Positions 1 through 64,000 of a stretch of DNA of 64,000 nt are shown one piece after another (the stretch's first letter is position 1; every line of letters begins with the position of its first letter). A program made the translations under genes and the position numbers. The notes beneath the pieces are model-generated. The model did not search any database, was not told the DNA's origin, and saw only the letters and a list, made by a program, of their open reading frames with translations. The DNA comes from Candidatus Nanoarchaeia archaeon (GTDB taxonomy: Archaea > Nanobdellota > Nanobdellia > SCGC-AAA011-G17 > GW2011-AR17): positions 12,399 through 76,398 of the forward strand of contig JAQTVM010000001.1 in NCBI GenBank assembly GCA_028706745.1. The letters are read 5' to 3'.

Positions 1-29
1 TTGAAAAGCCCTTAACAGTGAGGGAAAGA

Positions 30-215
30 ATGGCGGAAAGAATTGGAATAAAGGACATTACATCAGACAAGGCAGAATACAGGTGCCCGAACTGCAAATA
101 CGAGTTTTCAAGGGCAAAAGCATTTCAGCTTACATGCTGCCCTTACTGCGGAAAGCCCGGCTTGGAAAAGAAGAAGCTGGTGCACCACGACTGGGTTGCC
201 GGAATGGAGCCTTAG
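30..215 (+). CDS. small zinc-ribbon protein (CPNC...CPYC)
   Basis: ATG at 30 in the frame of ORF 18..215; two CxxC pairs typical of a Zn ribbon; no further family recognised. Confidence 0.35.
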   Translation: MAERIGIKDITSDKAEYRCPNCKYEFSRAKAFQLTCCPYCGKPGLEKKKLVHHDWVAGMEP

Positions 216-300
216 TTTTCTTTTTAAAATTATTTTTAATAATTCTTATTTTCAATGTTATAATCTCTTAAAAAATAATTAAAGAATAAAAAATAGGATT

Positions 301-582
301 TTACTGCAAAACCCCAAAAGCCATGTAGTGCTTAATTGCAGGTATAGCCTCAAACCATTTGTCCTTGTTTTCATCGTGCCCCAAAAGCAAATGCGCAATG
401 TTGTTGTTTGCAGCAGCTTCGGGATATTTTCTTAGTATGTCTGAATACTGGTTTACTCTCAGCGCCTCGACATATTCAAAATAGAACTGCCTTATGTCGG
501 CAACAGTATTAAGTTTGTCCACTGCTGTCACCAGCACATTTTCTTTAGGATTTTCCCGCCTTAGTTTGTCCAATAAGCTCAT
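301..582 (-). CDS. hypothetical protein
   Basis: 93-aa ORF, no recognisable motif. Confidence 0.25.
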   Translation of the reverse strand: MSLLDKLRRENPKENVLVTAVDKLNTVADIRQFYFEYVEALRVNQYSDILRKYPEAAANNNIAHLLLGHDENKDKWFEAIPAIKHYMAFGVLQ

Positions 583-648
583 TTTAAATGCCTCCGCAAG
601 TTGATAAGAAGCAGAATAGCAGGCTTGTTTATAAGGATTATGCTTAAT

Positions 649-1551
649 TTAGAAAATAAAAGCAAGCACAAAAAAAAGCACATAAACCAAAGGCACCACT
701 CCAAGCATGCTGAACTCTGTCAGCCTGTGCATTCTCATCAGCTTTGCCTCCTGCTTTCTCTCGTGCAGCTCAAGCATTATAACATTGAGGATGAATGTAA
801 CAAGCAGTATGAAATAAGTCAATACCATAAACTTGTCTGCAAGAGTTAAATACCCTACAGGCGGAATCTGGTTTGAGATTGCTATGTGAAACATGACAGC
901 TGCAACCAGGCTTGAGCCCGCCATTCCCAATCTTGTTGTAATCTTGTCAGGGTCAAGCACAAAGCTGAACATGGTAACCATCATGATAAAGAACACAGGC
1001 AGGAATGTCTTCAGGAATGAGTTAAACACTATCCTTGAAATGTCAACATTGAATACATACTGCGAATATGTCTCATCATAGGGCTTGTAGTAATGCTCTG
1101 CAACGCTTGCTTCCCACCTGTCAATGTTCCAGCCTGTGAATGCAATGCTCTCATCAATTCCGCTTTCTTTCCCAATAGGAACATAAGCCAACTTGTCTAT
1201 TGTATTTTCCTTGTCCTCAAGTATAATCTGCATCTTCTGGCTGTCAAAAGGGAATGATTTCAAGTCAACAGGGCTGTTCAATGCAGCCTGTATCCTGTAG
1301 AACTTCTCGTTTGGCTCATCAATAATCCTGTCAACAGATGTGGCCCTTCCATTAACAAACTCAAAGTCAGAGCATTCATTATCACATTTCATTGAAAGAT
1401 AAAAGTCAGCTGTAAATGAGCCTGTGGAGATGTCAAACTTTCCAAGATTAAGTATGTACAAACCTACATCCACATTCTGCGCAGATGCCATTGGAGATGC
1501 TATTGAAAGCAGCATAACCAAAGCAAATGCAATCATTAAAATCTTCTTCAT
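649..1551 (-). CDS. pentameric ligand-gated ion channel (Cys-loop / GLIC-ELIC family) homolog
   Basis: Signal peptide (MKKILMIAFALVMLLSIASPMASA). The ~190-aa beta-rich ectodomain has FDISTGSFTADFYLSMKCD, resembling the beta1-beta2 region of pLGICs. Pre-M1 YYKPY...ISR is followed by four TM helices (M1-M4) with a short M3-M4 loop, as in prokaryotic pLGICs. Confidence 0.55.
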   Translation of the reverse strand: MKKILMIAFALVMLLSIASPMASAQNVDVGLYILNLGKFDISTGSFTADFYLSMKCDNECSDFEFVNGRATSVDRIIDEPNEKFYRIQAALNSPVDLKSFPFDSQKMQIILEDKENTIDKLAYVPIGKESGIDESIAFTGWNIDRWEASVAEHYYKPYDETYSQYVFNVDISRIVFNSFLKTFLPVFFIMMVTMFSFVLDPDKITTRLGMAGSSLVAAVMFHIAISNQIPPVGYLTLADKFMVLTYFILLVTFILNVIMLELHERKQEAKLMRMHRLTEFSMLGVVPLVYVLFFVLAFIF

Positions 1552-1663
1552 ATTGGAAGAATAATAAATGAGGTGTTTTATAAAGATTGCGGAATAATCT
1601 GAAAGCGGAAAACGGCTTTCCCGACGTAAGATTTAAATAAGCCCATAACTCTTATCCTCTATA

Positions 1664-4303
1664 ATGGACTTCAAGGCAATACAGGACAAGTGGCAGAAGC
1701 GCTGGGAAGAGAAGAAGATATTCAAAGTGAAAGAGAATTCAAAGAAAAAGAAGTTCTATGTCCTTGAGATGTTCCCTTACCCCTCTGCATCATACCTGCA
1801 CATGGGGCACGTAAGGAACTACACAATGGGCGACGTGGTCGCAAGATTCAAGCGAATGCAGGGCTTTAATGTTCTTTATCCCATGGGATATGACTCATTC
1901 GGACTGCCTGCAGAGAATGCAGCGAAAAAAGCAGGAATTCATCCAAAAGAATACACTGAAAACGCAATAACAAACATAATGGCTTACCAGAAAGCTTTGG
2001 GGAACAGTTATGACTGGGACAGGGTATTGGCAACGCACCGCCCTGAATACTACAAATGGAACCAGTATTTCTTCATCAAATTGTTTGAAAAAGGACTTGC
2101 ATACAGGGGGGAAGCGCCTGTCAATTTCTGCGATTCCTGCAACACAGTATTGGCGAATGAGGAAGTCGAGGCAGGCAAATGCTGGCGCTGCGGCACAGAA
2201 GTCACGACAAAATCCCTTAGCCAGTGGTTTTTGAAGACAACAGCATATACAGAGGAATTGCTGAATGACATTGACAAGCTTGACTGGTCTGACAAGATAA
2301 AGGAAATACAGAGGAACTGGATTGGCAAAAGCCACGGAACAATAATTAATTTCACAATTGACGGCAAAGTATGGCCTGTATTCACCACACGCTCCGACAC
2401 TGTTTTTGGCGTCACATTCATGGTAATATCAGCGCAGCATCCAAAGCTTAAAGAGCTTGTGAAAGGAACAAAAGAAGAAACAAGTGTTATGGCTTTCTCA
2501 GAAAAATGCAAAAAAGCAAGGTCAAGGGAAGAAATTGAAGAATTGGGGAAAGAAGGCGCCTTTACAGGCAAATATGCAGTCAATCCAATAACAAATGATA
2601 AAATACCTGTCTGGGCAGGAAACTTTGTTCTTGCAGAATACGGAAGCGGAATGGTAATGGCTGTCCCGACTCACGACCAAAGGGACTTTGAGTTTGCAAA
2701 GAAATACAGCCTGCCTTTGAAAGTTGTAATCCAGCCTAAGAATAAACAATTAAAAGAAAGTGAAATGTCAGAAGCATACACAGAAGAAGGTATTCTTGTC
2801 AATTCAGGGCAATTCAATAATATTGAAAATAAAACCGCAATTGAAAAAATAACAGATTACATTGAAAGCAAAAATCTTGGAAAAAGAACAGTCAATTACA
2901 AGATAAGGGACTGGCTAATCTCAAGGCAGAGATACTGGGGCACGCCAATACCAATGATTTACTGCGAAAAGTGCGGCATAGTGCCTGTGCCTGAGAAAGA
3001 GCTTCCACTCTTGCTGCCTGAAGATGTCTCGTTTACTGAAAAAGGCAATCCAATGCTTACAAGCAAAAAGTTCCAGAATGTTAAATGCCCGAAATGCGGG
3101 GCAAAGGCAAGAAGGGAAACAGACACAATGGGAGGATTTATGGACAGCAGCTGGTACTTCATGAGATACTGCTCTCCAAAGGAAAAGAAAACAGCTTTCA
3201 GCAAGGAATCAGTAGATTACTGGATGCCTGTTGACCAATATATCGGAGGCATAGAGCACGCTGTCGGGCATTTGATATACTCAAGATTTTTCACAAAGGC
3301 ATTAAGGGATATGGGGCTTTTGAAATGCGATGAGCCGTTCAATGCATTATTCAACCAAGGGATTGTTTACAGAGACGGCAAGAAAATGTCAAAGAGCGCA
3401 GGCAATGCAGTAATGCAGGATGAAATTGTAAAAGATTACGGCATTGACACTGCAAGATTGTTCCTGATGTTTGTAGCATCCCCTGAAAAGGAAATGGAGT
3501 GGAGCTCTGCAGGCATTGAAGGCAGTTTCAGGATTGTGCACAAGCTGATTTCATTGTTTGAGGATAAACCAAAAGGCAATGGGACAAAGGACAAGTTGAT
3601 AATCAGCAAAATGCACCGCACAATAAAGGAAGTGACTGCAGGTATTGAGGGGTTCAGGTTTAATAACTCGATTATTGCATTGATGGAATATGTGAATTAT
3701 TTGCATAGGGAGAAAGAAAATATATCTGAGAAAGTATGGAACAAGGCTTTGGAAACAGTGTGCGTATTGGCTTCTCCTTTCATGCCGCACATATGCGAGG
3801 AATGCTGGGAAAAGCTTGGCAACAAGCCGTTTGTATCTTTGGAAAAATGGCCTTCCTTTGACGAGAAGAAGATTGATTTGAAAGCTGAAGCAATTGAGCA
3901 GATTGCAGATAATGTTGCATCTGACATAAGAAAAGTCCTTGAGCTTGCAAAGATAGAGAAGCCTGCGAAAATCACTTTGTTTACAGCAAACAAATGGAAG
4001 TATGAGCTTGTAGAACAAGTGAAGAAATTAAACACAAGGAATGCAGGCGAGATAATAAAGTCAGTGATGCAAACATCCTTGAAACAGCACGGTCAGGATG
4101 TTATGAAAATTGTTCCTAAATTGGCAGAGAAGCTGCCTGAATTCGTGTTTGAGAAGAAAGAAGAGGAAAAAGCACTGAAAGATTCTGCTGCAGCGCTTGA
4201 AAAAGAGTTCAATTGCAAGATAGAAATTGTAGATGCAGAGAAAAGCACTCAGCAAAAGGCAAAACAGGCAATGCCGGCGAAGCCGGCGATACTGGCTGAG
4301 TAA
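1664..4303 (+). CDS. leuS: leucyl-tRNA synthetase (archaeal type)
   Basis: 879 aa; HMGH (class I HIGH) and KMSKS motifs; CP1 editing-domain features; overall LeuRS architecture. Confidence 0.9.
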
Positions 4304-4341
4304 TGCAAACTATTTTAAACATCGTTCTACACTAAATTCAC

Positions 4342-4899
4342 ATGCACGACAAATACACAGACAAGGCACTGGCTGAGGGCATGCGCGCAAGAAGCGCTTT
4401 CAAGCTCATTCAGGTTAATGAGAAGTACCACATTGTGAAGAGAGGGAATGACGTTCTTGACTTGGGCTGCTGGCCAGGCGGCTGGATGATTGCTTCAAAA
4501 CGGATGGGCGCAAACAAGGTTGTAGGCATTGATTTGTCAAAGATAGAGCCTGTTGTCGGAGCTGAATTCATACAGGGAAGCGTGACTGAAAAGAAAACAT
4601 TAAATAAACTAAAAGGCGCCTTTGATGTTATCCTGAGCGACCTGGCTCCAAAAACATCAGGCATACGAAACCTTGATGTAGCGAGATCTTTAGACTTAAC
4701 AAATACAGCGCTGAAGATTGCAATAAAGCATCTGAAAATAAACGGGAACTTTTTGGTCAAGGTATTTCAGGGAGAAGGATACCAGGAATTCTTCAGGGAA
4801 GTTAACAAGCATTTCCTCTTTGTGAAGACAGTGAAGCCAGAGGCATCAAGGCAAAGGAGCATGGAAGTTTATCTTTTGGGCATTGGCTTCAAGGGCTAA
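4342..4899 (+). CDS. rlmE: 23S rRNA 2'-O-methyltransferase RlmE/FtsJ
   Basis: ARSAFKL motif; LDLGCWPGGW SAM-binding motif; ~185 aa, typical FtsJ/RrmJ size. Confidence 0.8.
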   Translation: MHDKYTDKALAEGMRARSAFKLIQVNEKYHIVKRGNDVLDLGCWPGGWMIASKRMGANKVVGIDLSKIEPVVGAEFIQGSVTEKKTLNKLKGAFDVILSDLAPKTSGIRNLDVARSLDLTNTALKIAIKHLKINGNFLVKVFQGEGYQEFFREVNKHFLFVKTVKPEASRQRSMEVYLLGIGFKG

Positions 4900-5900
4900 T
4901 TAACCCTGAAATCAACACAGCCCCTGATAATACCCGGCCCGTACGTCCCGCACTGCACAGAATTAAGCAAAATAGCTTTTGGAAAGTATTTCTTTACCTT
5001 ATCAAAAGTCTCAGCCGGAAAAACATCCTGATTAAGAATCTCATAAATATGAATGACAGCAGAAGGCTTTGCAGCCTCTTTTGCAATGTCAAGGAAATCA
5101 GAAGCGCTCTTAGGCAAAGGCATTAAAATCCGGTCAAACTTCAATCCAAGCTTAGGCACAATCTTCCGCACATCGCCGCAAAACACCTTCACATTATTCA
5201 ATTTATTAATCTTCACATTCTCCAAAGCATATTTGTGAGCAGAAGGATTAATCTCAATTCCGTAAACCTCTTTTGCAGGAGTGTTCTTTGCAATCACGCA
5301 ATTGTAAGGCCCAACTCCTGAAAACATGACAAGAACTGATTCCCCTTGCTTAACTTGCCTTGCAACCCTCAGCCTTTCAGTGCTTAGCCTTGGAGAGAAA
5401 TAACAGGTCTCTGCATTCAGCTTAATCAAAACATTATTCTCTTTGCAGATTGTTTCTTTCCTTTTTGCGCCTGCAATAATCTTCAGCTTTTGCGTCCTGA
5501 AAACCCCTGAATGAATGCCTGCTTTTTTTGCAACAACTTTAATATGCCTGTTCAAAGACAAAAGCGCCTTTCCAATCATTGCCTCCTTCTTAACAAGTTC
5601 TGCAGGAATCTCGACAATTGCAATATCCCCTAAAGTGTCAAAAGCCCTTGGCAGTATTTCAAGCTGTTTTGCAGTTAATTTATTCTTTAATGCCTCATAT
5701 AAATTGCGAGGTTGCAATTCTCTCTTTTTAAGGGAGACATCAACAATCTCGAGCCCTTTAAGCCCTTTAACAGAAATAACAGGTATAATCAGGTGTTCTT
5801 TCTCAATCTTCAGGGCGTGCGAGCTGTCAAAAAGCCCCTTGGATTTCAGCATCTGCATTGTTTTCTCAGCATCTTTCTTAAGCACTTTTACCGCTTTCAT
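4896..5900 (-). CDS. trm5: tRNA methyltransferase of the Met-10+/Trm5-Taw2 family (tRNA m1G37 MTase-like)
   Basis: Class I SAM-MTase motifs (FSGVGPYNCVIA, VYGIEINPSA); architecture of archaeal Trm5b/Taw2. Confidence 0.6.
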   Translation of the reverse strand: MKAVKVLKKDAEKTMQMLKSKGLFDSSHALKIEKEHLIIPVISVKGLKGLEIVDVSLKKRELQPRNLYEALKNKLTAKQLEILPRAFDTLGDIAIVEIPAELVKKEAMIGKALLSLNRHIKVVAKKAGIHSGVFRTQKLKIIAGAKRKETICKENNVLIKLNAETCYFSPRLSTERLRVARQVKQGESVLVMFSGVGPYNCVIAKNTPAKEVYGIEINPSAHKYALENVKINKLNNVKVFCGDVRKIVPKLGLKFDRILMPLPKSASDFLDIAKEAAKPSAVIHIYEILNQDVFPAETFDKVKKYFPKAILLNSVQCGTYGPGIIRGCVDFRVN

Positions 5901-6014
5901 AAGCTAGAAGTTGCATATTCTGATTATAATACTTTCTGTAAGCAAGAACAAACAGAAAACCCGAACTAAAGTAAGAGCGTTAAGGGCATAAAAGAAACTG
6001 AAAGGAAAAAAGAA

Positions 6015-6063
6015 AGGCGGGGAAGAATTGGGTTGGGAAAAGAGGTGTTGTTTCCCCGCCTTG
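6015..6063. other. perfect 11-bp stem hairpin (AAGGCGGGGAA ... TTCCCCGCCTT) with 27-nt loop in an intergenic region
   Basis: seen directly; located between convergent or divergent genes at 5900-6265. Confidence 0.6.
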
Positions 6064-6265
6064 CTTGAACATTGACTTTTGGGAGGTGTCTGTTCAGGTA
6101 TACAAATTATATTGATGCAGGGTTTATAAAGCACTGTGAAAACCATATCTATAATAGTAATGCGTAAAGCTTAAAAAGGGTTTTTCGAGGGATTTTTCGT
6201 CGTGAAATCGGCGCATTAAGCCTTTTTCAGCAAGGTTTATAAATAAAGGAGAGAATAGATTAAAC

Positions 6266-6955
6266 ATGGTGGATTTAATAGTATCAATAAACGGGCCTGC
6301 ATGGTTCAACACATTTGACTCAATATTCCAGCTGCTTTTTGCAGTAATAACGCTCATAATCTGCGGATTCAGCTACAAGGCTTACCGCTTATTGCAGGAA
6401 AGAAGATACAAGTACTTTTCAGTCGGCTTTTTGATGATTTCAGCAGGTTTCTTTGTCCTGTCGCTTTCAAATCTTCTTATCTATCTCCATGTTTATGACG
6501 GGATAGTAACCAGGCTTGGCGGGCTTAATGTTGCAAATCTGCTTTATATGGGGCATATATTCCTCTTGCTTTTCGGCTATATGCTGCTTCTGGTAGTTGC
6601 AATGAAGCTCCAGCAGAGGCGCCTTACTGCGCTTTTATTTGCGTTTATTATACTATTTACTGTCTTTTCATACCAGTATTACCTTAAATTCCATATGATA
6701 TCCTTCATGCTCCTTGCATTCATGGCATGGCAGTTTTATGACAATTACAGGGAAAAGAAAAACCTTAACTCAGGGCTTGTGTTTTCAACATTCTACATGC
6801 TTGCATTTGCAGAGCTGTTTTTGCTGGCAATGGTTTTTATGCCTATATTATATGTTGTCGGGCATATACTGCAGCTGATAGGATACGGGCTATTGCTTTT
6901 GATGTTCATACTGGTTCATAAGGCAACAAAGGCAGTAAAATCAAAGAGGAAATAA
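6266..6955 (+). CDS. polytopic membrane protein, function unknown
   Basis: 229 aa with about 6-7 hydrophobic helices. Confidence 0.4.
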   Translation: MVDLIVSINGPAWFNTFDSIFQLLFAVITLIICGFSYKAYRLLQERRYKYFSVGFLMISAGFFVLSLSNLLIYLHVYDGIVTRLGGLNVANLLYMGHIFLLLFGYMLLLVVAMKLQQRRLTALLFAFIILFTVFSYQYYLKFHMISFMLLAFMAWQFYDNYREKKNLNSGLVFSTFYMLAFAELFLLAMVFMPILYVVGHILQLIGYGLLLLMFILVHKATKAVKSKRK

Positions 6956-6956
6956 G

Positions 6957-7238
6957 ATGGCTGAGCGAAGAAACAGGCTGGAAATAATATACGATATTCT
7001 CAAGTCAATACAGGACAAGAGAAACATGATGATTAAGCCGACTCATCTGCTCTATAAGTCAAACCTTTCCCACGACGGCATGAAAAGATACATTGACGAG
7101 CTTAAGGCAAGCAACATGATTATGGAAACAGAGGACCCTAAGACAAAAAACAAGATGTTCACATTGACTGAAAAAGGCTTGAAATTTCTTGAAGAGTACA
7201 ACAAGGTAAGGGCATTTACTGACAGCTTTGGAATCTGA
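6957..7238 (+). CDS. winged-helix DNA-binding protein (putative transcription regulator)
   Basis: 93 aa; pattern RLEIIYDIL...MKRYIDEL...TLTEKG typical of small archaeal wHTH regulators. Confidence 0.4.
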   Translation: MAERRNRLEIIYDILKSIQDKRNMMIKPTHLLYKSNLSHDGMKRYIDELKASNMIMETEDPKTKNKMFTLTEKGLKFLEEYNKVRAFTDSFGI

Positions 7239-8285
7239 TCATTTAAAGCTAAACAATCTAGTTTGCTTTTTTTCCTCTTTCTGCTTTTTCAGCTGCTCAA
7301 ACCCGGATTCAACCCTTTCAACAGAAAACTGGTGCTTGTCAATAAGTATTTTTCTTATTTTTTCCTCATCAAAATCATTAAACTCAATCTTGTAATCATT
7401 TAAAACAGGCATCTTCCTGAAAACATCCATTATCTCATCCAAATCAAACTCAGCGCCCATTTCTTCAATCTCTTTTTTAATCTCGGAAACTGATTTCTCC
7501 ATCACAAGCTTCAATGCTTTCTTTGAACCAATGCCCTTCACTCCGCCCGGATTAAAATCAGTGCCAACCAATACAGAAAGCAAAAGCAATTGCTCCTGGT
7601 TAATATTCAATGACGCAAGCGCTTCCTTAAGCTCAATCATCACTGGATAAATTTTTACATAACTACCATTTGGCATTTTCCTTTTTTCAGCAAGAGTCAA
7701 ATTTTGTATTACTTTGGGAGTTCCGTAAACCAGCGCATCATAATCCTGCGAAGCAACTGCCCATGCATCTGCATTCCTGCAAATCAATGAAGCCTGCGCC
7801 TCTGCCTCAGAGGGGGCCTGTATCACAGGCAAGCCAAAAGCAGATATCAATTCCTGCGCTTCCTTAATCATGTCCTTTGTCAGCTTCACAGACTGCCTTG
7901 AGTATTTCAGCATCTCTTCCTCATTGCCTTCCTCTTTTGCAATCTCAAACTTTTCATTTGCCTTCTCTTTTAACCCCCTTCTTCTTTCAATCTCCTGCTT
8001 CTTGAGCAAAGGAGGCTTTCCGTCAAAAACAAACACAGGCTTTATTCCCATTTCCATTAATCTGATTGTCCTGGGAAACAACCCAACAAGATGGCTTGTC
8101 ACATTGCCTTTTGAATCAGTTAGAAGGGTTCCGTCAGGCTTTCTTATCGAGCTTAGGAACTGGTAAAGGACATTCGGAGTATCGATTGCAATTGTCCTGC
8201 CTTTAAGCTCATCCCACTTTAGCTCTTTTCTTGGTATAATCTCAGTAAGCTTTACGCCCATAGAGAGTAGAGAGGAATAAGGCAA
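7239..8285 (-). CDS. fen: flap endonuclease 1
   Basis: 348 aa; N-terminal MGVKL...IAIDT, XPG N and I domains, C-terminal PCNA-interaction region. Confidence 0.9.
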   Translation of the reverse strand: MPYSSLLSMGVKLTEIIPRKELKWDELKGRTIAIDTPNVLYQFLSSIRKPDGTLLTDSKGNVTSHLVGLFPRTIRLMEMGIKPVFVFDGKPPLLKKQEIERRRGLKEKANEKFEIAKEEGNEEEMLKYSRQSVKLTKDMIKEAQELISAFGLPVIQAPSEAEAQASLICRNADAWAVASQDYDALVYGTPKVIQNLTLAEKRKMPNGSYVKIYPVMIELKEALASLNINQEQLLLLSVLVGTDFNPGGVKGIGSKKALKLVMEKSVSEIKKEIEEMGAEFDLDEIMDVFRKMPVLNDYKIEFNDFDEEKIRKILIDKHQFSVERVESGFEQLKKQKEEKKQTRLFSFK

Positions 8286-8361
8286 ATATAAATGTATTGC
8301 AGGTTATGGAAATGTTTATATCCTTGCAAACAATTGACAAACAGAAAAAGGGGCAGATATT

Positions 8362-8988
8362 TTGATTAAAAGCAAATGTTTCTGGCACGGGTGGAAGTAT
8401 GACTATGGGCTGCATAATAAAAAAGCAGAGGGGCTGCTCAACAATGGCTTTTCAGGATTAAAAGATTACCTTAATTCATTATTCACAAAATGCCCTGATG
8501 ATTATTTCAAGAACGGCCCAAGGGGCTCAAAGCTGAGATTCCAGCTTCCCAACCTTGACATAAAAAGGCACAATGACCACGAAGTAAGCTTATTGTGCAG
8601 CTACGGAATTGACATCAATGCGGAACGCTTCAAGTCAGAACACATGAAAGTCCAGATGTTCATGCTTGAAAATGACAAGAAAACAATTGCAATGGAAATC
8701 CCTGTCTGGTTTTCTTCTGAAGAAACACAGGAGCATAAGCCTATTGCAGGAAACTTCCCTCTCACCGGGCATATTGACCTGTTGAGAATAGAAGACAATA
8801 AAGTTTGGGTATGGGATTACAAGCCGAATGCGCAGAATGAAAAATACGCTGCAACACAAACCTATTTTTACGCATTAATGCTCAGCAAGAGGACAGGAAT
8901 TCCTATTGAAAATTTCATGTGCGGATGGTTTGACACCGCAAACGCGTTTGTATTCAGGCCAAATGCAAAATTTCTCGCAGAATACTGA
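8362..8988 (+). CDS. PD-(D/E)xK nuclease, Cas4/RecB-like (QxxxY motif), lacking the Cys cluster
   Basis: GHIDLLRIED (motif II), VWDYK (motif III D-x-K), ATQTYFY (QxxxY); no C-terminal Cys triad. Confidence 0.45.
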   Translation: MIKSKCFWHGWKYDYGLHNKKAEGLLNNGFSGLKDYLNSLFTKCPDDYFKNGPRGSKLRFQLPNLDIKRHNDHEVSLLCSYGIDINAERFKSEHMKVQMFMLENDKKTIAMEIPVWFSSEETQEHKPIAGNFPLTGHIDLLRIEDNKVWVWDYKPNAQNEKYAATQTYFYALMLSKRTGIPIENFMCGWFDTANAFVFRPNAKFLAEY

Positions 8989-8993
8989 AAGAG

Positions 8994-9872
8994 CTAGCTG
9001 TCTTCCCTGAACTGCAATTTTCTTATCAGCACTTCGAGCGGCTCAAGCCACGTTTTGTAAGTGCCGTAAGCCTCTATTTTCAGCTTTCCTTCAAAAAAAG
9101 ACCTGTTCATAAGTTCAGGATATTCAGGAAAATAATTGCCAACATCAAACTCAAAGTCGTACAGCCTTGCAATTGCGGGCGAAGCATATTCCTGCAGATG
9201 CCTTAATCCTGCATCAAACCCTTTTCTCTTTGCTTTTTTCAGCGCCGTCTTGTATATTCCTTTTGATGCCCTTATGCCCCTGTTTGCGCATATGTCAAAG
9301 CATAAGTCATAAAGGAGCAGGTATTTTCCATCTTCAATAAACCTCAGCCACGGAGATGAGTCAGAAAATACAGCCTCATCCCATTGAGGGATTATGTTTT
9401 GCGAAAACCTGTCAAGCACTTTTTCAAGCTCTTCCTCGCCGCAGTTCTGAACAAGAAGCTGTGTTTGTATGAAGCTGCTGCTAAGCCCAAGATATCTCTT
9501 GCCATAGCCGCCAATAACAGTTTCAATCACAGTTGCAGTTGCTTCCTCAATAAAATCACCTGCAGGAGAAACAAGCCCCAAGGCAGAAACTGTATTATGC
9601 CACTGCTCGTGAGCTATTATTGCCTTATCAGGATTTTCATCAGCATAGAGAGTTTCAGCCCCTGCAAAAGCGCCAGTCGTGCCAAGATAAGCAAGATGCT
9701 CTTTTTCAAGCTTAAAAAACGCTTCCTCTGCAAAACGGCATCCTGCCTTGTCATATTCATCCTGCGCTGACACATCAACATACAGCTTTACAGAATCCTT
9801 TACACGTCTGCAAGCCAAAAGTTCTGCCAGATAAGACATAAAATCGATAATCTTCTGCTGATTTATAAGCAT
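8994..9872 (-). CDS. hypothetical protein with HExxH (HEQWH) motif
   Basis: 292-aa ORF; single HExxH motif, otherwise unrecognised. Confidence 0.3.
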   Translation of the reverse strand: MLINQQKIIDFMSYLAELLACRRVKDSVKLYVDVSAQDEYDKAGCRFAEEAFFKLEKEHLAYLGTTGAFAGAETLYADENPDKAIIAHEQWHNTVSALGLVSPAGDFIEEATATVIETVIGGYGKRYLGLSSSFIQTQLLVQNCGEEELEKVLDRFSQNIIPQWDEAVFSDSSPWLRFIEDGKYLLLYDLCFDICANRGIRASKGIYKTALKKAKRKGFDAGLRHLQEYASPAIARLYDFEFDVGNYFPEYPELMNRSFFEGKLKIEAYGTYKTWLEPLEVLIRKLQFREDS

Positions 9873-9893
9873 TTATGTAATGCAGTTCAATAA

Positions 9894-12245
9894 TCAAAAA
9901 TCTCCCAAGTTCTTCTGTTTTACCCCTTTAGCGGCATCTTCAAATGTCTGCCCCATAAAGCATAGAATTGCGTCTGCAATCGGCTTGAGCTGCTTTTTAA
10001 GATAATGCTCATAGTCAATCTTATGCGATACAAAACCCATGGGCTCAGGCCCGTCTTCTGTCATCACGTATTCAATGATATTGCTTTCAACCTTCGGCAG
10101 TTTTCTTGCTGCCTTTATATGCGGCGGAGTTGTCTTTGTATATTCATCAATATTTTTTCTTGCTGTTTTCCTGTAAACAAGCCGGGAATCAAATTCCCCT
10201 TTCTCCAGTTTTTGCACAAAATCAGCTATGAAAGGAAGCAATTGCTTGTCATGAAAAAGCCTGTCAAGCAGTTCGTACTGAAACTTCTTTGCAAGCTCTG
10301 TCCAGTCTCCCCTTACAAACTCTAATCCTGTAATGTCAATCTTCTCCTTTCCTTCTTTTATAACCAGCCCCGCATACCTCTTTTTTGCGCCAACTTCTGT
10401 CTTGCGCAGCTTGGGCATCAAAAACTTCAAAAAGCACTTGTCAAACTGCATGTCAAGGAAAGAATCCCTCTTGAACTGCTTTTTCACATATGATTTATAA
10501 AATTCATTAATCTGAATCGCAAGCTTTCTTCCTATTTCCTCTGCCTCTTCCCTGTTTTTTGCCTTTGTAACAACAAAACAAGAGTCAGTGTCAGAGTAAA
10601 GCACTTCATATCCCCTTTTCCTGATTTCAACTGCAGTGTTCTGTATAATCTCCCTTGCAAAAGAGGTTATAGCATTCGCAATTGCCATGTTAAAGAACCT
10701 TGAATTAGGGGAAGCCATTGCGCCGTAAAAGCTGTTCATCAGTATTTTTATTGCATACCTTGCAAGCTCATCCTTTCTTTTTCTTGCTTCCTCCCTTGAA
10801 GCCCATAATTTATGTATTATTGAGGGCAAAATCCCGTCTTCATTCTTAAAGCACGCGCCATTCGGCGATTTTACCATTCCCTTAGCACACTTTTCAGAAA
10901 AAGAGGAGGGATCAATGTTAAAAGTTGTTATAATCGACGGATACAGCGATTTGAAATCAAGCACAGCTACATTCTCATAAATCCCCGGCTTTGGCTCCAT
11001 TACAAAAGCGCCTTTTACCATGGTTTCCTTTTCAGCATAAGACATAGACGGGCAGACAAGCCCTCTTTTCCTTGCCTCGCGAATGTACAATGAATCAAGA
11101 GAGGCAATCGAGGCAGAAACCCTGTCAATCTGCATTCCTGTCAGCAAACTGCGTTCAATCGCAAGGCTCAATGCATTTGACTTTTCAATTATCTTAATCA
11201 CAAGCCTCGCATCCTGAAGATTGTAATCAGCAAGCAATTGGGGATTTTTCACAAACATCTCGTCAATTTCATTCCCTTTGCTTGTAAATTTCACAAGCTT
11301 TCCCTCGCCTGTAAATGTTCTTGCGGCTGTCTCAAGCCTGTAATCCTCAAGCCTGATAAAAGCCCCCTTCAATAACTGCATTGCGTCAATTATCAGCCTG
11401 CCTTCTGCATCTGCCTTTGACTCTTTCATGAAATCCTTTTCAATCCTTAATTTGCACCTTGCATTTCCCCTTCCGAGAGCCAATTCCATTCCGTATTCCC
11501 TCATCCTGTCTTGCAAAACCTTAAGGTCAAAGTCAATCAGGTTCCATCCTGTTATTATGTCAGGATCAAACTCTCTCACTGCATCAATAAACTTCTCAAG
11601 CACTTCTTCCTCTGATTTGCAGCAGACTGCATTTTTTATTTTTTTCTTTGTGTTGATGAATGTATTTTCAAATGAATCAGCAGCCAATGAAATTGCATAC
11701 ACTTCGCCTGCATCCTGCCTTGTTTCAATGTCAAGAGAAAGCACTTTCAGCTTTGGAAAGAAAGAAGCAGGCTTAAAAGAAGGATTTTTGAAAACAAGAA
11801 GGTTGTCCTGATATTCCTGCTCTCCGTCAATATCAACACATCCTTTTATGTCGTTGTCAATAAGAAAGCGCTGCGCAAAACGTATGTCAGCTTCATAGCA
11901 AACAATGCCGTTTGATTCAAGCATCTGCCTGTATTCAGGAACGTCAGAAGGCTTTTGCGTGAAAATGCGCACAACCTTGTCGCCATTGAATGTCTTAAGC
12001 CCTGTCTTCTCAATCTCAAGCTCCTCAACTTCTCTTGCTCTTTTTAAGTCAGCTTCCTTTATGTAGAAATAAGGCTTGAAAGGAGCCACTGCTGCAAATG
12101 ACTCTCCTTTTTCCAGCCTTCCAAATAAGAATACATAAGGGCTGTCCCCTATAATCCTGTATGTCGAATACAATACAAAACCTTTCATGAGATGAAGTAA
12201 TAAAGGTATGATTAAAAGCCTTGCGGCTATATGATTTTCTGGCAA
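9894..12245 (-). CDS. polB: DNA polymerase, family B
   Basis: 783 aa; 3'-5' exonuclease motifs and polymerase motif C (LYSDTDS), motif A/B region. Confidence 0.9.
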   Translation of the reverse strand: MPENHIAARLLIIPLLLHLMKGFVLYSTYRIIGDSPYVFLFGRLEKGESFAAVAPFKPYFYIKEADLKRAREVEELEIEKTGLKTFNGDKVVRIFTQKPSDVPEYRQMLESNGIVCYEADIRFAQRFLIDNDIKGCVDIDGEQEYQDNLLVFKNPSFKPASFFPKLKVLSLDIETRQDAGEVYAISLAADSFENTFINTKKKIKNAVCCKSEEEVLEKFIDAVREFDPDIITGWNLIDFDLKVLQDRMREYGMELALGRGNARCKLRIEKDFMKESKADAEGRLIIDAMQLLKGAFIRLEDYRLETAARTFTGEGKLVKFTSKGNEIDEMFVKNPQLLADYNLQDARLVIKIIEKSNALSLAIERSLLTGMQIDRVSASIASLDSLYIREARKRGLVCPSMSYAEKETMVKGAFVMEPKPGIYENVAVLDFKSLYPSIITTFNIDPSSFSEKCAKGMVKSPNGACFKNEDGILPSIIHKLWASREEARKRKDELARYAIKILMNSFYGAMASPNSRFFNMAIANAITSFAREIIQNTAVEIRKRGYEVLYSDTDSCFVVTKAKNREEAEEIGRKLAIQINEFYKSYVKKQFKRDSFLDMQFDKCFLKFLMPKLRKTEVGAKKRYAGLVIKEGKEKIDITGLEFVRGDWTELAKKFQYELLDRLFHDKQLLPFIADFVQKLEKGEFDSRLVYRKTARKNIDEYTKTTPPHIKAARKLPKVESNIIEYVMTEDGPEPMGFVSHKIDYEHYLKKQLKPIADAILCFMGQTFEDAAKGVKQKNLGDF

Positions 12246-12299
12246 AATACAGCATTTTTAAAGGGAATATTTATAAACCTAAGTATTATTACTAATGCC

Positions 12300-14321
12300 A
12301 TGGCAGGAAAAGACGCCAAAAGCCTCGAAGAAAGGCTCAGATTGGGCTTTGACTGCGATGCACTATGTTCTACAGAGCAAAAAAAGGAAGAGCTCAGAAT
12401 TAACAAGGTAAACGGGATGGGCGCTTTCCTGAAAGAGGATTATTCATCAGCAAGGCAGTTCTTTATCAATGCAATTCCCAAAACAGGCGACAAGCAGGAG
12501 AAAGAATGGTTTTACAGGAAGATAATAGAGTGCTCAAAAGAGCTTTTTAAGAACCTGATGGACAACCAGCTTGAAGACAAGGCAGAAGAAGAGTTCAAAA
12601 GAGTATGCGCCGGGTATGAGCATCTGATAAAGGCATTTGAAACATCTGATAATTACCTTGACTATATGTCTTTTGTAGGCTTTGAGATGAGCGACAAATA
12701 TGACAAAAATCTTTTTGAAGAGGCAAAAAAAATAGGCGAAAAGGCATTATGCCGTTTCCCTGAAGACCATCGCCTTTACAAGGAAATGTATGACTTATGC
12801 ATTTACACGCAGGATGATGAACTGGAAGATAATTGTATACACACGGCTGCAAAGCTAAAATTCAACGATGCAGATTATATGCTTGATTCTTTCGGCAACG
12901 CATTATGGCAGAGGCATAAGGATAATGGGATTATTCCTTTTCAGACAATAATGGAATGCAGGGGCGGGGCTTTGTATGAAAACCCCGCAGCGCTGCAGAA
13001 ATACGGCAAATACATGGTTGACAATGTTGCAGGCAATGATAAGCTTGCGCTCCATATGCTTTATACAGCATACTGCAAAAAGCCGCTTATGCCCGGATTA
13101 AAGGAAGACCTTGTTGATGCTTTTGAGCAAACCATGGAATATATGAAAAAGAATAATGCGCCAATTGCAGAAAGAAAGCTTTTCATCGCCAGATACCAAA
13201 AAATTCTTGAAATCAGGAAAGAACTTGCAGGGGAAAATGAAAAAGAGAATGAAAAAAGCGCAGACCGGAACAGGTTTTCAAGCGAGATAGTTGTTGTGAA
13301 CCCAAAAGAAATAAAGCAGTACCTTGACCAGTATGTGATAGGGCAGGAGCAGGCAAAAAGAGGAGTTTCAGTGGGATATTACATGCACCTCCTGCGCCTT
13401 AAGCACCAGGGAGAAAAGAATTCAAAAATGGACAAGAGCAACATCCTTCTTCTCGGTCCTACAGGCTGCGGAAAAACATATATGCTGCAGATACTTGCGC
13501 AGATGTCAAAGGTTCCATTTGTAATATTCGACACTTCAAAGATAACATCAGCAGGCTATGTAGGAAGCGATGCAGAAGACTGCCTTAAGTCCCTCGTGAA
13601 TGCGGCAGAAGGGGACATTGAGCTTGCACAGAGAGGCATAGTTTACCTTGATGAGGCTGACAAGATAAAGGCAAAGCCCGGATACGGGAAAGATGTCGGC
13701 GGAGAAGGCGCACAGCAGCAGCTTTTGAAGCTTTTGGAAGGCTCGATTGTAAATGTCGGCGGGCATAATGAGAAAAAGTTTCAGATAGACACAAAAAACA
13801 TACTTTTTGTCGTTGGCGGGGCTTTTTCATACACAGAAGAAGGCGGCAGCATTGGTGACAGGATTCAGTGCAGGGAAAAGGTCGTAGGATTCAGGATGCA
13901 AAAAGACGAGCCGGAAGAAACAAAAACATGCAAAGAAGATAAAAAGAACATTGTTACAAAGCTCACTGACAAGGATTTGCACGAATATGGTTTCCTGCCT
14001 GAATTCATTGGCAGATTGCATTACAGAATTGTGCTTGACTCGCTTACAAAGCCCGAACTGAGAAGAATCCTCACAGAACCCGGAAATGCAATCATACCGC
14101 AATATGAAAACGCGTTCAGGCTGTCAGGAATAAAGCTGGTAATAAGGGATGATGCCCTTGACACAATCGCAGAAGAGGCATTTGCCTTGAATGCAGGCGC
14201 AAGAAGCCTCAAGACAATCTGCGACAAGATATTTGAAGACGCATTGTTCCACCTTCCGGGCAGCAGCACCACGGAGTATATTGTCAATAGAACGGAAGTA
14301 ATGCGCTACATAAAGAAATAG
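12300..14321 (+). CDS. ClpX-like AAA+ unfoldase with novel ~345-aa N-terminal alpha-helical domain
   Basis: C-terminal 330 aa match ClpX nearly motif-by-motif. Shared motifs: YVIGQEQAK, GPTGCGKT, GYVGSDAED, QRGIVYLDEADKI, GGEGAQQQLLKLLEGS, YGFLPEFIGRL and GARSL. A VGF tripeptide sits at the IGF-loop position. The N-terminal Zn-binding domain of ClpX is absent. ATG at 12300 is preceded by TTTATAAAC at 12269. Confidence 0.75.
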   Translation: MAGKDAKSLEERLRLGFDCDALCSTEQKKEELRINKVNGMGAFLKEDYSSARQFFINAIPKTGDKQEKEWFYRKIIECSKELFKNLMDNQLEDKAEEEFKRVCAGYEHLIKAFETSDNYLDYMSFVGFEMSDKYDKNLFEEAKKIGEKALCRFPEDHRLYKEMYDLCIYTQDDELEDNCIHTAAKLKFNDADYMLDSFGNALWQRHKDNGIIPFQTIMECRGGALYENPAALQKYGKYMVDNVAGNDKLALHMLYTAYCKKPLMPGLKEDLVDAFEQTMEYMKKNNAPIAERKLFIARYQKILEIRKELAGENEKENEKSADRNRFSSEIVVVNPKEIKQYLDQYVIGQEQAKRGVSVGYYMHLLRLKHQGEKNSKMDKSNILLLGPTGCGKTYMLQILAQMSKVPFVIFDTSKITSAGYVGSDAEDCLKSLVNAAEGDIELAQRGIVYLDEADKIKAKPGYGKDVGGEGAQQQLLKLLEGSIVNVGGHNEKKFQIDTKNILFVVGGAFSYTEEGGSIGDRIQCREKVVGFRMQKDEPEETKTCKEDKKNIVTKLTDKDLHEYGFLPEFIGRLHYRIVLDSLTKPELRRILTEPGNAIIPQYENAFRLSGIKLVIRDDALDTIAEEAFALNAGARSLKTICDKIFEDALFHLPGSSTTEYIVNRTEVMRYIKK

Positions 14322-14367
14322 TTTTCTTACAGATAGATTTATATTCTCTTTTTTACCTCCCAAACCT

Positions 14368-15234
14368 ATGGAAAACTGGGTAAAGGCAGGAAAAATAGCA
14401 GCAGAAAGCCTGAACTACGGCTGCGAACTGGCAAAGCCCGGAATCAAGCTGTTAGAGTTGGCAGAGAAGATAGAGGCAAAAATCAAAGAATTGGGCGGAA
14501 AGCAGGCATTTCCTGTAAATCTCTCCTTAAATGAGCTTGCAGCGCATTACACGCCTGCGTCTGATGACACAACAATCCTGAAGGCAGAAGACTTGCTTAA
14601 GATAGATGTTGGCGTGCATATTGAAGGGCATATAGGCGATTGCGCAAGAACAGTGGGAGATGACAAAGAATTAATACGAGCTTCAGAAGCCTGCCTTGCA
14701 GCGGCAATTCCACTTTGTGTTCCCGGAAGAAAAATAAGGGAAATCGGGAAGGCAATAGCGGAAGCTGCAAACGAACACGGATTCATTTCAATAAGAAACC
14801 TCTCCGGGCACGGAATTTCTCATTTTGACCTGCACTGCGGATTAAGCATCCCTAATTTTGACAACGGCGATGAAACAGTATTAAAAGAAGGCGCAATAAT
14901 CGCAATAGAGCCTTTTGTCACAAGAGGAAACTCAGCAAGAGTCAGTGAAGGAAAGCCCTCGGGCATATACAAACTTGAAAAAGTAAAGCCGGTAAGGGAT
15001 ATGAATGCCAGAAAGATTCTCAGTTTCATTGCAAATGAATACTCGAGCCTGCCATTCGCGTCAAGATGGCTTGAAAAGGAATTCCCGAAAGCAAAGTTCT
15101 ATATCCAATTATTAATAAAAGAAGGAATCCTGCGCAGTTATCCGCAGTTATACGAATCCTCAAAAGGAAATGTAAGCCAGGCAGAACATACAATACAAGT
15201 AAAGGAAAATCCCGTTATACTCACGCAAGCTTGA
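14368..15234 (+). CDS. map: methionine aminopeptidase, type 2 (archaeal)
   Basis: 288 aa; pita-bread fold metal ligands in a MetAP2-like arrangement. Confidence 0.85.
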   Translation: MENWVKAGKIAAESLNYGCELAKPGIKLLELAEKIEAKIKELGGKQAFPVNLSLNELAAHYTPASDDTTILKAEDLLKIDVGVHIEGHIGDCARTVGDDKELIRASEACLAAAIPLCVPGRKIREIGKAIAEAANEHGFISIRNLSGHGISHFDLHCGLSIPNFDNGDETVLKEGAIIAIEPFVTRGNSARVSEGKPSGIYKLEKVKPVRDMNARKILSFIANEYSSLPFASRWLEKEFPKAKFYIQLLIKEGILRSYPQLYESSKGNVSQAEHTIQVKENPVILTQA

Positions 15235-15276
15235 TAATTCTTAAAAAAGAAATAGGAAAATAAAAAGAAAAGAGGT

Positions 15277-16179
15277 TTACTCGTAGTGTATATTATTCTT
15301 CGTGGTGATTGTCTCTTCAATCTTATCGGCAAATCCTTTTCCTATGCTGTACCCGAAATGCGAGAACATTCTTCCGAAAAATGACGGGTTCTGCACCATC
15401 AGTGTGCCGACATAAGTGTTCTTGAAGTTCCCTCTTTTTTCGCAGGATTTTATTGCTGTCCTCAATGTGCCTGTCCTGTCAACAAGCCCCATTTTTGCTG
15501 CGTCAATACCGTCCCATACATAGCCGTTTGCATATCCTTCAAGCTGGCTCTTTGTCATCCTGTCGCCTGCCTTCTCTTGCCTGCTTTCATAAACAAGATT
15601 GACAAATCTCTCGTGGTGCCTCTTTACAAGGTATTCAAGGTGCTGCCTTTCCTCTGGTCTTAATTCCCTGAACATTGACATGAAGTCCTTTTCTTCCTTT
15701 GATTTTATTACCTCAAGCTTAACTCCAATTTTTTCCATCAGCTCCTTGACAACAAACTTGTTCATTATTACGCCGATGCTTCCGATTAATGCGTCTTCCG
15801 CAACAATTATCTCGTCGCAGCCGCACGCAGTCATGTAAGCGCCTGAAGCGCAAAGACTGTTCACGTAAGCCACCTTCGGCTTTTTCACTTTTCTTACCAA
15901 GTCATAAATTGTCTTGCTTGCTCCTGCCTCTCCTCCGCCTGAGCTTATGTCAAGAATAATTCCCTTTACCCTGTTATTTTCCTCCAAGCCCTTGAGAATC
16001 TTCTCAAGCCCCTGGGGTGTTGTGGGACCGGGCGCATAGTCCTTAGGTCCTGCATTCCCTATCTGCCCGTTGAAAGGCACTCTTATAATCTGGCTGTCTC
16101 CCTTCTTGTACTCGTCTATTTTCCTTTTTATCATGGGGTATCCTATCAGCCCCAGAAACAAAAGACTTATGTAATCCAT
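15277..16179 (-). CDS. sppA: signal peptide peptidase SppA (S49, ClpP/crotonase fold), 36K type
   Basis: ILDISSGGG oxyanion region and SLCASGAYMTACGCDEI catalytic-Ser region typical of SppA. Confidence 0.75.
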   Translation of the reverse strand: MDYISLLFLGLIGYPMIKRKIDEYKKGDSQIIRVPFNGQIGNAGPKDYAPGPTTPQGLEKILKGLEENNRVKGIILDISSGGGEAGASKTIYDLVRKVKKPKVAYVNSLCASGAYMTACGCDEIIVAEDALIGSIGVIMNKFVVKELMEKIGVKLEVIKSKEEKDFMSMFRELRPEERQHLEYLVKRHHERFVNLVYESRQEKAGDRMTKSQLEGYANGYVWDGIDAAKMGLVDRTGTLRTAIKSCEKRGNFKNTYVGTLMVQNPSFFGRMFSHFGYSIGKGFADKIEETITTKNNIHYE

Positions 16180-16373
16180 GTTGAATCGACCTCCGTTAAG
16201 GCTGATTATTCTCTGTCTATTTATATAAGTTGCGGGAAAAATCTCTTTTTTGCCTTTGATTAGCCACTATGCAATGCTATTTCCAACTGGGCCAAAAAGA
16301 AGGAGGTAAGGGGCTTTGCCCCTAACACCCCTTGTTTTCAGGAGAGTCAGCAGTTTTTAAGAAAAGTTTAAAT

Positions 16374-16416
16374 ACTTATTTAGTCCTTATTTAGTCCATA
16401 AATAGTCCTTATTTAA
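16374..16416. promoter_or_regulatory. direct repeats TAGTCCTTATTTA (x2) plus TAGTCCATAAA upstream of the RHH gene; candidate operator
   Basis: seen directly; immediately 5' of the RHH ORF at 16423. Confidence 0.4.
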
Positions 16417-16422
16417 TACAAA

Positions 16423-16572
16423 ATGGCGGAAATAAGATTTGGCATAACGGCGAAATTGGACGGGCTCCTTAAGGATATAGCCGGCAAGTACGGAGTTGAT
16501 AAGTCTGAATATGTAAAGAGCCTTATAATCTCTGACTTGAGAACTAAGGAAGCAAGACCAAAAGACAAGTAA
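16423..16572 (+). CDS. ribbon-helix-helix (CopG/Arc-like) DNA-binding protein, 49 aa
   Basis: Not in the ORF track (<60 aa). Translation MAEIRFGITAKLDGLLKDIAGKYGVDKSEYVKSLIISDLRTKEARPKDK has the beta-strand plus two-helix RHH pattern; sits upstream of the R-M genes. Confidence 0.45.
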   Translation: MAEIRFGITAKLDGLLKDIAGKYGVDKSEYVKSLIISDLRTKEARPKDK

Positions 16573-16750
16573 ATGGCAAGTGGTAAACGGTCATAAAATG
16601 AGAACAAAAAATAAGGCTTGCGAGGGAAGCAGGCGGAAGATTTGCGGAAAGTCCGAAGGACTTTCGGTTAAGGCGGAGAATCCGAACCAGTTGCCACTCG
16701 CCACCCGCACGGACAGGGCTTATAAACATCTAAAGTAAAGGAGAAAAGAA

Positions 16751-18748
16751 ATGATAAGAAAAAATGAATCACAGAAAGACATACTTTTGTTTAATTATTT
16801 GAAAGATAAACGTTCTTTTCAAGAAAAATGGAATACTAAAAAAACAACAAATAAGTTTATTCAACCAGTTCTTGATACTTCAAGTAAGAAAAAGAATGGG
16901 CAAAGAGGAGAACCTGATTTTGTATATGTAAACGAAAAAAGGAAAATATTAATATTAATAGAAAATAAAGATGATATTAATCAACATAAATCTAAAAATG
17001 AAGATAATCCTATAACTTATTCTGTAGACGGTATAAAACATTATTTAAGTTGTTTTAAGAAGGATTATCTAGAAAATTTTAATATTACAATTAAAAAATA
17101 TTTAAATGATTGGAAAATTGTTGGGATTGCTGTATCTGGAAATATTGAGGATGAATATAACCATTTAATCTCTACTTATACTCTCCAAGAAGATGAAGTA
17201 AAAGATATAGAAACAGAAGAAATACTTAATGAAGAGGATTACCTCTCTTTATTTGAGAATATCAATTTAGAAAAAATAACAAGAGATATATCCTTATCAT
17301 CAAATAAGATTAATAATCTTTTACGTTCTTTAGATTCACAAAAGAGACCCATTCTCCTTAGTGCTTTAATGATATGTTTATTTGAACCCAAAAATATTCA
17401 AAATGATTTCAAAAATAACTATTCTAATTGGACAGCAAACACAATTATAACGAATATTCCACTAATAATAAAAACGATTTTAGGAAATGAGGGGATACCC
17501 TCGGAAAAGATTGAAGTATTAAATAATGAACTGACATTTATTAAAACAGATTTAGAACTTAAAAATACAGATATATTGAAGGATATACTCAATGAGCTCG
17601 AGAATAATGTTATCCCACAATTTAATAAAAGCCATAATTATGATATTATTGGGAAGTTTTATGAAGATTTTTTGAGATATGCAGGAGTAACAAATGTAAA
17701 AAAAGGGATTATTTTAACACCTGCCCACATTACTAAATTATTTACAGAATTAATTGATGTTAAAACAAATGATGTTATTATTGATACTTGTTGTGGGACA
17801 GGGGCATTTCTTATTTCAGCGATGAATAAAATAATTGAGGAAATAACAGATTCAAGTATTAAAAATAAAAAAGATTTAATTGATAAAGTTAAACATAAAC
17901 AGTTAATTGGTATCGAAAAGAATACGACCATGTATACTCTCGCAATCTCTAATATGCTATTTAGGGGGGATGGTAAATCCAATATTTACCATTTAGATTC
18001 TTTTTCAAAAGAAGCAGATAAGATTTTATTAAATCTTAAAAAGAGGGGAATTATTCCAACAATCGGCTTTATCAATCCGCCTTATGGCGGTAGAGATAAT
18101 AAAGAAAATCCTACTAAAAAAGAAATTCAATTTTTAGAAAGATTATTGGATAATGTTAGCCGATACGGTATAATCATTGCACCATTGTCTACTTATTTTA
18201 AAGAAGAGATTATTAGAAGTAGAATATTATCCAAGCACACTTTGAAATATGTGATAAATATGCCAAAAGAATTATTTCAACCAAATGCATCTACACATAC
18301 AGCTATTGCAGTATTTAAAACAAATTTACCCCATAATAATAAAGAAGTTATATTTTATAATCTTCAAGATGACGGATTAGTTTTATCAAAAAATAGGGGC
18401 AGAACAGATGCATTAAATAAGTGGGCAAAAATAAAAAAGGAATTATTAACAAAATTGAATAATCCTAAAAAATATGCTGATGGAATAAATCTCGTTATAA
18501 CAAAAATCAGTAATGGGGATGAATGGATATTACAAGCTCATGCAAAAACAGATTATACTAAGATTAATGAAAGAGCATTTATTAATAGTATAAAGCAATA
18601 TATTATCTTTTCAACGAAGAGAAAACTAGGTCTATTAGACAGAGATATTGATGAAATAACCTTATTGGAGATACTTAATGAAAATAAGATAAATGCCAAT
18701 GCTTTACTAAGAGATGTTAAAATTAAAGAAAAAAATGAAAAGATATAA
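16751..18748 (+). CDS. fused restriction-modification enzyme (N-terminal PD-(D/E)xK nuclease plus gamma-class N6-adenine DNA methyltransferase), BcgI-A-like / Type IIB-IIG
   Basis: N-terminal EPDFVYV...ILILIENK (PD...ExK); MTase motif I VIIDTCCGTGAFL and motif IV FINPPYG (NPPY). Confidence 0.75.
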   Translation: MIRKNESQKDILLFNYLKDKRSFQEKWNTKKTTNKFIQPVLDTSSKKKNGQRGEPDFVYVNEKRKILILIENKDDINQHKSKNEDNPITYSVDGIKHYLSCFKKDYLENFNITIKKYLNDWKIVGIAVSGNIEDEYNHLISTYTLQEDEVKDIETEEILNEEDYLSLFENINLEKITRDISLSSNKINNLLRSLDSQKRPILLSALMICLFEPKNIQNDFKNNYSNWTANTIITNIPLIIKTILGNEGIPSEKIEVLNNELTFIKTDLELKNTDILKDILNELENNVIPQFNKSHNYDIIGKFYEDFLRYAGVTNVKKGIILTPAHITKLFTELIDVKTNDVIIDTCCGTGAFLISAMNKIIEEITDSSIKNKKDLIDKVKHKQLIGIEKNTTMYTLAISNMLFRGDGKSNIYHLDSFSKEADKILLNLKKRGIIPTIGFINPPYGGRDNKENPTKKEIQFLERLLDNVSRYGIIIAPLSTYFKEEIIRSRILSKHTLKYVINMPKELFQPNASTHTAIAVFKTNLPHNNKEVIFYNLQDDGLVLSKNRGRTDALNKWAKIKKELLTKLNNPKKYADGINLVITKISNGDEWILQAHAKTDYTKINERAFINSIKQYIIFSTKRKLGLLDRDIDEITLLEILNENKINANALLRDVKIKEKNEKI

Positions 18749-19745
18749 ACTAAATCTAAAAAATTGGAAATATTTTAATTTTAATGATATATTTTCATTT
18801 GAGAGGGGAAAAAGGCTTGTTGAATTAGACCAAATAGGGGGAGATATACCTTATATTGCATCTTCCAAAAAAAATAATGGTATAACAAATACAATTAATC
18901 CTCCTGAATTTATGAAATTATATCGGAATGTTTTAACTCTAAATAATAGCGGGAGTGTAGGATATTGTTTTTATCAAGAATCAGATATAGTATGTTCAGA
19001 CCATGTAACTGTAATATGGATTAAAGATGAAAATGTTAAACTAAATCCATATACTGCTTTATATCTAAAACCTATAATAGAATCAATGCAATATAAATTT
19101 AATTTTGCTAGAGAAATAAGTGATGCTAGGTTAAATAAAGAAAAGATATTACTTCCAACTGACAAAAATGGTAATCCTGACTGGTATTTTATGGAAAATT
19201 ACATAAAGCATATTTCTAAGAGAATAAAATATGATAAGGTAATAAATTTAAGAATAGCGAAGAAATTAGATACCCAGAAATGGAAATGGTTCGATATAGG
19301 AAGTTTATTTGAAATTAAAAAAGGAGAACGATTAATTGAAGAAGAACGAATTAGGGGTGAAATCCCTTTGATTACTGCCTCATCTGAAAATAATGGCGTT
19401 GTTGATTTAATATCCTACCCACATTTTAATAAAGAAAAAAAATGTTTTGAAAATAAGATAACAATTGATATGTTCTTCAATGTATTCTACCATAATTATA
19501 AATATTTTAGTGATGATAATGTTCATACTTTAATACCACTTTTTGAAAAAGTAAATACTTATATTTCATTATTTTTAGTAGCAGTTCTTAAAGAATTACA
19601 ATTTAAATATGCTTATGGTCGACAATTAAGAATAAAAAGATTAGAATTAGAAAAAATTAAGCTTCCCATAGATAAAAGAGGTAAACCTAATTGGGTATAT
19701 ATGGAGGATTATATTAAATCCTTGCCTTATAGCTCAAATCTTTAG
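18735..19745 (+). CDS. specificity (S) subunit with two target-recognition domains (HsdS/BcgI-B-like)
   Basis: Two internal repeats: WKYFNFNDIFSFERGKRL...PYIASSKKNNG and WKWFDIGSLFEIKKGERL...PLITASSENNG. ATG at 18735 overlaps the stop of the upstream gene by 14 nt. Confidence 0.75.
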   Translation: MKRYKLNLKNWKYFNFNDIFSFERGKRLVELDQIGGDIPYIASSKKNNGITNTINPPEFMKLYRNVLTLNNSGSVGYCFYQESDIVCSDHVTVIWIKDENVKLNPYTALYLKPIIESMQYKFNFAREISDARLNKEKILLPTDKNGNPDWYFMENYIKHISKRIKYDKVINLRIAKKLDTQKWKWFDIGSLFEIKKGERLIEEERIRGEIPLITASSENNGVVDLISYPHFNKEKKCFENKITIDMFFNVFYHNYKYFSDDNVHTLIPLFEKVNTYISLFLVAVLKELQFKYAYGRQLRIKRLELEKIKLPIDKRGKPNWVYMEDYIKSLPYSSNL

Positions 19746-19753
19746 GTATATAT

Positions 19754-20029
19754 TTAAGCATTCTTATCTAATTTATTCTTCCCCACTTTCCTGCCAGTTT
19801 TTATATTCCACTTTGCCATACATTCTTCAATAGTATACCACATATAGCATCCCCTATCGCCCTTAAATGCCCTGTATAAGAGTCCAAACAAAAACCATTT
19901 GGTTACTCTCTTTTGCTTTGAGAAAAAAGCCCTGAAAGCATATATAAACGCTATCGGACTCCAAATAATGTGCCTATAGAACCTTTTCCAGAAAGGGGGC
20001 TTAGGGTTTTGCGGTTTTGATGGATTCAT
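19754..20029 (-). CDS. hypothetical small protein
   Basis: 91-aa ORF, basic/hydrophobic, no family recognised. Confidence 0.2.
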   Translation of the reverse strand: MNPSKPQNPKPPFWKRFYRHIIWSPIAFIYAFRAFFSKQKRVTKWFLFGLLYRAFKGDRGCYMWYTIEECMAKWNIKTGRKVGKNKLDKNA

Positions 20030-20273
20030 TTCAATCCTGCTCTTACTGCAAAAATTATCAGTGTAATCATTATACCCACTAAAATACCTGCACCTGAACT
20101 TATTATAAGTTCTAATGTGGCAACCTTAAATCCTCTTACAAATTGTGATTCCATATTTCCACCCTTTATACTAAAATCATAATAATTTGTCATTTAAAAG
20201 CGTTTGCTTGATTTTTGTGCAACTTATAGTTTTTGTGCAAAGCTTTGTTTTCAGAAAAGCTTAAATATAAGTT

Positions 20274-20325
20274 GTATATACTCTCTGTGTATACACATAA
20301 AATATACACAGGAGATATACAACTG
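20274..20325. promoter_or_regulatory. cluster of TATACA(C) motifs including perfect palindrome GTGTATACAC; candidate operator upstream of the Zn-ribbon/AbrB gene
   Basis: seen directly; 45-100 bp upstream of ATG 20372. Confidence 0.3.
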
Positions 20326-20371
20326 ATGGTACTGAGCAAAAGCGAAGTGCCATATCGAACAAAGTGAGAAC

Positions 20372-20728
20372 ATGGCAGACATATTCGACGCGGACATTGT
20401 ATGCGACGCATGCAAAACAAAAACAGTGAAGGGGGAAATCCTCAAGGAAGGATTCAAGATAAGGGCATGGCGCTGCCCGAAGTGCGCCAAGATATGGCCT
20501 CACCCTCTTGACATGGCGCAGTACGAGGATTTCAAAAAGCTTAAGCAGAGGGATTTCGAGGTAAAGCTGAGGCAGGTGGGCAACAGCTGGTCTGTTTCAA
20601 TACCAAAGGAGATAATCAACTTTGAGGCTGTAAAAGCGACAAAGCTTGTCAGGCTTTCATTGGACAACCCGGGAAGGGTTTCAATTTCATTCACGCAGAT
20701 TAAAAGAGTAATCAACAGGGGGCAGTAA
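20372..20728 (+). CDS. Zn-ribbon plus AbrB/MazE (swapped-hairpin) domain protein
   Basis: CDAC...CPKC zinc ribbon; [18 protein letters not shown] matches the SpoVT/AbrB/MazE looped-hinge motif; 4 nt upstream of cdc48. Confidence 0.5.
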
Positions 20729-20732
20729 GAAA

Positions 20733-23597
20733 ATGGCAGAAAAAACAAGGGAAAAAAGATTGCAGGTAGTCGAGGCGCAGCAGGATGATGCGTTCAAGGG
20801 AATTGTAAGGATAGATTCTGAGATGCTCAAGGACATTGAATTAAGACCGGGAGACATAGTTGAAATAGAGGGCGCAAGAAAAACAGTCGCCATTGCAGAC
20901 AGGGCATACCCTACTGACATAGGCAGGGAAGTCGTAAGAATGGACGGCATAATGAGGAGAAATGCCAAGACAGCAATCGGCGAGAATGTCACAATAAGAA
21001 AGGCGGAAATAAAAGAGGCAAAGGAGATTATTATTGCTCCTGCTGAAAAAGGCATGATGATACAGGGAGAGCCGGACGTATTTTTGAAAGGATTGCTTGG
21101 CAGGCCGCTGCTGAAGGGGGATATTGTTGTCTTGGGCGGAGCAAGAACAAGGAGAAGGACAATGAGCAGCTCTCCTTTCGAGGAGATATTCCGCGGATTC
21201 GGGCTTGACATGGGGCATTTCGGCTTCAGCAACATAAGATTTGTCATTGTTGACACAAATCCAAAAACAGCAATCATAATCACAGAAGACACAAAAGTGC
21301 ATGTAAGACCTCAGCTGGAAGACAAGGATTTGTCAGAAGAAAAGGTTGCAGGCATAACCTATGAAGACATAGGCGGGCTTGATGATGAGCTGAAAAAAGT
21401 AAGGGAAATGGTTGAGCTTCCGTTGAAGCACCCTGAATTGTTTGAACGGCTTGGTGTGCAGCCTCCGAAGGGAGTCTTATTGCACGGTCCTCCGGGAACA
21501 GGAAAAACACTTTTGGCAAAGGCAGTCGCGACAGAGGCAGATGCCAAGTTTTATTCAATCAACGGGCCTGAAATAACTTCCAAGTTTGTGGGAGAGGCTG
21601 AAAAAAACATCAGGACAATATTTGAAGATGCTGAAAAAAATGCGCCTTCAATTATTTTTATTGACGAGATAGACGCAATCGCTTCAAAAAGGGAAGAAAC
21701 ATACGGCGATGTTGAGAAAAGAATTGTTGCGCAGCTTCTCGCCACAATGGACGGGCTTAAATCAAGGGGAAAAGTAATTGTTATGGCTGCGACAAACAGG
21801 CCAAATGCAATTGACCCTGCATTGAGAAGGCCGGGAAGGTTTGACAGGGAAATAGAAATAGGAGTTCCGTCAAAAGAAGGAAGATTAAGCGTTCTGAAGA
21901 TACACACAAGAAACATGCCGCTGAAATACTGGGACGACTCTGTTGCGTGCAATGTCCTGATGAAAAGGCTGAGCTCATTTGAAGAGGATGCCAAGGCAAG
22001 GATTAGCCAGAAAAAAAGTTCTGCAAGCCAGCTTAATGCCGAGCTGAAAGAAAAAAGCAAGGCGCTTGAAGAAAGCGCGGCTGAATTGAGAAAAATGGAG
22101 CAGCAGAAAAAAGACAGCCCTGACTCTTTCCTTACAGACATAATGGCAAGGATAAATTTCAAGCAGGGCAAGATTGCCGACTTGAAAAAGCAGATAGACA
22201 AGATTAAGTCTGAAATTGAAAGCATTCCGAAAGAGATTAAAAAAATCGAAGAAGATTTGATTGTGGACAAAGAGCTGCTGAAAGAGATAGAGAAAGACAA
22301 AAGCATCCTTCTCGAGCTTGAATCAAAGCTAAAGGAGATTATACACACAAAAGAGATTCGCTCTTTTGAAGACGCAAGGGATTTGTTCCTGAACAAGGAC
22401 TTGAAAGAATCACAGACAAAGATTAAGTCTGTCATTGAAAAGTTCATGAAATCAGGCATACTGTCAGGAGAGTTTGTGGGAGAGATATACAAGGAATCGT
22501 CTGTTATCCTGTTGAAAGGGCTTGCCCAAAAAACATACGGGTTTGTGGGAGCTGACCTTGAAGCATTATGCAAGGAAGCTGCAATGAATGTGGTGAGAAG
22601 AGTACTGCCTAATGTAAACTTCAAGGAAGACGTTCCGATAAAGCCGGAGATTTTGGAAAAATTGGTTATTACTCAGGAAGACTTTGATTCTGCAATGAAA
22701 AACGTCAGCCCTTCCGCATTAAGGGAAGTGTTTGTCGACATACCAAATATCAAATGGGGCGACATCGGCGGATTGAATGATTTGAAGCAGGAACTGAAAG
22801 AGGCAATTGAATGGCCCTTGAAATTCCCTGACTCATTCAAGAGAATGGGGGTTCGCCCGCCGAGAGGGGTAATGATGTACGGTCCGCCCGGCTGCGGAAA
22901 GACATTGCTTGCAAAAGCGGCTGCAAACGAGTCAGAGGCAAACTTCATTTTGGTAAAGGGGCCCGAGCTGATTTCAAAGTGGGTTGGAGAAAGCGAAAAG
23001 GGAATCAGGGAAATCTTCAAGAAGGCAAGGCAGAGCAGTCCCACAATAATCTTCTTTGACGAGATTGACTCAATTGCTCCGAGAAGGGGAAATGAGGCAG
23101 GCACGCACGTCACTGAAAGAATGGTTAACCAGCTTTTGACTGAGATGGACGGGCTTGAGACGCTGAATGACGTGATTGTGATTGCAGCGACAAACAGACC
23201 GGACATTATTGACCCCGGTTTGCTTAGGCAGGGAAGGTTTGACAGGATTATACTTGTCCCGCCGCCTGACACAAAAGCAAGGGAGGAGATTTTCAGGATA
23301 CACACAAAGAACATGCCTCTTGCAAAAGACGTGAAGATAGATAAGCTTGTTGAAAAAACAAACAATTATGTCGGCTCTGACATTGAAGGCATCTGCAGGG
23401 AAGCCGCCACAATTGCATTGAGGGAAAGCATTGACGCAAAGGATGTGAAGCTGAAGCATTTCGAAGAGGCGGTAAAGAAAGTGAAGAGCTCAATCCTGAA
23501 TGAAGAAATACAGAAGTACAGGGAAATTGAGAACAGCTACATACGAAATGCAAGAAGCATATCTGCCGGAGAAAAGGACAAGAGCTACTTCGGCTGA
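20733..23597 (+). CDS. cdc48: Cdc48/VCP-like AAA+ ATPase with ~180-aa coiled-coil insertion in the D1 helical subdomain
   Basis: N domain present. D1 Walker [12 protein letters not shown]; D2 Walker [11 protein letters not shown]; both second-region-of-homology motifs present. 954 aa versus ~740 aa typical. A K/E-rich heptad-like segment lies between IHTRNMPL and [11 protein letters not shown] (about nt 21920-22475). Confidence 0.85.
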
Positions 23598-23942
23598 TTT
23601 TTTTCTTTTTTAATAATTTTTTAATTAGGGATTTAATTTTTAAGATTTATGTATTTTTACCACACTCTAATTGCATTTTTGCGCATCACGGCAGAAACAT
23701 TTATATACAAGCATCATTGAGACATATACTCAGCATCGGGGAAGAGAGGCGAATTCAGGTTTTCCTCTATAAAATATGCAGGGTGGCGAGCTCTGCACGA
23801 TTCCATGGCTCTTGGCGGAGCCTTAGATGCACCTTGGTGGTTGGCTTTTTTTATTTTTTGCCAGCCCTTTAATTTTTTTCTTGAGTTTCAATTTCGCAAA
23901 CTATAAAAACCCCTGAATAAAAAGCTAAAGCGGTGAAAACAA

Positions 23943-24236
23943 ATGGCTGCAAAGAAAAAAACAATAAAAAAGCCCGCTAAGAAAAGCAGTAAGAAGGCAC
24001 TAATCAGAAAAGACACGCCCATAGGGGATGTAGTGCAAAAATACCCGGATACAGTTGAAGTCTTCGGAAACCACGGGCTCCACTGCATAGGCTGCGCAAT
24101 AGCCTCTTTTGAAAGCGTTGAGCAGGGCGCAAATGCCCACGGTATTGATGTTAATGCGCTGCTGAAAGACCTTAATGCAGCCGCTAAGAAAAAGAAAACA
24201 GCAGGACACGAAGAATGCTCGTGCTGCGGACATTAA
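23943..24236 (+). CDS. DUF1858-like redox-disulfide domain protein with Lys-rich N-tail and Cys/His-rich C-tail
   Basis: Core IGDVVQKYPDTVEVFGNHGLHCIGCAIASFESVEQGANAHGIDVNALLKDLN matches the hybrid-cluster-protein-associated DUF1858 pattern. Confidence 0.45.
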   Translation: MAAKKKTIKKPAKKSSKKALIRKDTPIGDVVQKYPDTVEVFGNHGLHCIGCAIASFESVEQGANAHGIDVNALLKDLNAAAKKKKTAGHEECSCCGH

Positions 24237-24257
24237 AAAACAAGGAGGAAAACAAAA

Positions 24258-24476
24258 ATGGTGAAGTACAAGATAACAGTGGACAATAATGCGTGCATAG
24301 GATGCGGCGCATGCGCCTCAGAATGCCCTGACAACTGGGAGCTGAAAGAGATGGATGAGGGCTATAAAGGGCACCCGAAGGTTGCAGTGCTTGAAACAGA
24401 GGAAGAATACGAAAAAAACAAGGCTGCAATGGATATCTGCCCTGTCCAGGCGATAAAGATTACAAAGGCAAAGTAA
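24258..24476 (+). CDS. fdx: 4Fe-4S ferredoxin (single-cluster, CxxCxxC...CP)
   Basis: CIGCGACASECP ... CP; 72 aa. Confidence 0.7.
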   Translation: MVKYKITVDNNACIGCGACASECPDNWELKEMDEGYKGHPKVAVLETEEEYEKNKAAMDICPVQAIKITKAK

Positions 24477-24550
24477 ATTTTTATTTTTTAGATATTTTAT
24501 TGGATTTTTCAGAAATGTTTATATAATACCGGCTCTACCGCCTTTTAAGA

Positions 24551-25351
24551 ATGGAAGAGCATAAAAAAAAGCAAGGAAGATGGATAAAAAGAATTGCCTG
24601 GGGAATGCTGGCAGGAAGCCTTTATGCTGTTTCAGGAAATATCTACACTTGCGCAAGAATAGAGGGAGATATCTTAGAAGCGGGAGAAGGGCATTTCAAC
24701 AGGTATCCGGATGAGGGATTTTATGATGAGTTTGCAAGGGATTTGGACTATCTTGATTTTGACTTGCAGGAAAAAAAGCCAAAAGGAAAAACAGTTGTGC
24801 CTATTGCAGTTTATGTGCATATCGGGCTGAAAAGCTATTTTGATGACGCAAACAACTCGGATGATGGCAACCTGTGGGCAAAAGAAGTCAGGAATGCGCT
24901 TGCCGGGCTGGATATGTATAAGGATTATGGGATAGAATTTGAAGTAAAAAGGGTAAGAGCAACTGAAACTGCAGCAGAGTTTGAGGAAAATGGCTATGCC
25001 TGCCTGTTTCACCCGGACTATAAGGATAGAGAAATTGCAATTGCATTTTATCCAATGAACGGCAGGCTTGGTAAAGAACAAGATTTAGGAAGGGCATACG
25101 TGGAAGGAAATTATGCAGAAGTATACCTCTCAAATAATGAGACATACAATAAAATAATAACTGCGCATGAGATGGGGCATATATTTGGGCTGAGACATGA
25201 TGAGGACATAAGCAGCTGGGCTGCACTCTATGATCCTTTTAGGATATTTTCAGGCCATCTTATGAGACAACATCTTCAATCCCAGGATTTGACATTAAGC
25301 GAAAATGATGAAGAAATACTGGAAAAAGCAAAAGAAAGGTTCAGGCGCTAG
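24551..25351 (+). CDS. membrane-anchored or secreted zincin metalloprotease (HEMGHIFGLRHD; metzincin-like HExxHxxGxxH)
   Basis: N-terminal hydrophobic segment; extended zinc-binding consensus. Confidence 0.5.
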   Translation: MEEHKKKQGRWIKRIAWGMLAGSLYAVSGNIYTCARIEGDILEAGEGHFNRYPDEGFYDEFARDLDYLDFDLQEKKPKGKTVVPIAVYVHIGLKSYFDDANNSDDGNLWAKEVRNALAGLDMYKDYGIEFEVKRVRATETAAEFEENGYACLFHPDYKDREIAIAFYPMNGRLGKEQDLGRAYVEGNYAEVYLSNNETYNKIITAHEMGHIFGLRHDEDISSWAALYDPFRIFSGHLMRQHLQSQDLTLSENDEEILEKAKERFRR

Positions 25352-25390
25352 AAAGGTTTTTATACAGAGGGAATATAGCAACAAATAGTT

Positions 25391-26200
25391 ATGAAAAGAG
25401 AGGTAGTAGACCGGATTTGCAAGGGCATAGGATATACCCTTCTTGGCTCTTTCTTGTATGTTTGTTCAGGACCCTGCTATGCCATGTACAAGTCAATGAA
25501 CATCAGTTCCAATATGGAAGGACAGAATAACAGGGAAAAAACAGAAGAGTATTACGAAGAGTTTGAAAAAGAAAGAAAAAGCCTTGAGCAGAGGTTAAGA
25601 ACAGACAATGATAATGAAGAGACAATAGTTGAAACAGACATCTACGTCTCTGAAAGCCTGAAATACTTCTTTGATGACAAGGACAATCTGAATGATAATG
25701 ATGATTGGGCAAGAAAAGTTGAAAAAGCGGTTTCAGGGCTTGACGCATTTGAGGATTATGGCTATGATTTCAGGGTAAGATATGTAAGGGTAATTCCCGA
25801 AAGTATAGAAAAAATGGGATTTAAGCATATAACTTATTATATGGCAGGCAGGGAAGATACAGCGGAGTTCAACATATCGCTTGTCCCAAACCCCCTGCAA
25901 AAATATTCATTTTGGGAAAGGATTCAGACAGACATGGTTTTCGGCATGGCATATGTCGGGCATGGGTACGGAATGGTCTATCTTGACAATAATGACTCCC
26001 TGAACAGGCACACGCTTGCGCACGAGGCAGGGCACATGCTTAATCTGATTCACAGGGAAGAAAACGCATTTCTTACTTGGTTTGACCCATTTTATTTTGG
26101 TGAAAGGGGGCTTATGTCTCAAGGCAACCTTAATTACAGCGACTATACGCTTAATGAGACGGAAATAGCAATAATTGGGGAATCAAAAAAGCGTTTCTGA
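25391..26200 (+). CDS. paralogous zincin metalloprotease (HEAGHMLNLIH)
   Basis: Same length and architecture as the upstream gene; shared YFDD...DDW..KV..A..GLD...DYG and HExxH blocks. Confidence 0.5.
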   Translation: MKREVVDRICKGIGYTLLGSFLYVCSGPCYAMYKSMNISSNMEGQNNREKTEEYYEEFEKERKSLEQRLRTDNDNEETIVETDIYVSESLKYFFDDKDNLNDNDDWARKVEKAVSGLDAFEDYGYDFRVRYVRVIPESIEKMGFKHITYYMAGREDTAEFNISLVPNPLQKYSFWERIQTDMVFGMAYVGHGYGMVYLDNNDSLNRHTLAHEAGHMLNLIHREENAFLTWFDPFYFGERGLMSQGNLNYSDYTLNETEIAIIGESKKRF

Positions 26201-26244
26201 CTTTCGCTAGGTTTAAATATGCAGGATTCTTAAATTAGTTTATT

Positions 26245-26808
26245 ATGCCGGAAGACATATTCGAAATAGTGGTGCACGGAAGGGCAGGACAGGGCGCAAA
26301 AAGCATGGCGCAGATAATTGCAGAGGCAGCCATGTTCAGGGGAAACTGCATACAGACTTTTCCCAGCTATAGCGCAGAAAAAACAGGAGCGCCCATGCAG
26401 GCGTATGTAAGAATTTCAAAAAAGCCGATAAAAACCCATTCCCCTGTAAGAAAAGCAGATGCAGTGATTGTTCTTGACCCGACGCTGCTTGAAACAATAG
26501 ACCTTAATATTAATCTCACGGATAAAAGTGTTTTAGTAATAAACACAACAAAGCCGCTGGAAAAAATAAGAAAGGGAATAAGATGCAAATGCAGGGTTGT
26601 TGCGTTTGATGCAGAGCAGGTTTCAATAAATCACGGCGGAAAAAATTTTCCGAATATGCCTCTGCTCGGCGCTTTTGCAAAAACAGCAGGCATACTTGAC
26701 TTGAAGAGCATTACAGAACATGTCAGGTGCATATTCCTCCACAAGCTGGGGCAGGAAATCACAGCCAAGAATATTGAAGCAGTAAAAGCAGGATATGGTG
26801 CAGTATGA
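26245..26808 (+). CDS. porG: pyruvate/2-oxoacid:ferredoxin oxidoreductase gamma subunit
   Basis: HGRAGQGAKS motif; 187 aa; first gene of a gamma-delta-alpha-beta operon. Confidence 0.8.
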   Translation: MPEDIFEIVVHGRAGQGAKSMAQIIAEAAMFRGNCIQTFPSYSAEKTGAPMQAYVRISKKPIKTHSPVRKADAVIVLDPTLLETIDLNINLTDKSVLVINTTKPLEKIRKGIRCKCRVVAFDAEQVSINHGGKNFPNMPLLGAFAKTAGILDLKSITEHVRCIFLHKLGQEITAKNIEAVKAGYGAV

Positions 26809-27122
26809 AAAAAGAACTCAAAGGCGCTCGAAAATCCGAGATTTTCGGCGCCCCGAGACAAAGTCTCGATGGCGCAAAAGTAAAGGCAGGGACAACTGCG
26901 GAAATGAAAACAGGCAGTTGGAAAACCCGGCGCCCGCTATGGGACAAAGCAAGGTGCATAAACTGCATGTTCTGCGTTATTTACTGCCCTGAAGCGTGCA
27001 TTCAGGCAAAAAAAGGAATAAGGAAAGAAACAGATTTATTTTACTGCAAGGGCTGCGGCATTTGCGCAAATGTATGCCCTGTGAAATGCATAAAAATGGA
27101 TGAGGAGCACAAGCACATATGA
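26805..27122 (+). CDS. porD: pyruvate:ferredoxin oxidoreductase delta subunit (2x[4Fe-4S])
   Basis: CINCMFCVIYCP and CKGCGICANVCP. Confidence 0.8.
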   Translation: MKKELKGARKSEIFGAPRQSLDGAKVKAGTTAEMKTGSWKTRRPLWDKARCINCMFCVIYCPEACIQAKKGIRKETDLFYCKGCGICANVCPVKCIKMDEEHKHI

Positions 27123-28282
27123 GCGGAAAAAAAGTCGCATTGACTGGAGCGCACGCAGCAGCAGAGGCAATGAAGCAGATTAATCCTGATGTTGTGCCTG
27201 TATACCCTATTACACCTCAAACCCCGATAATTGAAAAGTTCTGCTATTTCAAGGCAGAGGGGCAGGTAGATGCAGAGGTTGTGTTGGCTGAGTCAGAGCA
27301 TTCTGTAATGAGCATTTCAGTCGGGGCTTCAGCAGCAGGCGCAAGGGTGATGACTGCAAGCGCTTCGCAGGGAATATCGCTTATGAATGAAGTTTTGTCA
27401 GTTGCATCAGGAATGCGGCTTCCGATTATTATGACTGTGGTGAACAGGTCAATATCATCCCCCTTAAACATACACTGCGACCAGTGCAGCACCATGAATG
27501 TTAGGGATTTAGGATGGATACAGCTTTTTGCAGAAAATCCGCAGGAAGCATATGATTTTACAATAATTGCGACAAAGCTTGCAGAAGCAATAAACATGCC
27601 CGTAATGGTTTGCCAGGACGGATTCATAACATCACACTGCGTTGAGATGCTTGAGATAATAGACGATAAAAAAGTGAAGGGCTTTGTCGGAAAGTATAAT
27701 CCAAAAGAACATCTGCTTGACACAAGCAGGCCATTAACATTCGGGGCGTGGCAGCTTCCAAACACATATATGGAAACAAAGATTGAACAGCAGGAGGCAA
27801 TAAACCGGGCATTAAAGGAATATCCAAAAGTCGCAAAAGCGTTTGCAAAAATAACAGGCAGAAATTATGCATTTGTGGAAAAATACAAGACAAATGACGC
27901 AGATGCAATAATGGTCGCAACCTGCTCAACAGCAGGCACTGTAAAAGCAGTCATAGACAGGATGAGAAAAAAGAAAAAGAAAGTGGGGCTTTTGAAAATA
28001 TACATGCTCCGCCCTTTTCCAAAAACAGAAATAGCAAAGGCATTAGAAAAGGCAAATGCCGTATGCGTGCTTGACAGGGCAATCAACTTCGGCGCAGAAG
28101 CGCCGCTTTACACAGAAATAAAGAATGCATTGTTTGAATCAAAGAAAAAGCCAAGAGTGGAGAGCAGGGTGTTCGGTCTTGGGGGAAGGGATATTTTTGA
28201 AGAGCAGATAGAGGCAGTGTTCAATTCAATTCTTTCCAATCAAAACAAAGAAAAGAAGGGAGGAAATGTTTACATAAAGTGA
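27119..28282 (+). CDS. porA: pyruvate:ferredoxin oxidoreductase alpha subunit
   Basis: 387 aa; overlapping start/stop with neighbours; POR alpha N-terminal domain. Confidence 0.8.
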   Translation: MSGKKVALTGAHAAAEAMKQINPDVVPVYPITPQTPIIEKFCYFKAEGQVDAEVVLAESEHSVMSISVGASAAGARVMTASASQGISLMNEVLSVASGMRLPIIMTVVNRSISSPLNIHCDQCSTMNVRDLGWIQLFAENPQEAYDFTIIATKLAEAINMPVMVCQDGFITSHCVEMLEIIDDKKVKGFVGKYNPKEHLLDTSRPLTFGAWQLPNTYMETKIEQQEAINRALKEYPKVAKAFAKITGRNYAFVEKYKTNDADAIMVATCSTAGTVKAVIDRMRKKKKKVGLLKIYMLRPFPKTEIAKALEKANAVCVLDRAINFGAEAPLYTEIKNALFESKKKPRVESRVFGLGGRDIFEEQIEAVFNSILSNQNKEKKGGNVYIK

Positions 28283-29223
28283 CAATGGCAGCCAATATCA
28301 AAGAATTCGCGGAAATGGAATCTTATTTTGCCCCTGGGCACGGAAGCTGCTCAGGATGCGGATTCCCCATGATAGTCCGCACAGTGCTGAAAGCGGCAGG
28401 CAAAAATACAGTCGCCTGCATTGCAACAGGCTGCCTTGAGGTCACAACAACCCAATACCCCAGAAGCTCATGGAAAATACCCTGTATTCATTCGCTTTTT
28501 GAGAATGCGGGCGCAACAATCTCTGGAGTAGAATCAGCATACAGGGCATTGAAAAAGCAGGGAAAAATAAAGGATAATATTAATTTTGTAGCATTTGCAG
28601 GAGACGGCGGAACATATGATATCGGATTGCAAAGCCTTTCAGGCATGCTGGAAAGAGGGCACAAGGCAGTGTTTGTCTTGTACGACAACGGCGCTTACAT
28701 GAATACAGGAAACCAGAGAAGCAGCGGCACGCCTTACGCAGCAAAAACATCAACAACCCCTGTCGGCTCTGTTCTTAAGGGCAACATGCTGTTCAGAAAA
28801 GACATTGCAAGAATAGCGGCTGCACATAATATACCATATGCTGCGCAGGCGGCAGTGCACGACTGGCAGGACTTGTTTGAAAAGGCAAAAAAGGCATTTG
28901 CAGCAGACGGACCTGCATTCCTTAATGTCCTGTCGCCTTGCCAGCTGAACTGGGGGACAAAAACAGACCTGGCAATCGAGATTTCAAGATTAGCAGTGAA
29001 CACAAAGTTCTGGCCATTGTATGAAATAGAAAATGGAGTATGGAAGCTAAGCTATAAGCCTCAAACCCCTGTTCCAATCTCAGAATTCTTAAAGCACCAG
29101 AAGAGGTTCAGGCACCTGCTTGAGCCTGAGAACAAGAAATATCTTGAAAAAATGCAGGCAGGCATTGACAGGGAATGGGGATTGCTGGAAAAGCAGTGCG
29201 CAGGAGAAAAAAATGGAGTTTAA
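28279..29223 (+). CDS. porB: pyruvate:ferredoxin oxidoreductase beta subunit (TPP-binding)
   Basis: GDGGTYDIGLQ TPP motif; Cys ligands CSGCG...C. Confidence 0.8.
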   Translation: MTMAANIKEFAEMESYFAPGHGSCSGCGFPMIVRTVLKAAGKNTVACIATGCLEVTTTQYPRSSWKIPCIHSLFENAGATISGVESAYRALKKQGKIKDNINFVAFAGDGGTYDIGLQSLSGMLERGHKAVFVLYDNGAYMNTGNQRSSGTPYAAKTSTTPVGSVLKGNMLFRKDIARIAAAHNIPYAAQAAVHDWQDLFEKAKKAFAADGPAFLNVLSPCQLNWGTKTDLAIEISRLAVNTKFWPLYEIENGVWKLSYKPQTPVPISEFLKHQKRFRHLLEPENKKYLEKMQAGIDREWGLLEKQCAGEKNGV

Positions 29224-29506
29224 GGAAATCGCAAAAGACACATTCAAGCCGACTGTGCCAAAGATAGCGCTTTATGCTGCAATGACATTTGTAGTGCCCG
29301 GCGTCCTGAAAATCAGCGTTAATGACTGCAGCAGCAAGGTTGTTCCTCTTGCAGGATACAGGCTTGTCCTTAATCCTGAACAATACATGCTTACATTTCC
29401 AAGAATGATATTCATGTTTATCACTGCTTATATCTCTGCTTCAATTGCAATTTCTCTTGTTAATGCGGCAAGGCAAAGAGGCTGGTGGCATAAGCCAAAA
29501 GTATAA
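29213..29506 (+). CDS. small membrane protein (2 TM)
   Basis: ATG at 29213 in the frame of ORF 29120..29506; two hydrophobic helices; overlaps the porB stop. Confidence 0.25.
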   Translation: MEFKEIAKDTFKPTVPKIALYAAMTFVVPGVLKISVNDCSSKVVPLAGYRLVLNPEQYMLTFPRMIFMFITAYISASIAISLVNAARQRGWWHKPKV

Positions 29507-29532
29507 AAACAAGGCGGCAATGGGCAATTCTG

Positions 29533-30123
29533 ATGAAAATACTGGCATTTGTTGACACGCACGGGATAAAAAAGGCATTTGAAGAGATTTTGAAAAAATC
29601 AAAAGACGCAGATATTTTGCTATGCGCAGGAGATTTCACAAGCTGGGGAAAGGACACTGAAAAATGGATTCAGTTCCTTGAAAAAGCGGGAAAGCCCCTT
29701 ATTCTGACTTACGGGAACCATGAAAACGAAAAGGAAGTTGCAGAAGTATGCAGGAAATACAGTTTCTGTGTTTATTTGCACAGGGCGGCATATGAATACG
29801 GAGAATATCTGTTCTTCGGATTCGGAGGCGGCGGATTTTCTGAAAAAAATCCTGATTTCGAAAGAATAGCTGAAAGAGTAAAGAAAGATGCAAAAGGGAA
29901 GAAGCTTATTTTGATAACCCACGGGCCCCCATATGGGACAGCTCTTGACTACCTGCCAAGCACAGGGCACCGCGGCTGCAAGTCAATAAGAAAGTTCATA
30001 GAAGAGGCAAAACCGATGGCTGCAATCTCCGGGCATTTGCACGAAACATCAGGAAGAACAGACTTGATAGGAAAAACATTTGTTATAAATCCCGGACCTG
30101 CAGGCGCAATGCTTAAAGTTTAA
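29533..30123 (+). CDS. calcineurin-like metallophosphoesterase
   Basis: D-x-H-G ... GDF...GNHE motifs. Confidence 0.6.
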   Translation: MKILAFVDTHGIKKAFEEILKKSKDADILLCAGDFTSWGKDTEKWIQFLEKAGKPLILTYGNHENEKEVAEVCRKYSFCVYLHRAAYEYGEYLFFGFGGGGFSEKNPDFERIAERVKKDAKGKKLILITHGPPYGTALDYLPSTGHRGCKSIRKFIEEAKPMAAISGHLHETSGRTDLIGKTFVINPGPAGAMLKV

Positions 30124-31051
30124 TCTTCCTGCTTTTTTTGTCCTTTTTCATAAGAAGAACAACCCTTGAGTTTTGCTTTTCATCAATTATTTTTAATCCT
30201 GAAACAGCGCATATCTTTTTTGCAAATTCAATAATCTCATCATGCCTCGGCATCTGCTCATAAGCCATCCTGTACTGCGCATATCCTACAGGCATTGCGG
30301 CTTTTAATTCCACAAACATCGGCTTTGCTTTTGCAATTATCTCGGCATACTGCTCCGGGTTAACCATATTAAGCTTTTTTACAAGCGTCAGCCTTATTGT
30401 ACTCCTCTTGAACTTATGCAGAATAGAAAGCGACTTCTGAAGCCTTTTCCACCCATCCCTTACAAGCGGCTTGCAGGTTCTCATATAAACCTCCTCGTTA
30501 GGAGCAGGCAATGTTATGTAAAGCTGGGTAGGCATGTGCTTCAACAGCTTTTCAAGCATGTCAGGCTTTAATCCGTTTGTAACAAGAAAAGAAGTCATTT
30601 TTCTTTTCTTGATTTCATCAATAAGCCCGGGAAGTTTTGGATATAATGTTCCGTCTCCTGCCAAGGAAATGGCAACATGCTTCGGTGTCATTGCCTCATC
30701 AAAAAGCTTTTTCGGGACATTCTTGTTGCCCTTGAAACCCTGAAGATATTTTTTTTGCTCTGTTATCAGCCCGTCAAGTATAAATGAAGGCTCGTCGGGA
30801 TTCTCTACTTCTTTTGGAATTGTGTATTCCATGCATCTCCAGCAGAATTCGCACCTGTGAAAGCAGTTAAGCAATGTGACAGAAGACTGCACGCACCTGT
30901 GGCTTTGAATGCCGTAAAAGGTGTTTTTATAGCATACATCTTTTCCCTGTATTGCCCTCTTTACCCACAGGCATACTTTTACAGCAGAGTGGTTTCCCAC
31001 CAGCCTGTATCCCTGCTTTTCAAAATCAGCTTTTATTTTAGGGTTGAGCAT
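30113..31051 (-). CDS. taw1: tRNA 4-demethylwyosine synthase Taw1/Tyw1 (radical SAM)
   Basis: CFHRCEFC (CxxxCxxC) plus upstream Cys for the auxiliary cluster; 312 aa, typical archaeal Taw1 size. Confidence 0.6.
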   Translation of the reverse strand: MLNPKIKADFEKQGYRLVGNHSAVKVCLWVKRAIQGKDVCYKNTFYGIQSHRCVQSSVTLLNCFHRCEFCWRCMEYTIPKEVENPDEPSFILDGLITEQKKYLQGFKGNKNVPKKLFDEAMTPKHVAISLAGDGTLYPKLPGLIDEIKKRKMTSFLVTNGLKPDMLEKLLKHMPTQLYITLPAPNEEVYMRTCKPLVRDGWKRLQKSLSILHKFKRSTIRLTLVKKLNMVNPEQYAEIIAKAKPMFVELKAAMPVGYAQYRMAYEQMPRHDEIIEFAKKICAVSGLKIIDEKQNSRVVLLMKKDKKSRKIKL

Positions 31052-31062
31052 TTTTCAAAAAA

Positions 31063-31392
31063 TTAAAATTCCTCGGCAGCCTGCATTTCCTTTACAAGCC
31101 CTTTTCTCTTAAGCCATGCAGTTTGATTCCTTGTGTAAACATAAACAACGTCGCCTTTCTCATTGCCGCCAAGCTCCCACGGCTCAACAAGCACTGTGTC
31201 CCCGTCGCGAACCCATAATCTTTTCTTCAAACGCCCCGGAATCCTGCATATCCTTGTCTTGTTGTCAAAACAGCGGACTCTCATCCTGCTTCCGCCCAAA
31301 CGAGCCTCAAGAATTCCTATTACTTCCCTTCCGCGGGGGAGCTTTACTCTTGAGATTTCATCAGCCGCCTTTTGGGCTGCTTCCTCTGCCAT
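31063..31392 (-). CDS. eif1a: translation initiation factor 1A
   Basis: S1-like OB fold with RVRCFDNKTRICRIPGRLKKRLWVRDGDTVLV; start taken at the internal Met (MAEEAAQ). Confidence 0.8.
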   Translation of the reverse strand: MAEEAAQKAADEISRVKLPRGREVIGILEARLGGSRMRVRCFDNKTRICRIPGRLKKRLWVRDGDTVLVEPWELGGNEKGDVVYVYTRNQTAWLKRKGLVKEMQAAEEF

Positions 31393-31573
31393 TCTGTCTG
31401 CTATGCTCATAAACAGAGAAAGGAGCAAACCGCTTTATAAAGCTTTGCTTAACCACGAGGGAAAATGCAATATAATCATTGCAAAGCAGATATTCCATTA
31501 CATAAATGCTTAAAAAGGGCAGAATACAATATATTGTATATAAATCTTAAAAGGGGTACAAGGGGTTGATAAA

Positions 31574-32041
31574 ATGAAATGCCCGTATTGCGGCTGCAAG
31601 GAAACAAAAGTCACTGACAGCAGGGAAAGCAACGAAGAGCCTGTCACCAGAAGAAGGAGGGAATGCCCTAAATGCAAAAAACGATTCACGACATACGAGC
31701 GCCTTGAAACATCAAATGTCATTGTCGTAAAAAAAGACGGCAGGAGAGAGCAGTTTGACAGGGAAAAGCTCAGGAGAGGCTTGTTAAGGGCGTGCGAAAA
31801 AAGGCCCATCTCATCAGACAAAATAGATTCAGTAATCAGCGATATGGAATCAGACATAACTTCCTCGGGAAAAACAGAGGTTGCAAGCAGATTGCTGGGT
31901 GAAAAAGTAATGTCTGCGCTGAAAAAGCTGGACAAGGTGGCATACATCAGGTTTGCTTCTGTCTACAGGGAATTCACAGACCTTGAAACATTCCAGGAAG
32001 AGCTAAAGACGCTTCTCAAGAAGCAGAGGGGGAAAAGATGA
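31574..32041 (+). CDS. nrdR: transcriptional repressor NrdR (Zn ribbon plus ATP-cone)
   Basis: CPYCGC...CPKC; near-identity to the bacterial NrdR signature (KVAYIRFASVYREF). Confidence 0.85.
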   Translation: MKCPYCGCKETKVTDSRESNEEPVTRRRRECPKCKKRFTTYERLETSNVIVVKKDGRREQFDREKLRRGLLRACEKRPISSDKIDSVISDMESDITSSGKTEVASRLLGEKVMSALKKLDKVAYIRFASVYREFTDLETFQEELKTLLKKQRGKR

Positions 32042-35000
32042 TAACCCGGATTAAAAAAAGAGACGGAAGCATTGTTTTTTTTAACAAGGCAAAGATAAGC
32101 GATGCAATATTCAAGGCGGCAAAGTCAGTAGGGGGAAAAGACAGAAGAAGGGCTGAACATCTTGCCTTAATGTCTGTTGAGCTTCTTGAGCAAAGGGGCT
32201 TTTGCGAAGAAAAGATGCCCAATGTCGAGGATGTGCAGGATGCTGTTGAAAAAACGCTCATAGAAGAGGGGCATGCGCAGACAGCAAAAGCATACATAAT
32301 CTACAGGGAGCAGCACAAGAGAATAAGGGAATTCCATTCCTATGTAAACTCAAACGAAATAATGGACGGCTACCTTAACCAGCTTGACTGGAGGGTAAAG
32401 GAAAACAGCAATATGAGCTTCTCGCTCCAGGGATTAAACAACCATATATCATCCATAGTAAGCTCAAACTACTGGCTTCACAAGATTTACCCGCCTGAAG
32501 TGAGGGAAGCGCACATTGAAGGAGACATACATCTTCACGATTTGCAGATACTCGGCTCCTATTGCTGCGGCTGGGACATAATGGACTTGATGATAAAAGG
32601 ATTTGGCGGAGTTCCTGAAAAAGTCGAGAGCATGCCTGCAAGGCACTACAGGGCAATGCTCGGGCAGATAACAAACTTTTTCTACACTCTTCAGGGGGAA
32701 ACAGCAGGTGCGCAGGCATTTTCAAATTTTAATACAATGCTGGCGCCTTTTGTGAAGTATGACCATCTTGAATACAAGGAAGTAAAGCAGGGAATGCAGG
32801 AATTCTTATTTAACATGAATGTGCCGACAAGAGTAGGTTTTCAATGCCTTTCAGCAGACACAGAAATACTTACGCCCACAGGATGGAAAGGATATGGAGA
32901 TATTAACAAAGGCGAGATCATAGAAACATTTAATCTAAGAACAGGAATAATCGAGCATCAAAAAGTTGCCTCTTTTTTTAGAAAGGAATATACGGGCAAG
33001 ATGTACCGCCTGCAAAATCGCATCCAGGACCAGCTTATTTCTCCAAATCACAGAGTTGTAAGAAAAAAATTTCAGACAGGAGAGAATGTTTTGGAGCCTA
33101 TCGAGGAAATTTTGAAGCTCAAGTCTCCTTTTATTATTCCAATTGCCGGAAAAAATAGCAAGCCGGAAGCAAAAATAGAAGACAAGCAGATAAAATTGAT
33201 GGCATGGATTATAAGCGAAGGCACTATTGAAAGGCCAACAAAGTACAGATGCTGTTACAGGGTGAGTATATACCAGTCAAAGATTAAAAATAAAACCAAT
33301 TACAAAGAAATAAAATCACTTTTGCACTATTTTAAACTTGAATTTTCAGAATATGAAGTCGCCTCTTTGGGAGAGAGCGTAACAAGAATGAGGCTGAACG
33401 CAGAAAGCTCAAAAAAAATACATAAATGGTTTGGAAGCAGGGAAAATATCCATTTTATTCCTGATTATTTATTGAATTTAAGCGAAAGGCAATCGCGCTT
33501 GTTTTTGGATACATACATTAAAGGCGAAGGCTTTGAAGGCTGCAAAATATCTGTTTCCGACATAGCCTTGCTAGACAGGCTGCAGATTATCATTGTCAAT
33601 TCAGGATTTGGCTCGAGCATATTAAAACGAAAGCCGACAATCGGCAAGAAAGATATTTTTGTATTAAGGATTATAAGACATAAAGATACGTATATTTCAA
33701 AAGTAAGCCAAGTAAATTACAAAGGAATTATATGGTGCCCGCATACCAAAAATGAGACAGTAATTGCCAGAAGAAGAGGAAAAGTGTTTATTACAGGCAA
33801 TACGCCTTTTACAAATTTAACTCTGGATATTGAAGTGCCTGAAAATCTGAGAAACAGCCACGCAATAATCGGCGGAAAGCCCATGCCCGAAGTGTACGGC
33901 GATTTCCAGAAAGAGGCTGACATGGTAAACAGGGCTTTCCTGGAAGTTATGTCAGAGGGGGATGCAAAAGGGAGGATATTCACATTCCCAATACCTACTT
34001 ATAACATAACAAAAAACATTGATTGGGAAAACCCTGCCCATGACACATTATTTGAAGTTACGTCAAAATTCGGGCTGCCTTATTTTGCAAACTTTGTAAA
34101 CTCAGAGATGAGCCCTGACGATGCAAGAAGCATGTGCTGCAGGCTTAGGCTTGACAACAGGGAATTAAGAAAAAGAAGCGGCGGATTATTTGCTTCAGCC
34201 CCATTGACAGGAAGCATAGGCGTTGTAACACTTAACATGCCTAGGATAGCGTTTGCAGCAAAAGATGAAACAAAATTTGCAGAGCGCGTGGTTGAGCTTA
34301 TGAGAATAGCAAAAACAAGCCTTGACATAAAAAGAAAGGCGGTTGAAAGATTCACGGAGCAGGGGCTTTATCCCTATGCAAAAAAATACCTCGGCGGGGT
34401 AAAACAGGCAACAGGGCAATATTGGGGAAATCATTTCAACACAATAGGGCTTATAGGAATGAACGAGGCGTGCCTTAATATTCTTGGAGAGAACATTGCT
34501 TCAAACAAGGGCAGGAATTTTGCGCTCAGGATTCTTGACGTAATGCGCGAAGAGCTAAGGCAATACCAGGAAAGCACAAACGACAATTATAACCTCGAAG
34601 CAACCCCTGGAGAAGGATGCAGCTACAGGTTTGCAAAGATGGACAGGGAAAGGTTTCCGCAAATAAAAACAGCAGGAGAGCAAGTGCCTTATTACACAAA
34701 CAGCACCCACCTCCCGGTAGGATATACAGACGACATATTTGAAGCGCTTGACCTGCAGGATGAACTTCAGTGCAAGTACACAGGCGGAACAGTGCTTCAC
34801 GGGTTTGTCGGAGAAAGAATATCAGACCCGGAAACATGCAAGAAACTCGTTAAAAAAATAGCCAGTAATTATAAGCTGCCTTACTTTACAATAACCCCGA
34901 CATTCAGCGTATGCCCTGAGCACGGTTATATTGCAGGCGAGCATTCACAATGCAAGAAAGAGACAGCAGAAGGGGCATGCGGAAAGCAGTGCGAAGTTTT

Positions 35001-35142
35001 TTCAAGGGTAGTCGGCTATTACAGACCTGTCCAAAGCTGGAATAATGGGAAAAGAGAGGAGTTCAGGCAGAGAAAAGCTTACTGCGAAAAGAAAAGCATT
35101 GAAAGCATGGAAAAAAAACAGGGATTCAGGTTTGCGATGTAA
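32038..35142 (+). CDS. nrdD: anaerobic ribonucleoside-triphosphate reductase NrdD, intein-containing
   Basis: ATP-cone at N-terminus. The GFQ/TPFTN active-site region is interrupted by a 319-aa insertion. C-terminal Zn ribbon and glycyl-radical motif RVVGYY are present. Extein about 715 aa. Confidence 0.85.
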   Translation: MITRIKKRDGSIVFFNKAKISDAIFKAAKSVGGKDRRRAEHLALMSVELLEQRGFCEEKMPNVEDVQDAVEKTLIEEGHAQTAKAYIIYREQHKRIREFHSYVNSNEIMDGYLNQLDWRVKENSNMSFSLQGLNNHISSIVSSNYWLHKIYPPEVREAHIEGDIHLHDLQILGSYCCGWDIMDLMIKGFGGVPEKVESMPARHYRAMLGQITNFFYTLQGETAGAQAFSNFNTMLAPFVKYDHLEYKEVKQGMQEFLFNMNVPTRVGFQCLSADTEILTPTGWKGYGDINKGEIIETFNLRTGIIEHQKVASFFRKEYTGKMYRLQNRIQDQLISPNHRVVRKKFQTGENVLEPIEEILKLKSPFIIPIAGKNSKPEAKIEDKQIKLMAWIISEGTIERPTKYRCCYRVSIYQSKIKNKTNYKEIKSLLHYFKLEFSEYEVASLGESVTRMRLNAESSKKIHKWFGSRENIHFIPDYLLNLSERQSRLFLDTYIKGEGFEGCKISVSDIALLDRLQIIIVNSGFGSSILKRKPTIGKKDIFVLRIIRHKDTYISKVSQVNYKGIIWCPHTKNETVIARRRGKVFITGNTPFTNLTLDIEVPENLRNSHAIIGGKPMPEVYGDFQKEADMVNRAFLEVMSEGDAKGRIFTFPIPTYNITKNIDWENPAHDTLFEVTSKFGLPYFANFVNSEMSPDDARSMCCRLRLDNRELRKRSGGLFASAPLTGSIGVVTLNMPRIAFAAKDETKFAERVVELMRIAKTSLDIKRKAVERFTEQGLYPYAKKYLGGVKQATGQYWGNHFNTIGLIGMNEACLNILGENIASNKGRNFALRILDVMREELRQYQESTNDNYNLEATPGEGCSYRFAKMDRERFPQIKTAGEQVPYYTNSTHLPVGYTDDIFEALDLQDELQCKYTGGTVLHGFVGERISDPETCKKLVKKIASNYKLPYFTITPTFSVCPEHGYIAGEHSQCKKETAEGACGKQCEVFSRVVGYYRPVQSWNNGKREEFRQRKAYCEKKSIESMEKKQGFRFAM
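32845..33801 (+). mobile_element. intein (Cys1 ... terminal Asn, +1 Thr) with degenerate LAGLIDADG-like homing-endonuclease region
   Basis: Starts CLSADTEIL (block A) right after GFQ and ends ...VFITGN followed by TPFTNLT; internal LMAWIISEGT and FLDTYIKGEGF blocks. Confidence 0.7.
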
Positions 35143-35143
35143 G

Positions 35144-35836
35144 ATGGAGATTGCAGGATTAAAAAAAACATCTCTCGTGGATTATCCGGGCACCATATCT
35201 GCTGTTATTTTTCTTTCTGGATGCAATTTCAGGTGCGGATTCTGCCATAATCCGTCCGTTGTTTTTGGAAAGTCAGCAAAGATAGATGAAAAAGAGGTAA
35301 TGGATTTCCTTGAAAGGAGAAAAAGAGTTCTAGAAGGCGTATGCGTAACAGGAGGTGAGCCGACTATTCACGATAACCTTCCTATGCTTTTAAAAAAAAT
35401 AAAATCAATGGGCTTTTTGGCAAAGCTTGACACAAACGGCACAAATCCTGAAATGCTGAAAAAGATTATAGAAGAAAATATTGTGGATTATGTGGCAATG
35501 GACATAAAGGCGCCGCTTGAGACATATTCTTTTGCTGCAAATGCAGATGTTAATATCAAAAAAATAAAAGAGAGCATGCGGATTCTAATGGAATCAAAAA
35601 TAAAATATGAGTTTCGCATGACTTTACTGCCTAAGTTTGTCAGCATTGAAAGCTTTAAAGAAATATGCGAAATGCTCAAAGGGGCAAAACGATTCTATAT
35701 CCAGCAGTTTGAAAAAGGAAGCGAGATGATTGACTGCGCATTTAAGTCGGAAAAAGCATACACTAAAGAAGAGCTGAATGAGTTTCTTAATGTTGCAAAA
35801 GAATATTTTGAAGAATGCGGCATACGGAACGCTTAA
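35144..35836 (+). CDS. nrdG: anaerobic RNR activating enzyme NrdG (radical SAM)
   Basis: CNFRCGFCHN; the ATG at 35144 immediately follows the nrdD stop. Confidence 0.75.
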   Translation: MEIAGLKKTSLVDYPGTISAVIFLSGCNFRCGFCHNPSVVFGKSAKIDEKEVMDFLERRKRVLEGVCVTGGEPTIHDNLPMLLKKIKSMGFLAKLDTNGTNPEMLKKIIEENIVDYVAMDIKAPLETYSFAANADVNIKKIKESMRILMESKIKYEFRMTLLPKFVSIESFKEICEMLKGAKRFYIQQFEKGSEMIDCAFKSEKAYTKEELNEFLNVAKEYFEECGIRNA

Positions 35837-36204
35837 TCTTCCTGCTCTTCAGAGTCTTCGCTTTCCTCTTCAGAAGGTTCTTTTGGATTAAGCCTGAACA
35901 TTATTGTACCCCGGTAAATCTGCTTGCCCGTCATCCTGTCCATTGTATGAAGAGTTCTTGTAATCTTAAGCTCGCCCTTGAAAGCATGCTTCAGCTTTTT
36001 ACCTATTGCCCTTGCATAGCTCTGGGAAGACATGTAAATGTCAATTCCATAGTCGAATTCCTTTATTTTTGAAATTGAAACATTCGGCCTTTCTTTTATC
36101 CTGTTCATTACAAAACTGACAACTTCCTCATCTGCAGGCCTGAGCTGGATTACTGCCTCATAATATTCAGCATGCCTCTGTATAACCTGATTTGGCTTGT
36201 TCAT
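35833..36204 (-). CDS. conserved hypothetical protein with acidic C-terminal tail
   Basis: 123-aa ORF; no confident family assignment. Confidence 0.3.
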   Translation of the reverse strand: MNKPNQVIQRHAEYYEAVIQLRPADEEVVSFVMNRIKERPNVSISKIKEFDYGIDIYMSSQSYARAIGKKLKHAFKGELKITRTLHTMDRMTGKQIYRGTIMFRLNPKEPSEEESEDSEEQED

Positions 36205-36207
36205 TAT

Positions 36208-36498
36208 TCACACCGCAAATATGCATGCCACAGGCACTTTTCCTATCTTCTTTACGCAATTCTTGTCCACGAATCCGCGCTTGACTGCAAACTCAACCGC
36301 ATTTTTTCCGACAATTGTTGCATTGCCTGTCGCCTCGAGTATTTCAGCAACAAAATCCTCGCTTCTTGCCTCGCCCTTGAAAAACCGCTCGATAATTTCA
36401 ATTTTTTCTGTTTTTGTCTCGAAAGTTTTCCCTATTAGGTTTTCATCGCAGAGAGAAACAATGCCTTTCGGATGTATTTTGATAAGTATTCTAACCAT
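36208..36498 (-). CDS. small conserved archaeal protein (DUF424-like)
   Basis: 96 aa; the pattern and the aIF2-beta neighbourhood resemble DUF424. Confidence 0.35.
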   Translation of the reverse strand: MVRILIKIHPKGIVSLCDENLIGKTFETKTEKIEIIERFFKGEARSEDFVAEILEATGNATIVGKNAVEFAVKRGFVDKNCVKKIGKVPVACIFAV

Positions 36499-36519
36499 TT
36501 GCCACCAACTATAACCTGC

Positions 36520-36945
36520 CTAAGCTATCTTTGCCTTGACAGGGTGCTTTGCGCCGCAGGCAGAGCAGTGCATGAAAAGCACATTGCCTTCCTTCTTCAG
36601 CTGGGTGTCAGGCCTGTTGCATTCTGTGCAAAGCACGAAATCCTTTGCAAACTGCTCTACCTTTGAATTAATCAGCATTGAAGTCAGCTTTCTTCCAAGA
36701 ATAAGCCTTGCTCCGTCAATCGCGGCAGGTGTTGCAAGCTCTCTCTGGAGGTATTTCAAAACCTGCGCCGGCTCTCTCCTGAATATGCTGCAGATGTCTA
36801 TGAAGTTTGCGATTATTGTCTTGTTGCCCTCAACATGCCCTCTTACCTTGGGTATCTCAAACCTTTCTGATTTAAGATGCACGTCAGGCAAAAGCTCCTT
36901 TGCCCTCTTGAGCAATGCGCGGTAATCAAAGATGTTTTCAGCCAT
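36520..36945 (-). CDS. eif2b: translation initiation factor 2 beta subunit
   Basis: KTIIANF...ELAT...C-TEC-...CSACGA zinc ribbon; 141 aa. Confidence 0.85.
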   Translation of the reverse strand: MAENIFDYRALLKRAKELLPDVHLKSERFEIPKVRGHVEGNKTIIANFIDICSIFRREPAQVLKYLQRELATPAAIDGARLILGRKLTSMLINSKVEQFAKDFVLCTECNRPDTQLKKEGNVLFMHCSACGAKHPVKAKIA

Positions 36946-36968
36946 AAATAAGACGAAAATAAGGTGAT

Positions 36969-36992
36969 TTATAATACTTTGCCTTAAAGCGC
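36969..36992. repeat. 24-bp direct repeat TTATAATACTTTGCCTTAAAGCGC (copy 1)
   Basis: Identical to 38480..38503. Contains a TATA-like TTTATAATA/TTTAAGG on the minus strand about 25 bp upstream of the aIF2-beta ATG, and overlaps the HEPN stop codon. Confidence 0.9.
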
Positions 36993-37454
36993 ATTTAGCT
37001 TCATTAGTATCTCCTCTTTGAGCTTATTGAAATAAAGCCTGAATTGCAGCTCAATTTTTTTCCAATCATCAAAGTTGACAGGTGTACCATAATAATGGAT
37101 TCCATTCCTTTTGGTCCTCACTATTTCAAAGAAATCCCAATCAAAATCCAATTCAGGATGTATTTCACATAAATAAGCAAAAAGGCACTGGTGGTTATCA
37201 ATTTTAATCCTGTCAAAACGCAGAAAAGATTCAGCCATTTCATGCAGTGCATCATAATAAAGCTTGTATACGCTGTTCCATTCGATGCTGTCTTTAGGAA
37301 TATCTGCAATAAGGCGGTTGGCTGAACTTATGTCGCCTTCTGCAATATCCAATGTTGACTTTATCTTATGAATATCAACGAACTCAACAGCTAAGAATTT
37401 GCCTTCCTTTTTGCATCTGCAAAATGCATCTTTTAGCACAAGATATTCAGGCAT
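36984..37454 (-). CDS. HEPN domain protein (toxin-antitoxin component)
   Basis: R-x4-6-H motif RTKRNGIHY; 8-nt overlap with the upstream MNT gene. Confidence 0.6.
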   Translation of the reverse strand: MPEYLVLKDAFCRCKKEGKFLAVEFVDIHKIKSTLDIAEGDISSANRLIADIPKDSIEWNSVYKLYYDALHEMAESFLRFDRIKIDNHQCLFAYLCEIHPELDFDWDFFEIVRTKRNGIHYYGTPVNFDDWKKIELQFRLYFNKLKEEILMKLNAL

Positions 37455-38073
37455 TTATACTAGCCCTCACAAAATTCATGTCTCCTTTGATAAGATTGCC
37501 TTTTATTATGTTGCTTAATAGCCCTTCGCCAAATTTTTTAAGCTCGCCCTTGTCCTTGCAATTAAATATTTCAATATCCCTGTGAAGCTTTTGCTCAAAA
37601 CCGGCCATTTTCAGCCCGGAATAATCGCCATAAATAAAAATGTCAATATCACTCTTCTCATACCAGTCCGAGCGGGAAAAGCTGCCAAAAAGCACTACTG
37701 TGTCTGCCGCAGGCAAAGAAGCGAGATGGTTCAAAAGCCCTGAATTGTAAAGCTCGTTTAGCGCAAACAGCTTTTTTCTGTTCTTGTATGCCGCTGACTC
37801 GTAATTACCTATATAAAAAGGCATTTTTCCATTTTCCTTTGCCTTCTTTATAATGCCTTGCTTCAAAAATACCTTAAGCCAGCCCGCAGCCTTGCTTCTG
37901 GTAATTTTTGCCTGCTTGAGTATCTCCTCAAAATGCCATTCCCTTGTAGGATTATTGAAAAAGAGCCCAAGCACATTGTCTTCCTTGCTTTTCATAATAG
38001 TTTCTATAATGGGAACTAATTTATAAGCTTTGCTCTTGATGTCCATAAACCACAGTAAAAAGAGATTGTTCAT
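37447..38073 (-). CDS. wHTH plus minimal nucleotidyltransferase (MNT) protein
   Basis: GSFSRSD...DIDIFIY (GS-x9-13-DxD NTase motif); N-terminal winged helix. Confidence 0.65.
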   Translation of the reverse strand: MNNLFLLWFMDIKSKAYKLVPIIETIMKSKEDNVLGLFFNNPTREWHFEEILKQAKITRSKAAGWLKVFLKQGIIKKAKENGKMPFYIGNYESAAYKNRKKLFALNELYNSGLLNHLASLPAADTVVLFGSFSRSDWYEKSDIDIFIYGDYSGLKMAGFEQKLHRDIEIFNCKDKGELKKFGEGLLSNIIKGNLIKGDMNFVRASINA

Positions 38074-38091
38074 AAACTCTTCGGCTCAAAT

Positions 38092-38228
38092 TCCGCAATA
38101 TTTCCGGCAAACCTTGGAAAACCAAAGGAGGCAGCAGGAAAAATAGAGCCAAAATCACGCAAAAACCAATAAATTTCCAACATCTCCGAAAGGGTATTTT
38201 TACCTCTCGTCGTCAAAGCTGGCTTTGC
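38092..38228. repeat. ~140-bp noncoding element, copy 1 (about 70-75% identical to 46470..46620)
   Basis: Shared blocks ATTCCGCA..ATTTCCGGCAA.CCTTGGAAAACC, CCGAAAG and CTCGTCAAAGCTGGCT. Confidence 0.7.
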
Positions 38229-38456
38229 TTATTCATGCTCTTTTGGAACGCGAATGCGCAATGGCTTGTATGGCGGCTGTGATAATTCAAGCCCGGGCAA
38301 GCAATAATTATTCCTGCCCGTGGGGTCTTCCTTAACTGCCTTTCTCCAATATTTTACCGCCTTTCTGAATATTTCTTTTTTTTCTTTATCATCATTAAAC
38401 CCTAAAAGAATATCTTTCGCAAATTCTATCTCATATTCCAAGCTTTTGCCAGCCAT
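38229..38456 (-). CDS. hypothetical small protein
   Basis: ORF 38229..38477 uses a TTG start; first ATG gives MAGKSLEY...; no family recognised. Confidence 0.25.
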   Translation of the reverse strand: MAGKSLEYEIEFAKDILLGFNDDKEKKEIFRKAVKYWRKAVKEDPTGRNNYCLPGLELSQPPYKPLRIRVPKEHE

Positions 38457-38479
38457 AACAATCAAAATATCATTCAAAA

Positions 38480-38503
38480 TTATAATACTTTGCCTTAAAG
38501 CGC
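38480..38503. repeat. 24-bp direct repeat TTATAATACTTTGCCTTAAAGCGC (copy 2)
   Basis: Perfect copy; immediately upstream (minus-strand sense) of the small ORF ending at 38477. Confidence 0.9.
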
Positions 38504-39127
38504 CTGCACAAATCCGGCCTTCGGCTTGAAAACTTCCCCGTCCTTAATCAACTCATCAAGAATCCTCTCAACCATCTTTGCAGGCATTGCCGCTTTTGCA
38601 ATAAGCTCTTCAACATTAACCATTCCGTCATAAGAAGAAATCAGGGAAACAACCCTTCCTCTCGCCTCCATCGAAGGCTCAACAGGCTCTTCAATCACTT
38701 CCTCGCTTACCTTGAAGTGCTCAGCTTCCTGTTTTCCATAGACAGCATCAAGATATTGCCTTCTTGCAAATGCCCATTCAGCAGACATTTTTCTGACAAT
38801 TTCAGGGCGCACGAATATCTCGCCGTTTGACTCGTGAAGCATTCCAACAACAAGAGCCATATCGCCAATTGAAAGAGATGACATAAGTAAAGTGTCCTCG
38901 TCCCACGCCTTTACCCTTATCTGCCCTGAGCCGTCATCAAGAGTAAAGGCATTATACCTCTTGTCAGAATTTTCATAAGAATCAACAACAGCCGCAATCA
39001 AATTAACCCTTCTAACCTGCTTTCCGCCAACATTAAACACCTTGAATCCTGATTCATTAAGCAAAGGAGAAGCAGAAGCCAAATCCTTTATCCAGAAAAT
39101 GTAAGCAGTATTCCTCTTAATGTCCAT
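38495..39127 (-). CDS. OB-fold plus C-terminal winged-helix protein, RPA32/Stn1-like
   Basis: VRRVNLIAAVVD...TLDDGSGQIRVKAW...GDMALVVGML OB pattern; C-terminal wH; directly downstream of mcm. Confidence 0.45.
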   Translation of the reverse strand: MDIKRNTAYIFWIKDLASASPLLNESGFKVFNVGGKQVRRVNLIAAVVDSYENSDKRYNAFTLDDGSGQIRVKAWDEDTLLMSSLSIGDMALVVGMLHESNGEIFVRPEIVRKMSAEWAFARRQYLDAVYGKQEAEHFKVSEEVIEEPVEPSMEARGRVVSLISSYDGMVNVEELIAKAAMPAKMVERILDELIKDGEVFKPKAGFVQAL

Positions 39128-39144
39128 TGTATCTCCTTAATAAC

Positions 39145-41145
39145 CTACTTCATCAGTTCTATAATGCGGGGCTTGGGTTTATAGATATAGCCGTCTCTTA
39201 CTAGCTTATCAATTGCATCCTCTGCCTTAAACCTTGAAACACCTAGTTTTTCAGCCTCATCCAACACTTTCTCAATTTCCATTGATTTCTGCTCTTTGCT
39301 CATATTATAAATTAGCTCCCTGATTCCAACCACCTTTGCCCTTTCAGAAGTGGGCATTCCGCTGATTCTGTCAATGTCAATCTGCCCTGTTTCAGGGTCC
39401 TGGCCTACTTCCATAAGGCAGTATCTCTGCAGGTCAATCGCCCTTCTTGCATCCTCGACAGTTATCTTGTCAGAGAGCCTTACTTTCGCAGAAGCTTCTG
39501 CAAGCCTTACAATCCCGTCCAAATGTCTCGGAGTTATGGGAATTGGCTTTATTGCATCACCCACTGTGCCTGTATTTCTAAGCTTTACATAGAAGTTTTT
39601 AATTTCATCCCTTGCCTCGTCTGAAAGCATCGGGCGAAGCTGCTTTGCAAATGCAATGTATTTTCTCAATAGTTTTGCATCAATGTCAGGGTCAGCTCCG
39701 CTCATTATCTGGTTAAGCAAAACCTTGTTTGCAATATTTGTGTCTTTTTCTTTTTCAGGCAAATCCCTCATTACAAAAATCAGGTCAAACCTGCTAATCA
39801 AAGCAGGAGGCAGGTCAATCTGCTGCCCTATTATGCCGTAAGGGTCAAACCTTCCCAGCTTCGGGTTTGCGGCTGCAAGAACAGTTGTCTGCGCCCTTAA
39901 AGTTGCCTGAACATTTGCCTTTGCAATGCTGATTTGCTGCTGCTCAAGCGCCTCGTGCAAGGCGGCCGTGTCCTCATGCGACATCTTGTCAAGCTCGTCA
40001 ATGCAAAGCAGGCCCTTGTCAGCAAGAACCATTGCCCCTGCTTCCAAAGCCCATCCTCTCAAGAATTCATCCTTGACTACTGTGGCAGTTAGCCCTGCTC
40101 CTGAAGCGCCCTTTCCCGCTACAAACCTTGACTTAGGGGCAACTTTTGATATGAATATAATCATCTGCGACTTTGCAACCCCGGGGTCTCCGACAAGAAG
40201 TATGTGCATGTCACCCCTGATGAAAGTGCCGTCTTTCTTCTGCTTCCTTACTCCTCCAAACATCTGCAAAGCCAAAGCAAGCTTTACCATGTCATAACCG
40301 TAGATGCTCGGCGCAACAGAGGCGATGAGCTTTTGGTAAATATTTTTTTCTTTTGCAAGCTTCCTTATCTCTGTTTCCTCTTCCTTTGAGATGATTATTT
40401 CTGAAAAATCCTCCTGCAGAGGGTCAATATGATTTGCATCCATGGCAAGGTCAAACCTTGTCATTATTCCCCCCAGCTTGTGGGGTATTGGAACTTCGCG
40501 GATTATGCCTGAAACGCAAACACCGCATCCGGGAGTTGTCCTTCTTTCCATTCTTGGCTCAACAAGGTCTTCCCTTAGGAATACTGAAAGCCTTTTTGGC
40601 TGCGCATTTCCCTCCAATGTCTGCGGCGACTCTTCCAAAACAAGCCTCTGCGCATCAGTAAGCTCTTTTGAAAGAAGCCTGAATTGCCCTTTTCTTCCGC
40701 ATGAGCATCTTGACGGCTCCTTGAACTTTGAGTCAGTCTGCAGCATGGTGATTACATTGCCGCACGACGGGCATTCAAACCTTGCCGAAACAACCTCAGG
40801 TCTGACATCAGACGACTGCCTTATGATTCCTGTAATGGAAATCAGCCTTCCCAAATGCTCAGCCCTTACATTTCTTATGAAAGCCTGCTGGCTCTCTGGC
40901 AGGTTCTTGAACCTTATTCTCAGCTTAAAGCCCATTACCTTTGCAGCTTCCTCCATTGCCTTGAGCGTATTGTCAGGGTCATCCAGCAATTGTTCGGCTG
41001 CCTCTGACTTGAACTTTGCAAGCTTGAAGAAATCAACAGATATTGCCTTCTGCCCCCTTGCGGCAGCTTCCTGAAGCTCTATTATGTAATCTGATTCAAG
41101 AAAATCCTGAAAAAGTTCCACAAGGTCCCTTAGTTCTATTGGCAT
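39145..41145 (-). CDS. mcm: MCM replicative helicase
   Basis: Zn finger C-x2-C...C-x-C; Walker A GDPGVAKSQ; Walker B CIDELDKM; arginine finger SRFDL. Confidence 0.9.
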   Translation of the reverse strand: MPIELRDLVELFQDFLESDYIIELQEAAARGQKAISVDFFKLAKFKSEAAEQLLDDPDNTLKAMEEAAKVMGFKLRIRFKNLPESQQAFIRNVRAEHLGRLISITGIIRQSSDVRPEVVSARFECPSCGNVITMLQTDSKFKEPSRCSCGRKGQFRLLSKELTDAQRLVLEESPQTLEGNAQPKRLSVFLREDLVEPRMERRTTPGCGVCVSGIIREVPIPHKLGGIMTRFDLAMDANHIDPLQEDFSEIIISKEEETEIRKLAKEKNIYQKLIASVAPSIYGYDMVKLALALQMFGGVRKQKKDGTFIRGDMHILLVGDPGVAKSQMIIFISKVAPKSRFVAGKGASGAGLTATVVKDEFLRGWALEAGAMVLADKGLLCIDELDKMSHEDTAALHEALEQQQISIAKANVQATLRAQTTVLAAANPKLGRFDPYGIIGQQIDLPPALISRFDLIFVMRDLPEKEKDTNIANKVLLNQIMSGADPDIDAKLLRKYIAFAKQLRPMLSDEARDEIKNFYVKLRNTGTVGDAIKPIPITPRHLDGIVRLAEASAKVRLSDKITVEDARRAIDLQRYCLMEVGQDPETGQIDIDRISGMPTSERAKVVGIRELIYNMSKEQKSMEIEKVLDEAEKLGVSRFKAEDAIDKLVRDGYIYKPKPRIIELMK

Positions 41146-41259
41146 TTTTTTCCTTTTGGAGTATTAGCTGCTGATTCTATATTAAATGTAATCACTCCTT
41201 TCTTACTCACCCGAAAAGTGTTTTGTTTTGGTGTATTATAAAGCTTTTGGCTGATTTTT

Positions 41260-41281
41260 TGAAAATCCTTCGGGATTTTCA
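41260..41281. other. perfect hairpin TGAAAATCC-TTCG-GGATTTTCA downstream of tbp
   Basis: seen directly; between the tbp stop and the mcm start. Confidence 0.5.
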
Positions 41282-41318
41282 GAAAAATTGAAAAAATAAA
41301 AAATAAGGCAATTCGCCT

Positions 41319-41867
41319 TTACTTGTATCCCTTCTTTGCCAGGTTCACGACAAGCATGTCAACAGCCTCGTTAAGCTTTGATTCGCTGCGCGTGCCTGTG
41401 CATACTATCTTTCCGTTGCTGAACAATAGGAATGTGGCCCTTGTTCCCGGAAGCTTGTAAACAAGCCCTGGAAACTGCTCAGGCTCATATTCTGTGTTTT
41501 CCATGTCAATTGCAAGGGAGTTCAGGTTAAGGTCAATGTTTATGCTTCCTGAAGCAACCATGTTCTGCACAATCGCCTTTGGCTTGATTTTAATCTTAAT
41601 CTTTATTTTTTCAACATTTTTTATGATATTCAAAATAGCTTCATTGACTTTCTTCATTGACTTTGCGCCTGTGCACACGATTCTTCCTGAGCTGAATATC
41701 AGTGCAGAAGTCTTTGGCTCTTTTATCCTCATTACAAGCCCGGGAAACTGCTCGGGATTGTATTCTGTGTTTGGCAAAGCCTCAGCCAGCTTTACAAGCG
41801 GAATAGGCTGCTCAAGGCTGGTTGTCGCAACAATGTTCTGGATTTTTATTTCCTTTTTTACCGGCAT
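41319..41867 (-). CDS. tbp: TATA-box binding protein
   Basis: Two imperfect repeats; IQNIVATTSL...FPGLVMRIKEP / VQNMVASGSI...FPGLVYKLPG. Confidence 0.9.
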   Translation of the reverse strand: MPVKKEIKIQNIVATTSLEQPIPLVKLAEALPNTEYNPEQFPGLVMRIKEPKTSALIFSSGRIVCTGAKSMKKVNEAILNIIKNVEKIKIKIKIKPKAIVQNMVASGSINIDLNLNSLAIDMENTEYEPEQFPGLVYKLPGTRATFLLFSNGKIVCTGTRSESKLNEAVDMLVVNLAKKGYK

Positions 41868-41940
41868 TTTAGTCCCTCCAAAACACCCAAGGTATCCTCG
41901 GATGATTTATAAATGGTATAGAGAGGTAGATATATAGGGG

Positions 41941-41968
41941 GGTTTATAAAGGTAATGGTTTATAAAGG
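41941..41968. promoter_or_regulatory. tandem GGTTTATAAAGG (x2) TATA-like elements upstream of tbp
   Basis: 12-bp direct repeat with 4-bp spacer, plus a third TTTATAAAT at 41905, all within 100 bp of the tbp start. Confidence 0.4.
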
Positions 41969-41986
41969 CATTTATGCCGGAAAATT

Positions 41987-44872
41987 TTAAGCCTGCTTCA
42001 ATCCTATCTTGAAGCTCCTGCCCTTAATCTTCTCTTCCTTTGTCTTCTCAAAGCCCTTGTCTTCAAAGAATATGTTCTTGGCTCCTACTTTTGCCTTAAT
42101 AATTTTTTCTAATTTCTTCAAATCAACATCTGAAACAATGGATAATTCAATCATATCATCCTTCTTCAAGCCGGATTCCTTCCTCAGCTGCTGAACCCTT
42201 CTCATTATTTCCCTTGAAAATCCCTCTGCCTCAAGCTCAGGCGTCAAGGCAGTGTCAATAAGCACTGTTCCATTCCTGCATTCAGCCGCGAATATTGACT
42301 TTCCTTCAGCCTTTCCTGCCTTTACTTCTTTCACATTAACCTGCCCCATAATCAGTTCCTTAAGATGCACAACAGCCTCTTTCAATTCCTTGTCCTCTGT
42401 TGAAACATATGCGGCGGGCAAAGGCCACCTTACTCCAATCTGCGCCTTCTCCCTGGCAGAAAGCATTGCCTGTATTACCATCTGCGCATCAGCCATCTGC
42501 TTTTCCAGCTTTGCGTCAAGCATTTTCTCATCGTGCTTTGTCCATAAGCAGTGAGTTATGCTCTCTTCCTTCAATGCAAATGCTTCCTTCAAGTTCAAGT
42601 AAATCTTCTCAGATATGAAAGGCGCAACAGTTGAAAGCATCTTCAATAATTCAAAAAGCACATTGTATATTGTGTAAAGCACGGGCTCAGGCTCATTGTT
42701 TGCTTTTTCCCTTGTAAGCTGTATGTAAACCCTGCTTAATTCCAAAAACAAGGATTCAATCTTTTTAGGCACCTTGTCAATCTCATAGGATTCGTATGCT
42801 TCGCTTACCTCTTTTATTGTCCTGTGCAGTCTTGAAAACATGAACTTTTCTTCAATTGAAAGCTTTGGCTTTTTCATTGTTGAGGGATTAATGCCTGCGC
42901 TCTTGGCATATTCAATCAAATAGTTTTGCACATTCCATAAAATAGTCAGGTTCCTGTAGCACTGCCCTGCCATTTCCCACGAGAAGTTTATGTCCTCCCC
43001 TGCAGGAGTTGAGCAAAGGTAATACCTTAGTGTATCTGCTCCGTGCTTGTCAATCAGTTCGTAAGGAGAAATGACATTTCCCAGTGATTTTGACATCTTC
43101 TGCCCCTCTATGTCAGTAAGCATTCCGTGCATATATACTGCGTTAAAGCAGGGCTTGTCAAATGCAATCATTGAAGCAACCATCAAAAGGTTAAACCATC
43201 CCCTTACCTGCTCCTTTGCCTCTAATATGAAGTCAGCAGGGAAATACCTGTCAAACAGGTCCTTTCTTTTTGGATAATATAAGCAGTTCCACGAAGCGCT
43301 TCCCGCATCAACCCACACATCTATGATGTCAGGCAGGCGTTTCATTTCACCGCCGCATTTGCATGGAATTACTGTCTCATCAATCCACGGCTTGTGAAGT
43401 GACTCAGGAATATTCTTTGCTTTAAGCTTTTTCAGCTCATCAATGCTTTCAACAACAACATATTCATTGCACTTTTCGCATCTCCATATTGGAACGGGGG
43501 TGCCCCAGAATCTCTGTTTTGTGATTGAATTGTCCCTCAAATGATTAAGCCACGAGTCAAACGCGTTCTTTCCTGCTTCAGGCACCCAGTGCACTTTCGA
43601 GTTTGCCTTTATCATTTTTTCTTTCAAATCCTCAACCTTGAAGAACCACTGCTTCGTTGTCCTGAAAACAACAGGCTCGTGGCATCTTTCGCAGTGCGCA
43701 TAATCGTGCTCAACAGGCACTTCTGCAACAAGTATCTTGTAATCCTTCAAAGCATCGATGAATTTCCTGTCATCTGTCTTTGCCTTTAACCCTGAGAACC
43801 AGCCCATGCTTGAAGGGAAAATGCCGTACTGGTCAATGTTGTTGAAAGGCGGAACATTATTCTTGTACCCTACTTCATAGTCTTCAGGACCGCAGCCCGG
43901 CGCGCAATGGACCAGCCCAGAGCCTGCATCCAAGGAAACATAATCAGCTGACAATAATACAGTGTGAACTTTCGGATGCTTTTTCTTTAATTCTGCAAAA
44001 TCCTTGATCTGGTCGCTCCACGGATGCTCATACTCCATCCCTTCCAGCTTTTCTCCCTTGAATTCCTCAAGAACCTTCAACGGCTTTCCGACAACAGCCT
44101 GCATAACAGCTCCTGCCAATCCTTTTGCCATAATCCATTTCTCGCCGTCTCCTGCATCAACCTTAACATAATCAAGTTCGGGATTTGCCATTATTGCAAG
44201 ATTGAAAGCAATTGTCCAAGGGGTTGTTGTCCAGATTAGAAAAAATTCGTTCTTCTTTCCCTTTATCGGAAATTTCACGAATATTGAAGGCTCTTCCCTT
44301 TCCTTGTACTGGCATTCGTGCTTTGCAAGCGCTGTTCCGCAGCTTGCGCACCATGTGATTGTCCTTAAGCCTTCATACAATCTCTTCTTCTCGTGCGCCT
44401 TCTTAATCAGCCACCATATTCCCTCAATATATTCGTTCTTGATTGGCCAGTAAGCATTATCATAATCCATCCAGATGCCTAATCTCCATAGGTCAGTGTC
44501 CATCATCTTTGCCTTTTCAGACGAGAATTTGATGCATTCCTTTGCAAATCTGTCAAGTCCGAAATCAACAATGTCCTCTTTTGTCTTCAGGTTAAACTCA
44601 GCCTGCACCTTGTGCTCTGTTGGCAAACCGTGCATGTCATAGCCTGCCCTGTCCCAGACATCCAAGCCCTGAGCTCTTTTGTATCTTAAGACAAAATCTT
44701 TCAGTGAATTGTTCCACGCATGCCCCATGTGCAATCTGCCGCTTGTATAAGGCGGGCCCTGGAGGAAATAGAACTTCTTCTTGCCTTCTGCCCTTTTCTT
44801 CAGCTTGGGGTAAATCTTGTGCTCTTCCCAGTATTTGAGCACTTCCTGTTCAACTGCTTTGAAGTCATACAT
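41987..44872 (-). CDS. ileS: isoleucyl-tRNA synthetase
   Basis: HMGH, KMSKS, WTTTPWT (IleRS CP1 editing signature); 961 aa. Confidence 0.85.
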   Translation of the reverse strand: MYDFKAVEQEVLKYWEEHKIYPKLKKRAEGKKKFYFLQGPPYTSGRLHMGHAWNNSLKDFVLRYKRAQGLDVWDRAGYDMHGLPTEHKVQAEFNLKTKEDIVDFGLDRFAKECIKFSSEKAKMMDTDLWRLGIWMDYDNAYWPIKNEYIEGIWWLIKKAHEKKRLYEGLRTITWCASCGTALAKHECQYKEREEPSIFVKFPIKGKKNEFFLIWTTTPWTIAFNLAIMANPELDYVKVDAGDGEKWIMAKGLAGAVMQAVVGKPLKVLEEFKGEKLEGMEYEHPWSDQIKDFAELKKKHPKVHTVLLSADYVSLDAGSGLVHCAPGCGPEDYEVGYKNNVPPFNNIDQYGIFPSSMGWFSGLKAKTDDRKFIDALKDYKILVAEVPVEHDYAHCERCHEPVVFRTTKQWFFKVEDLKEKMIKANSKVHWVPEAGKNAFDSWLNHLRDNSITKQRFWGTPVPIWRCEKCNEYVVVESIDELKKLKAKNIPESLHKPWIDETVIPCKCGGEMKRLPDIIDVWVDAGSASWNCLYYPKRKDLFDRYFPADFILEAKEQVRGWFNLLMVASMIAFDKPCFNAVYMHGMLTDIEGQKMSKSLGNVISPYELIDKHGADTLRYYLCSTPAGEDINFSWEMAGQCYRNLTILWNVQNYLIEYAKSAGINPSTMKKPKLSIEEKFMFSRLHRTIKEVSEAYESYEIDKVPKKIESLFLELSRVYIQLTREKANNEPEPVLYTIYNVLFELLKMLSTVAPFISEKIYLNLKEAFALKEESITHCLWTKHDEKMLDAKLEKQMADAQMVIQAMLSAREKAQIGVRWPLPAAYVSTEDKELKEAVVHLKELIMGQVNVKEVKAGKAEGKSIFAAECRNGTVLIDTALTPELEAEGFSREIMRRVQQLRKESGLKKDDMIELSIVSDVDLKKLEKIIKAKVGAKNIFFEDKGFEKTKEEKIKGRSFKIGLKQA

Positions 44873-44993
44873 GATGGATATGGTATTCTACGGCTTTATA
44901 TATAAAGGTTTCTGCAAGTCGCAACGAGCAGGAACTTTCGAACGCAGTGAGAAATCTTTTGGCAAATTGACGGCGGAAAAAGGAGGCAAAAAT

Positions 44994-45323
44994 TTACTGT
45001 CTTAAGCCGGCCAGCTTTGAAACAAGCTCATTGAAAACAACCTGCTTTTTTTCTTTTGGCAAAGAAAACAATATTTTCTGAACCATTGCCTCTGATATTG
45101 TAAAGATGTAATTAAGCTTGATTATGCTGTCTTTTACAGCGCCTTCTTTCCTTGAAAGCGCAATCCCTTCCATTGAAGTGTTGGATGTTATCCCTGCAAC
45201 AGCCACATTGCCGTGCTCCTCAAATAATACAAGAGCAGGCCGCTTTTTAACTTCAAAAGTGTCCGCAAATTGGACAGAGGCAAGCACCACATCTCCCGCC
45301 TTAAGCATTCTCCCACACCTCAT
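44994..45323 (-). CDS. MazF/PemK-family toxin
   Basis: GDVVLASVQF...KKRPALVL...VAGITSN pattern of the CcdB/MazF fold. Confidence 0.55.
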   Translation of the reverse strand: MRCGRMLKAGDVVLASVQFADTFEVKKRPALVLFEEHGNVAVAGITSNTSMEGIALSRKEGAVKDSIIKLNYIFTISEAMVQKILFSLPKEKKQVVFNELVSKLAGLRQ

Positions 45324-45522
45324 CTTCCTTGTTGTCCCAAAGCTCTTTCATCTTTTGCTGTTGTATCTTGTGCAGGAATTCATCGTATTGGTTTCTTTTC
45401 TTTACGCTATGGAATACCTTTATCATATGCTCAATCAGCTCGGCATAAGTCTGCCTTGGATATTCCTTCAGCTCCTGCATTGCCTTAACAAGCGCCTTGT
45501 CTATCTGTATTGTCGTGTTCAT
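45301..45522 (-). CDS. ribbon-helix-helix antitoxin (partner of MazF-like toxin)
   Basis: Internal Met start MNTTIQIDKALVKAMQEL; 23-nt overlap with the toxin gene. Confidence 0.45.
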   Translation of the reverse strand: MNTTIQIDKALVKAMQELKEYPRQTYAELIEHMIKVFHSVKKRNQYDEFLHKIQQQKMKELWDNKEDEVWENA

Positions 45523-45600
45523 TATATATTCACTATAGTTGGCATATAATCTATTATATATAAGCCTTGCGGATGTTTTGGTTTTGACTATATTTTCCAT

Positions 45601-46434
45601 TCAGGCGCACCCCTCTTTCCTTAAGCCGTCATAAGGGCTTTTAACCGAAATAAAGGCAGAAGGGCACATGTGCACATAAACCATTGTTGTTTCCGCACTG
45701 CTGTGCCCCATCAGGGGCTGGACAGCTGAAACACTGTATCCATTTTCAATCAAATGAGTTGCAAAAGAATGCCTTAATGAATGCGGATGAACCTTCTTCT
45801 TAATGCCTGCCTTTCTTGCAGCATCCCTTACAGTCTCCTGCACGCTCCTCGGATGAAGCGGAAAGCCATTTCTTCCTGCAAACAGCCAATCCTCTCCTGC
45901 ATCACAAACAGCCTTTTTCAGCCTTTCACGCAGGCACTCTGCTATAATAAAAGGCCTGTCCTTGTTTCCCTTTCCGTGCCTTACCCATCCAATGCATCTC
46001 TCAAATTCAAAATCAATAGTTCTTAGGTTAAGAGCCTCGCTTACCCTTAATCCTGCAGAATACAACAACTCAAGAATAAGCCTGTGCTTTTCATTATCAA
46101 CAGCAGAAAAAAGTCGAAGCACCTCATCTTTTGTAAGGAATACAGGCAGCGTTTTCGGCACCTTTGAATACTTAATCCGCCAAGTGACTCTTTTGTGCAA
46201 AACCTCTTCCATCAGGAACTTCAGCGCATTCACGTGCACGTTCAGCGTATTGCCGCACTTATTCTCCGCAACAAGCACGTCGATATAATCCCTAACATCC
46301 TTTGACGTAACGCGCATGAATTCCTTAGGGCAAAAGCGCATGAACTGCCTGACACACTGTATATAAGTAAGGATTGTCTTTCGGCTTAGCCCTCTTCTAA
46401 GCATCTCTTTTTGCATGTTGTAGATAGCGTCCAT
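45601..46434 (-). CDS. tyrosine recombinase, XerC/XerD/XerA-like, without IntI-specific insertion
   Basis: C-terminal HPHSLRHSFATHLIENGYSVSAVQPLMGHSSAETTMVYVHM (R..HxxR...Y). Only ~55 aa lie between the KGNKDR and LRHSF boxes, versus ~100 aa in IntI. Start taken at MDAIYNM (46434). Transcribed away from the cassette array. Confidence 0.8.
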   Translation of the reverse strand: MDAIYNMQKEMLRRGLSRKTILTYIQCVRQFMRFCPKEFMRVTSKDVRDYIDVLVAENKCGNTLNVHVNALKFLMEEVLHKRVTWRIKYSKVPKTLPVFLTKDEVLRLFSAVDNEKHRLILELLYSAGLRVSEALNLRTIDFEFERCIGWVRHGKGNKDRPFIIAECLRERLKKAVCDAGEDWLFAGRNGFPLHPRSVQETVRDAARKAGIKKKVHPHSLRHSFATHLIENGYSVSAVQPLMGHSSAETTMVYVHMCPSAFISVKSPYDGLRKEGCA

Positions 46435-46469
46435 ATAAAGGAGGCAAGAAGCTCGTCCCTTAAAAAATC

Positions 46470-46620
46470 TTCGCACAAAATTCCGCAGGATTTCCGGCAA
46501 CCCTTGGAAAACCCACCAAGCCAGTCGAAAATTATATGCAAAAATAGGCAAAAGACACAAAAATTTACAACATCGCCGAAAGCACTTTTTGAGAACCCTC
46601 GTCAAAGCTGGCTAACTAAA
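46470..46620. repeat. ~140-bp noncoding element, copy 2, in the attI-like region between recombinase and first cassette
   Basis: see copy 1 at 38092..38228. Confidence 0.7.
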
Positions 46621-46705
46621 ACGTGACGACAAAAAATCAAACAATGGCTCTACCAAAAGCCGCCTGAAACCCGCAAAAAGAATGAATTCCTGTGTCTTCT
46701 CGCAT

Positions 46706-46736
46706 ATAGACTGTTAGGCAACATTTGGGTTTGGGC
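46706..46736. repeat. attI-like junction: unique left half (CATATAGACT) plus conserved right half GTTAGGCAACATTT plus left inverted repeat of cassette 1
   Basis: GTTAGGCAACATTTGGG is identical to the start of cassette 4; the left side is unrelated to the attC-like left half. Confidence 0.55.
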
Positions 46737-46748
46737 TAAAAACACTTC

Positions 46749-46979
46749 TTAGAATTTTGCATATAATGGTTCTTTGGGAATTTTTATCATGTAACTATGT
46801 TTACCAACAATTATAATTCCTTCTTCTAAGCCCCATTCAAATAAGTCTTGAGGATTAAACTCAGGAGGAACTCCACCCCTATAAGGTCTAGCCATTAAAC
46901 CTTCTATTCCCTTTCTTAATGCGATAGGCTCAAAAATATGTCCGTCTATTTCTGAAAAAAATTTGTATATATCAAACAT
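46749..46979 (-). CDS. cassette 1 ORF, hypothetical 76 aa
   Basis: Bracketed by the inverted repeats TTTGGGTTTGGGC (46724-46736) and GCCCAAACCCAAA (47038-47050). Confidence 0.35.
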   Translation of the reverse strand: MFDIYKFFSEIDGHIFEPIALRKGIEGLMARPYRGGVPPEFNPQDLFEWGLEEGIIIVGKHSYMIKIPKEPLYAKF

Positions 46980-47037
46980 TTTTTACTCCTATTCATTGTT
47001 AATATTATACCCCTATATAAGTATTATGGTTTTAAAC

Positions 47038-47162
47038 GCCCAAACCCAAACGCTGCGCCCCTGCGGGGGCTTGCCCGACCAGCTCTGGAGCTTGCTGTGA
47101 GGCTCACTTCGCTCGCACTCCAGCTGCGCTCCGAGGGTCGGGTCGCCTAACAGTCGTTAGGC
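47038..47162. repeat. attC-like site 1: cassette IR plus GC-rich module plus palindromic core GCCTAACAGTCGTTAGGC (47145-47162)
   Basis: about 70% GC in a <40% GC genome; conserved blocks AAACGCTGCGCCCCTGCGGGGGCTTGCCCG ... CGAGGGTCGGGTCGCCTAACAGTCGTTAGGCA. Confidence 0.7.
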
Positions 47163-47233
47163 ACAATTTGAGTTGGGACTTCCCCACCGACAAAAGCAAT
47201 ACATTTATATATTTCTAGCAATTTACAAAGGAT

Positions 47234-47566
47234 ATGGTTAGAAAAATATTAAGAAAAACAATAGAAGATTTACCTGTTTGGAAAATAAAATATGGATTAA
47301 CAAGAGGCGATCTAATTCTTATTCATGAATTAGCATTAATCACATTTAAACCTAATGTATTAAATAACTATTTTAAACAAGAGATGGGTGGGGTTCTTGG
47401 TCGTAATCAAGATTGCTCCATTATTTACTTTGCTCGCAATCTCCTTTTAGAAAAGGGTTTGCCACATGCTTTTGTCGGAATGAAATCTGATATGGATGGA
47501 GAAGATTATAAGTTAATACCTGTATCAGATATAGAATCTTACGAAACTCTTAAATTAAAACCTTAA
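47234..47566 (+). CDS. cassette 2 ORF, hypothetical 110 aa
   Basis: Bracketed by TTTGAGTTGGGAC (47167-47179) and GTCCCAACTCAAA (47579-47591). Confidence 0.35.
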   Translation: MVRKILRKTIEDLPVWKIKYGLTRGDLILIHELALITFKPNVLNNYFKQEMGGVLGRNQDCSIIYFARNLLLEKGLPHAFVGMKSDMDGEDYKLIPVSDIESYETLKLKP

Positions 47567-47578
47567 TTGTATATATTC

Positions 47579-47714
47579 GTCCCAACTCAAACTTCTCCGC
47601 TCCTCGCCTGCGGGCTGCGGTGCTCGACCTGCGCAGCTCTGGGCTCGTCAGGAGTGCTCGCTGTCGCTCGCCTCGACTTCGCCCGAGGCGCAGGGTGCCT
47701 AACAGTCGTTAGGC
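47579..47714. repeat. attC-like site 2 (divergent GC-rich module plus core 47697-47714)
   Basis: Same terminal GCCTAACAGTCGTTAGGCAACATT; the GC-rich body is more diverged than at sites 1, 3 and 4. Confidence 0.65.
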
Positions 47715-47766
47715 AACATTTTCCAAAAAGTCCGAAAACACAAAAAGGGAAAGGAAAAAGAATTAT

Positions 47767-48075
47767 CTAAATTCTAGCAGCAACCAAGGGATTATAATAA
47801 TAATCAAACACTAACATAACTGGGGATTTGTTATATATTTTCACTAATTGCCAACCACACTCTTGTTTAGAGGTATGTTTATATTGTTCAAGTACCTTAC
47901 TAAGAGTTCTAATATTTATATCATTTCCAAAAGTTATAGTAGCATGACAAGAAGTTTCATCAGAAGTATAATTATATTCCTTCTCCAATCTCAAAGCTTT
48001 ATTTAATGCTTTACGGATCTTTTGTTCAAGATTTTGATTTGGTGTTGTCTTATCTACTCTTAATTTTATATCCAT
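47767..48075 (-). CDS. cassette 3 ORF, hypothetical 102 aa
   Basis: Bracketed by ATTTTCCAAAAAGTCCG (47718-47734) and CGGACTTTTGGAAAAC (48193-48208). Confidence 0.35.
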   Translation of the reverse strand: MDIKLRVDKTTPNQNLEQKIRKALNKALRLEKEYNYTSDETSCHATITFGNDINIRTLSKVLEQYKHTSKQECGWQLVKIYNKSPVMLVFDYYYNPLVAARI

Positions 48076-48192
48076 TTTTACCCCCTACAATGTTGTTATT
48101 TAAGAGATATGACAAATATATAAGCCTTTCGGTGAGAGGTTATTTATTCCTTTCCCTCATTAACCTATCATTAAAGGGCTTCGCCCCGTTAG

Positions 48193-48313
48193 CGGACTTT
48201 TGGAAAACGCTGCGCCCTGCGGGGCTTGCCCGCTCATCCTCGAACTCGCCATGATGGCTCGCTCCGCTCGCCTCGGCTCGTTCGGGGAGCGGGTCGCCTA
48301 ACAGTCGTTAGGC
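48193..48313. repeat. attC-like site 3 (GC-rich module plus core 48296-48313)
   Basis: see site 1. Confidence 0.7.
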
Positions 48314-48332
48314 AACATTTGGGAACCGAAAC

Positions 48333-48560
48333 TCAGTCCCTTAAAGGCAATTTTCCACATATTTCATCAAAGTGTGTAACCTTGATATCATATAGAGAAT
48401 AAGTAGAATATTTTGTACCAAAGTTATCATTTATTGCATTTATTGCCAATGTGTAGGCTACTACTTTATCTTCATTAGGTTTTCCAAATCCATTTAATTC
48501 ATGTAATACCATATGTTGTAGCGATTTTACGACTTTGTCTAAAGAAGTTTGTTCTGTCAT
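48333..48560 (-). CDS. cassette 4 ORF, hypothetical 75 aa
   Basis: Bracketed by TTTGGGAACCGAAA (48318-48331) and TTTCGGTTCCCAAAC (48608-48622). Confidence 0.35.
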   Translation of the reverse strand: MTEQTSLDKVVKSLQHMVLHELNGFGKPNEDKVVAYTLAINAINDNFGTKYSTYSLYDIKVTHFDEICGKLPLRD

Positions 48561-48607
48561 TATAATACCACCTCAATAGGAAAGAATTATCTTTCAGTTT
48601 TTATAGC

Positions 48608-48754
48608 TTTCGGTTCCCAAACGCTGCGCCCCTGCGGGGGCTTGCCCGCCCAGCTCTGGGGCTTGCCCGCCCAGCTCTGGGGCTTGCCAGGATGGCTCGC
48701 TACCGCTCGCCTCGGCTGCGCCCCGAGGGTCGGGTCGCCTAACAGTCGTTAGGC
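48608..48754. repeat. attC-like site 4 (GC-rich module with internal 21-bp tandem duplication plus core 48737-48754)
   Basis: CTTGCCCGCCCAGCTCTGGGG occurs twice inside the module. Confidence 0.7.
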
Positions 48755-48810
48755 AAAATTACAGGCGGCTCATAAGACTAATAACAAGAAAAGAACAAAC
48801 GGCGGGCGGC

Positions 48811-49281
48811 TTATTGGCTGTTTTTCCATTTTTCCCACAAATGTGCAGCGTCTCTTACATTCAGGCTTTCAAATAGATAATTATACATATTTATTGCGGT
48901 TTGCCTGGCAGGGCGCTCTTCGTAAATCAGCCCAAAGCCATGTTCCTGTTCTGCTATGTCATATACGTCAAGAGTCTGGTTGCATCCTGTATCTATAAAC
49001 CTTTCATAAAAGAATCCGCCGGGCTGTGGCTTTTTGCTAATAAGGTTTTCACAGCCCCCATAAACAACTACTGTAAATGTAGGGCTATTATAGCTTTCGC
49101 GGTGCTCAAAGGTATATTCGCCACATTCTACCCTAAAGCCCTCTTCCATAAAGGCAACATTTGCTTCATTGCATATATTGCCTATTGTATCTATTGTCGT
49201 TTCTCTATTATTTACACCTGTTGTTGCGCATCCTGCTCCAAGTGCAAGTGCTGCTAATCCACCAAATATTGCTTTTTTCAT
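48811..49281 (-). CDS. putative secreted lipoprotein (cassette 5)
   Basis: Signal peptide with LGAGC lipobox-like Cys; paralogous to the next gene; locally elevated GC. Confidence 0.4.
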   Translation of the reverse strand: MKKAIFGGLAALALGAGCATTGVNNRETTIDTIGNICNEANVAFMEEGFRVECGEYTFEHRESYNSPTFTVVVYGGCENLISKKPQPGGFFYERFIDTGCNQTLDVYDIAEQEHGFGLIYEERPARQTAINMYNYLFESLNVRDAAHLWEKWKNSQ

Positions 49282-49335
49282 TTTGATTTACCTCCCTCAA
49301 TATATCTTATACAGCAATAATCTACTGCGGGCGGC

Positions 49336-49878
49336 TTATAATTTTTCTTTTGCCTGATGCCATTCCGCAATAAGTCGCTCAACATCAAATGTACTTGTGA
49401 TTGTCTGCATATATGAATCATATGCACTATTGCGGAATGCCTGCGCTTGCTCTTCCGCCCCGGGTTCCTCTAAATCAAAGGAGCACCGCAGCCCGCAGGT
49501 GAAGAGCGGAGAAAGAGGACCAGCAGGTCCATGCTCAAATGTCCTGTCGCAACCTTCGTCTGAAAAATATTGATGATTTATCTGTGCATCTGACTGAAAC
49601 ACGTCCAATGTTATTCTTACGCATCCTGTACTCTCCGCATATTCCTGCCTTCTCCATACTGTTTCTGATTCCAAATTGCCGTTATTTACAACTCTTACCG
49701 CAAGTTCTAATTGTTCTTCATTCCAATAAATATCGCCAGAAATAACTTCTGCCCCATTTTGCGTCAGGACATTACTACTTTGACCGTACAAAGGCAGATC
49801 CCTTGCGCAATCTAATCCGGCTGCTGCTAAAGTCGCCAATCCGGCAACCGCGACTGATGATATTATTCTTGCTTTCAT
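49336..49878 (-). CDS. putative secreted lipoprotein paralog (cassette 5)
   Basis: Signal peptide AAAGLDC; similar C-terminal region (..AEWHQAKEK vs ..HLWEKWKN); flanking sequence duplicated (ACAGCAATAATC..). Confidence 0.4.
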   Translation of the reverse strand: MKARIISSVAVAGLATLAAAGLDCARDLPLYGQSSNVLTQNGAEVISGDIYWNEEQLELAVRVVNNGNLESETVWRRQEYAESTGCVRITLDVFQSDAQINHQYFSDEGCDRTFEHGPAGPLSPLFTCGLRCSFDLEEPGAEEQAQAFRNSAYDSYMQTITSTFDVERLIAEWHQAKEKL

Positions 49879-50079
49879 TTTGATTTACCCCCTAAACATA
49901 CTTTCTACAGCAATAATCCACTCCTTCCTTATAAGCCTTACGGAGAACGCCGCCCGCCAACGACGAATATGCCGCCTGTAACTCACCAGATGTCGCTCGC
50001 TGCGGCTCGCTACATCGGTGCCGCGCAGCAGCAGGCTCGCCGTGAAGCTATATTCAACTGTCCGATATATTCGGACAAT

Positions 50080-50595
50080 TCAGCTAAAAATAATATCTTT
50101 CGTCGCATCAATTAATTCTTTACAAATATTTTTTAATTTACTTATCTTCGCCTCATTCTCAACAGAAATCTGCACGCCGTATGTATAGTCCTCCCTCATG
50201 CCAATAATGCTGTCCATATCTTCATATTCCAATAATTCAATAAACTTATCATCCAGGCTGATCTTTTTCTCTTCTTTCAAATATCTCATTAAAGCAATTG
50301 TGCATGTCTGGTTTCCGGATTCAAACCCGAATTTTGCCGCAATAGCCAAAAAGCAATGATAAATGCAATAAAACCCGGCTGACATTGACCAGTCTGAAAA
50401 TCCGTCTCTTTTAAAAACAGTTATCCCATCCAGGTCATGCTCTGCCTTTGCAAGATGCTTTTTTGCTTCCTCAATATCCGGCTTGCCTTTCAATAATCCC
50501 CTGTGCTTTAGCCTTTTCCCTAACTTTTTGCATTCTTCAATCTCTTTTTTTGCCTTGTTCAGGCACCATTCAATTTGGTTAAAAGCGTGCGGCAT
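50080..50595 (-). CDS. HEPN-like domain protein (partner of downstream MNT), cassette 5
   Basis: N-terminal helix pattern AKKHLAKAEHDL typical of HEPN; 17-nt overlap with the MNT gene; HEPN Rx4-6H motif not clearly identified. Confidence 0.35.
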   Translation of the reverse strand: MPHAFNQIEWCLNKAKKEIEECKKLGKRLKHRGLLKGKPDIEEAKKHLAKAEHDLDGITVFKRDGFSDWSMSAGFYCIYHCFLAIAAKFGFESGNQTCTIALMRYLKEEKKISLDDKFIELLEYEDMDSIIGMREDYTYGVQISVENEAKISKLKNICKELIDATKDIIFS

Positions 50596-51169
50596 CTTTC
50601 ATTATCTCCACATATTTATCCTGCCCATATAATACAATAGCATTTTTGACTATATCAATAATGGCTTTGTTTCTCTTTTTAAGGTTTTCCAGCAAATCTT
50701 GCTGTGTCACCATAATAGCATGAAGCTTTTTAGGCAGCATCTCTTCTTTTTTGTTAATGAATTTATTTATTTCTTTAATATCATTTTTATTCATCACAAC
50801 CATAATATCAATATCGCTTGCCTGAACATAGTTCTTAATGGCAGAGCCGTAAATCATTACAATCCTGCCTTCCTTAAAAACTTCCTTAAATTCCTCTTTC
50901 CATCTTTTGAAGCTATTGGCTTCATCAGCAAGCAAGAAAGCTATAAGCTGGCTGACATAAGCCTCCTCAAAATTCAGCCTGTAATTTATTGATTTGCCTA
51001 TTTGCCTGCTTATTACTAAATTTTCCTTAAACAGCCTTTTGAACAGCTTTTGGGCGCCAACATGGCTTATATCCAGTATCTTGCTTATGGAGTTGGCATT
51101 ATAAAATGCAGTGAACTCCTTGAATAAAACAAGCAAGCATTCCCTTTCAGTTAACGTTAAAGACACCAT
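50579..51169 (-). CDS. wHTH plus minimal nucleotidyltransferase protein (cassette 5)
   Basis: IYGSAIKNYVQASDIDIMVV NTase motif; N-terminal wHTH; same architecture as 37447..38073. Confidence 0.6.
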   Translation of the reverse strand: MVSLTLTERECLLVLFKEFTAFYNANSISKILDISHVGAQKLFKRLFKENLVISRQIGKSINYRLNFEEAYVSQLIAFLLADEANSFKRWKEEFKEVFKEGRIVMIYGSAIKNYVQASDIDIMVVMNKNDIKEINKFINKKEEMLPKKLHAIMVTQQDLLENLKKRNKAIIDIVKNAIVLYGQDKYVEIMKDAARF

Positions 51170-51312
51170 ATTAACTCCAAGTTACTATATAGAAACTATG
51201 AATTACTATATAAACCTTTCTATCCCTAATGACGAAAAACCCCACCTCCTTTATTTTTCGGACAAATAGAGCCTGCGGCGGAGAGATATATCGCCCACCA
51301 AGCCTTATGTCT

Positions 51313-51330
51313 TCCTAACAGTCGTTAGGC
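51313..51330. repeat. core site 5 (TCCTAAC-AGTC-GTTAGGC) without GC-rich module
   Basis: seen directly; followed by GAAATTACAGGCGGCTCACAAGACTAATAACAA, near-identical to the start of cassette 5 (48755-48790). Confidence 0.7.
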
Positions 51331-51395
51331 AGAAATTACAGGCGGCTCACAAGACTAATAACAACTATTAAATATCTGCAAAGCATAATCCTAAT

Positions 51396-51776
51396 ATGAA
51401 AAGAAAGGTTGGGCTCTTTGTTTACTGGACTCCAAGAATATTATCCATAATCTTCTTATTGTTCCTTGCATTAATGTCCCTTGACATCTTTGACGGCAAT
51501 TACGGATTTTGGGGCACAATACTGGGCTTGTTCATGCATAACATACCTGCATTTATCCTGCTTATAATCCTGTTAATCTCCTGGAATCACGAGATTGTGG
51601 GAGGAATCGGCTTTATCCTTGCAGGGATTGCATATGCCTCACTTATCATATCTCATCTGATTAAAACCGGATTTGAATGGTATTATCTGGCGTGGATATT
51701 GCAAATCTCAGGGGTTGCATTTCTTATAGGAATCCTTTTTCTTATTGGCTGGTTCAAGAAAAATAAGAAAAAATAA
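51396..51776 (+). CDS. membrane protein (4 TM), function unknown
   Basis: 126 aa, hydrophobic helices; after the last core site. Confidence 0.35.
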   Translation: MKRKVGLFVYWTPRILSIIFLLFLALMSLDIFDGNYGFWGTILGLFMHNIPAFILLIILLISWNHEIVGGIGFILAGIAYASLIISHLIKTGFEWYYLAWILQISGVAFLIGILFLIGWFKKNKKK

Positions 51777-51778
51777 AT

Positions 51779-52087
51779 CTACTTCTTCGCAACCTTCTCT
51801 TCCTTCATTATCTTCTTTGCGATAAGGAATACAACCAGAGCGATTATCACGAAGTTCAGCAATTCACCTAAGAAAGACCCCCAGCCGATAACTATCGGAC
51901 CTAAAGCAAATGTAGCCGCCTTCCACGCTCCGCCCGGAATAAACGGCGTTATCAAAGGCATAACAACATTATCAACCAGGGATTTTATCAAGGCAGTGGC
52001 TGCAAAGCCCATTACAAAGGCAATAGCCATGCCTACCACTTTGTATTCCCTTAAAAATCCCATAAACTCTTTCATCAGTTGCTTCAT
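51779..52087 (-). CDS. mscL: large-conductance mechanosensitive channel MscL
   Basis: KEF..F...VVGMAIAFVMGFA...SLV.NVVMPLI ... and second TM; aligns along its length to MscL. Confidence 0.75.
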   Translation of the reverse strand: MKQLMKEFMGFLREYKVVGMAIAFVMGFAATALIKSLVDNVVMPLITPFIPGGAWKAATFALGPIVIGWGSFLGELLNFVIIALVVFLIAKKIMKEEKVAKK

Positions 52088-52118
52088 TTTTCCCTCCAGT
52101 ATATATTAAATAAAAAAA

Positions 52119-52298
52119 TTACTTCTTCCTGCCTATGAAATAATAGACAATAGCGGTAATTATGCTGAACAGCACTGCGCAGATTATCCAAATCAGCTTA
52201 TGTGTCGAGTTCATTTTCTTGTTCTTCGCAACCACGTCATAAATTACCCATATTGCACACACAAGTGCAATAACGCCTACAATTCCTCCAAATGCCAT
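52119..52298 (-). CDS. small membrane protein (PLD-nuclease-N-terminal-like domain)
   Basis: 59 aa, not in the ORF track: MAFGGIVGVIALVCAIWVIYDVV...IWIICAVLFSIITAIVYYFIGRKK. Confidence 0.3.
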   Translation of the reverse strand: MAFGGIVGVIALVCAIWVIYDVVAKNKKMNSTHKLIWIICAVLFSIITAIVYYFIGRKK

Positions 52299-52349
52299 TT
52301 TATCTACCTCCTTTGCTTTTTATTAAAGCGCAAATATTATTAAATATTC

Positions 52350-53585
52350 CTATTCATACAGCTTCTTAATCTTTACCTTAATAATCTTCTTGGGCGTTGC
52401 CTCAACAATCGTAATCTCATTCTGGTTAATAGTCACAACTTCATCCTGCTTAGGAAATTTTTTTATGTTCTTCAGTATAATCTTGCTTAAAGAATCATTT
52501 GACGCTCCGGGCAGTGTCGTGTGAAAGAACCTGTTCAAAGCCCTTAATTCAGTCATTCCGTGAGCCAAAACAGTCTGCTTGTCCAATCTTTTAATCAAGT
52601 GCTGCTTTACATCACTTTCGTCAATTATCTCTCCAACAAGCTCTTCAAGCAAGTCCTCAAGTGTCGCCACGCCTATAAGCTCTCCGTGGTCATTCACAAC
52701 AACAGCCATGTGCATCTGCTTGTTCTGGAACTCCTTGAAAAGCTGGTTAAGAAGCATATGCTGAGGCACAAACTCTATTTTTGACATTATTGAAATTACG
52801 GGCTTGTTCTCCATGCCCTTGCCCATCGCAAGAAACATGTCTTTTATATGGACAACGCCAACAATATTCTCTTTAGATTTCTTGAAAACAGGGTATCTTG
52901 AGAACTGGTGCTCTTCTGCAACACCGGCTGCATCTGAAAGCTTCATTGCAGAATCAAGGCATATCATCTCGCTCCTGTGCGTCATTACTTCCCTGACCGT
53001 AATGTCATTAAACCTTAAAACAGATTCAATCATCTCTTTTTCTTCCTTTCTCACATTGCCTGAAGCAGCGCTCATCTCAAGTGTCGCCTTTAATTCCTCC
53101 TCTGTAACAATGGGCTGATTCATGCCCTGTCCCGTCTTTGTCAACTTTATTGCAACAAGCTCAAAAAGCAGTATTACAGGATAAAGAGCTTTCATCAGGA
53201 ATATTAAAATTGGCGCAAACCATACAGCAATCTTGTCTGCATTGTGTGTTGCATATGACTTTGGCACAATCTCTCCAAAAACAAGTATAACCAGCACCAT
53301 TGCTCCTGTTGCAATTCCTGTGCCTATGTCTCCAAAAGCCTTTATTGCAAGCATTGTGGCTATTGCAGAGGCAGCTATGTTTGCTATGTTATTCCCGACA
53401 AGTATTGTAACAAGAGTCTTCTTGGGGTTTGTCTTAAGGTATTCAAGCTTTTTCGCCCCGGGAATATTCTTTTCCACCATTGCCCTGAGCTTTGCAGCTG
53501 TTGTTGAAAATATTGCTATCTCGGCAGCGGAAAAGAACGCTGACATAAGCACAAGTACAATTAAACCTATAAAATATCCAAGCAT
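52350..53585 (-). CDS. corC: CNNM/CorC-family Mg2+/Co2+ transporter (DUF21 plus CBS pair plus CorC_HlyC)
   Basis: N-terminal 4-TM DUF21, tandem CBS region, C-terminal transporter-associated domain. Confidence 0.7.
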   Translation of the reverse strand: MLGYFIGLIVLVLMSAFFSAAEIAIFSTTAAKLRAMVEKNIPGAKKLEYLKTNPKKTLVTILVGNNIANIAASAIATMLAIKAFGDIGTGIATGAMVLVILVFGEIVPKSYATHNADKIAVWFAPILIFLMKALYPVILLFELVAIKLTKTGQGMNQPIVTEEELKATLEMSAASGNVRKEEKEMIESVLRFNDITVREVMTHRSEMICLDSAMKLSDAAGVAEEHQFSRYPVFKKSKENIVGVVHIKDMFLAMGKGMENKPVISIMSKIEFVPQHMLLNQLFKEFQNKQMHMAVVVNDHGELIGVATLEDLLEELVGEIIDESDVKQHLIKRLDKQTVLAHGMTELRALNRFFHTTLPGASNDSLSKIILKNIKKFPKQDEVVTINQNEITIVEATPKKIIKVKIKKLYE

Positions 53586-53638
53586 TTTACCTTATTGTCC
53601 ATAATAGGCACGATAAGTATATAAAACTAATGCAAGGG

Positions 53639-54232
53639 CTAAAGCTCAAGAATCTTGCCTTTCCTGCCTACATTAATAACAGTTGTATTGCCTATCTTCT
53701 CTTCAATGCCTTCTGCTTCGTGCACGTGGCTGCAGAATAATATGTCCGGCTGAAATTCCTCAATTGCCTTCTTCACTCCGTCGCTTCCGGGAACAAAGCT
53801 TGAGAACTTTGCCATCAATGTGCCTTTTGGATGAACATGAGTTACCATTATCTTCTTCCTGCAATCCTTTGTGTATTTGGCTCCTTTCTTCAAAGTGTCA
53901 AATATCTCTGTTTCAGTAAGCCCGAACTGCCCCACATTTGCAGAGCCGCAGCCAAAGAAGCCTAGATTGTCAACCCTGTACGCATAACCGTGCAGGTTCT
54001 TTCCGTCATACCTTTCTGCAAGAAAGTCAGCAATGTCATTGCCTTCGTGATTGCCGGGAACAAGCAAAACCTTCTGCTTGAAAGCCCCCACCAGATTGTC
54101 AGTTGTAAGCCCGTCCTGTGTAATATCACCGCAAATAACCACAAGATCCACTTTTTCCTTGTCAGCCCTTTCAGCGGCCTTTTTAGCCATCTGGGTGTCG
54201 CCGTGAAAGTCGCCTATTGCTAATATTTTCAT
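53639..54232 (-). CDS. calcineurin-like metallophosphoesterase
   Basis: GDFHG...GDITQDG...GNHE motifs. Confidence 0.6.
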   Translation of the reverse strand: MKILAIGDFHGDTQMAKKAAERADKEKVDLVVICGDITQDGLTTDNLVGAFKQKVLLVPGNHEGNDIADFLAERYDGKNLHGYAYRVDNLGFFGCGSANVGQFGLTETEIFDTLKKGAKYTKDCRKKIMVTHVHPKGTLMAKFSSFVPGSDGVKKAIEEFQPDILFCSHVHEAEGIEEKIGNTTVINVGRKGKILEL

Positions 54233-54306
54233 TTTTTATTCCCTAAATCGCTTATTTTTAGCTCAAAAATAGGTATTTAAACCTTATGGTTATTGAAAAG
54301 TAATAA

Positions 54307-55584
54307 CTATTTATTCCCCAAAACCTTCAAACCATTCATATAAGGAACAAGCACTTTAGGAACATTAACTGTCCCGTCCTTGTTCTGGTAATTCTCAAGA
54401 ACAGCAACAAGAGCCCTAGATGTGGCAACAGCAGTGGAATTCAATGTATGCAAAACTCTCTTTTCTCCGCCTTCCTTGCCGCACTTGATATTCAGCCTTC
54501 TTGCCTGGTAATCAGTGCAGTTTGAACAGCTTACAACCTCGCCGTACTTGTTCTGCCTTGGCATCCAAGCCTCAATGTCATACTTCTTTGCAGCAACCGT
54601 CCCTATGTCGCCTGTGCAGATATTTACAACATGATAAGGTAGCTCCAATCCCTTAAAAACATCTTCTGCATTCTTAATCATCTCTTCGTGAATCTTCCAT
54701 GAATCTTCAGGCCTGCAGAAAACAAACTGCTCAACCTTGTTGAACTGGTGCCTTCTGAAAAGCCCTTTTGTGTCAATGCCGTGCGCCCCTATCTCCTTCC
54801 TGAAGCACTGGCTGTAGCCTGCAAATTTTATAGGGAGCATTTTCTCATCAATTGTCTCATTCATGAAGAAAGCAGCCATCGGATGCTCTGAAGTCGCAAT
54901 CAGATATTCATCATCATTCTCAACCTTGTACATTACTTTTTCAAAATCACTCAAATCAGTTACTCCCTCGTACGGCTTTCTCTTAATCATGAAAGGAGGA
55001 AGGAATAACTTGTAGCCTTTTTTAATCAGTGTATCTATTGCAAACCTTGCGATTGCCTGCTCCAATAATGCAATCTCCCCTGTCAGAACAAAGAATCCGC
55101 TTCCTGATAATTTAGTTGCCCTGTCAAAATCCGCCCCAATTTTCTCTGCAATTTCAACGTGAGTTTTTAATTCAAAATCAAACTTGGGAATTTTGCCCCA
55201 CTTGCGAACCTCAACATTCTCAGAATCATCCTTTCCGTAAGGGACTGACTCGTGCAGTATGTTGGGCATTCTCATAAGATAATTTCTTAATTTCTCTTCA
55301 GCTTCAGAAACCCATTTTTCCCCTTCAGCAATCTCTTTGGGCAAGGAAGCTGCCTTCTTTATCTGCTTTGAAGCATCCTTTCCCTCTTTCTTCAAGGCAT
55401 TTATCTCCATGCTTACCTTGTTTCTCTCAGCTCTTAAGGAATCCAAATCAGCCTTTCTCTTTCTCCATTCAGAATCAAGCTTTATTATATCATCAACCTG
55501 ATTCAGTTTCTCAGAATCCTTCCTTTTTTCAAGGTTCTTTCGGATAATTTCCGGATGTTCCCTGAATAGTTGTATGTCAAGCAT
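54307..55584 (-). CDS. serS: seryl-tRNA synthetase
   Basis: N-terminal coiled-coil arm; class II motifs 1-3; 425 aa. Confidence 0.9.
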   Translation of the reverse strand: MLDIQLFREHPEIIRKNLEKRKDSEKLNQVDDIIKLDSEWRKRKADLDSLRAERNKVSMEINALKKEGKDASKQIKKAASLPKEIAEGEKWVSEAEEKLRNYLMRMPNILHESVPYGKDDSENVEVRKWGKIPKFDFELKTHVEIAEKIGADFDRATKLSGSGFFVLTGEIALLEQAIARFAIDTLIKKGYKLFLPPFMIKRKPYEGVTDLSDFEKVMYKVENDDEYLIATSEHPMAAFFMNETIDEKMLPIKFAGYSQCFRKEIGAHGIDTKGLFRRHQFNKVEQFVFCRPEDSWKIHEEMIKNAEDVFKGLELPYHVVNICTGDIGTVAAKKYDIEAWMPRQNKYGEVVSCSNCTDYQARRLNIKCGKEGGEKRVLHTLNSTAVATSRALVAVLENYQNKDGTVNVPKVLVPYMNGLKVLGNK

Positions 55585-55777
55585 TGTATCTGCTTATATT
55601 CCCCACCTATTTAATTCTTTTGCTGGTTTTTGGTGTCAACAGCCAGTAACTACAGGCAAAACTTTATATATTTTCCTGCATTAGATTACTAAGTTCCGAG
55701 TGAGTTTGAGAGTTTAAGCAAAGCTTTAAATATAAGTACTGGAATATATATGTTAGAGGATATAGGTTCCAAAGAGG

Positions 55778-56062
55778 ATGAAAATGGCAAAAAAAAGCAA
55801 GGAAATGTTTGATGTTTTTTTTAGGGCAAAGCCGGCTAATCTGCTGGTTGAATTAAGAAAGCAGGGCAAGAACAAGTATGGAAGCACCCTCGCGAAAGAC
55901 GTCAACTGCACATATTCGCACGCCGTAAAAATTCTTCAGGACATGGAAAAGGCAAGGCTTGTAAATTTTGAAAGAAACGGAAGGATAAAGACAATAGCCC
56001 TTACAGACAGCGGGCACAAGATTGCCGAGTTTATTGAAAAAATAAAAGAAATGCTTCCGTAA
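55778..56062 (+). CDS. winged-helix transcription regulator
   Basis: 94 aa; wHTH pattern (STLAKDVNCTYSHAVKILQDMEKARLV). Confidence 0.4.
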   Translation: MKMAKKSKEMFDVFFRAKPANLLVELRKQGKNKYGSTLAKDVNCTYSHAVKILQDMEKARLVNFERNGRIKTIALTDSGHKIAEFIEKIKEMLP

Positions 56063-56102
56063 GCGCATAAAGTTTTTATACCAGAAGTAATTCTCAAGCA
56101 AT

Positions 56103-57203
56103 ATGAGTGATGAGTTCAAAAAAGTCATACTTCTTGCAGATTATGGGAGCCTGAGCCTTGCGCAAAAAGTATATAATGAACTTTCAAAAAAGGATATATA
56201 CGGCGGACTGGAAGTTTTTGACCCTAACGGAGTGTATGTAAACCGGTTTGCAAACAGGGAAATAAATGTTGACATAATGCATCATGTAAGGGGAAGAGAT
56301 GTGTTCCTTTTCAAATCCTTTTGCACCTGCGAGCAGCCATGGGATAAATCTCAAAAATACCCGCCAAAAGACAAGATGGTTTTCAGCCCTACAGAAGCAT
56401 ATCACGAACTTTTTCTGCTGAATGATGCATTATGGAGGGGTGAAGCAAGCACCATTACAAATGTTCTCCCTTTCATGCCTTATCAAAGGCAGGATAGGAG
56501 GCCTGAAACAAACGGAAGAAGAACAAGAAGCCCCATATCGGCAAAAGTGTTTGCAGCTATGTTCAGCATAGGGGACGTAGAAAGAATCATAACCCTTGAT
56601 TCTCACTTCAAGCAGATAGAGGGTTTTCACGGCAATCATTACAATGAACTTGAAAGCTTTGTCTTATTTGCCGAATATATTGAAAAAACATTCTCAAATG
56701 ACATGGACAAGATAGTGTTTGTTGCTCCGGACCAGGGAAGCAGGGACAGGGCAAAAAAATATGCTGCATATTTTAAAAGACCTTATACTGTCGTTGACAA
56801 GGAAAGGAATATTCCGGGCGCATGCACTGCAAGCGGCATAGTTCCGGATATGAGCCTGACAGACGCAATATGCATAATACCGGATGACATAGTGGATGGC
56901 GGAGGAACACTTGTTGCTTCATCAGGCGTATTAAGAACAAAAGGCGCAAAGGAGATTATTGCGTGCTGCACGCACCCTGTATTAAGCGGCACTGCAAAAG
57001 ACAAGCTTGTTGGAAACAACATCAAATTGATTACAACAGAAAGCATTCCTGTAATGGACATTGACAGCTATCCGAATATTACTGTCCTTGATACATCTTA
57101 TCCAATCGCGCGGGCTATATGGTGCATATGCAACGGAAAGTCAATAAGCCAGCATCTTTTTGACTATGACAGGTACAAGGCAACAAGAGCTGCAAATCCT
57201 TAA
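56103..57203 (+). CDS. prs: ribose-phosphate pyrophosphokinase (PRPP synthetase) family
   Basis: PRPP-binding loop IIPDDIVDGGGTL; YQRQDRR motif; Prs fold order. Confidence 0.65.
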   Translation: MSDEFKKVILLADYGSLSLAQKVYNELSKKDIYGGLEVFDPNGVYVNRFANREINVDIMHHVRGRDVFLFKSFCTCEQPWDKSQKYPPKDKMVFSPTEAYHELFLLNDALWRGEASTITNVLPFMPYQRQDRRPETNGRRTRSPISAKVFAAMFSIGDVERIITLDSHFKQIEGFHGNHYNELESFVLFAEYIEKTFSNDMDKIVFVAPDQGSRDRAKKYAAYFKRPYTVVDKERNIPGACTASGIVPDMSLTDAICIIPDDIVDGGGTLVASSGVLRTKGAKEIIACCTHPVLSGTAKDKLVGNNIKLITTESIPVMDIDSYPNITVLDTSYPIARAIWCICNGKSISQHLFDYDRYKATRAANP

Positions 57204-57255
57204 AAAATCCCAGATTAGTTAAATATAAAAATACATTTCTTAATTCTAACCAAAG

Positions 57256-58560
57256 ATGAGAAAGCTTTTTGGCACAGACGGAATAAGGGGGAAAGCTTAT
57301 GAATATCCCATTAATGTTGACATTGCGGAAAAGCTTGGATATGCTGTTGCCTTATTCTCTAAACAAAAAAAAGTTGCAATAGGAAGAGACACAAGGATTT
57401 CAGGAAAAGAATTGGAACAGGCAGCTGCAAAGGGTGTTTCCAAAGCAGGAAAAGAAGCGGTCCTGTTAGGCATACTCCCGACTCCTGCTGTTGCATTCCT
57501 GACAAGAAAATTAAACGCAGGCGCAGGAATAATGATATCTGCTTCCCATAATCCTGCAGAAGACAATGGATTAAAGGTATTTTCCTCAGAAGGGTATAAG
57601 CTGGAGGATGAAAAAGAGGAAACGATAGAATCATATATGCTTAACACGCAAAAAGAAACAGCAGGCGGAAAAATAACAGAATATGCAGATGCAAAAAGGC
57701 AGTACATTGATTTTGCAAAAAAAGCATTCAATGGGAGCGCGGGCGGAATAAAAATTGTTGTTGATTGCGCAAACGGGGCTGCTTGCAATGTTGCAAAAGA
57801 TATTTTCAGCGATTTGAAAGCAGAAGTAACCGCAATCAACGACAGCGAAGACGGAAGCATAATAAACAGAGGCTGCGGCGCGCTGCATACAGGCAGCCTG
57901 AAAGAAGCTGTGCTGAAAGAAAAAGCGGATTTAGGCATTGCATTAGACGGGGATGCAGACAGGATTATTGCAGTGGATGAAACAGGCAGGGAGCTTGACG
58001 GAGATTATCTTCTTTACATCTGTGCAAAGCTGATGAAAGATAAAAACAGGTTAAAAAATAATACAGTTGTTGCAACAAGTATGAGCAATGGCGGTTTTGA
58101 AGAGTCAATGAGAATGGCGGGAATTGCAGTAAAAGAAACAAAAGTCGGAGACAAGTATGTTATTGAGGAGATGAGAAAAAACAATTACAGCCTTGGCGGA
58201 GAGCAGTCAGGGCATATAATCATTGCAGATTATTCAACAACAGGAGACGGAATACTCTGCGGACTGGAAATAATAAAAGCAATAAAGGAATACAAAAAGC
58301 CTCTTTCAGAGCTTGCCAACGAAGTTCAGAAATATCCACAAGTGTTAATCAACGTGCCTGTAAGGGAAAAAAAAGAAATTAAATCCCTTGATTCATATGC
58401 ATTAATACAAAAAGCAGAAAAAGATCTGGAAGGAAAAGGCAGGGTTCTTGTCAGGTATTCCGGCACAGAAATTCTATTAAGGGTAATGGTGGAGTCAAAA
58501 GAAACCCCGGAGATTTATGCAAAAGAAATAGCAGATTCATTAAGAAAAGAACTTAGCTGA
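57256..58560 (+). CDS. glmM: phosphohexomutase (phosphoglucosamine mutase GlmM-like)
   Basis: GTDGIRG; active-site SASHNPAEDNG; sugar-binding GEQSGH. Confidence 0.7.
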   Translation: MRKLFGTDGIRGKAYEYPINVDIAEKLGYAVALFSKQKKVAIGRDTRISGKELEQAAAKGVSKAGKEAVLLGILPTPAVAFLTRKLNAGAGIMISASHNPAEDNGLKVFSSEGYKLEDEKEETIESYMLNTQKETAGGKITEYADAKRQYIDFAKKAFNGSAGGIKIVVDCANGAACNVAKDIFSDLKAEVTAINDSEDGSIINRGCGALHTGSLKEAVLKEKADLGIALDGDADRIIAVDETGRELDGDYLLYICAKLMKDKNRLKNNTVVATSMSNGGFEESMRMAGIAVKETKVGDKYVIEEMRKNNYSLGGEQSGHIIIADYSTTGDGILCGLEIIKAIKEYKKPLSELANEVQKYPQVLINVPVREKKEIKSLDSYALIQKAEKDLEGKGRVLVRYSGTEILLRVMVESKETPEIYAKEIADSLRKELS

Positions 58561-61500
58561 ACCACTTATTAAGCCCTTCCTGCTTTTCAGAGTCCTTCCC
58601 AAACACAGATTCAATCCTTTTCCTTGTAATCTCAACAGACTGCCTCAGGTAAGAAGGCAGTTTATATCTCTTAATCAGGTCTTCAACAGGTTCAAGGTAT
58701 TTCACGACAGAGCCTTCTGAAATTGTAAAAAGCAGCTTCCCCTTGCACTTAATGCATTTTCCGCTCAAAGGCGGCCGCCTGTATTTTTCATTGCAGCTCA
58801 CGCACCTGAACTCCTGTGTTGAAAACTTACGCAGATTGCCCTTTATATCACGAATAAAGTGCCTTTCAATCACAAGCCGCGCTGTATCATCCGCATCAGC
58901 CGCCCTTATCTTCTCTGCAAGAATCATCTGCTTCTGCACCTTTTCCTTCATTGAAGGTATTGACTTGTAGGAACTGCAAAGCACGCCTGTATTGAAATCG
59001 GAAGTGTCGTGCGTAAATCCTATTCCCTCATACTGGCTTTCTTTTCCCAATCTCTGCCTGAATGTTTCAATTGTTTTCAAGTCAGAAGGCGATTTATACT
59101 GTTCAGCCATCTCATAAAGCTCAATAGGATATTTCCAGGCGGTGTCCATGTCAAACACCATGTCATCAACTTCAGCAGGTATTAATTTTGTAGTTATGAG
59201 CAATGGGGCGTCCTGAGTGGCTCCCCTTTTATCCGGCAAAAACTTTTTTGAAAAATTAAGCAGATGGTCCATAAGCATCATTACTGCTGCTTCATCTCCA
59301 TCACAATCGCGGCGCATAATGCAGTGCAATAATGGGTGGGCAAGAAAGCCCTGTGTTTTCGAAAACCCGACAATCCTGCATACTATGCCTGCCGCTGTGT
59401 GCGGAGACATTGCAACGCATAAGTGCCCTATTAAATCTTGTTTTGTTTCAAGCTTGTAATACGGCTCAACACCATAGAGATAAACAAGCATATCATCTAT
59501 GAAATTCGCAACCCTGAAAAGAACATTGTCAGCTCCTTCTTCAAGAGCAGCATCGCAGGCGGGCAGTATTACATCTTGGGCATTCAATTCAAGTATCTGC
59601 TCATTGCTTTCCAGGGGATTTCCATAACAGTCATGAGTATACCCCATCTCCTTTAATTTCTCAACAGAAGCCCCTACTTCTTTTGGCTTGAAATGCGTGC
59701 AAGACATTTCAGTCATGTCATACCTTATTGTCCCTTCTTTGTTAACATTAAGGTTGTGCTTCGCCCTCAGTATTCCTTTCAATATGTGCTCGGGTATGTG
59801 CTCAACATTTGAAGTTCCCCTTATTCCTTTCACAATCTCAGGCTGCTGCTGAAGCTTTGCTTTTCTCAATGCGTTGTTGTAAAAGAAATTAATGTCAATT
59901 GAATCTTTCTTGAACAAAAGGCATTTGCCGTGCGCAGGGCAGGTATCATTGTCCATCTCCTTGTTGCACTTCGGGCAGAAATATTTTCTTGCTGATTCAG
60001 AGCCGCATTCGTCACAATTGGTATAAACTGTCTTTTTCCCGCAGTTTTTGCAGTATCTTAATGGAAACTGTGCTGTAATCTTTCCTTTCCCGATTGCAGC
60101 CTGAAAGCTTCTAAGCCTGCCTCCTTCTTCTCCGACAGGAAACAATACGTGCGGGCTGCTTTTGAGCTTTCTCATCTTTGCCTTTTCAGGACGCCCCATT
60201 CTTGCGCCGATGAAAGTGCCGCACTTGTCTTTTATCTTGACAGAAGAAACGCTGTTTGCCATCTCTAATGGGGTTTCACCAACGGGCTGTTTCAAAAGTC
60301 CGCCCAAATTTTCCATTAATGCATCAGCATCATCTTTTTCAACAACAACGTGTTCGTTTCCGACAGCTATATGCTCAATTCCTATAAGCTCAAGAGCTCT
60401 TTTTGCATCCGGTGATGGAAGCGCAATCACTATCTTGCCTTTTTCAACAACAGCCTGCTTAAGAGATTCATACAACACCATAAACTGCTCTTTGGATATT
60501 GAATTCCAGTAATATACCCATCTTGGATGCAAAGGCATATCCAATAAATTGGACAATCCCATCGCTTCGCTAAAACTAAATTTTGAAATTAATGGATTTG
60601 CAACAGCCTCTTTTGTTTTTCCTGAATTTAATCCTGCTTTTTCATCAATTTGCTCGAAAGAAAGCGCTTTTTCCTTCATCTGCTTTTCAATGCACAAAGC
60701 CCACCATTCTTCATTAAATCCGCAAGGAACAAGCTTGTGCCCCCTGTTAAGGAAGTCGCCGTAATTAACAAGCAAATCCCCCAGATAAATTATTTCAGCA
60801 ACATCTTTCACATACTGCTTTGCCTCGTCTATTGTCTCAATTCTCTTCACGCTTCCGGAATTAAGCTTCACAATTGGACCGTCAATCATATCGCACACTG
60901 AAATTGTCGTTGACTTGCCTGGTCTTTCTGTCTTAAGCTGTGTTCCTATTCCAATAAATGAATCAAGTATAACCATTGTGGCAGGGCTTATTGCATCTGA
61001 AGAAAGACCGGTTGCTCTTGACCTTCCGTATCTTAACCTTAATCCGCCATTTCTTAGGGGATAAGCAATAATGGGTCTTCCTGCAACCAAATCCTTGATA
61101 AAAGTAAAGTCAGGCAGTATAGGGGCTTTTTTCTCGTCTGTTTTTGCAACAGCGCCTTTTGCTTTTATTTTGTCCTGCAAATCAAGAAATTCCCCAAGAA
61201 AATTCCACTGTTCCATGCCAAAGTCCTTGCCCCATTTTGAAAGCTGTTTCCAGAGTTTTTTTGCTTTTGCAGAAAGGCATTCGGCAGTTACAAGGCAGAA
61301 ACCCCCCCTTATCCTGTCTGACTCAATTCTCTTGAGCCCTTTGTAATTGCTTACATTAATCTCGGCAGTTCCGTCTCCGTCAATCTGCACAGGAAGGCGG
61401 CTTGTCATGAATGCAACCTCTTCATTTGAAGGCCTGTACTGAAGATTGGTTACTCTTTCATGATAATCAGCAACCTCTATGCAAGCCCTTTTAACTTCAG

Positions 61501-62086
61501 TTTCGTCAGGGTCATATTCAGCATAACCTAATTTTTTTCTTACATAATCAGCAATAAGAACAGAAACAGCCGCGCCTGTTCCACCTGCGCTTCTTACAGG
61601 TCCTGAATAAAACAATGCAAAATACTCCTTCCCGTTGTCATTTCTCTTGTTGAAATTTAATCCTGCAAAACCTTCAAGCGGGGAGGAAACAACCCCCACA
61701 GTAACATAAGCAAAGCCCATCCTTATTCCTGTTTCAATTGCTTTCTTTTTGTCTTCAAACTTGCAGAATTTTTCGCAGGCAACCTCTTCTGCTATCTTAA
61801 GCGCGACTCTCCAGTCCTGCGAACCGTATTGGGCTTCAAGCTCTGCAATCCTTGCAACAACCCCTTTGCCTACTATTTCAGGGGCAACAGTTGCTATAAG
61901 CCCCTCTACCCTCTCAGCCATGTTCTTTGCAAGAGGAATCATCACCCTGTCATCAGGGTCAAATCCTTTCTTTTTTGTCTCATTTGCAATAGAGTAAGCC
62001 CTATTAACCTCATCATCCATCCTCTTGAAGTATGCTAATATTTTTGGGCTTGCTTCCATATTATTTGTCCTATTTACTTCTTTCAC
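58553..62086 (-). CDS. polC: DNA polymerase II (PolD) large subunit DP2
   Basis: 1177 aa; DP2 Zn-finger clusters (CKNCGKK, CDECG); conserved catalytic regions; no intein. Confidence 0.9.
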   Translation of the reverse strand: MKEVNRTNNMEASPKILAYFKRMDDEVNRAYSIANETKKKGFDPDDRVMIPLAKNMAERVEGLIATVAPEIVGKGVVARIAELEAQYGSQDWRVALKIAEEVACEKFCKFEDKKKAIETGIRMGFAYVTVGVVSSPLEGFAGLNFNKRNDNGKEYFALFYSGPVRSAGGTGAAVSVLIADYVRKKLGYAEYDPDETEVKRACIEVADYHERVTNLQYRPSNEEVAFMTSRLPVQIDGDGTAEINVSNYKGLKRIESDRIRGGFCLVTAECLSAKAKKLWKQLSKWGKDFGMEQWNFLGEFLDLQDKIKAKGAVAKTDEKKAPILPDFTFIKDLVAGRPIIAYPLRNGGLRLRYGRSRATGLSSDAISPATMVILDSFIGIGTQLKTERPGKSTTISVCDMIDGPIVKLNSGSVKRIETIDEAKQYVKDVAEIIYLGDLLVNYGDFLNRGHKLVPCGFNEEWWALCIEKQMKEKALSFEQIDEKAGLNSGKTKEAVANPLISKFSFSEAMGLSNLLDMPLHPRWVYYWNSISKEQFMVLYESLKQAVVEKGKIVIALPSPDAKRALELIGIEHIAVGNEHVVVEKDDADALMENLGGLLKQPVGETPLEMANSVSSVKIKDKCGTFIGARMGRPEKAKMRKLKSSPHVLFPVGEEGGRLRSFQAAIGKGKITAQFPLRYCKNCGKKTVYTNCDECGSESARKYFCPKCNKEMDNDTCPAHGKCLLFKKDSIDINFFYNNALRKAKLQQQPEIVKGIRGTSNVEHIPEHILKGILRAKHNLNVNKEGTIRYDMTEMSCTHFKPKEVGASVEKLKEMGYTHDCYGNPLESNEQILELNAQDVILPACDAALEEGADNVLFRVANFIDDMLVYLYGVEPYYKLETKQDLIGHLCVAMSPHTAAGIVCRIVGFSKTQGFLAHPLLHCIMRRDCDGDEAAVMMLMDHLLNFSKKFLPDKRGATQDAPLLITTKLIPAEVDDMVFDMDTAWKYPIELYEMAEQYKSPSDLKTIETFRQRLGKESQYEGIGFTHDTSDFNTGVLCSSYKSIPSMKEKVQKQMILAEKIRAADADDTARLVIERHFIRDIKGNLRKFSTQEFRCVSCNEKYRRPPLSGKCIKCKGKLLFTISEGSVVKYLEPVEDLIKRYKLPSYLRQSVEITRKRIESVFGKDSEKQEGLNKWFS

Positions 62087-63534
62087 GCCATGAACTTTAC
62101 CACTTTCACTTCTCTTGTCTTCAAATTAACAACAGGCACCCTTGCAGGCTCAGGATTATGCCCTACTTTTTCCTGGAATGCTGTTTTTGACTGCCAGCAC
62201 GAGCCTGAAAGCAGAGTTGTGCTTTTGTAATTGCTTATTGCTGTCTTGTGTATGTGACCTGTTATGAAAATGTCAGGCACCTTGTCAATAACCAACGGGT
62301 CTGTTTTCTCATCAGGAATATACAATGAAGAGCCGTGCGTGGGACAGAGGTGCCTTTTTTGAAGCAAATGCTTCATCACAAGATCACCCCTATCATATCC
62401 GCCATTATGCCTTATGCTTTCAACATTTGAAATATAATAATCAAAGCTGTAGCCGTGGTACATCATTACATTGAATCCGGGAAAACCTTTAACAGCATGA
62501 ATATTAATCATCGCGGGGTTTGAAACAAATATTGCATTGGAAAGCGTATAAAGCGCAGCGGCATATGTCTTTTCAAGCACAGGCTGCGGCTCTGAAATCC
62601 TTATTGCATCGTGGTTTCCTCCGCAGATTATTATTGAAATATCCTTTCTTATTATTGAAAGATACCTTGCGCATTCATTATACTGCTCAATAATGTCTTT
62701 TATCTCAAGCTCATTGTCCTGCTCAGGATAAATTCCTATGCCGTCAACGAGGTCTCCTGCAATAAAAAGGTATTTGATTTTCATTGCCTCTTTTTTTTGC
62801 TCGTCAGTTCCTGTCTCGCCGTTAATCCAGCTTATAAATTTAAGAAATTCATCTTTCAGGAACATCTTTGAGCCTATATGCAAGTCTGATATGAATGCGG
62901 CGGAAACATCATCCGGTCCTTTTTTGAATTCGGCAACAGGAATGTCAGGCAATAACAAGTCATTTACAAAAAAAACTTCTCCATTGCAGCTTCCTGTCAC
63001 GCCTATGACTTCATCCATTGTAAGCTCATTTGCAGATTCAAATGATTTTCTATTGTCTTTTCGCACAATTGCTTTCATATGCCCTGACTGGTCTTCAAGA
63101 GTAAGGCAGATGTTTCCGTTTTTTGTTTCTTCCTTCTTAAGAACCATTCCGACGAGAGATGTTTTTTCCATTGTTTTTTTCTCAGTTGCCCGTTTTATGG
63201 AAATTGCGGACTGCATATCCAGCCTGTTCATAAGAATATCCCTTAACTGGTCATATCTTGCCCTCATATATGAAACAAAATGCCCTACTTCTCTTTTCTT
63301 TGGCTCTTCATTATAGGATTTTATAACAAAAACAGAAGGTTTCAGCTCTGCAGATGAAACAAACAAGGCATCTATCATTGAATTGTCAAAAAAAACAGGT
63401 GTATTTTTTCTTTCAATAAGGGAAGCTGCCTGCATTATGTCCTCTGCTTTCCTGCTTTTCAGAATATAATCCATGGCAGAAGGATTAAGGAATATGTTTT
63501 TTTGCATGAATGCAGAAACAATGTCAGCGCTCAT
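62083..63534 (-). CDS. polB2: DNA polymerase II (PolD) small subunit DP1 (calcineurin-like 3'-5' exonuclease)
   Basis: OB plus phosphoesterase motifs (DLHIGS, GNHD, GHIH); overlaps DP2 by 4 nt. Confidence 0.85.
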   Translation of the reverse strand: MSADIVSAFMQKNIFLNPSAMDYILKSRKAEDIMQAASLIERKNTPVFFDNSMIDALFVSSAELKPSVFVIKSYNEEPKKREVGHFVSYMRARYDQLRDILMNRLDMQSAISIKRATEKKTMEKTSLVGMVLKKEETKNGNICLTLEDQSGHMKAIVRKDNRKSFESANELTMDEVIGVTGSCNGEVFFVNDLLLPDIPVAEFKKGPDDVSAAFISDLHIGSKMFLKDEFLKFISWINGETGTDEQKKEAMKIKYLFIAGDLVDGIGIYPEQDNELEIKDIIEQYNECARYLSIIRKDISIIICGGNHDAIRISEPQPVLEKTYAAALYTLSNAIFVSNPAMINIHAVKGFPGFNVMMYHGYSFDYYISNVESIRHNGGYDRGDLVMKHLLQKRHLCPTHGSSLYIPDEKTDPLVIDKVPDIFITGHIHKTAISNYKSTTLLSGSCWQSKTAFQEKVGHNPEPARVPVVNLKTREVKVVKFMA

Positions 63535-64000
63535 AATCCCAATCCCTCCCTCAGCAGCCTTTCTATTTTAGGAGCGGTTGAGGGAGGTATTCCTAGCCCG
63601 AGATGCCTTGTCCTGCCATATCTTCCATGGCTCACTAATTTCGTATGCAAAATCCCAAGAAGTTCAAGTTCCCCCAAAATGTCAGAAAATCTTCTTTGCG
63701 TCAAAACCTTGTTCTTGAGGTTCAGGCAAAGATTTTTGTAGCCGTCGTACGCGTTGCCGCTTAAAACAGGCTTGCTATTATCCTTGCTGCAAAGCTCGAA
63801 CAAGGAAAAAAGAACCATCATGTTTTGCTTGTTCATGTTCTTGACAGCATCAAAATATTTGTCAGTGTCCAGCTTTTCATCAGCCTCGTCAAGGCTTTCT
63901 ATTGTTATCAAATTCTCATTTTTTCTTTCAGATATTTCCGCAGAAACCCTTAGAAGGTCTATTGCCCTTCTTGCATCCCCGTGAGTGGCGGCATACGCGG
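63531..64000 (-). CDS. cdc6: Orc1/Cdc6 replication initiator, C-terminal part (5' end beyond window)
   Basis: Translation of the minus strand to the window edge gives ...THGDARRAIDLLRVSAEI... followed by a winged-helix domain; overlaps DP1 by 4 nt. Confidence 0.8.
   Translation of the reverse strand, partial: AYAATHGDARRAIDLLRVSAEISERKNENLITIESLDEADEKLDTDKYFDAVKNMNKQNMMVLFSLFELCSKDNSKPVLSGNAYDGYKNLCLNLKNKVLTQRRFSDILGELELLGILHTKLVSHGRYGRTRHLGLGIPPSTAPKIERLLREGLGL

Follow-up and report, generated by a model that had tools for sequence, protein, structure and literature searches.

What is the stretch between the last two core sites of an archaeal cassette array: one cassette, two cassettes that were joined, or a cassette and a piece of the chromosome? 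We analysed a window of 64,000 nucleotides from a Candidatus Nanoarchaeia archaeon. An earlier note, made from the letters alone, had described "cassette 5" of this array as a composite of duplicated lipoprotein genes, a HEPN/MNT pair and a decayed attC-like segment, possibly two fused cassettes. Its observation is largely real and its interpretation is partly supported. Lipoprotein pair, GC-rich relic and HEPN/MNT pair do lie together between the cores at 48738-48755 and 51314-51331. We lean, with slightly better than even confidence, towards "cassette 5" (48749-51324) being two cassettes that were fused by a deletion and can move only together. All features are listed in Table 1; L numbers are our labels for the loci and contigs compared.

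Table 1. Features of the array and of the composite unit, in window positions.
Feature	Position	Strand	Basis or remark
XerA-like tyrosine recombinase, 277 aa	45601-46434	-	Pfam Phage_integrase 1.5e-41 and SAM_4
attI region	46659-46720	+	box GCCGCCTGAAAC at 46659-46670, conserved TCGCATATAGACTG, crossover G/TTAGGC (G = 46713)
Core site 4	48738-48755	+	CCTAACAGTCG/TTAGGCA; bounds the unit on the left
Left end of cassette 5	48749-48788	+	TTAGGCAAAA, then X5 TTACAGGCGGC, then CTCATAAGACTAATAACAAG
lipo1, secreted lipoprotein candidate, 156 aa (LGAGC)	48811-49281	-	ORF
RBS/promoter flank of lipo1, then GCGGGCGGC following the lipo2 stop; first copy of the duplicated flank	49282-49335	-	direct repeats D14, D15; alignment A1
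lipo2, secreted lipoprotein candidate, 180 aa	49336-49878	-	ORF
RBS/promoter flank of lipo2; second copy of the duplicated flank	49879-49922	-	direct repeats and alignment
X5' box GCCGCCTGTAAC; start of putative attC relic	49971-49982	+	complement of cassette 5's own left end
5' two-thirds of GC-rich attC module; 3' arm (~45 nt) and core missing	49983-50049	+	homology to L001/L003 sites
Left ATAT junction repeat	50050-50053		maps onto L013 4263-4266
Palindrome GTCCGATATATTCGGAC, downstream of HEPN	50060-50076		stem conserved in L013/L139
HEPN-domain protein, 171 aa	50080-50595	-	Pfam HEPN, E 1.1e-5
MNT nucleotidyltransferase with ~90-aa N-terminal extension	50579-51169	-	Pfam Polbeta 2.3e-7, NTP_transf_2 3e-5
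MNT promoter/operator-like double repeat (TATATAGTAAC twice)	51181-51214	-	conserved in 72 of 82 MNT loci compared
Segment T, ends in right ATAT	51241-51289		upstream of MNT here, in L138 and L220; downstream of HEPN in L013/L139
Segment E (ATCGCCCACCAAGCCTTATGTCTT), short, not GC-rich, before last core	51290-51313	+	first ~20 nt common to L138
Core site 5	51314-51331	+	intact; bounds the unit on the right (G = 51324)
Second left-end copy (X6), array-distal flank of attI-R type	51325-51365	+	chromosomal genes follow

The array, its sites and its recombinase

The core 18-mer CCTAACAGTCGTTAGGCA occurs on the + strand in five exact copies (47146, 47698, 48297, 48738 and 51314) against none expected, and 48749-51324 is therefore a single inter-site unit. 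The core is palindromic, GTCGCCTAA-CAGTCG-TTAGGCAAC (9-6-9, one mismatch), and attI is not. In L005 the central region of the core is 5 bp at most sites and 6 bp at the last. Cassettes in the array are laid out as TTAGGCAnnA, a box X, the gene or genes, a box X', a GC-rich module and GCCTAACAGTCG, X' being complementary to the X of its own cassette. In cassettes 1-4 of the window the own ends form exact stems of 10-14 nt. Across 16 cassettes from four arrays, the duplexes of own ends have a mean of -14.2 kcal/mol versus -8.0 for mismatched pairs (Mann-Whitney p = 6e-6). Arrays carry five sites in the window, at least six in L001 and 12-17 in L004/L005. Their cassettes are short and mostly single-gene, and the content varies between samples with the same integrase. 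Cassettes 1-4 are compositional deviants, with 29-32% GC and a GC3 of ~0.19.

R'' (GCCTAAC) and R' (GTTAGGC) are separated by 4 nt in the window sites and by 3-4 nt in L004/L005. On the 5' side of R'' lie X' and the GC-rich module, and on the 3' side of R' lies X. The sites are predicted to fold into a multi-branch structure. The canonical attC shape, a single imperfect hairpin R''-L''-loop-L'-R' whose two ends are R'' and R', is not seen in the window sites. A classical reading, with R'' at the X' end and R' = ATTnnnn, was rejected because the 5 nt between GTTAG and this R' are already variable among attI sequences. Rfam and tRNA scans of 44-53 kb gave nothing relevant, so the GC-rich modules are not a known RNA family.

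The XerA-like recombinase presumably runs the array. It scores 214.8 bits against NCBIfam recomb_XerA_Arch, slightly below the cutoff of 220, and 197 bits against TIGR02249 (cutoff 265); its top PDB matches are XerA (4a8e, 5hxy). In the alignment to VchIntIA (2a3v), residues 8-177 and 197-268 match IntI 10-182 and 246-317, leaving 19 residues where IntI has 63, and the IntI-specific additional domain (around patch III) is absent.

The attI box and TCGCATATARAC are conserved in L001, and the motif TCGCATATARACnG/TTA (the slash marks the crossover) is kept in the window, L001 and L004-L009. It was not found at the integrase relative L016 (78% identity), a short contig. Contigs with identical integrases (L004 versus L005/L006; L007/L009 versus L008) diverge directly after G/TTA(G). 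A fixed attI is thus placed beside the recombinase gene, with predicted cassette entry at G/TT. The 16-mer attI box AAGCCGCCTGAAACCC, scanned against genome contigs, gave 120 stretches in unrelated, mostly bacterial genomes; these were rejected as true attI boxes, being apparently chance matches to a pattern that is too short.

The lipoprotein genes and the shared left end

The near-identical left ends that had been seen after the last two cores are confirmed: 48749-48788 and 51325-51365 agree at 38 of 41 positions, with one 1-nt indel, and are unrelated beyond. The sequence identity stands, but "cassette 6" is not a full cassette. Neither an X' box nor a core was found downstream of 51331, and past the left end follow the chromosomal genes DUF7670, MscL, PLDc_N, CorC and SerRS; "cassette 6" is therefore a chromosomal flank or a truncated cassette stub. 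Common left ends of 30-48 nt are the rule in related arrays. The attI box pairs with X5/X6 at -14.8 kcal/mol versus -5.8 to -10.0 for X1-X4. The shared 41-nt left end is, by its predicted pairing, a right half-site of the type cognate to the genome's attI-left box and not a property of "cassette 6".

The two lipoprotein genes had been called paralogues. Pairwise BLASTP is not significant (E 0.11), whereas hhalign gives full-length homology (95.6%, E 1.2e-8, 142 columns, 23% identity), and lipo1 and lipo2 are predicted to be remote, divergent paralogues. Both ORFs start, as described, with signal-peptide plus Cys sequences (MKKAIFGGLAALALGAGC... and MKARIISSVAVAGLATLAAAGLDC...). Against the pattern [LVI][ASTG][GAS]C, lipo1 has LGAG-C, but the lipobox of lipo2, AGLD-C, is atypical; the homologues of lipo2 have GIS-C, GLS-C or GLG-C ([GS]C) at this position. 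The duplication of the flanks holds for ~48-60 nt of the 5' flanks (49267-49326 versus 49864-49922, 82-83% identical) and for GCGGGCGGC, which directly follows both stop codons. However, the full motif ACAGCAATAATC.ACTGCGGGCGGCTTAT is present once only, its halves being duplicated separately.

Homologues of lipo1 form only one other cluster (74% identity) among 5.8 billion proteins. Its context, L012, is AT-rich with ~190-nt repeats and was set aside as uninformative about the original site of lipo1, since the flanks are unrelated. For lipo2 there are ten representative matches, and the named ones are Nanoarchaeota. The AF2 model of lipo2 (pLDDT 79) has a seven-strand beta sheet and two helices, and no significant match to it was found in the PDB.

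The genes had also been read as GC-shifted and foreign to the host lineage, which now appears very improbable. A GC check gives 40.6-40.8% for lipo1 and 44.2-44.4% for lipo2 (with or without the stop codon), equal to the host value of 41.5 ± 4.4% (37 host ORFs; z = -0.15 and +0.68); their GC3 is lower than in the host (0.33 and 0.36 versus 0.43 ± 0.08). A foreign origin would fit the GC above that of the neighbouring cassettes 1-4 and the codon usage of lipo1, which is somewhat off that of small host genes (B = 0.46, z ~3, n = 10). Set against this, the homologue search names only Nanoarchaeota or Nanoarchaeia MAGs as sources of the family, and the ends of their cassette are cognate in type to the genome's own attI. 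It is only beside cassettes 1-4 that the lipoprotein genes seem GC-rich.

The truncated site and the HEPN/MNT block

The GC-rich stretch at 49931-50040 (63.6% GC) had been compared to a decayed attC-like module. The alignment to GC-rich modules is real: over 49980-50045, the identity to the 5' two-thirds of the full sites in related arrays is 85-87% (57 of 67 positions for the L001 sites, 54 of 62 for the L003 site). However, homology to the full sites stops near 50046-50049 (local alignments end at 50041-50045), and the HEPN/MNT block starts at 50050. The high identity, ending a few nt before 50050, argues for truncation and not decay. Judged from the alignments, 49931-50049 is a putative defective attC-like module with a clean 3' truncation and no point decay. 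The palindrome that had been assigned to this module is present, but it is kept downstream of HEPN in L013/L139; it therefore lies outside the attC relic, within the HEPN/MNT block.

The first unit, 5a, is recognized as a cassette because X5' (49971-49981) complements X5 exactly. This exact 11-mer occurs only at 48759 (-), 49971 (+) and 51336 (-), and the X5-X5' duplex (-16.5 kcal/mol) is within the range of the cassettes' own end pairs. Thus, a predicted relic (49971-50049), with an X' box and the 5' part of a module and without a core, lies between intact cores, as in a fused cassette.

The HEPN/MNT pair itself is confirmed by the Pfam matches; MNT is upstream of HEPN and the ORFs overlap by 17 nt. 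MNT has the GSx10DxD motif (GSAIKNYVQASDID, residue 108), so that nucleotidyltransferase motif and gene order are those of type VII pairs. It matches PADLOC PDC-M05A (E 1.5e-15) and scores 20 against NCBIfam MntA, far under the cutoff of 60. A scan of the 171-aa HEPN protein for R.{4,6}H gave no RNase motif Rx4-6H. The pair is predicted to be toxin-antitoxin (TA)-like. MNT has 726 homologues. Among the best 120 listed, identity is 59-91% (66% or more for every protein except one), and nearly all have a length of 196 aa. The family is widespread, near-ubiquitous in Nanoarchaeota, and found in chromosomal contexts. At 43 of 46 HEPN/MNT loci there is no GC-rich module nearby, and the codon usage here is host-like; HEPN/MNT is therefore usually not a cassette. 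In L167, L184 and L150 modules do adjoin it.

We suggest that unit 5a (48749 to ~50049) would be a genuine cassette of two divergent lipoprotein paralogues, each with its own RBS/promoter flank, that ends in X5' and the 5' two-thirds of its own recombination module. A deletion would then have removed the 3' arm of this module together with its core, and also the left end of the unit that follows. Unit 5b (50050-51324) would consist of the HEPN/MNT operon with its terminal palindrome and conserved operator, segment T, a site remnant (E) and the intact core. As the internal crossover point is lost, the recombinase would cut only at 48748 and 51324, and lipoprotein genes and HEPN/MNT would be excised and moved only as one 2.58-kb circle. 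That unit 5b has a site remnant of its own is suggested by L138 (MNT 91% identical), where T-GATAT-ATCRCCCAC precedes an X'-like box and a GC-rich module, and by the modules adjoining HEPN/MNT in L167/L184/L150.

A possible but doubtful alternative is that there was a single lipo1-lipo2 cassette with one site, into which a 1.24-kb HEPN/MNT circle integrated by crossover or microhomology at ATAT, so that the 5' part of the site (49971-50049) became separated from its 3' part (51290-51324). Both ATATs (50050-50053 and 51286-51289) map to the single ATAT of L013 (4263-4266), at a closed T-palindrome junction. The block (50050-51289) has 90% nucleotide identity to this circularly permuted copy in another MAG, and X5' on its left is the exact complement of X6 to the right of the last core. 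GATAT would also fit GWTMW, the secondary-site consensus known for IntI1, and the mostly non-cassette, host-like character of HEPN/MNT would agree with an insertion. The site rejoined in silico (49966-50046 plus 51291-51352) has a normal length and the usual fold (-34.9 kcal/mol, z = -4.9). However, its 3' part does not align to homologous full sites, and the fold was therefore dropped as an arbiter between insertion and deletion. Segment E is unlike the 3' arm of these sites. In L138 it follows T and precedes the X'-like box and the start of the module, and thus resembles the 5' end of a site. The element would also have to open at different points in different genomes.

Fusion by deletion has difficulties of its own. 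It leaves the coincidence of the endpoints unexplained, and ATAT stands at both ends of the block, as a circle insertion would leave it. The rejoined site is normal in length and fold, HEPN/MNT is usually not a cassette, and no X box matching the candidate X' of unit 5b (TTTTTCGTCATTAGGG) was found.

It can also be speculated that HEPN/MNT is ancestral chromosome beyond an array whose last site was at first that of cassette 5a. Core site 5 (51314) with X6 would then be a secondary or duplicated attI-type site from a later recombinase-mediated rearrangement, which makes the operon look internal. We consider this improbable, although the host-like codon usage and the ordinary chromosomal contexts at most loci agree with it. 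So does L220, from the same MAG as a 78%-identical integrase: here a core site abuts a 3'-truncated HEPN-MNT, which also adjoins the array end with chromosomal genes past it, and synteny with our locus ends exactly at T/E. L220 also counts in favour of the fusion by deletion, as it indicates a deletion-prone array/HEPN boundary and an old synteny. By eye, CCTTATGTCTTC (51303-51314) before the last core is weakly like attI-left CCTGTGTCTTC, but the likeness is short and needs a gap, and we gave it no weight. On the other side, the left arm of the last core is of attC type (CCTAACAGTCG) and not the conserved attI signature TCGCATATARAC, and a module lies past MNT in L138.

Comparison with known systems

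The array behaves like an integron, with entry at a fixed site, arrays varying between populations and paired cassette ends. However, it lacks two defining features of integrons, the IntI-specific domain and the canonical attC shape. We tentatively propose, as one joint claim held with less than even confidence, an undescribed integron-like platform of DPANN archaea: its XerA-family recombinase, which lacks the IntI domain, would take up cassettes at a conserved attI by way of "inside-out" sites, and cassette 5 would be a snapshot of cassette genesis from host DNA. In such a site, R'' and R', 3 or 4 nt apart, would form a tip hairpin with the crossover, the GC-rich module a side arm, and the cassette-specific outer stem would close the structure. 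Cassette 5 would then show a native chromosomal HEPN/MNT operon and lineage-specific lipoprotein genes with attI-type ends becoming array cargo. The permuted HEPN/MNT block and the attI-type ends of the lipoprotein cassette are testable material on the origin of cassettes and sites.

In bacterial integrons, composite cassettes form when two cassettes lose the attC between them and from then on move as one. As there, two gene units lie here between intact crossover sites with a defective site in between, and co-mobility is expected. The internal site is 3'-truncated here, whereas theirs is lost or mutated. Further, the array is an archaeal one with non-canonical sites and a recombinase of Xer type, and one partner is a lineage-typical operon and not an orphan cassette gene. 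Neither a fusion around an inactive internal site nor a TA-like pair at the far end of an array is unusual in integron biology.

TA cassettes stabilise bacterial chromosomal integrons, and by analogy the HEPN/MNT pair may help to anchor the array at its distal end. It resembles the type VII HEPN/MNT TA cassettes of chromosomal integrons in the MNT gene upstream of and overlapping HEPN, the GSx10DxD motif and the position at the distal end of the array. It differs from them in the HEPN without Rx4-6H, the MntA score (20 versus 60), the extra ~90-aa N-terminal domain of MNT, the strongly conserved operator, and the near-ubiquity of the pair in Nanoarchaeota in chromosomal contexts.

With Xer/dif elements (IMEX arrays at dif; Acinetobacter pdif modules) the array shares a Xer-family recombinase without the IntI insertion, a palindromic core reminiscent of dif and modules bounded by repeated sites. 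A Xer/dif site is a duplex with two arms of ~11 bp around a central region whose fixed length both partners share. In contrast to this, the central region here is 5 or 6 bp within one array, insertions always lie next to the fixed attI, and every cassette is enclosed by a long outer inverted repeat of its own. Taken together, these differences suggest integron-like recombination of a folded single strand and not of a dif duplex.

A comparable setting is that of the archaeal integrons (Ghaly et al. 2022, PMC9668308), with cassette arrays in archaeal MAGs including Woesearchaeales and R' boxes of the GTTAGGC/GTTATG type. Arrays in archaeal MAGs, the type of R' and an enrichment in TA and signal-peptide proteins are common to both. 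However, the published archaeal IntIs have the IntI-specific domain (PMC9668308), which the recombinase here lacks. The published attCs are classical, with R'' (GCCTAAC), 45-85 nt and R' (GTTAGGC) (PMC9668308), while here R'' and R' are only 3-4 nt apart and the GC-rich module and the cassette-specific box lie 5' of both.

Array layout and cassette ends

The host MAG belongs to the Nanoarchaeia (DPANN), and the recombinase and the first lipoprotein of cassette 5 (lipo1) are identical to NCBI proteins labelled 'Candidatus Nanoarchaeia archaeon'. The neighbouring 666-aa and 961-aa ORFs resemble, by inspection only, MCM and a class I aminoacyl-tRNA synthetase, and in L001, a syntenic locus from a relative, tRNA-synthetase and TBP genes adjoin the integrase. 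After the recombinase gene the core CCTAACAGTCGTTAGGCA occurs in five exact copies (47146, 47698, 48297, 48738 and 51314; expected 0). A module of 90-116 nt with 71-78% GC stands before each of the first four, and GTTAGGCA is found at 46713, in an attI-like position.

Each unit between two sites starts with TTAGGCAnnA followed by a box X, and ends with X', the module and GCCTAACAGTCG. X' complements the unit's own X, with exact stems of 10-14 nt in cassettes 1-4. Over the 16 cassettes compared (the window and the fetched loci L001, L004 and L005), the mean duplex energy is -14.2 kcal/mol for own ends versus -8.0 kcal/mol for mismatched start/end pairs (Mann-Whitney p = 6e-6). In the predicted folds of the circular junctions, an outer X/X' stem encloses three branches, of which two are hairpins (GCCTAAC-AGTC-GTTAGGC at the tip, and a small one) and the third is a long arm rich in GC; predicted stability is higher for the bottom strand, by 1-5 kcal/mol. 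Cassette 4 has the longest module, owing to a 21-nt tandem duplication inside its site (48637-48678, GGGGCTTGCCCGCCCAGCTCT twice).

Positions and composition of the array features; GC ranges of lipo1 and lipo2 are with versus without the stop codon counted.
Feature	Position	Strand	GC (%)	GC3	z	Remarks
Tyrosine recombinase, 277 aa	45601-46434	minus				beside attI
Cassette 1						X TTTGGGTTTGGGC, X' GCCCAAACCCAAA
Cassette 2						X TTTGAGTTGGGAC, X' GTCCCAACTCAAA
Cassette 3						X TTTTCCAAAA, X' TTTTGGAAAA
Cassette 4						X TTTGGGAACCGAAA, X' TTTCGGTTCCCAAA
Cassettes 1-4			29-32	about 0.19	-2 to -3	codon usage strongly deviant
Inside-out sites	47037-47170, 47579-47722, 48193-48321, 48609-48762
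Cassette 5	48749-51324					units 5a (to about 50049) and 5b (from 50050)
lipo1	48811-49281	minus	40.6-40.8	0.33	-0.15	N-terminal signal peptide and Cys
lipo2	49336-49878	minus	44.2-44.4	0.36	+0.68	N-terminal signal peptide and Cys
HEPN			37.4			GC3 and codon usage host-like
MNT			34.7-34.9			GC3 and codon usage host-like
Window			40.9
Host ORFs, n=37			41.5 ± 4.4	0.43 ± 0.08

The cargo of cassettes 1-4 (46749-48560) consists of four small orphan ORFs with no match in Pfam, NCBIfam or PADLOC. These ORFs, not the lipoprotein genes, are the truly foreign-looking cargo. The earlier note had ascribed a raised GC content to lipo1 and lipo2; the composition check places the GC of both at host level, with GC3 below that of the host, and the apparent shift is an illusion because the neighbouring cassettes are AT-rich. 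The window also holds a low-GC island (16751-19745, 26-28% GC versus 41%) with an N6_Mtase type I restriction-modification methylase and a Methylase_S specificity subunit.

The two units of cassette 5

Cassette 5 is composite, as had been proposed: it holds a lipoprotein unit (5a) and a HEPN/MNT unit (5b) with a truncated site between them. At 49971 a GC-rich relic carries GCCGCCTGTAAC, the exact complement of the left-end box TTACAGGCGGC of 5a (48759); the 11-mer of this box is present only at 48759, 49971 and 51336. Positions 49980-50045 of the relic are identical to three L001 sites at 57/67 positions, and the relic matches a site of the same subtype in locus L003 at 54/62 (AACTYACCAGAGGTCGCTCGCTGCGGCTCGCTAC...GCTCGYCGTGAGGCT). 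The alignments end a few nt short of 50050, and the full sites run about 45 nt further, to the core. Thus, the segment described earlier as a decayed attC-like module does align to the site modules, but it is truncated at its 3' side and not point-decayed. The relic is the true end of cassette 5a.

In both lipo1 and lipo2, GCGGGCGGC directly follows the stop codon, and the 5' flank of 48-60 nt, with GGAGG/GGGGG-N7-ATG and TACAGCAATAATCnACT, is 82-83% identical between the two copies, in agreement with the duplicated flanks reported before. The paralogy claimed for the proteins is not seen by BLASTP (no significant match, E 0.11) but is recovered by profile comparison, where hhalign of the lipo2-family profile against lipo1 and its one homologue gives a probability of 95.6% (E 1.2e-8, 142 columns, 23% identity). 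By this match, lipo1 and lipo2 are old paralogues whose regulatory flanks are far better kept than their coding regions. A search of 5.8 billion proteins found one other cluster for lipo1, and a search of 1.84 billion representatives found nine relatives of lipo2; all named members of the family come from Nanoarchaeota or Nanoarchaeia MAGs. The lipo2 model is confident (pLDDT 79) and has a seven-strand sheet and two C-terminal helices, with no significant relative among solved structures, and it is our guess that the lipoproteins are surface-anchored binding proteins. The sole lipo1 homologue outside this genome (locus L012, 100-560) adjoins two direct repeats of ~190 nt (GTATGTATTAAGCTCCCCTCGTCAAGC...), and no recognisable recombination site lies beside it.

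Unit 5b encodes an MNT of 196 aa, which carries the NTase motif and is extended at its N-terminus, and a HEPN of 171 aa, in which a motif scan finds no Rx4-6H. Few small operons of this lineage are better conserved than the pair, and MNT has 726 homologues, the best 120 listed being 59-91% identical (all but one >= 66%) and nearly all 196 aa long. Upstream of MNT, the operator-like double repeat TATATAGTAAC(n10)TATATAGTAAC (51181-51214) is kept in 72/82 MNT loci compared, with 85-100% conservation between loci that share only 63-70% protein identity. It probably serves the N-terminal domain of MNT as an operator.

Origin of the composite cassette

In L013-L015 the HEPN/MNT genes are found in ordinary chromosomal contexts, and 43/46 HEPN/MNT loci have no GC-rich module nearby; modules adjoin the pair in L138, L150, L167 and L184. 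It is conceivable, if improbable, that HEPN/MNT is the ancestral flank of the array and the last core a secondary site.

The window from 50050 to 51240 shows 90% nucleotide identity to L013/L139. In the window, segment T (51257-51289) is upstream of MNT; in L013/L139 it is downstream of HEPN. An ATAT stands at both ends of the HEPN/MNT block of the window, and both map onto one ATAT in L013; therefore, the block is circularly permuted between genomes. The permutation and the ATAT on both sides are what would be expected if a HEPN/MNT circle had been inserted at ATAT into the site of the lipoprotein cassette, and the X5'...core|X6 arrangement (X6 being the copy of the box after the last core) and the good predicted fold of the rejoined site are consistent with it. 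However, segment E (51290-51313), before the last core, is unlike the expected 3' arm, and we consider this main rival explanation rather unlikely.

The order of T and promoter seen in the window is common to L138 and L220. In L138, T-GATAT-ATCACCCAC is followed by AGGCGCCTTAC and the start of a GC module, and segment E therefore looks like the start of a 5b site with its module lost. Locus L220, from the same MAG (GCA_053533675.1) as the 78%-identical integrase locus L016, contains a core, 180 nt, a 3'-truncated HEPN, MNT, T and chromosomal genes. A cassette-like left end follows its last visible core (rc 1-200), and HEPN is cut to 102 aa; a separate deletion has struck the array/HEPN boundary here, the same one as in the window.

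We suggest that two neighbouring units could have been fused by a deletion that left the truncated relic between them. This deletion-fusion, which we hold to be somewhat more probable than all other origins together, is preferred because it accounts for the clean truncation, the L138 homology of segment E and the second deletion in L220. Whichever the origin, there is no internal crossover point within 48749-51324, so the stretch would be movable only as a whole. A composite cassette as such is an ordinary integron phenomenon. Overall, the earlier note observed mostly correctly, GC apart, and its interpretation is supported in part.

The near-identical left ends it described are evident: 48749-48788 and 51325-51365 are identical at 38/41 positions, with complete divergence beyond. 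No site-like sequence is present downstream of 51331, and the last core is followed by DUF7670, MscL, PLDc_N and CorC genes, with SerRS further along in L010. The conserved attI-left box GCCGCCTGAAAC (46659), present in L001 too, pairs with X5/X6 at -14.8 kcal/mol, versus -5.8 to -10.0 kcal/mol with X1-X4 and a minimum of -11.9 kcal/mol among all mismatched pairs. From the lack of a downstream site, the chromosomal genes and this pairing, the right copy is best taken for a flank of attI-right type bounding the array, or for a stub left where a cassette belonging to the same family of sites was lost. Shared left ends of 30-48 nt are usual in these arrays (4/6 L001 cassettes, many in L004/L005), and the ends of cassette 5a are of the genome's own type.

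The recombinase and comparison with known integrons

The recombinase is closest to archaeal XerA (PDB 4a8e, 5hxy) and just misses the cutoff of NCBIfam recomb_XerA_Arch (214.8 bits, cutoff 220). Its alignment to VchIntIA falls into two blocks, separated by 19 residues where IntI has 63, and the enzyme therefore lacks the IntI-specific domain. Homologues at 51-84% identity are plentiful in Nanoarchaeota and Woesearchaeota. L001, whose integrase is 83% identical, has the same architecture with at least 6 sites (CMTAACMGTCGTTAKG), and L004, L005 and L006, which share one identical integrase, have 12-17 sites (TAACACGGTTAG). In all, the window, L001 and L003-L006 show ~40 sites. In L001, the array is broken by transposase fragments (Y2_Tnp, DDE_3, HTH; 5900-9000), which separate attI from the first sites that can be recognised.

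A DUF7557 gene and a PemK/MazF toxin gene (44994-45600) directly follow the recombinase gene on the same strand, and HicAB and RHH/PIN pairs flank the integrase in the relatives L007-L009; the integrase gene itself seems to be accompanied by toxin-antitoxin pairs. ParE/MazE and Fic genes are also present in the distal part of the L005 array (rc 14038-17103; L004 and L006 alike), and it may be a general pattern that the old array end holds TA-type genes.

At attI, TCGCATATARACnG|TTA is kept (window 46659-46720; L001, L004-L009). Contigs with identical integrases differ in their attI-proximal cassettes and diverge directly after G|TTA(G) (L004 vs L005/L006; L007/L009 vs L008), which places the crossover within GTTA and shows that capture at attI is ongoing. 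Within one array the TAA-to-TTA spacing is 5 bp at most sites and 6 bp at the last, which would argue against a dif-type two-strand duplex reaction.

In archaeal attCs as published, a 57-95-nt hairpin carries R'' (GCCTAAC) at one end and R' (GTTAGGC) at the other (PMC9668308). In contrast, the sites of the window and of L004/L005 are 'inside-out', with R'' and R' only 3-4 nt apart and forming the tip hairpin, the GC-rich module and the cassette-specific X' located 5' of it, and the partner X 3'. Woesearchaeales genomes entered the study of Ghaly et al. (PMC9668308) only as attC clusters without IntI, and in the literature searched we found no description of Xer-type arrays of this kind. This is apparently an unusual, so far undescribed Xer-type integron-like system: the window array looks like an integron-like platform outside the IntI definition, in which a XerA-like enzyme without the IntI domain lies beside a conserved attI.
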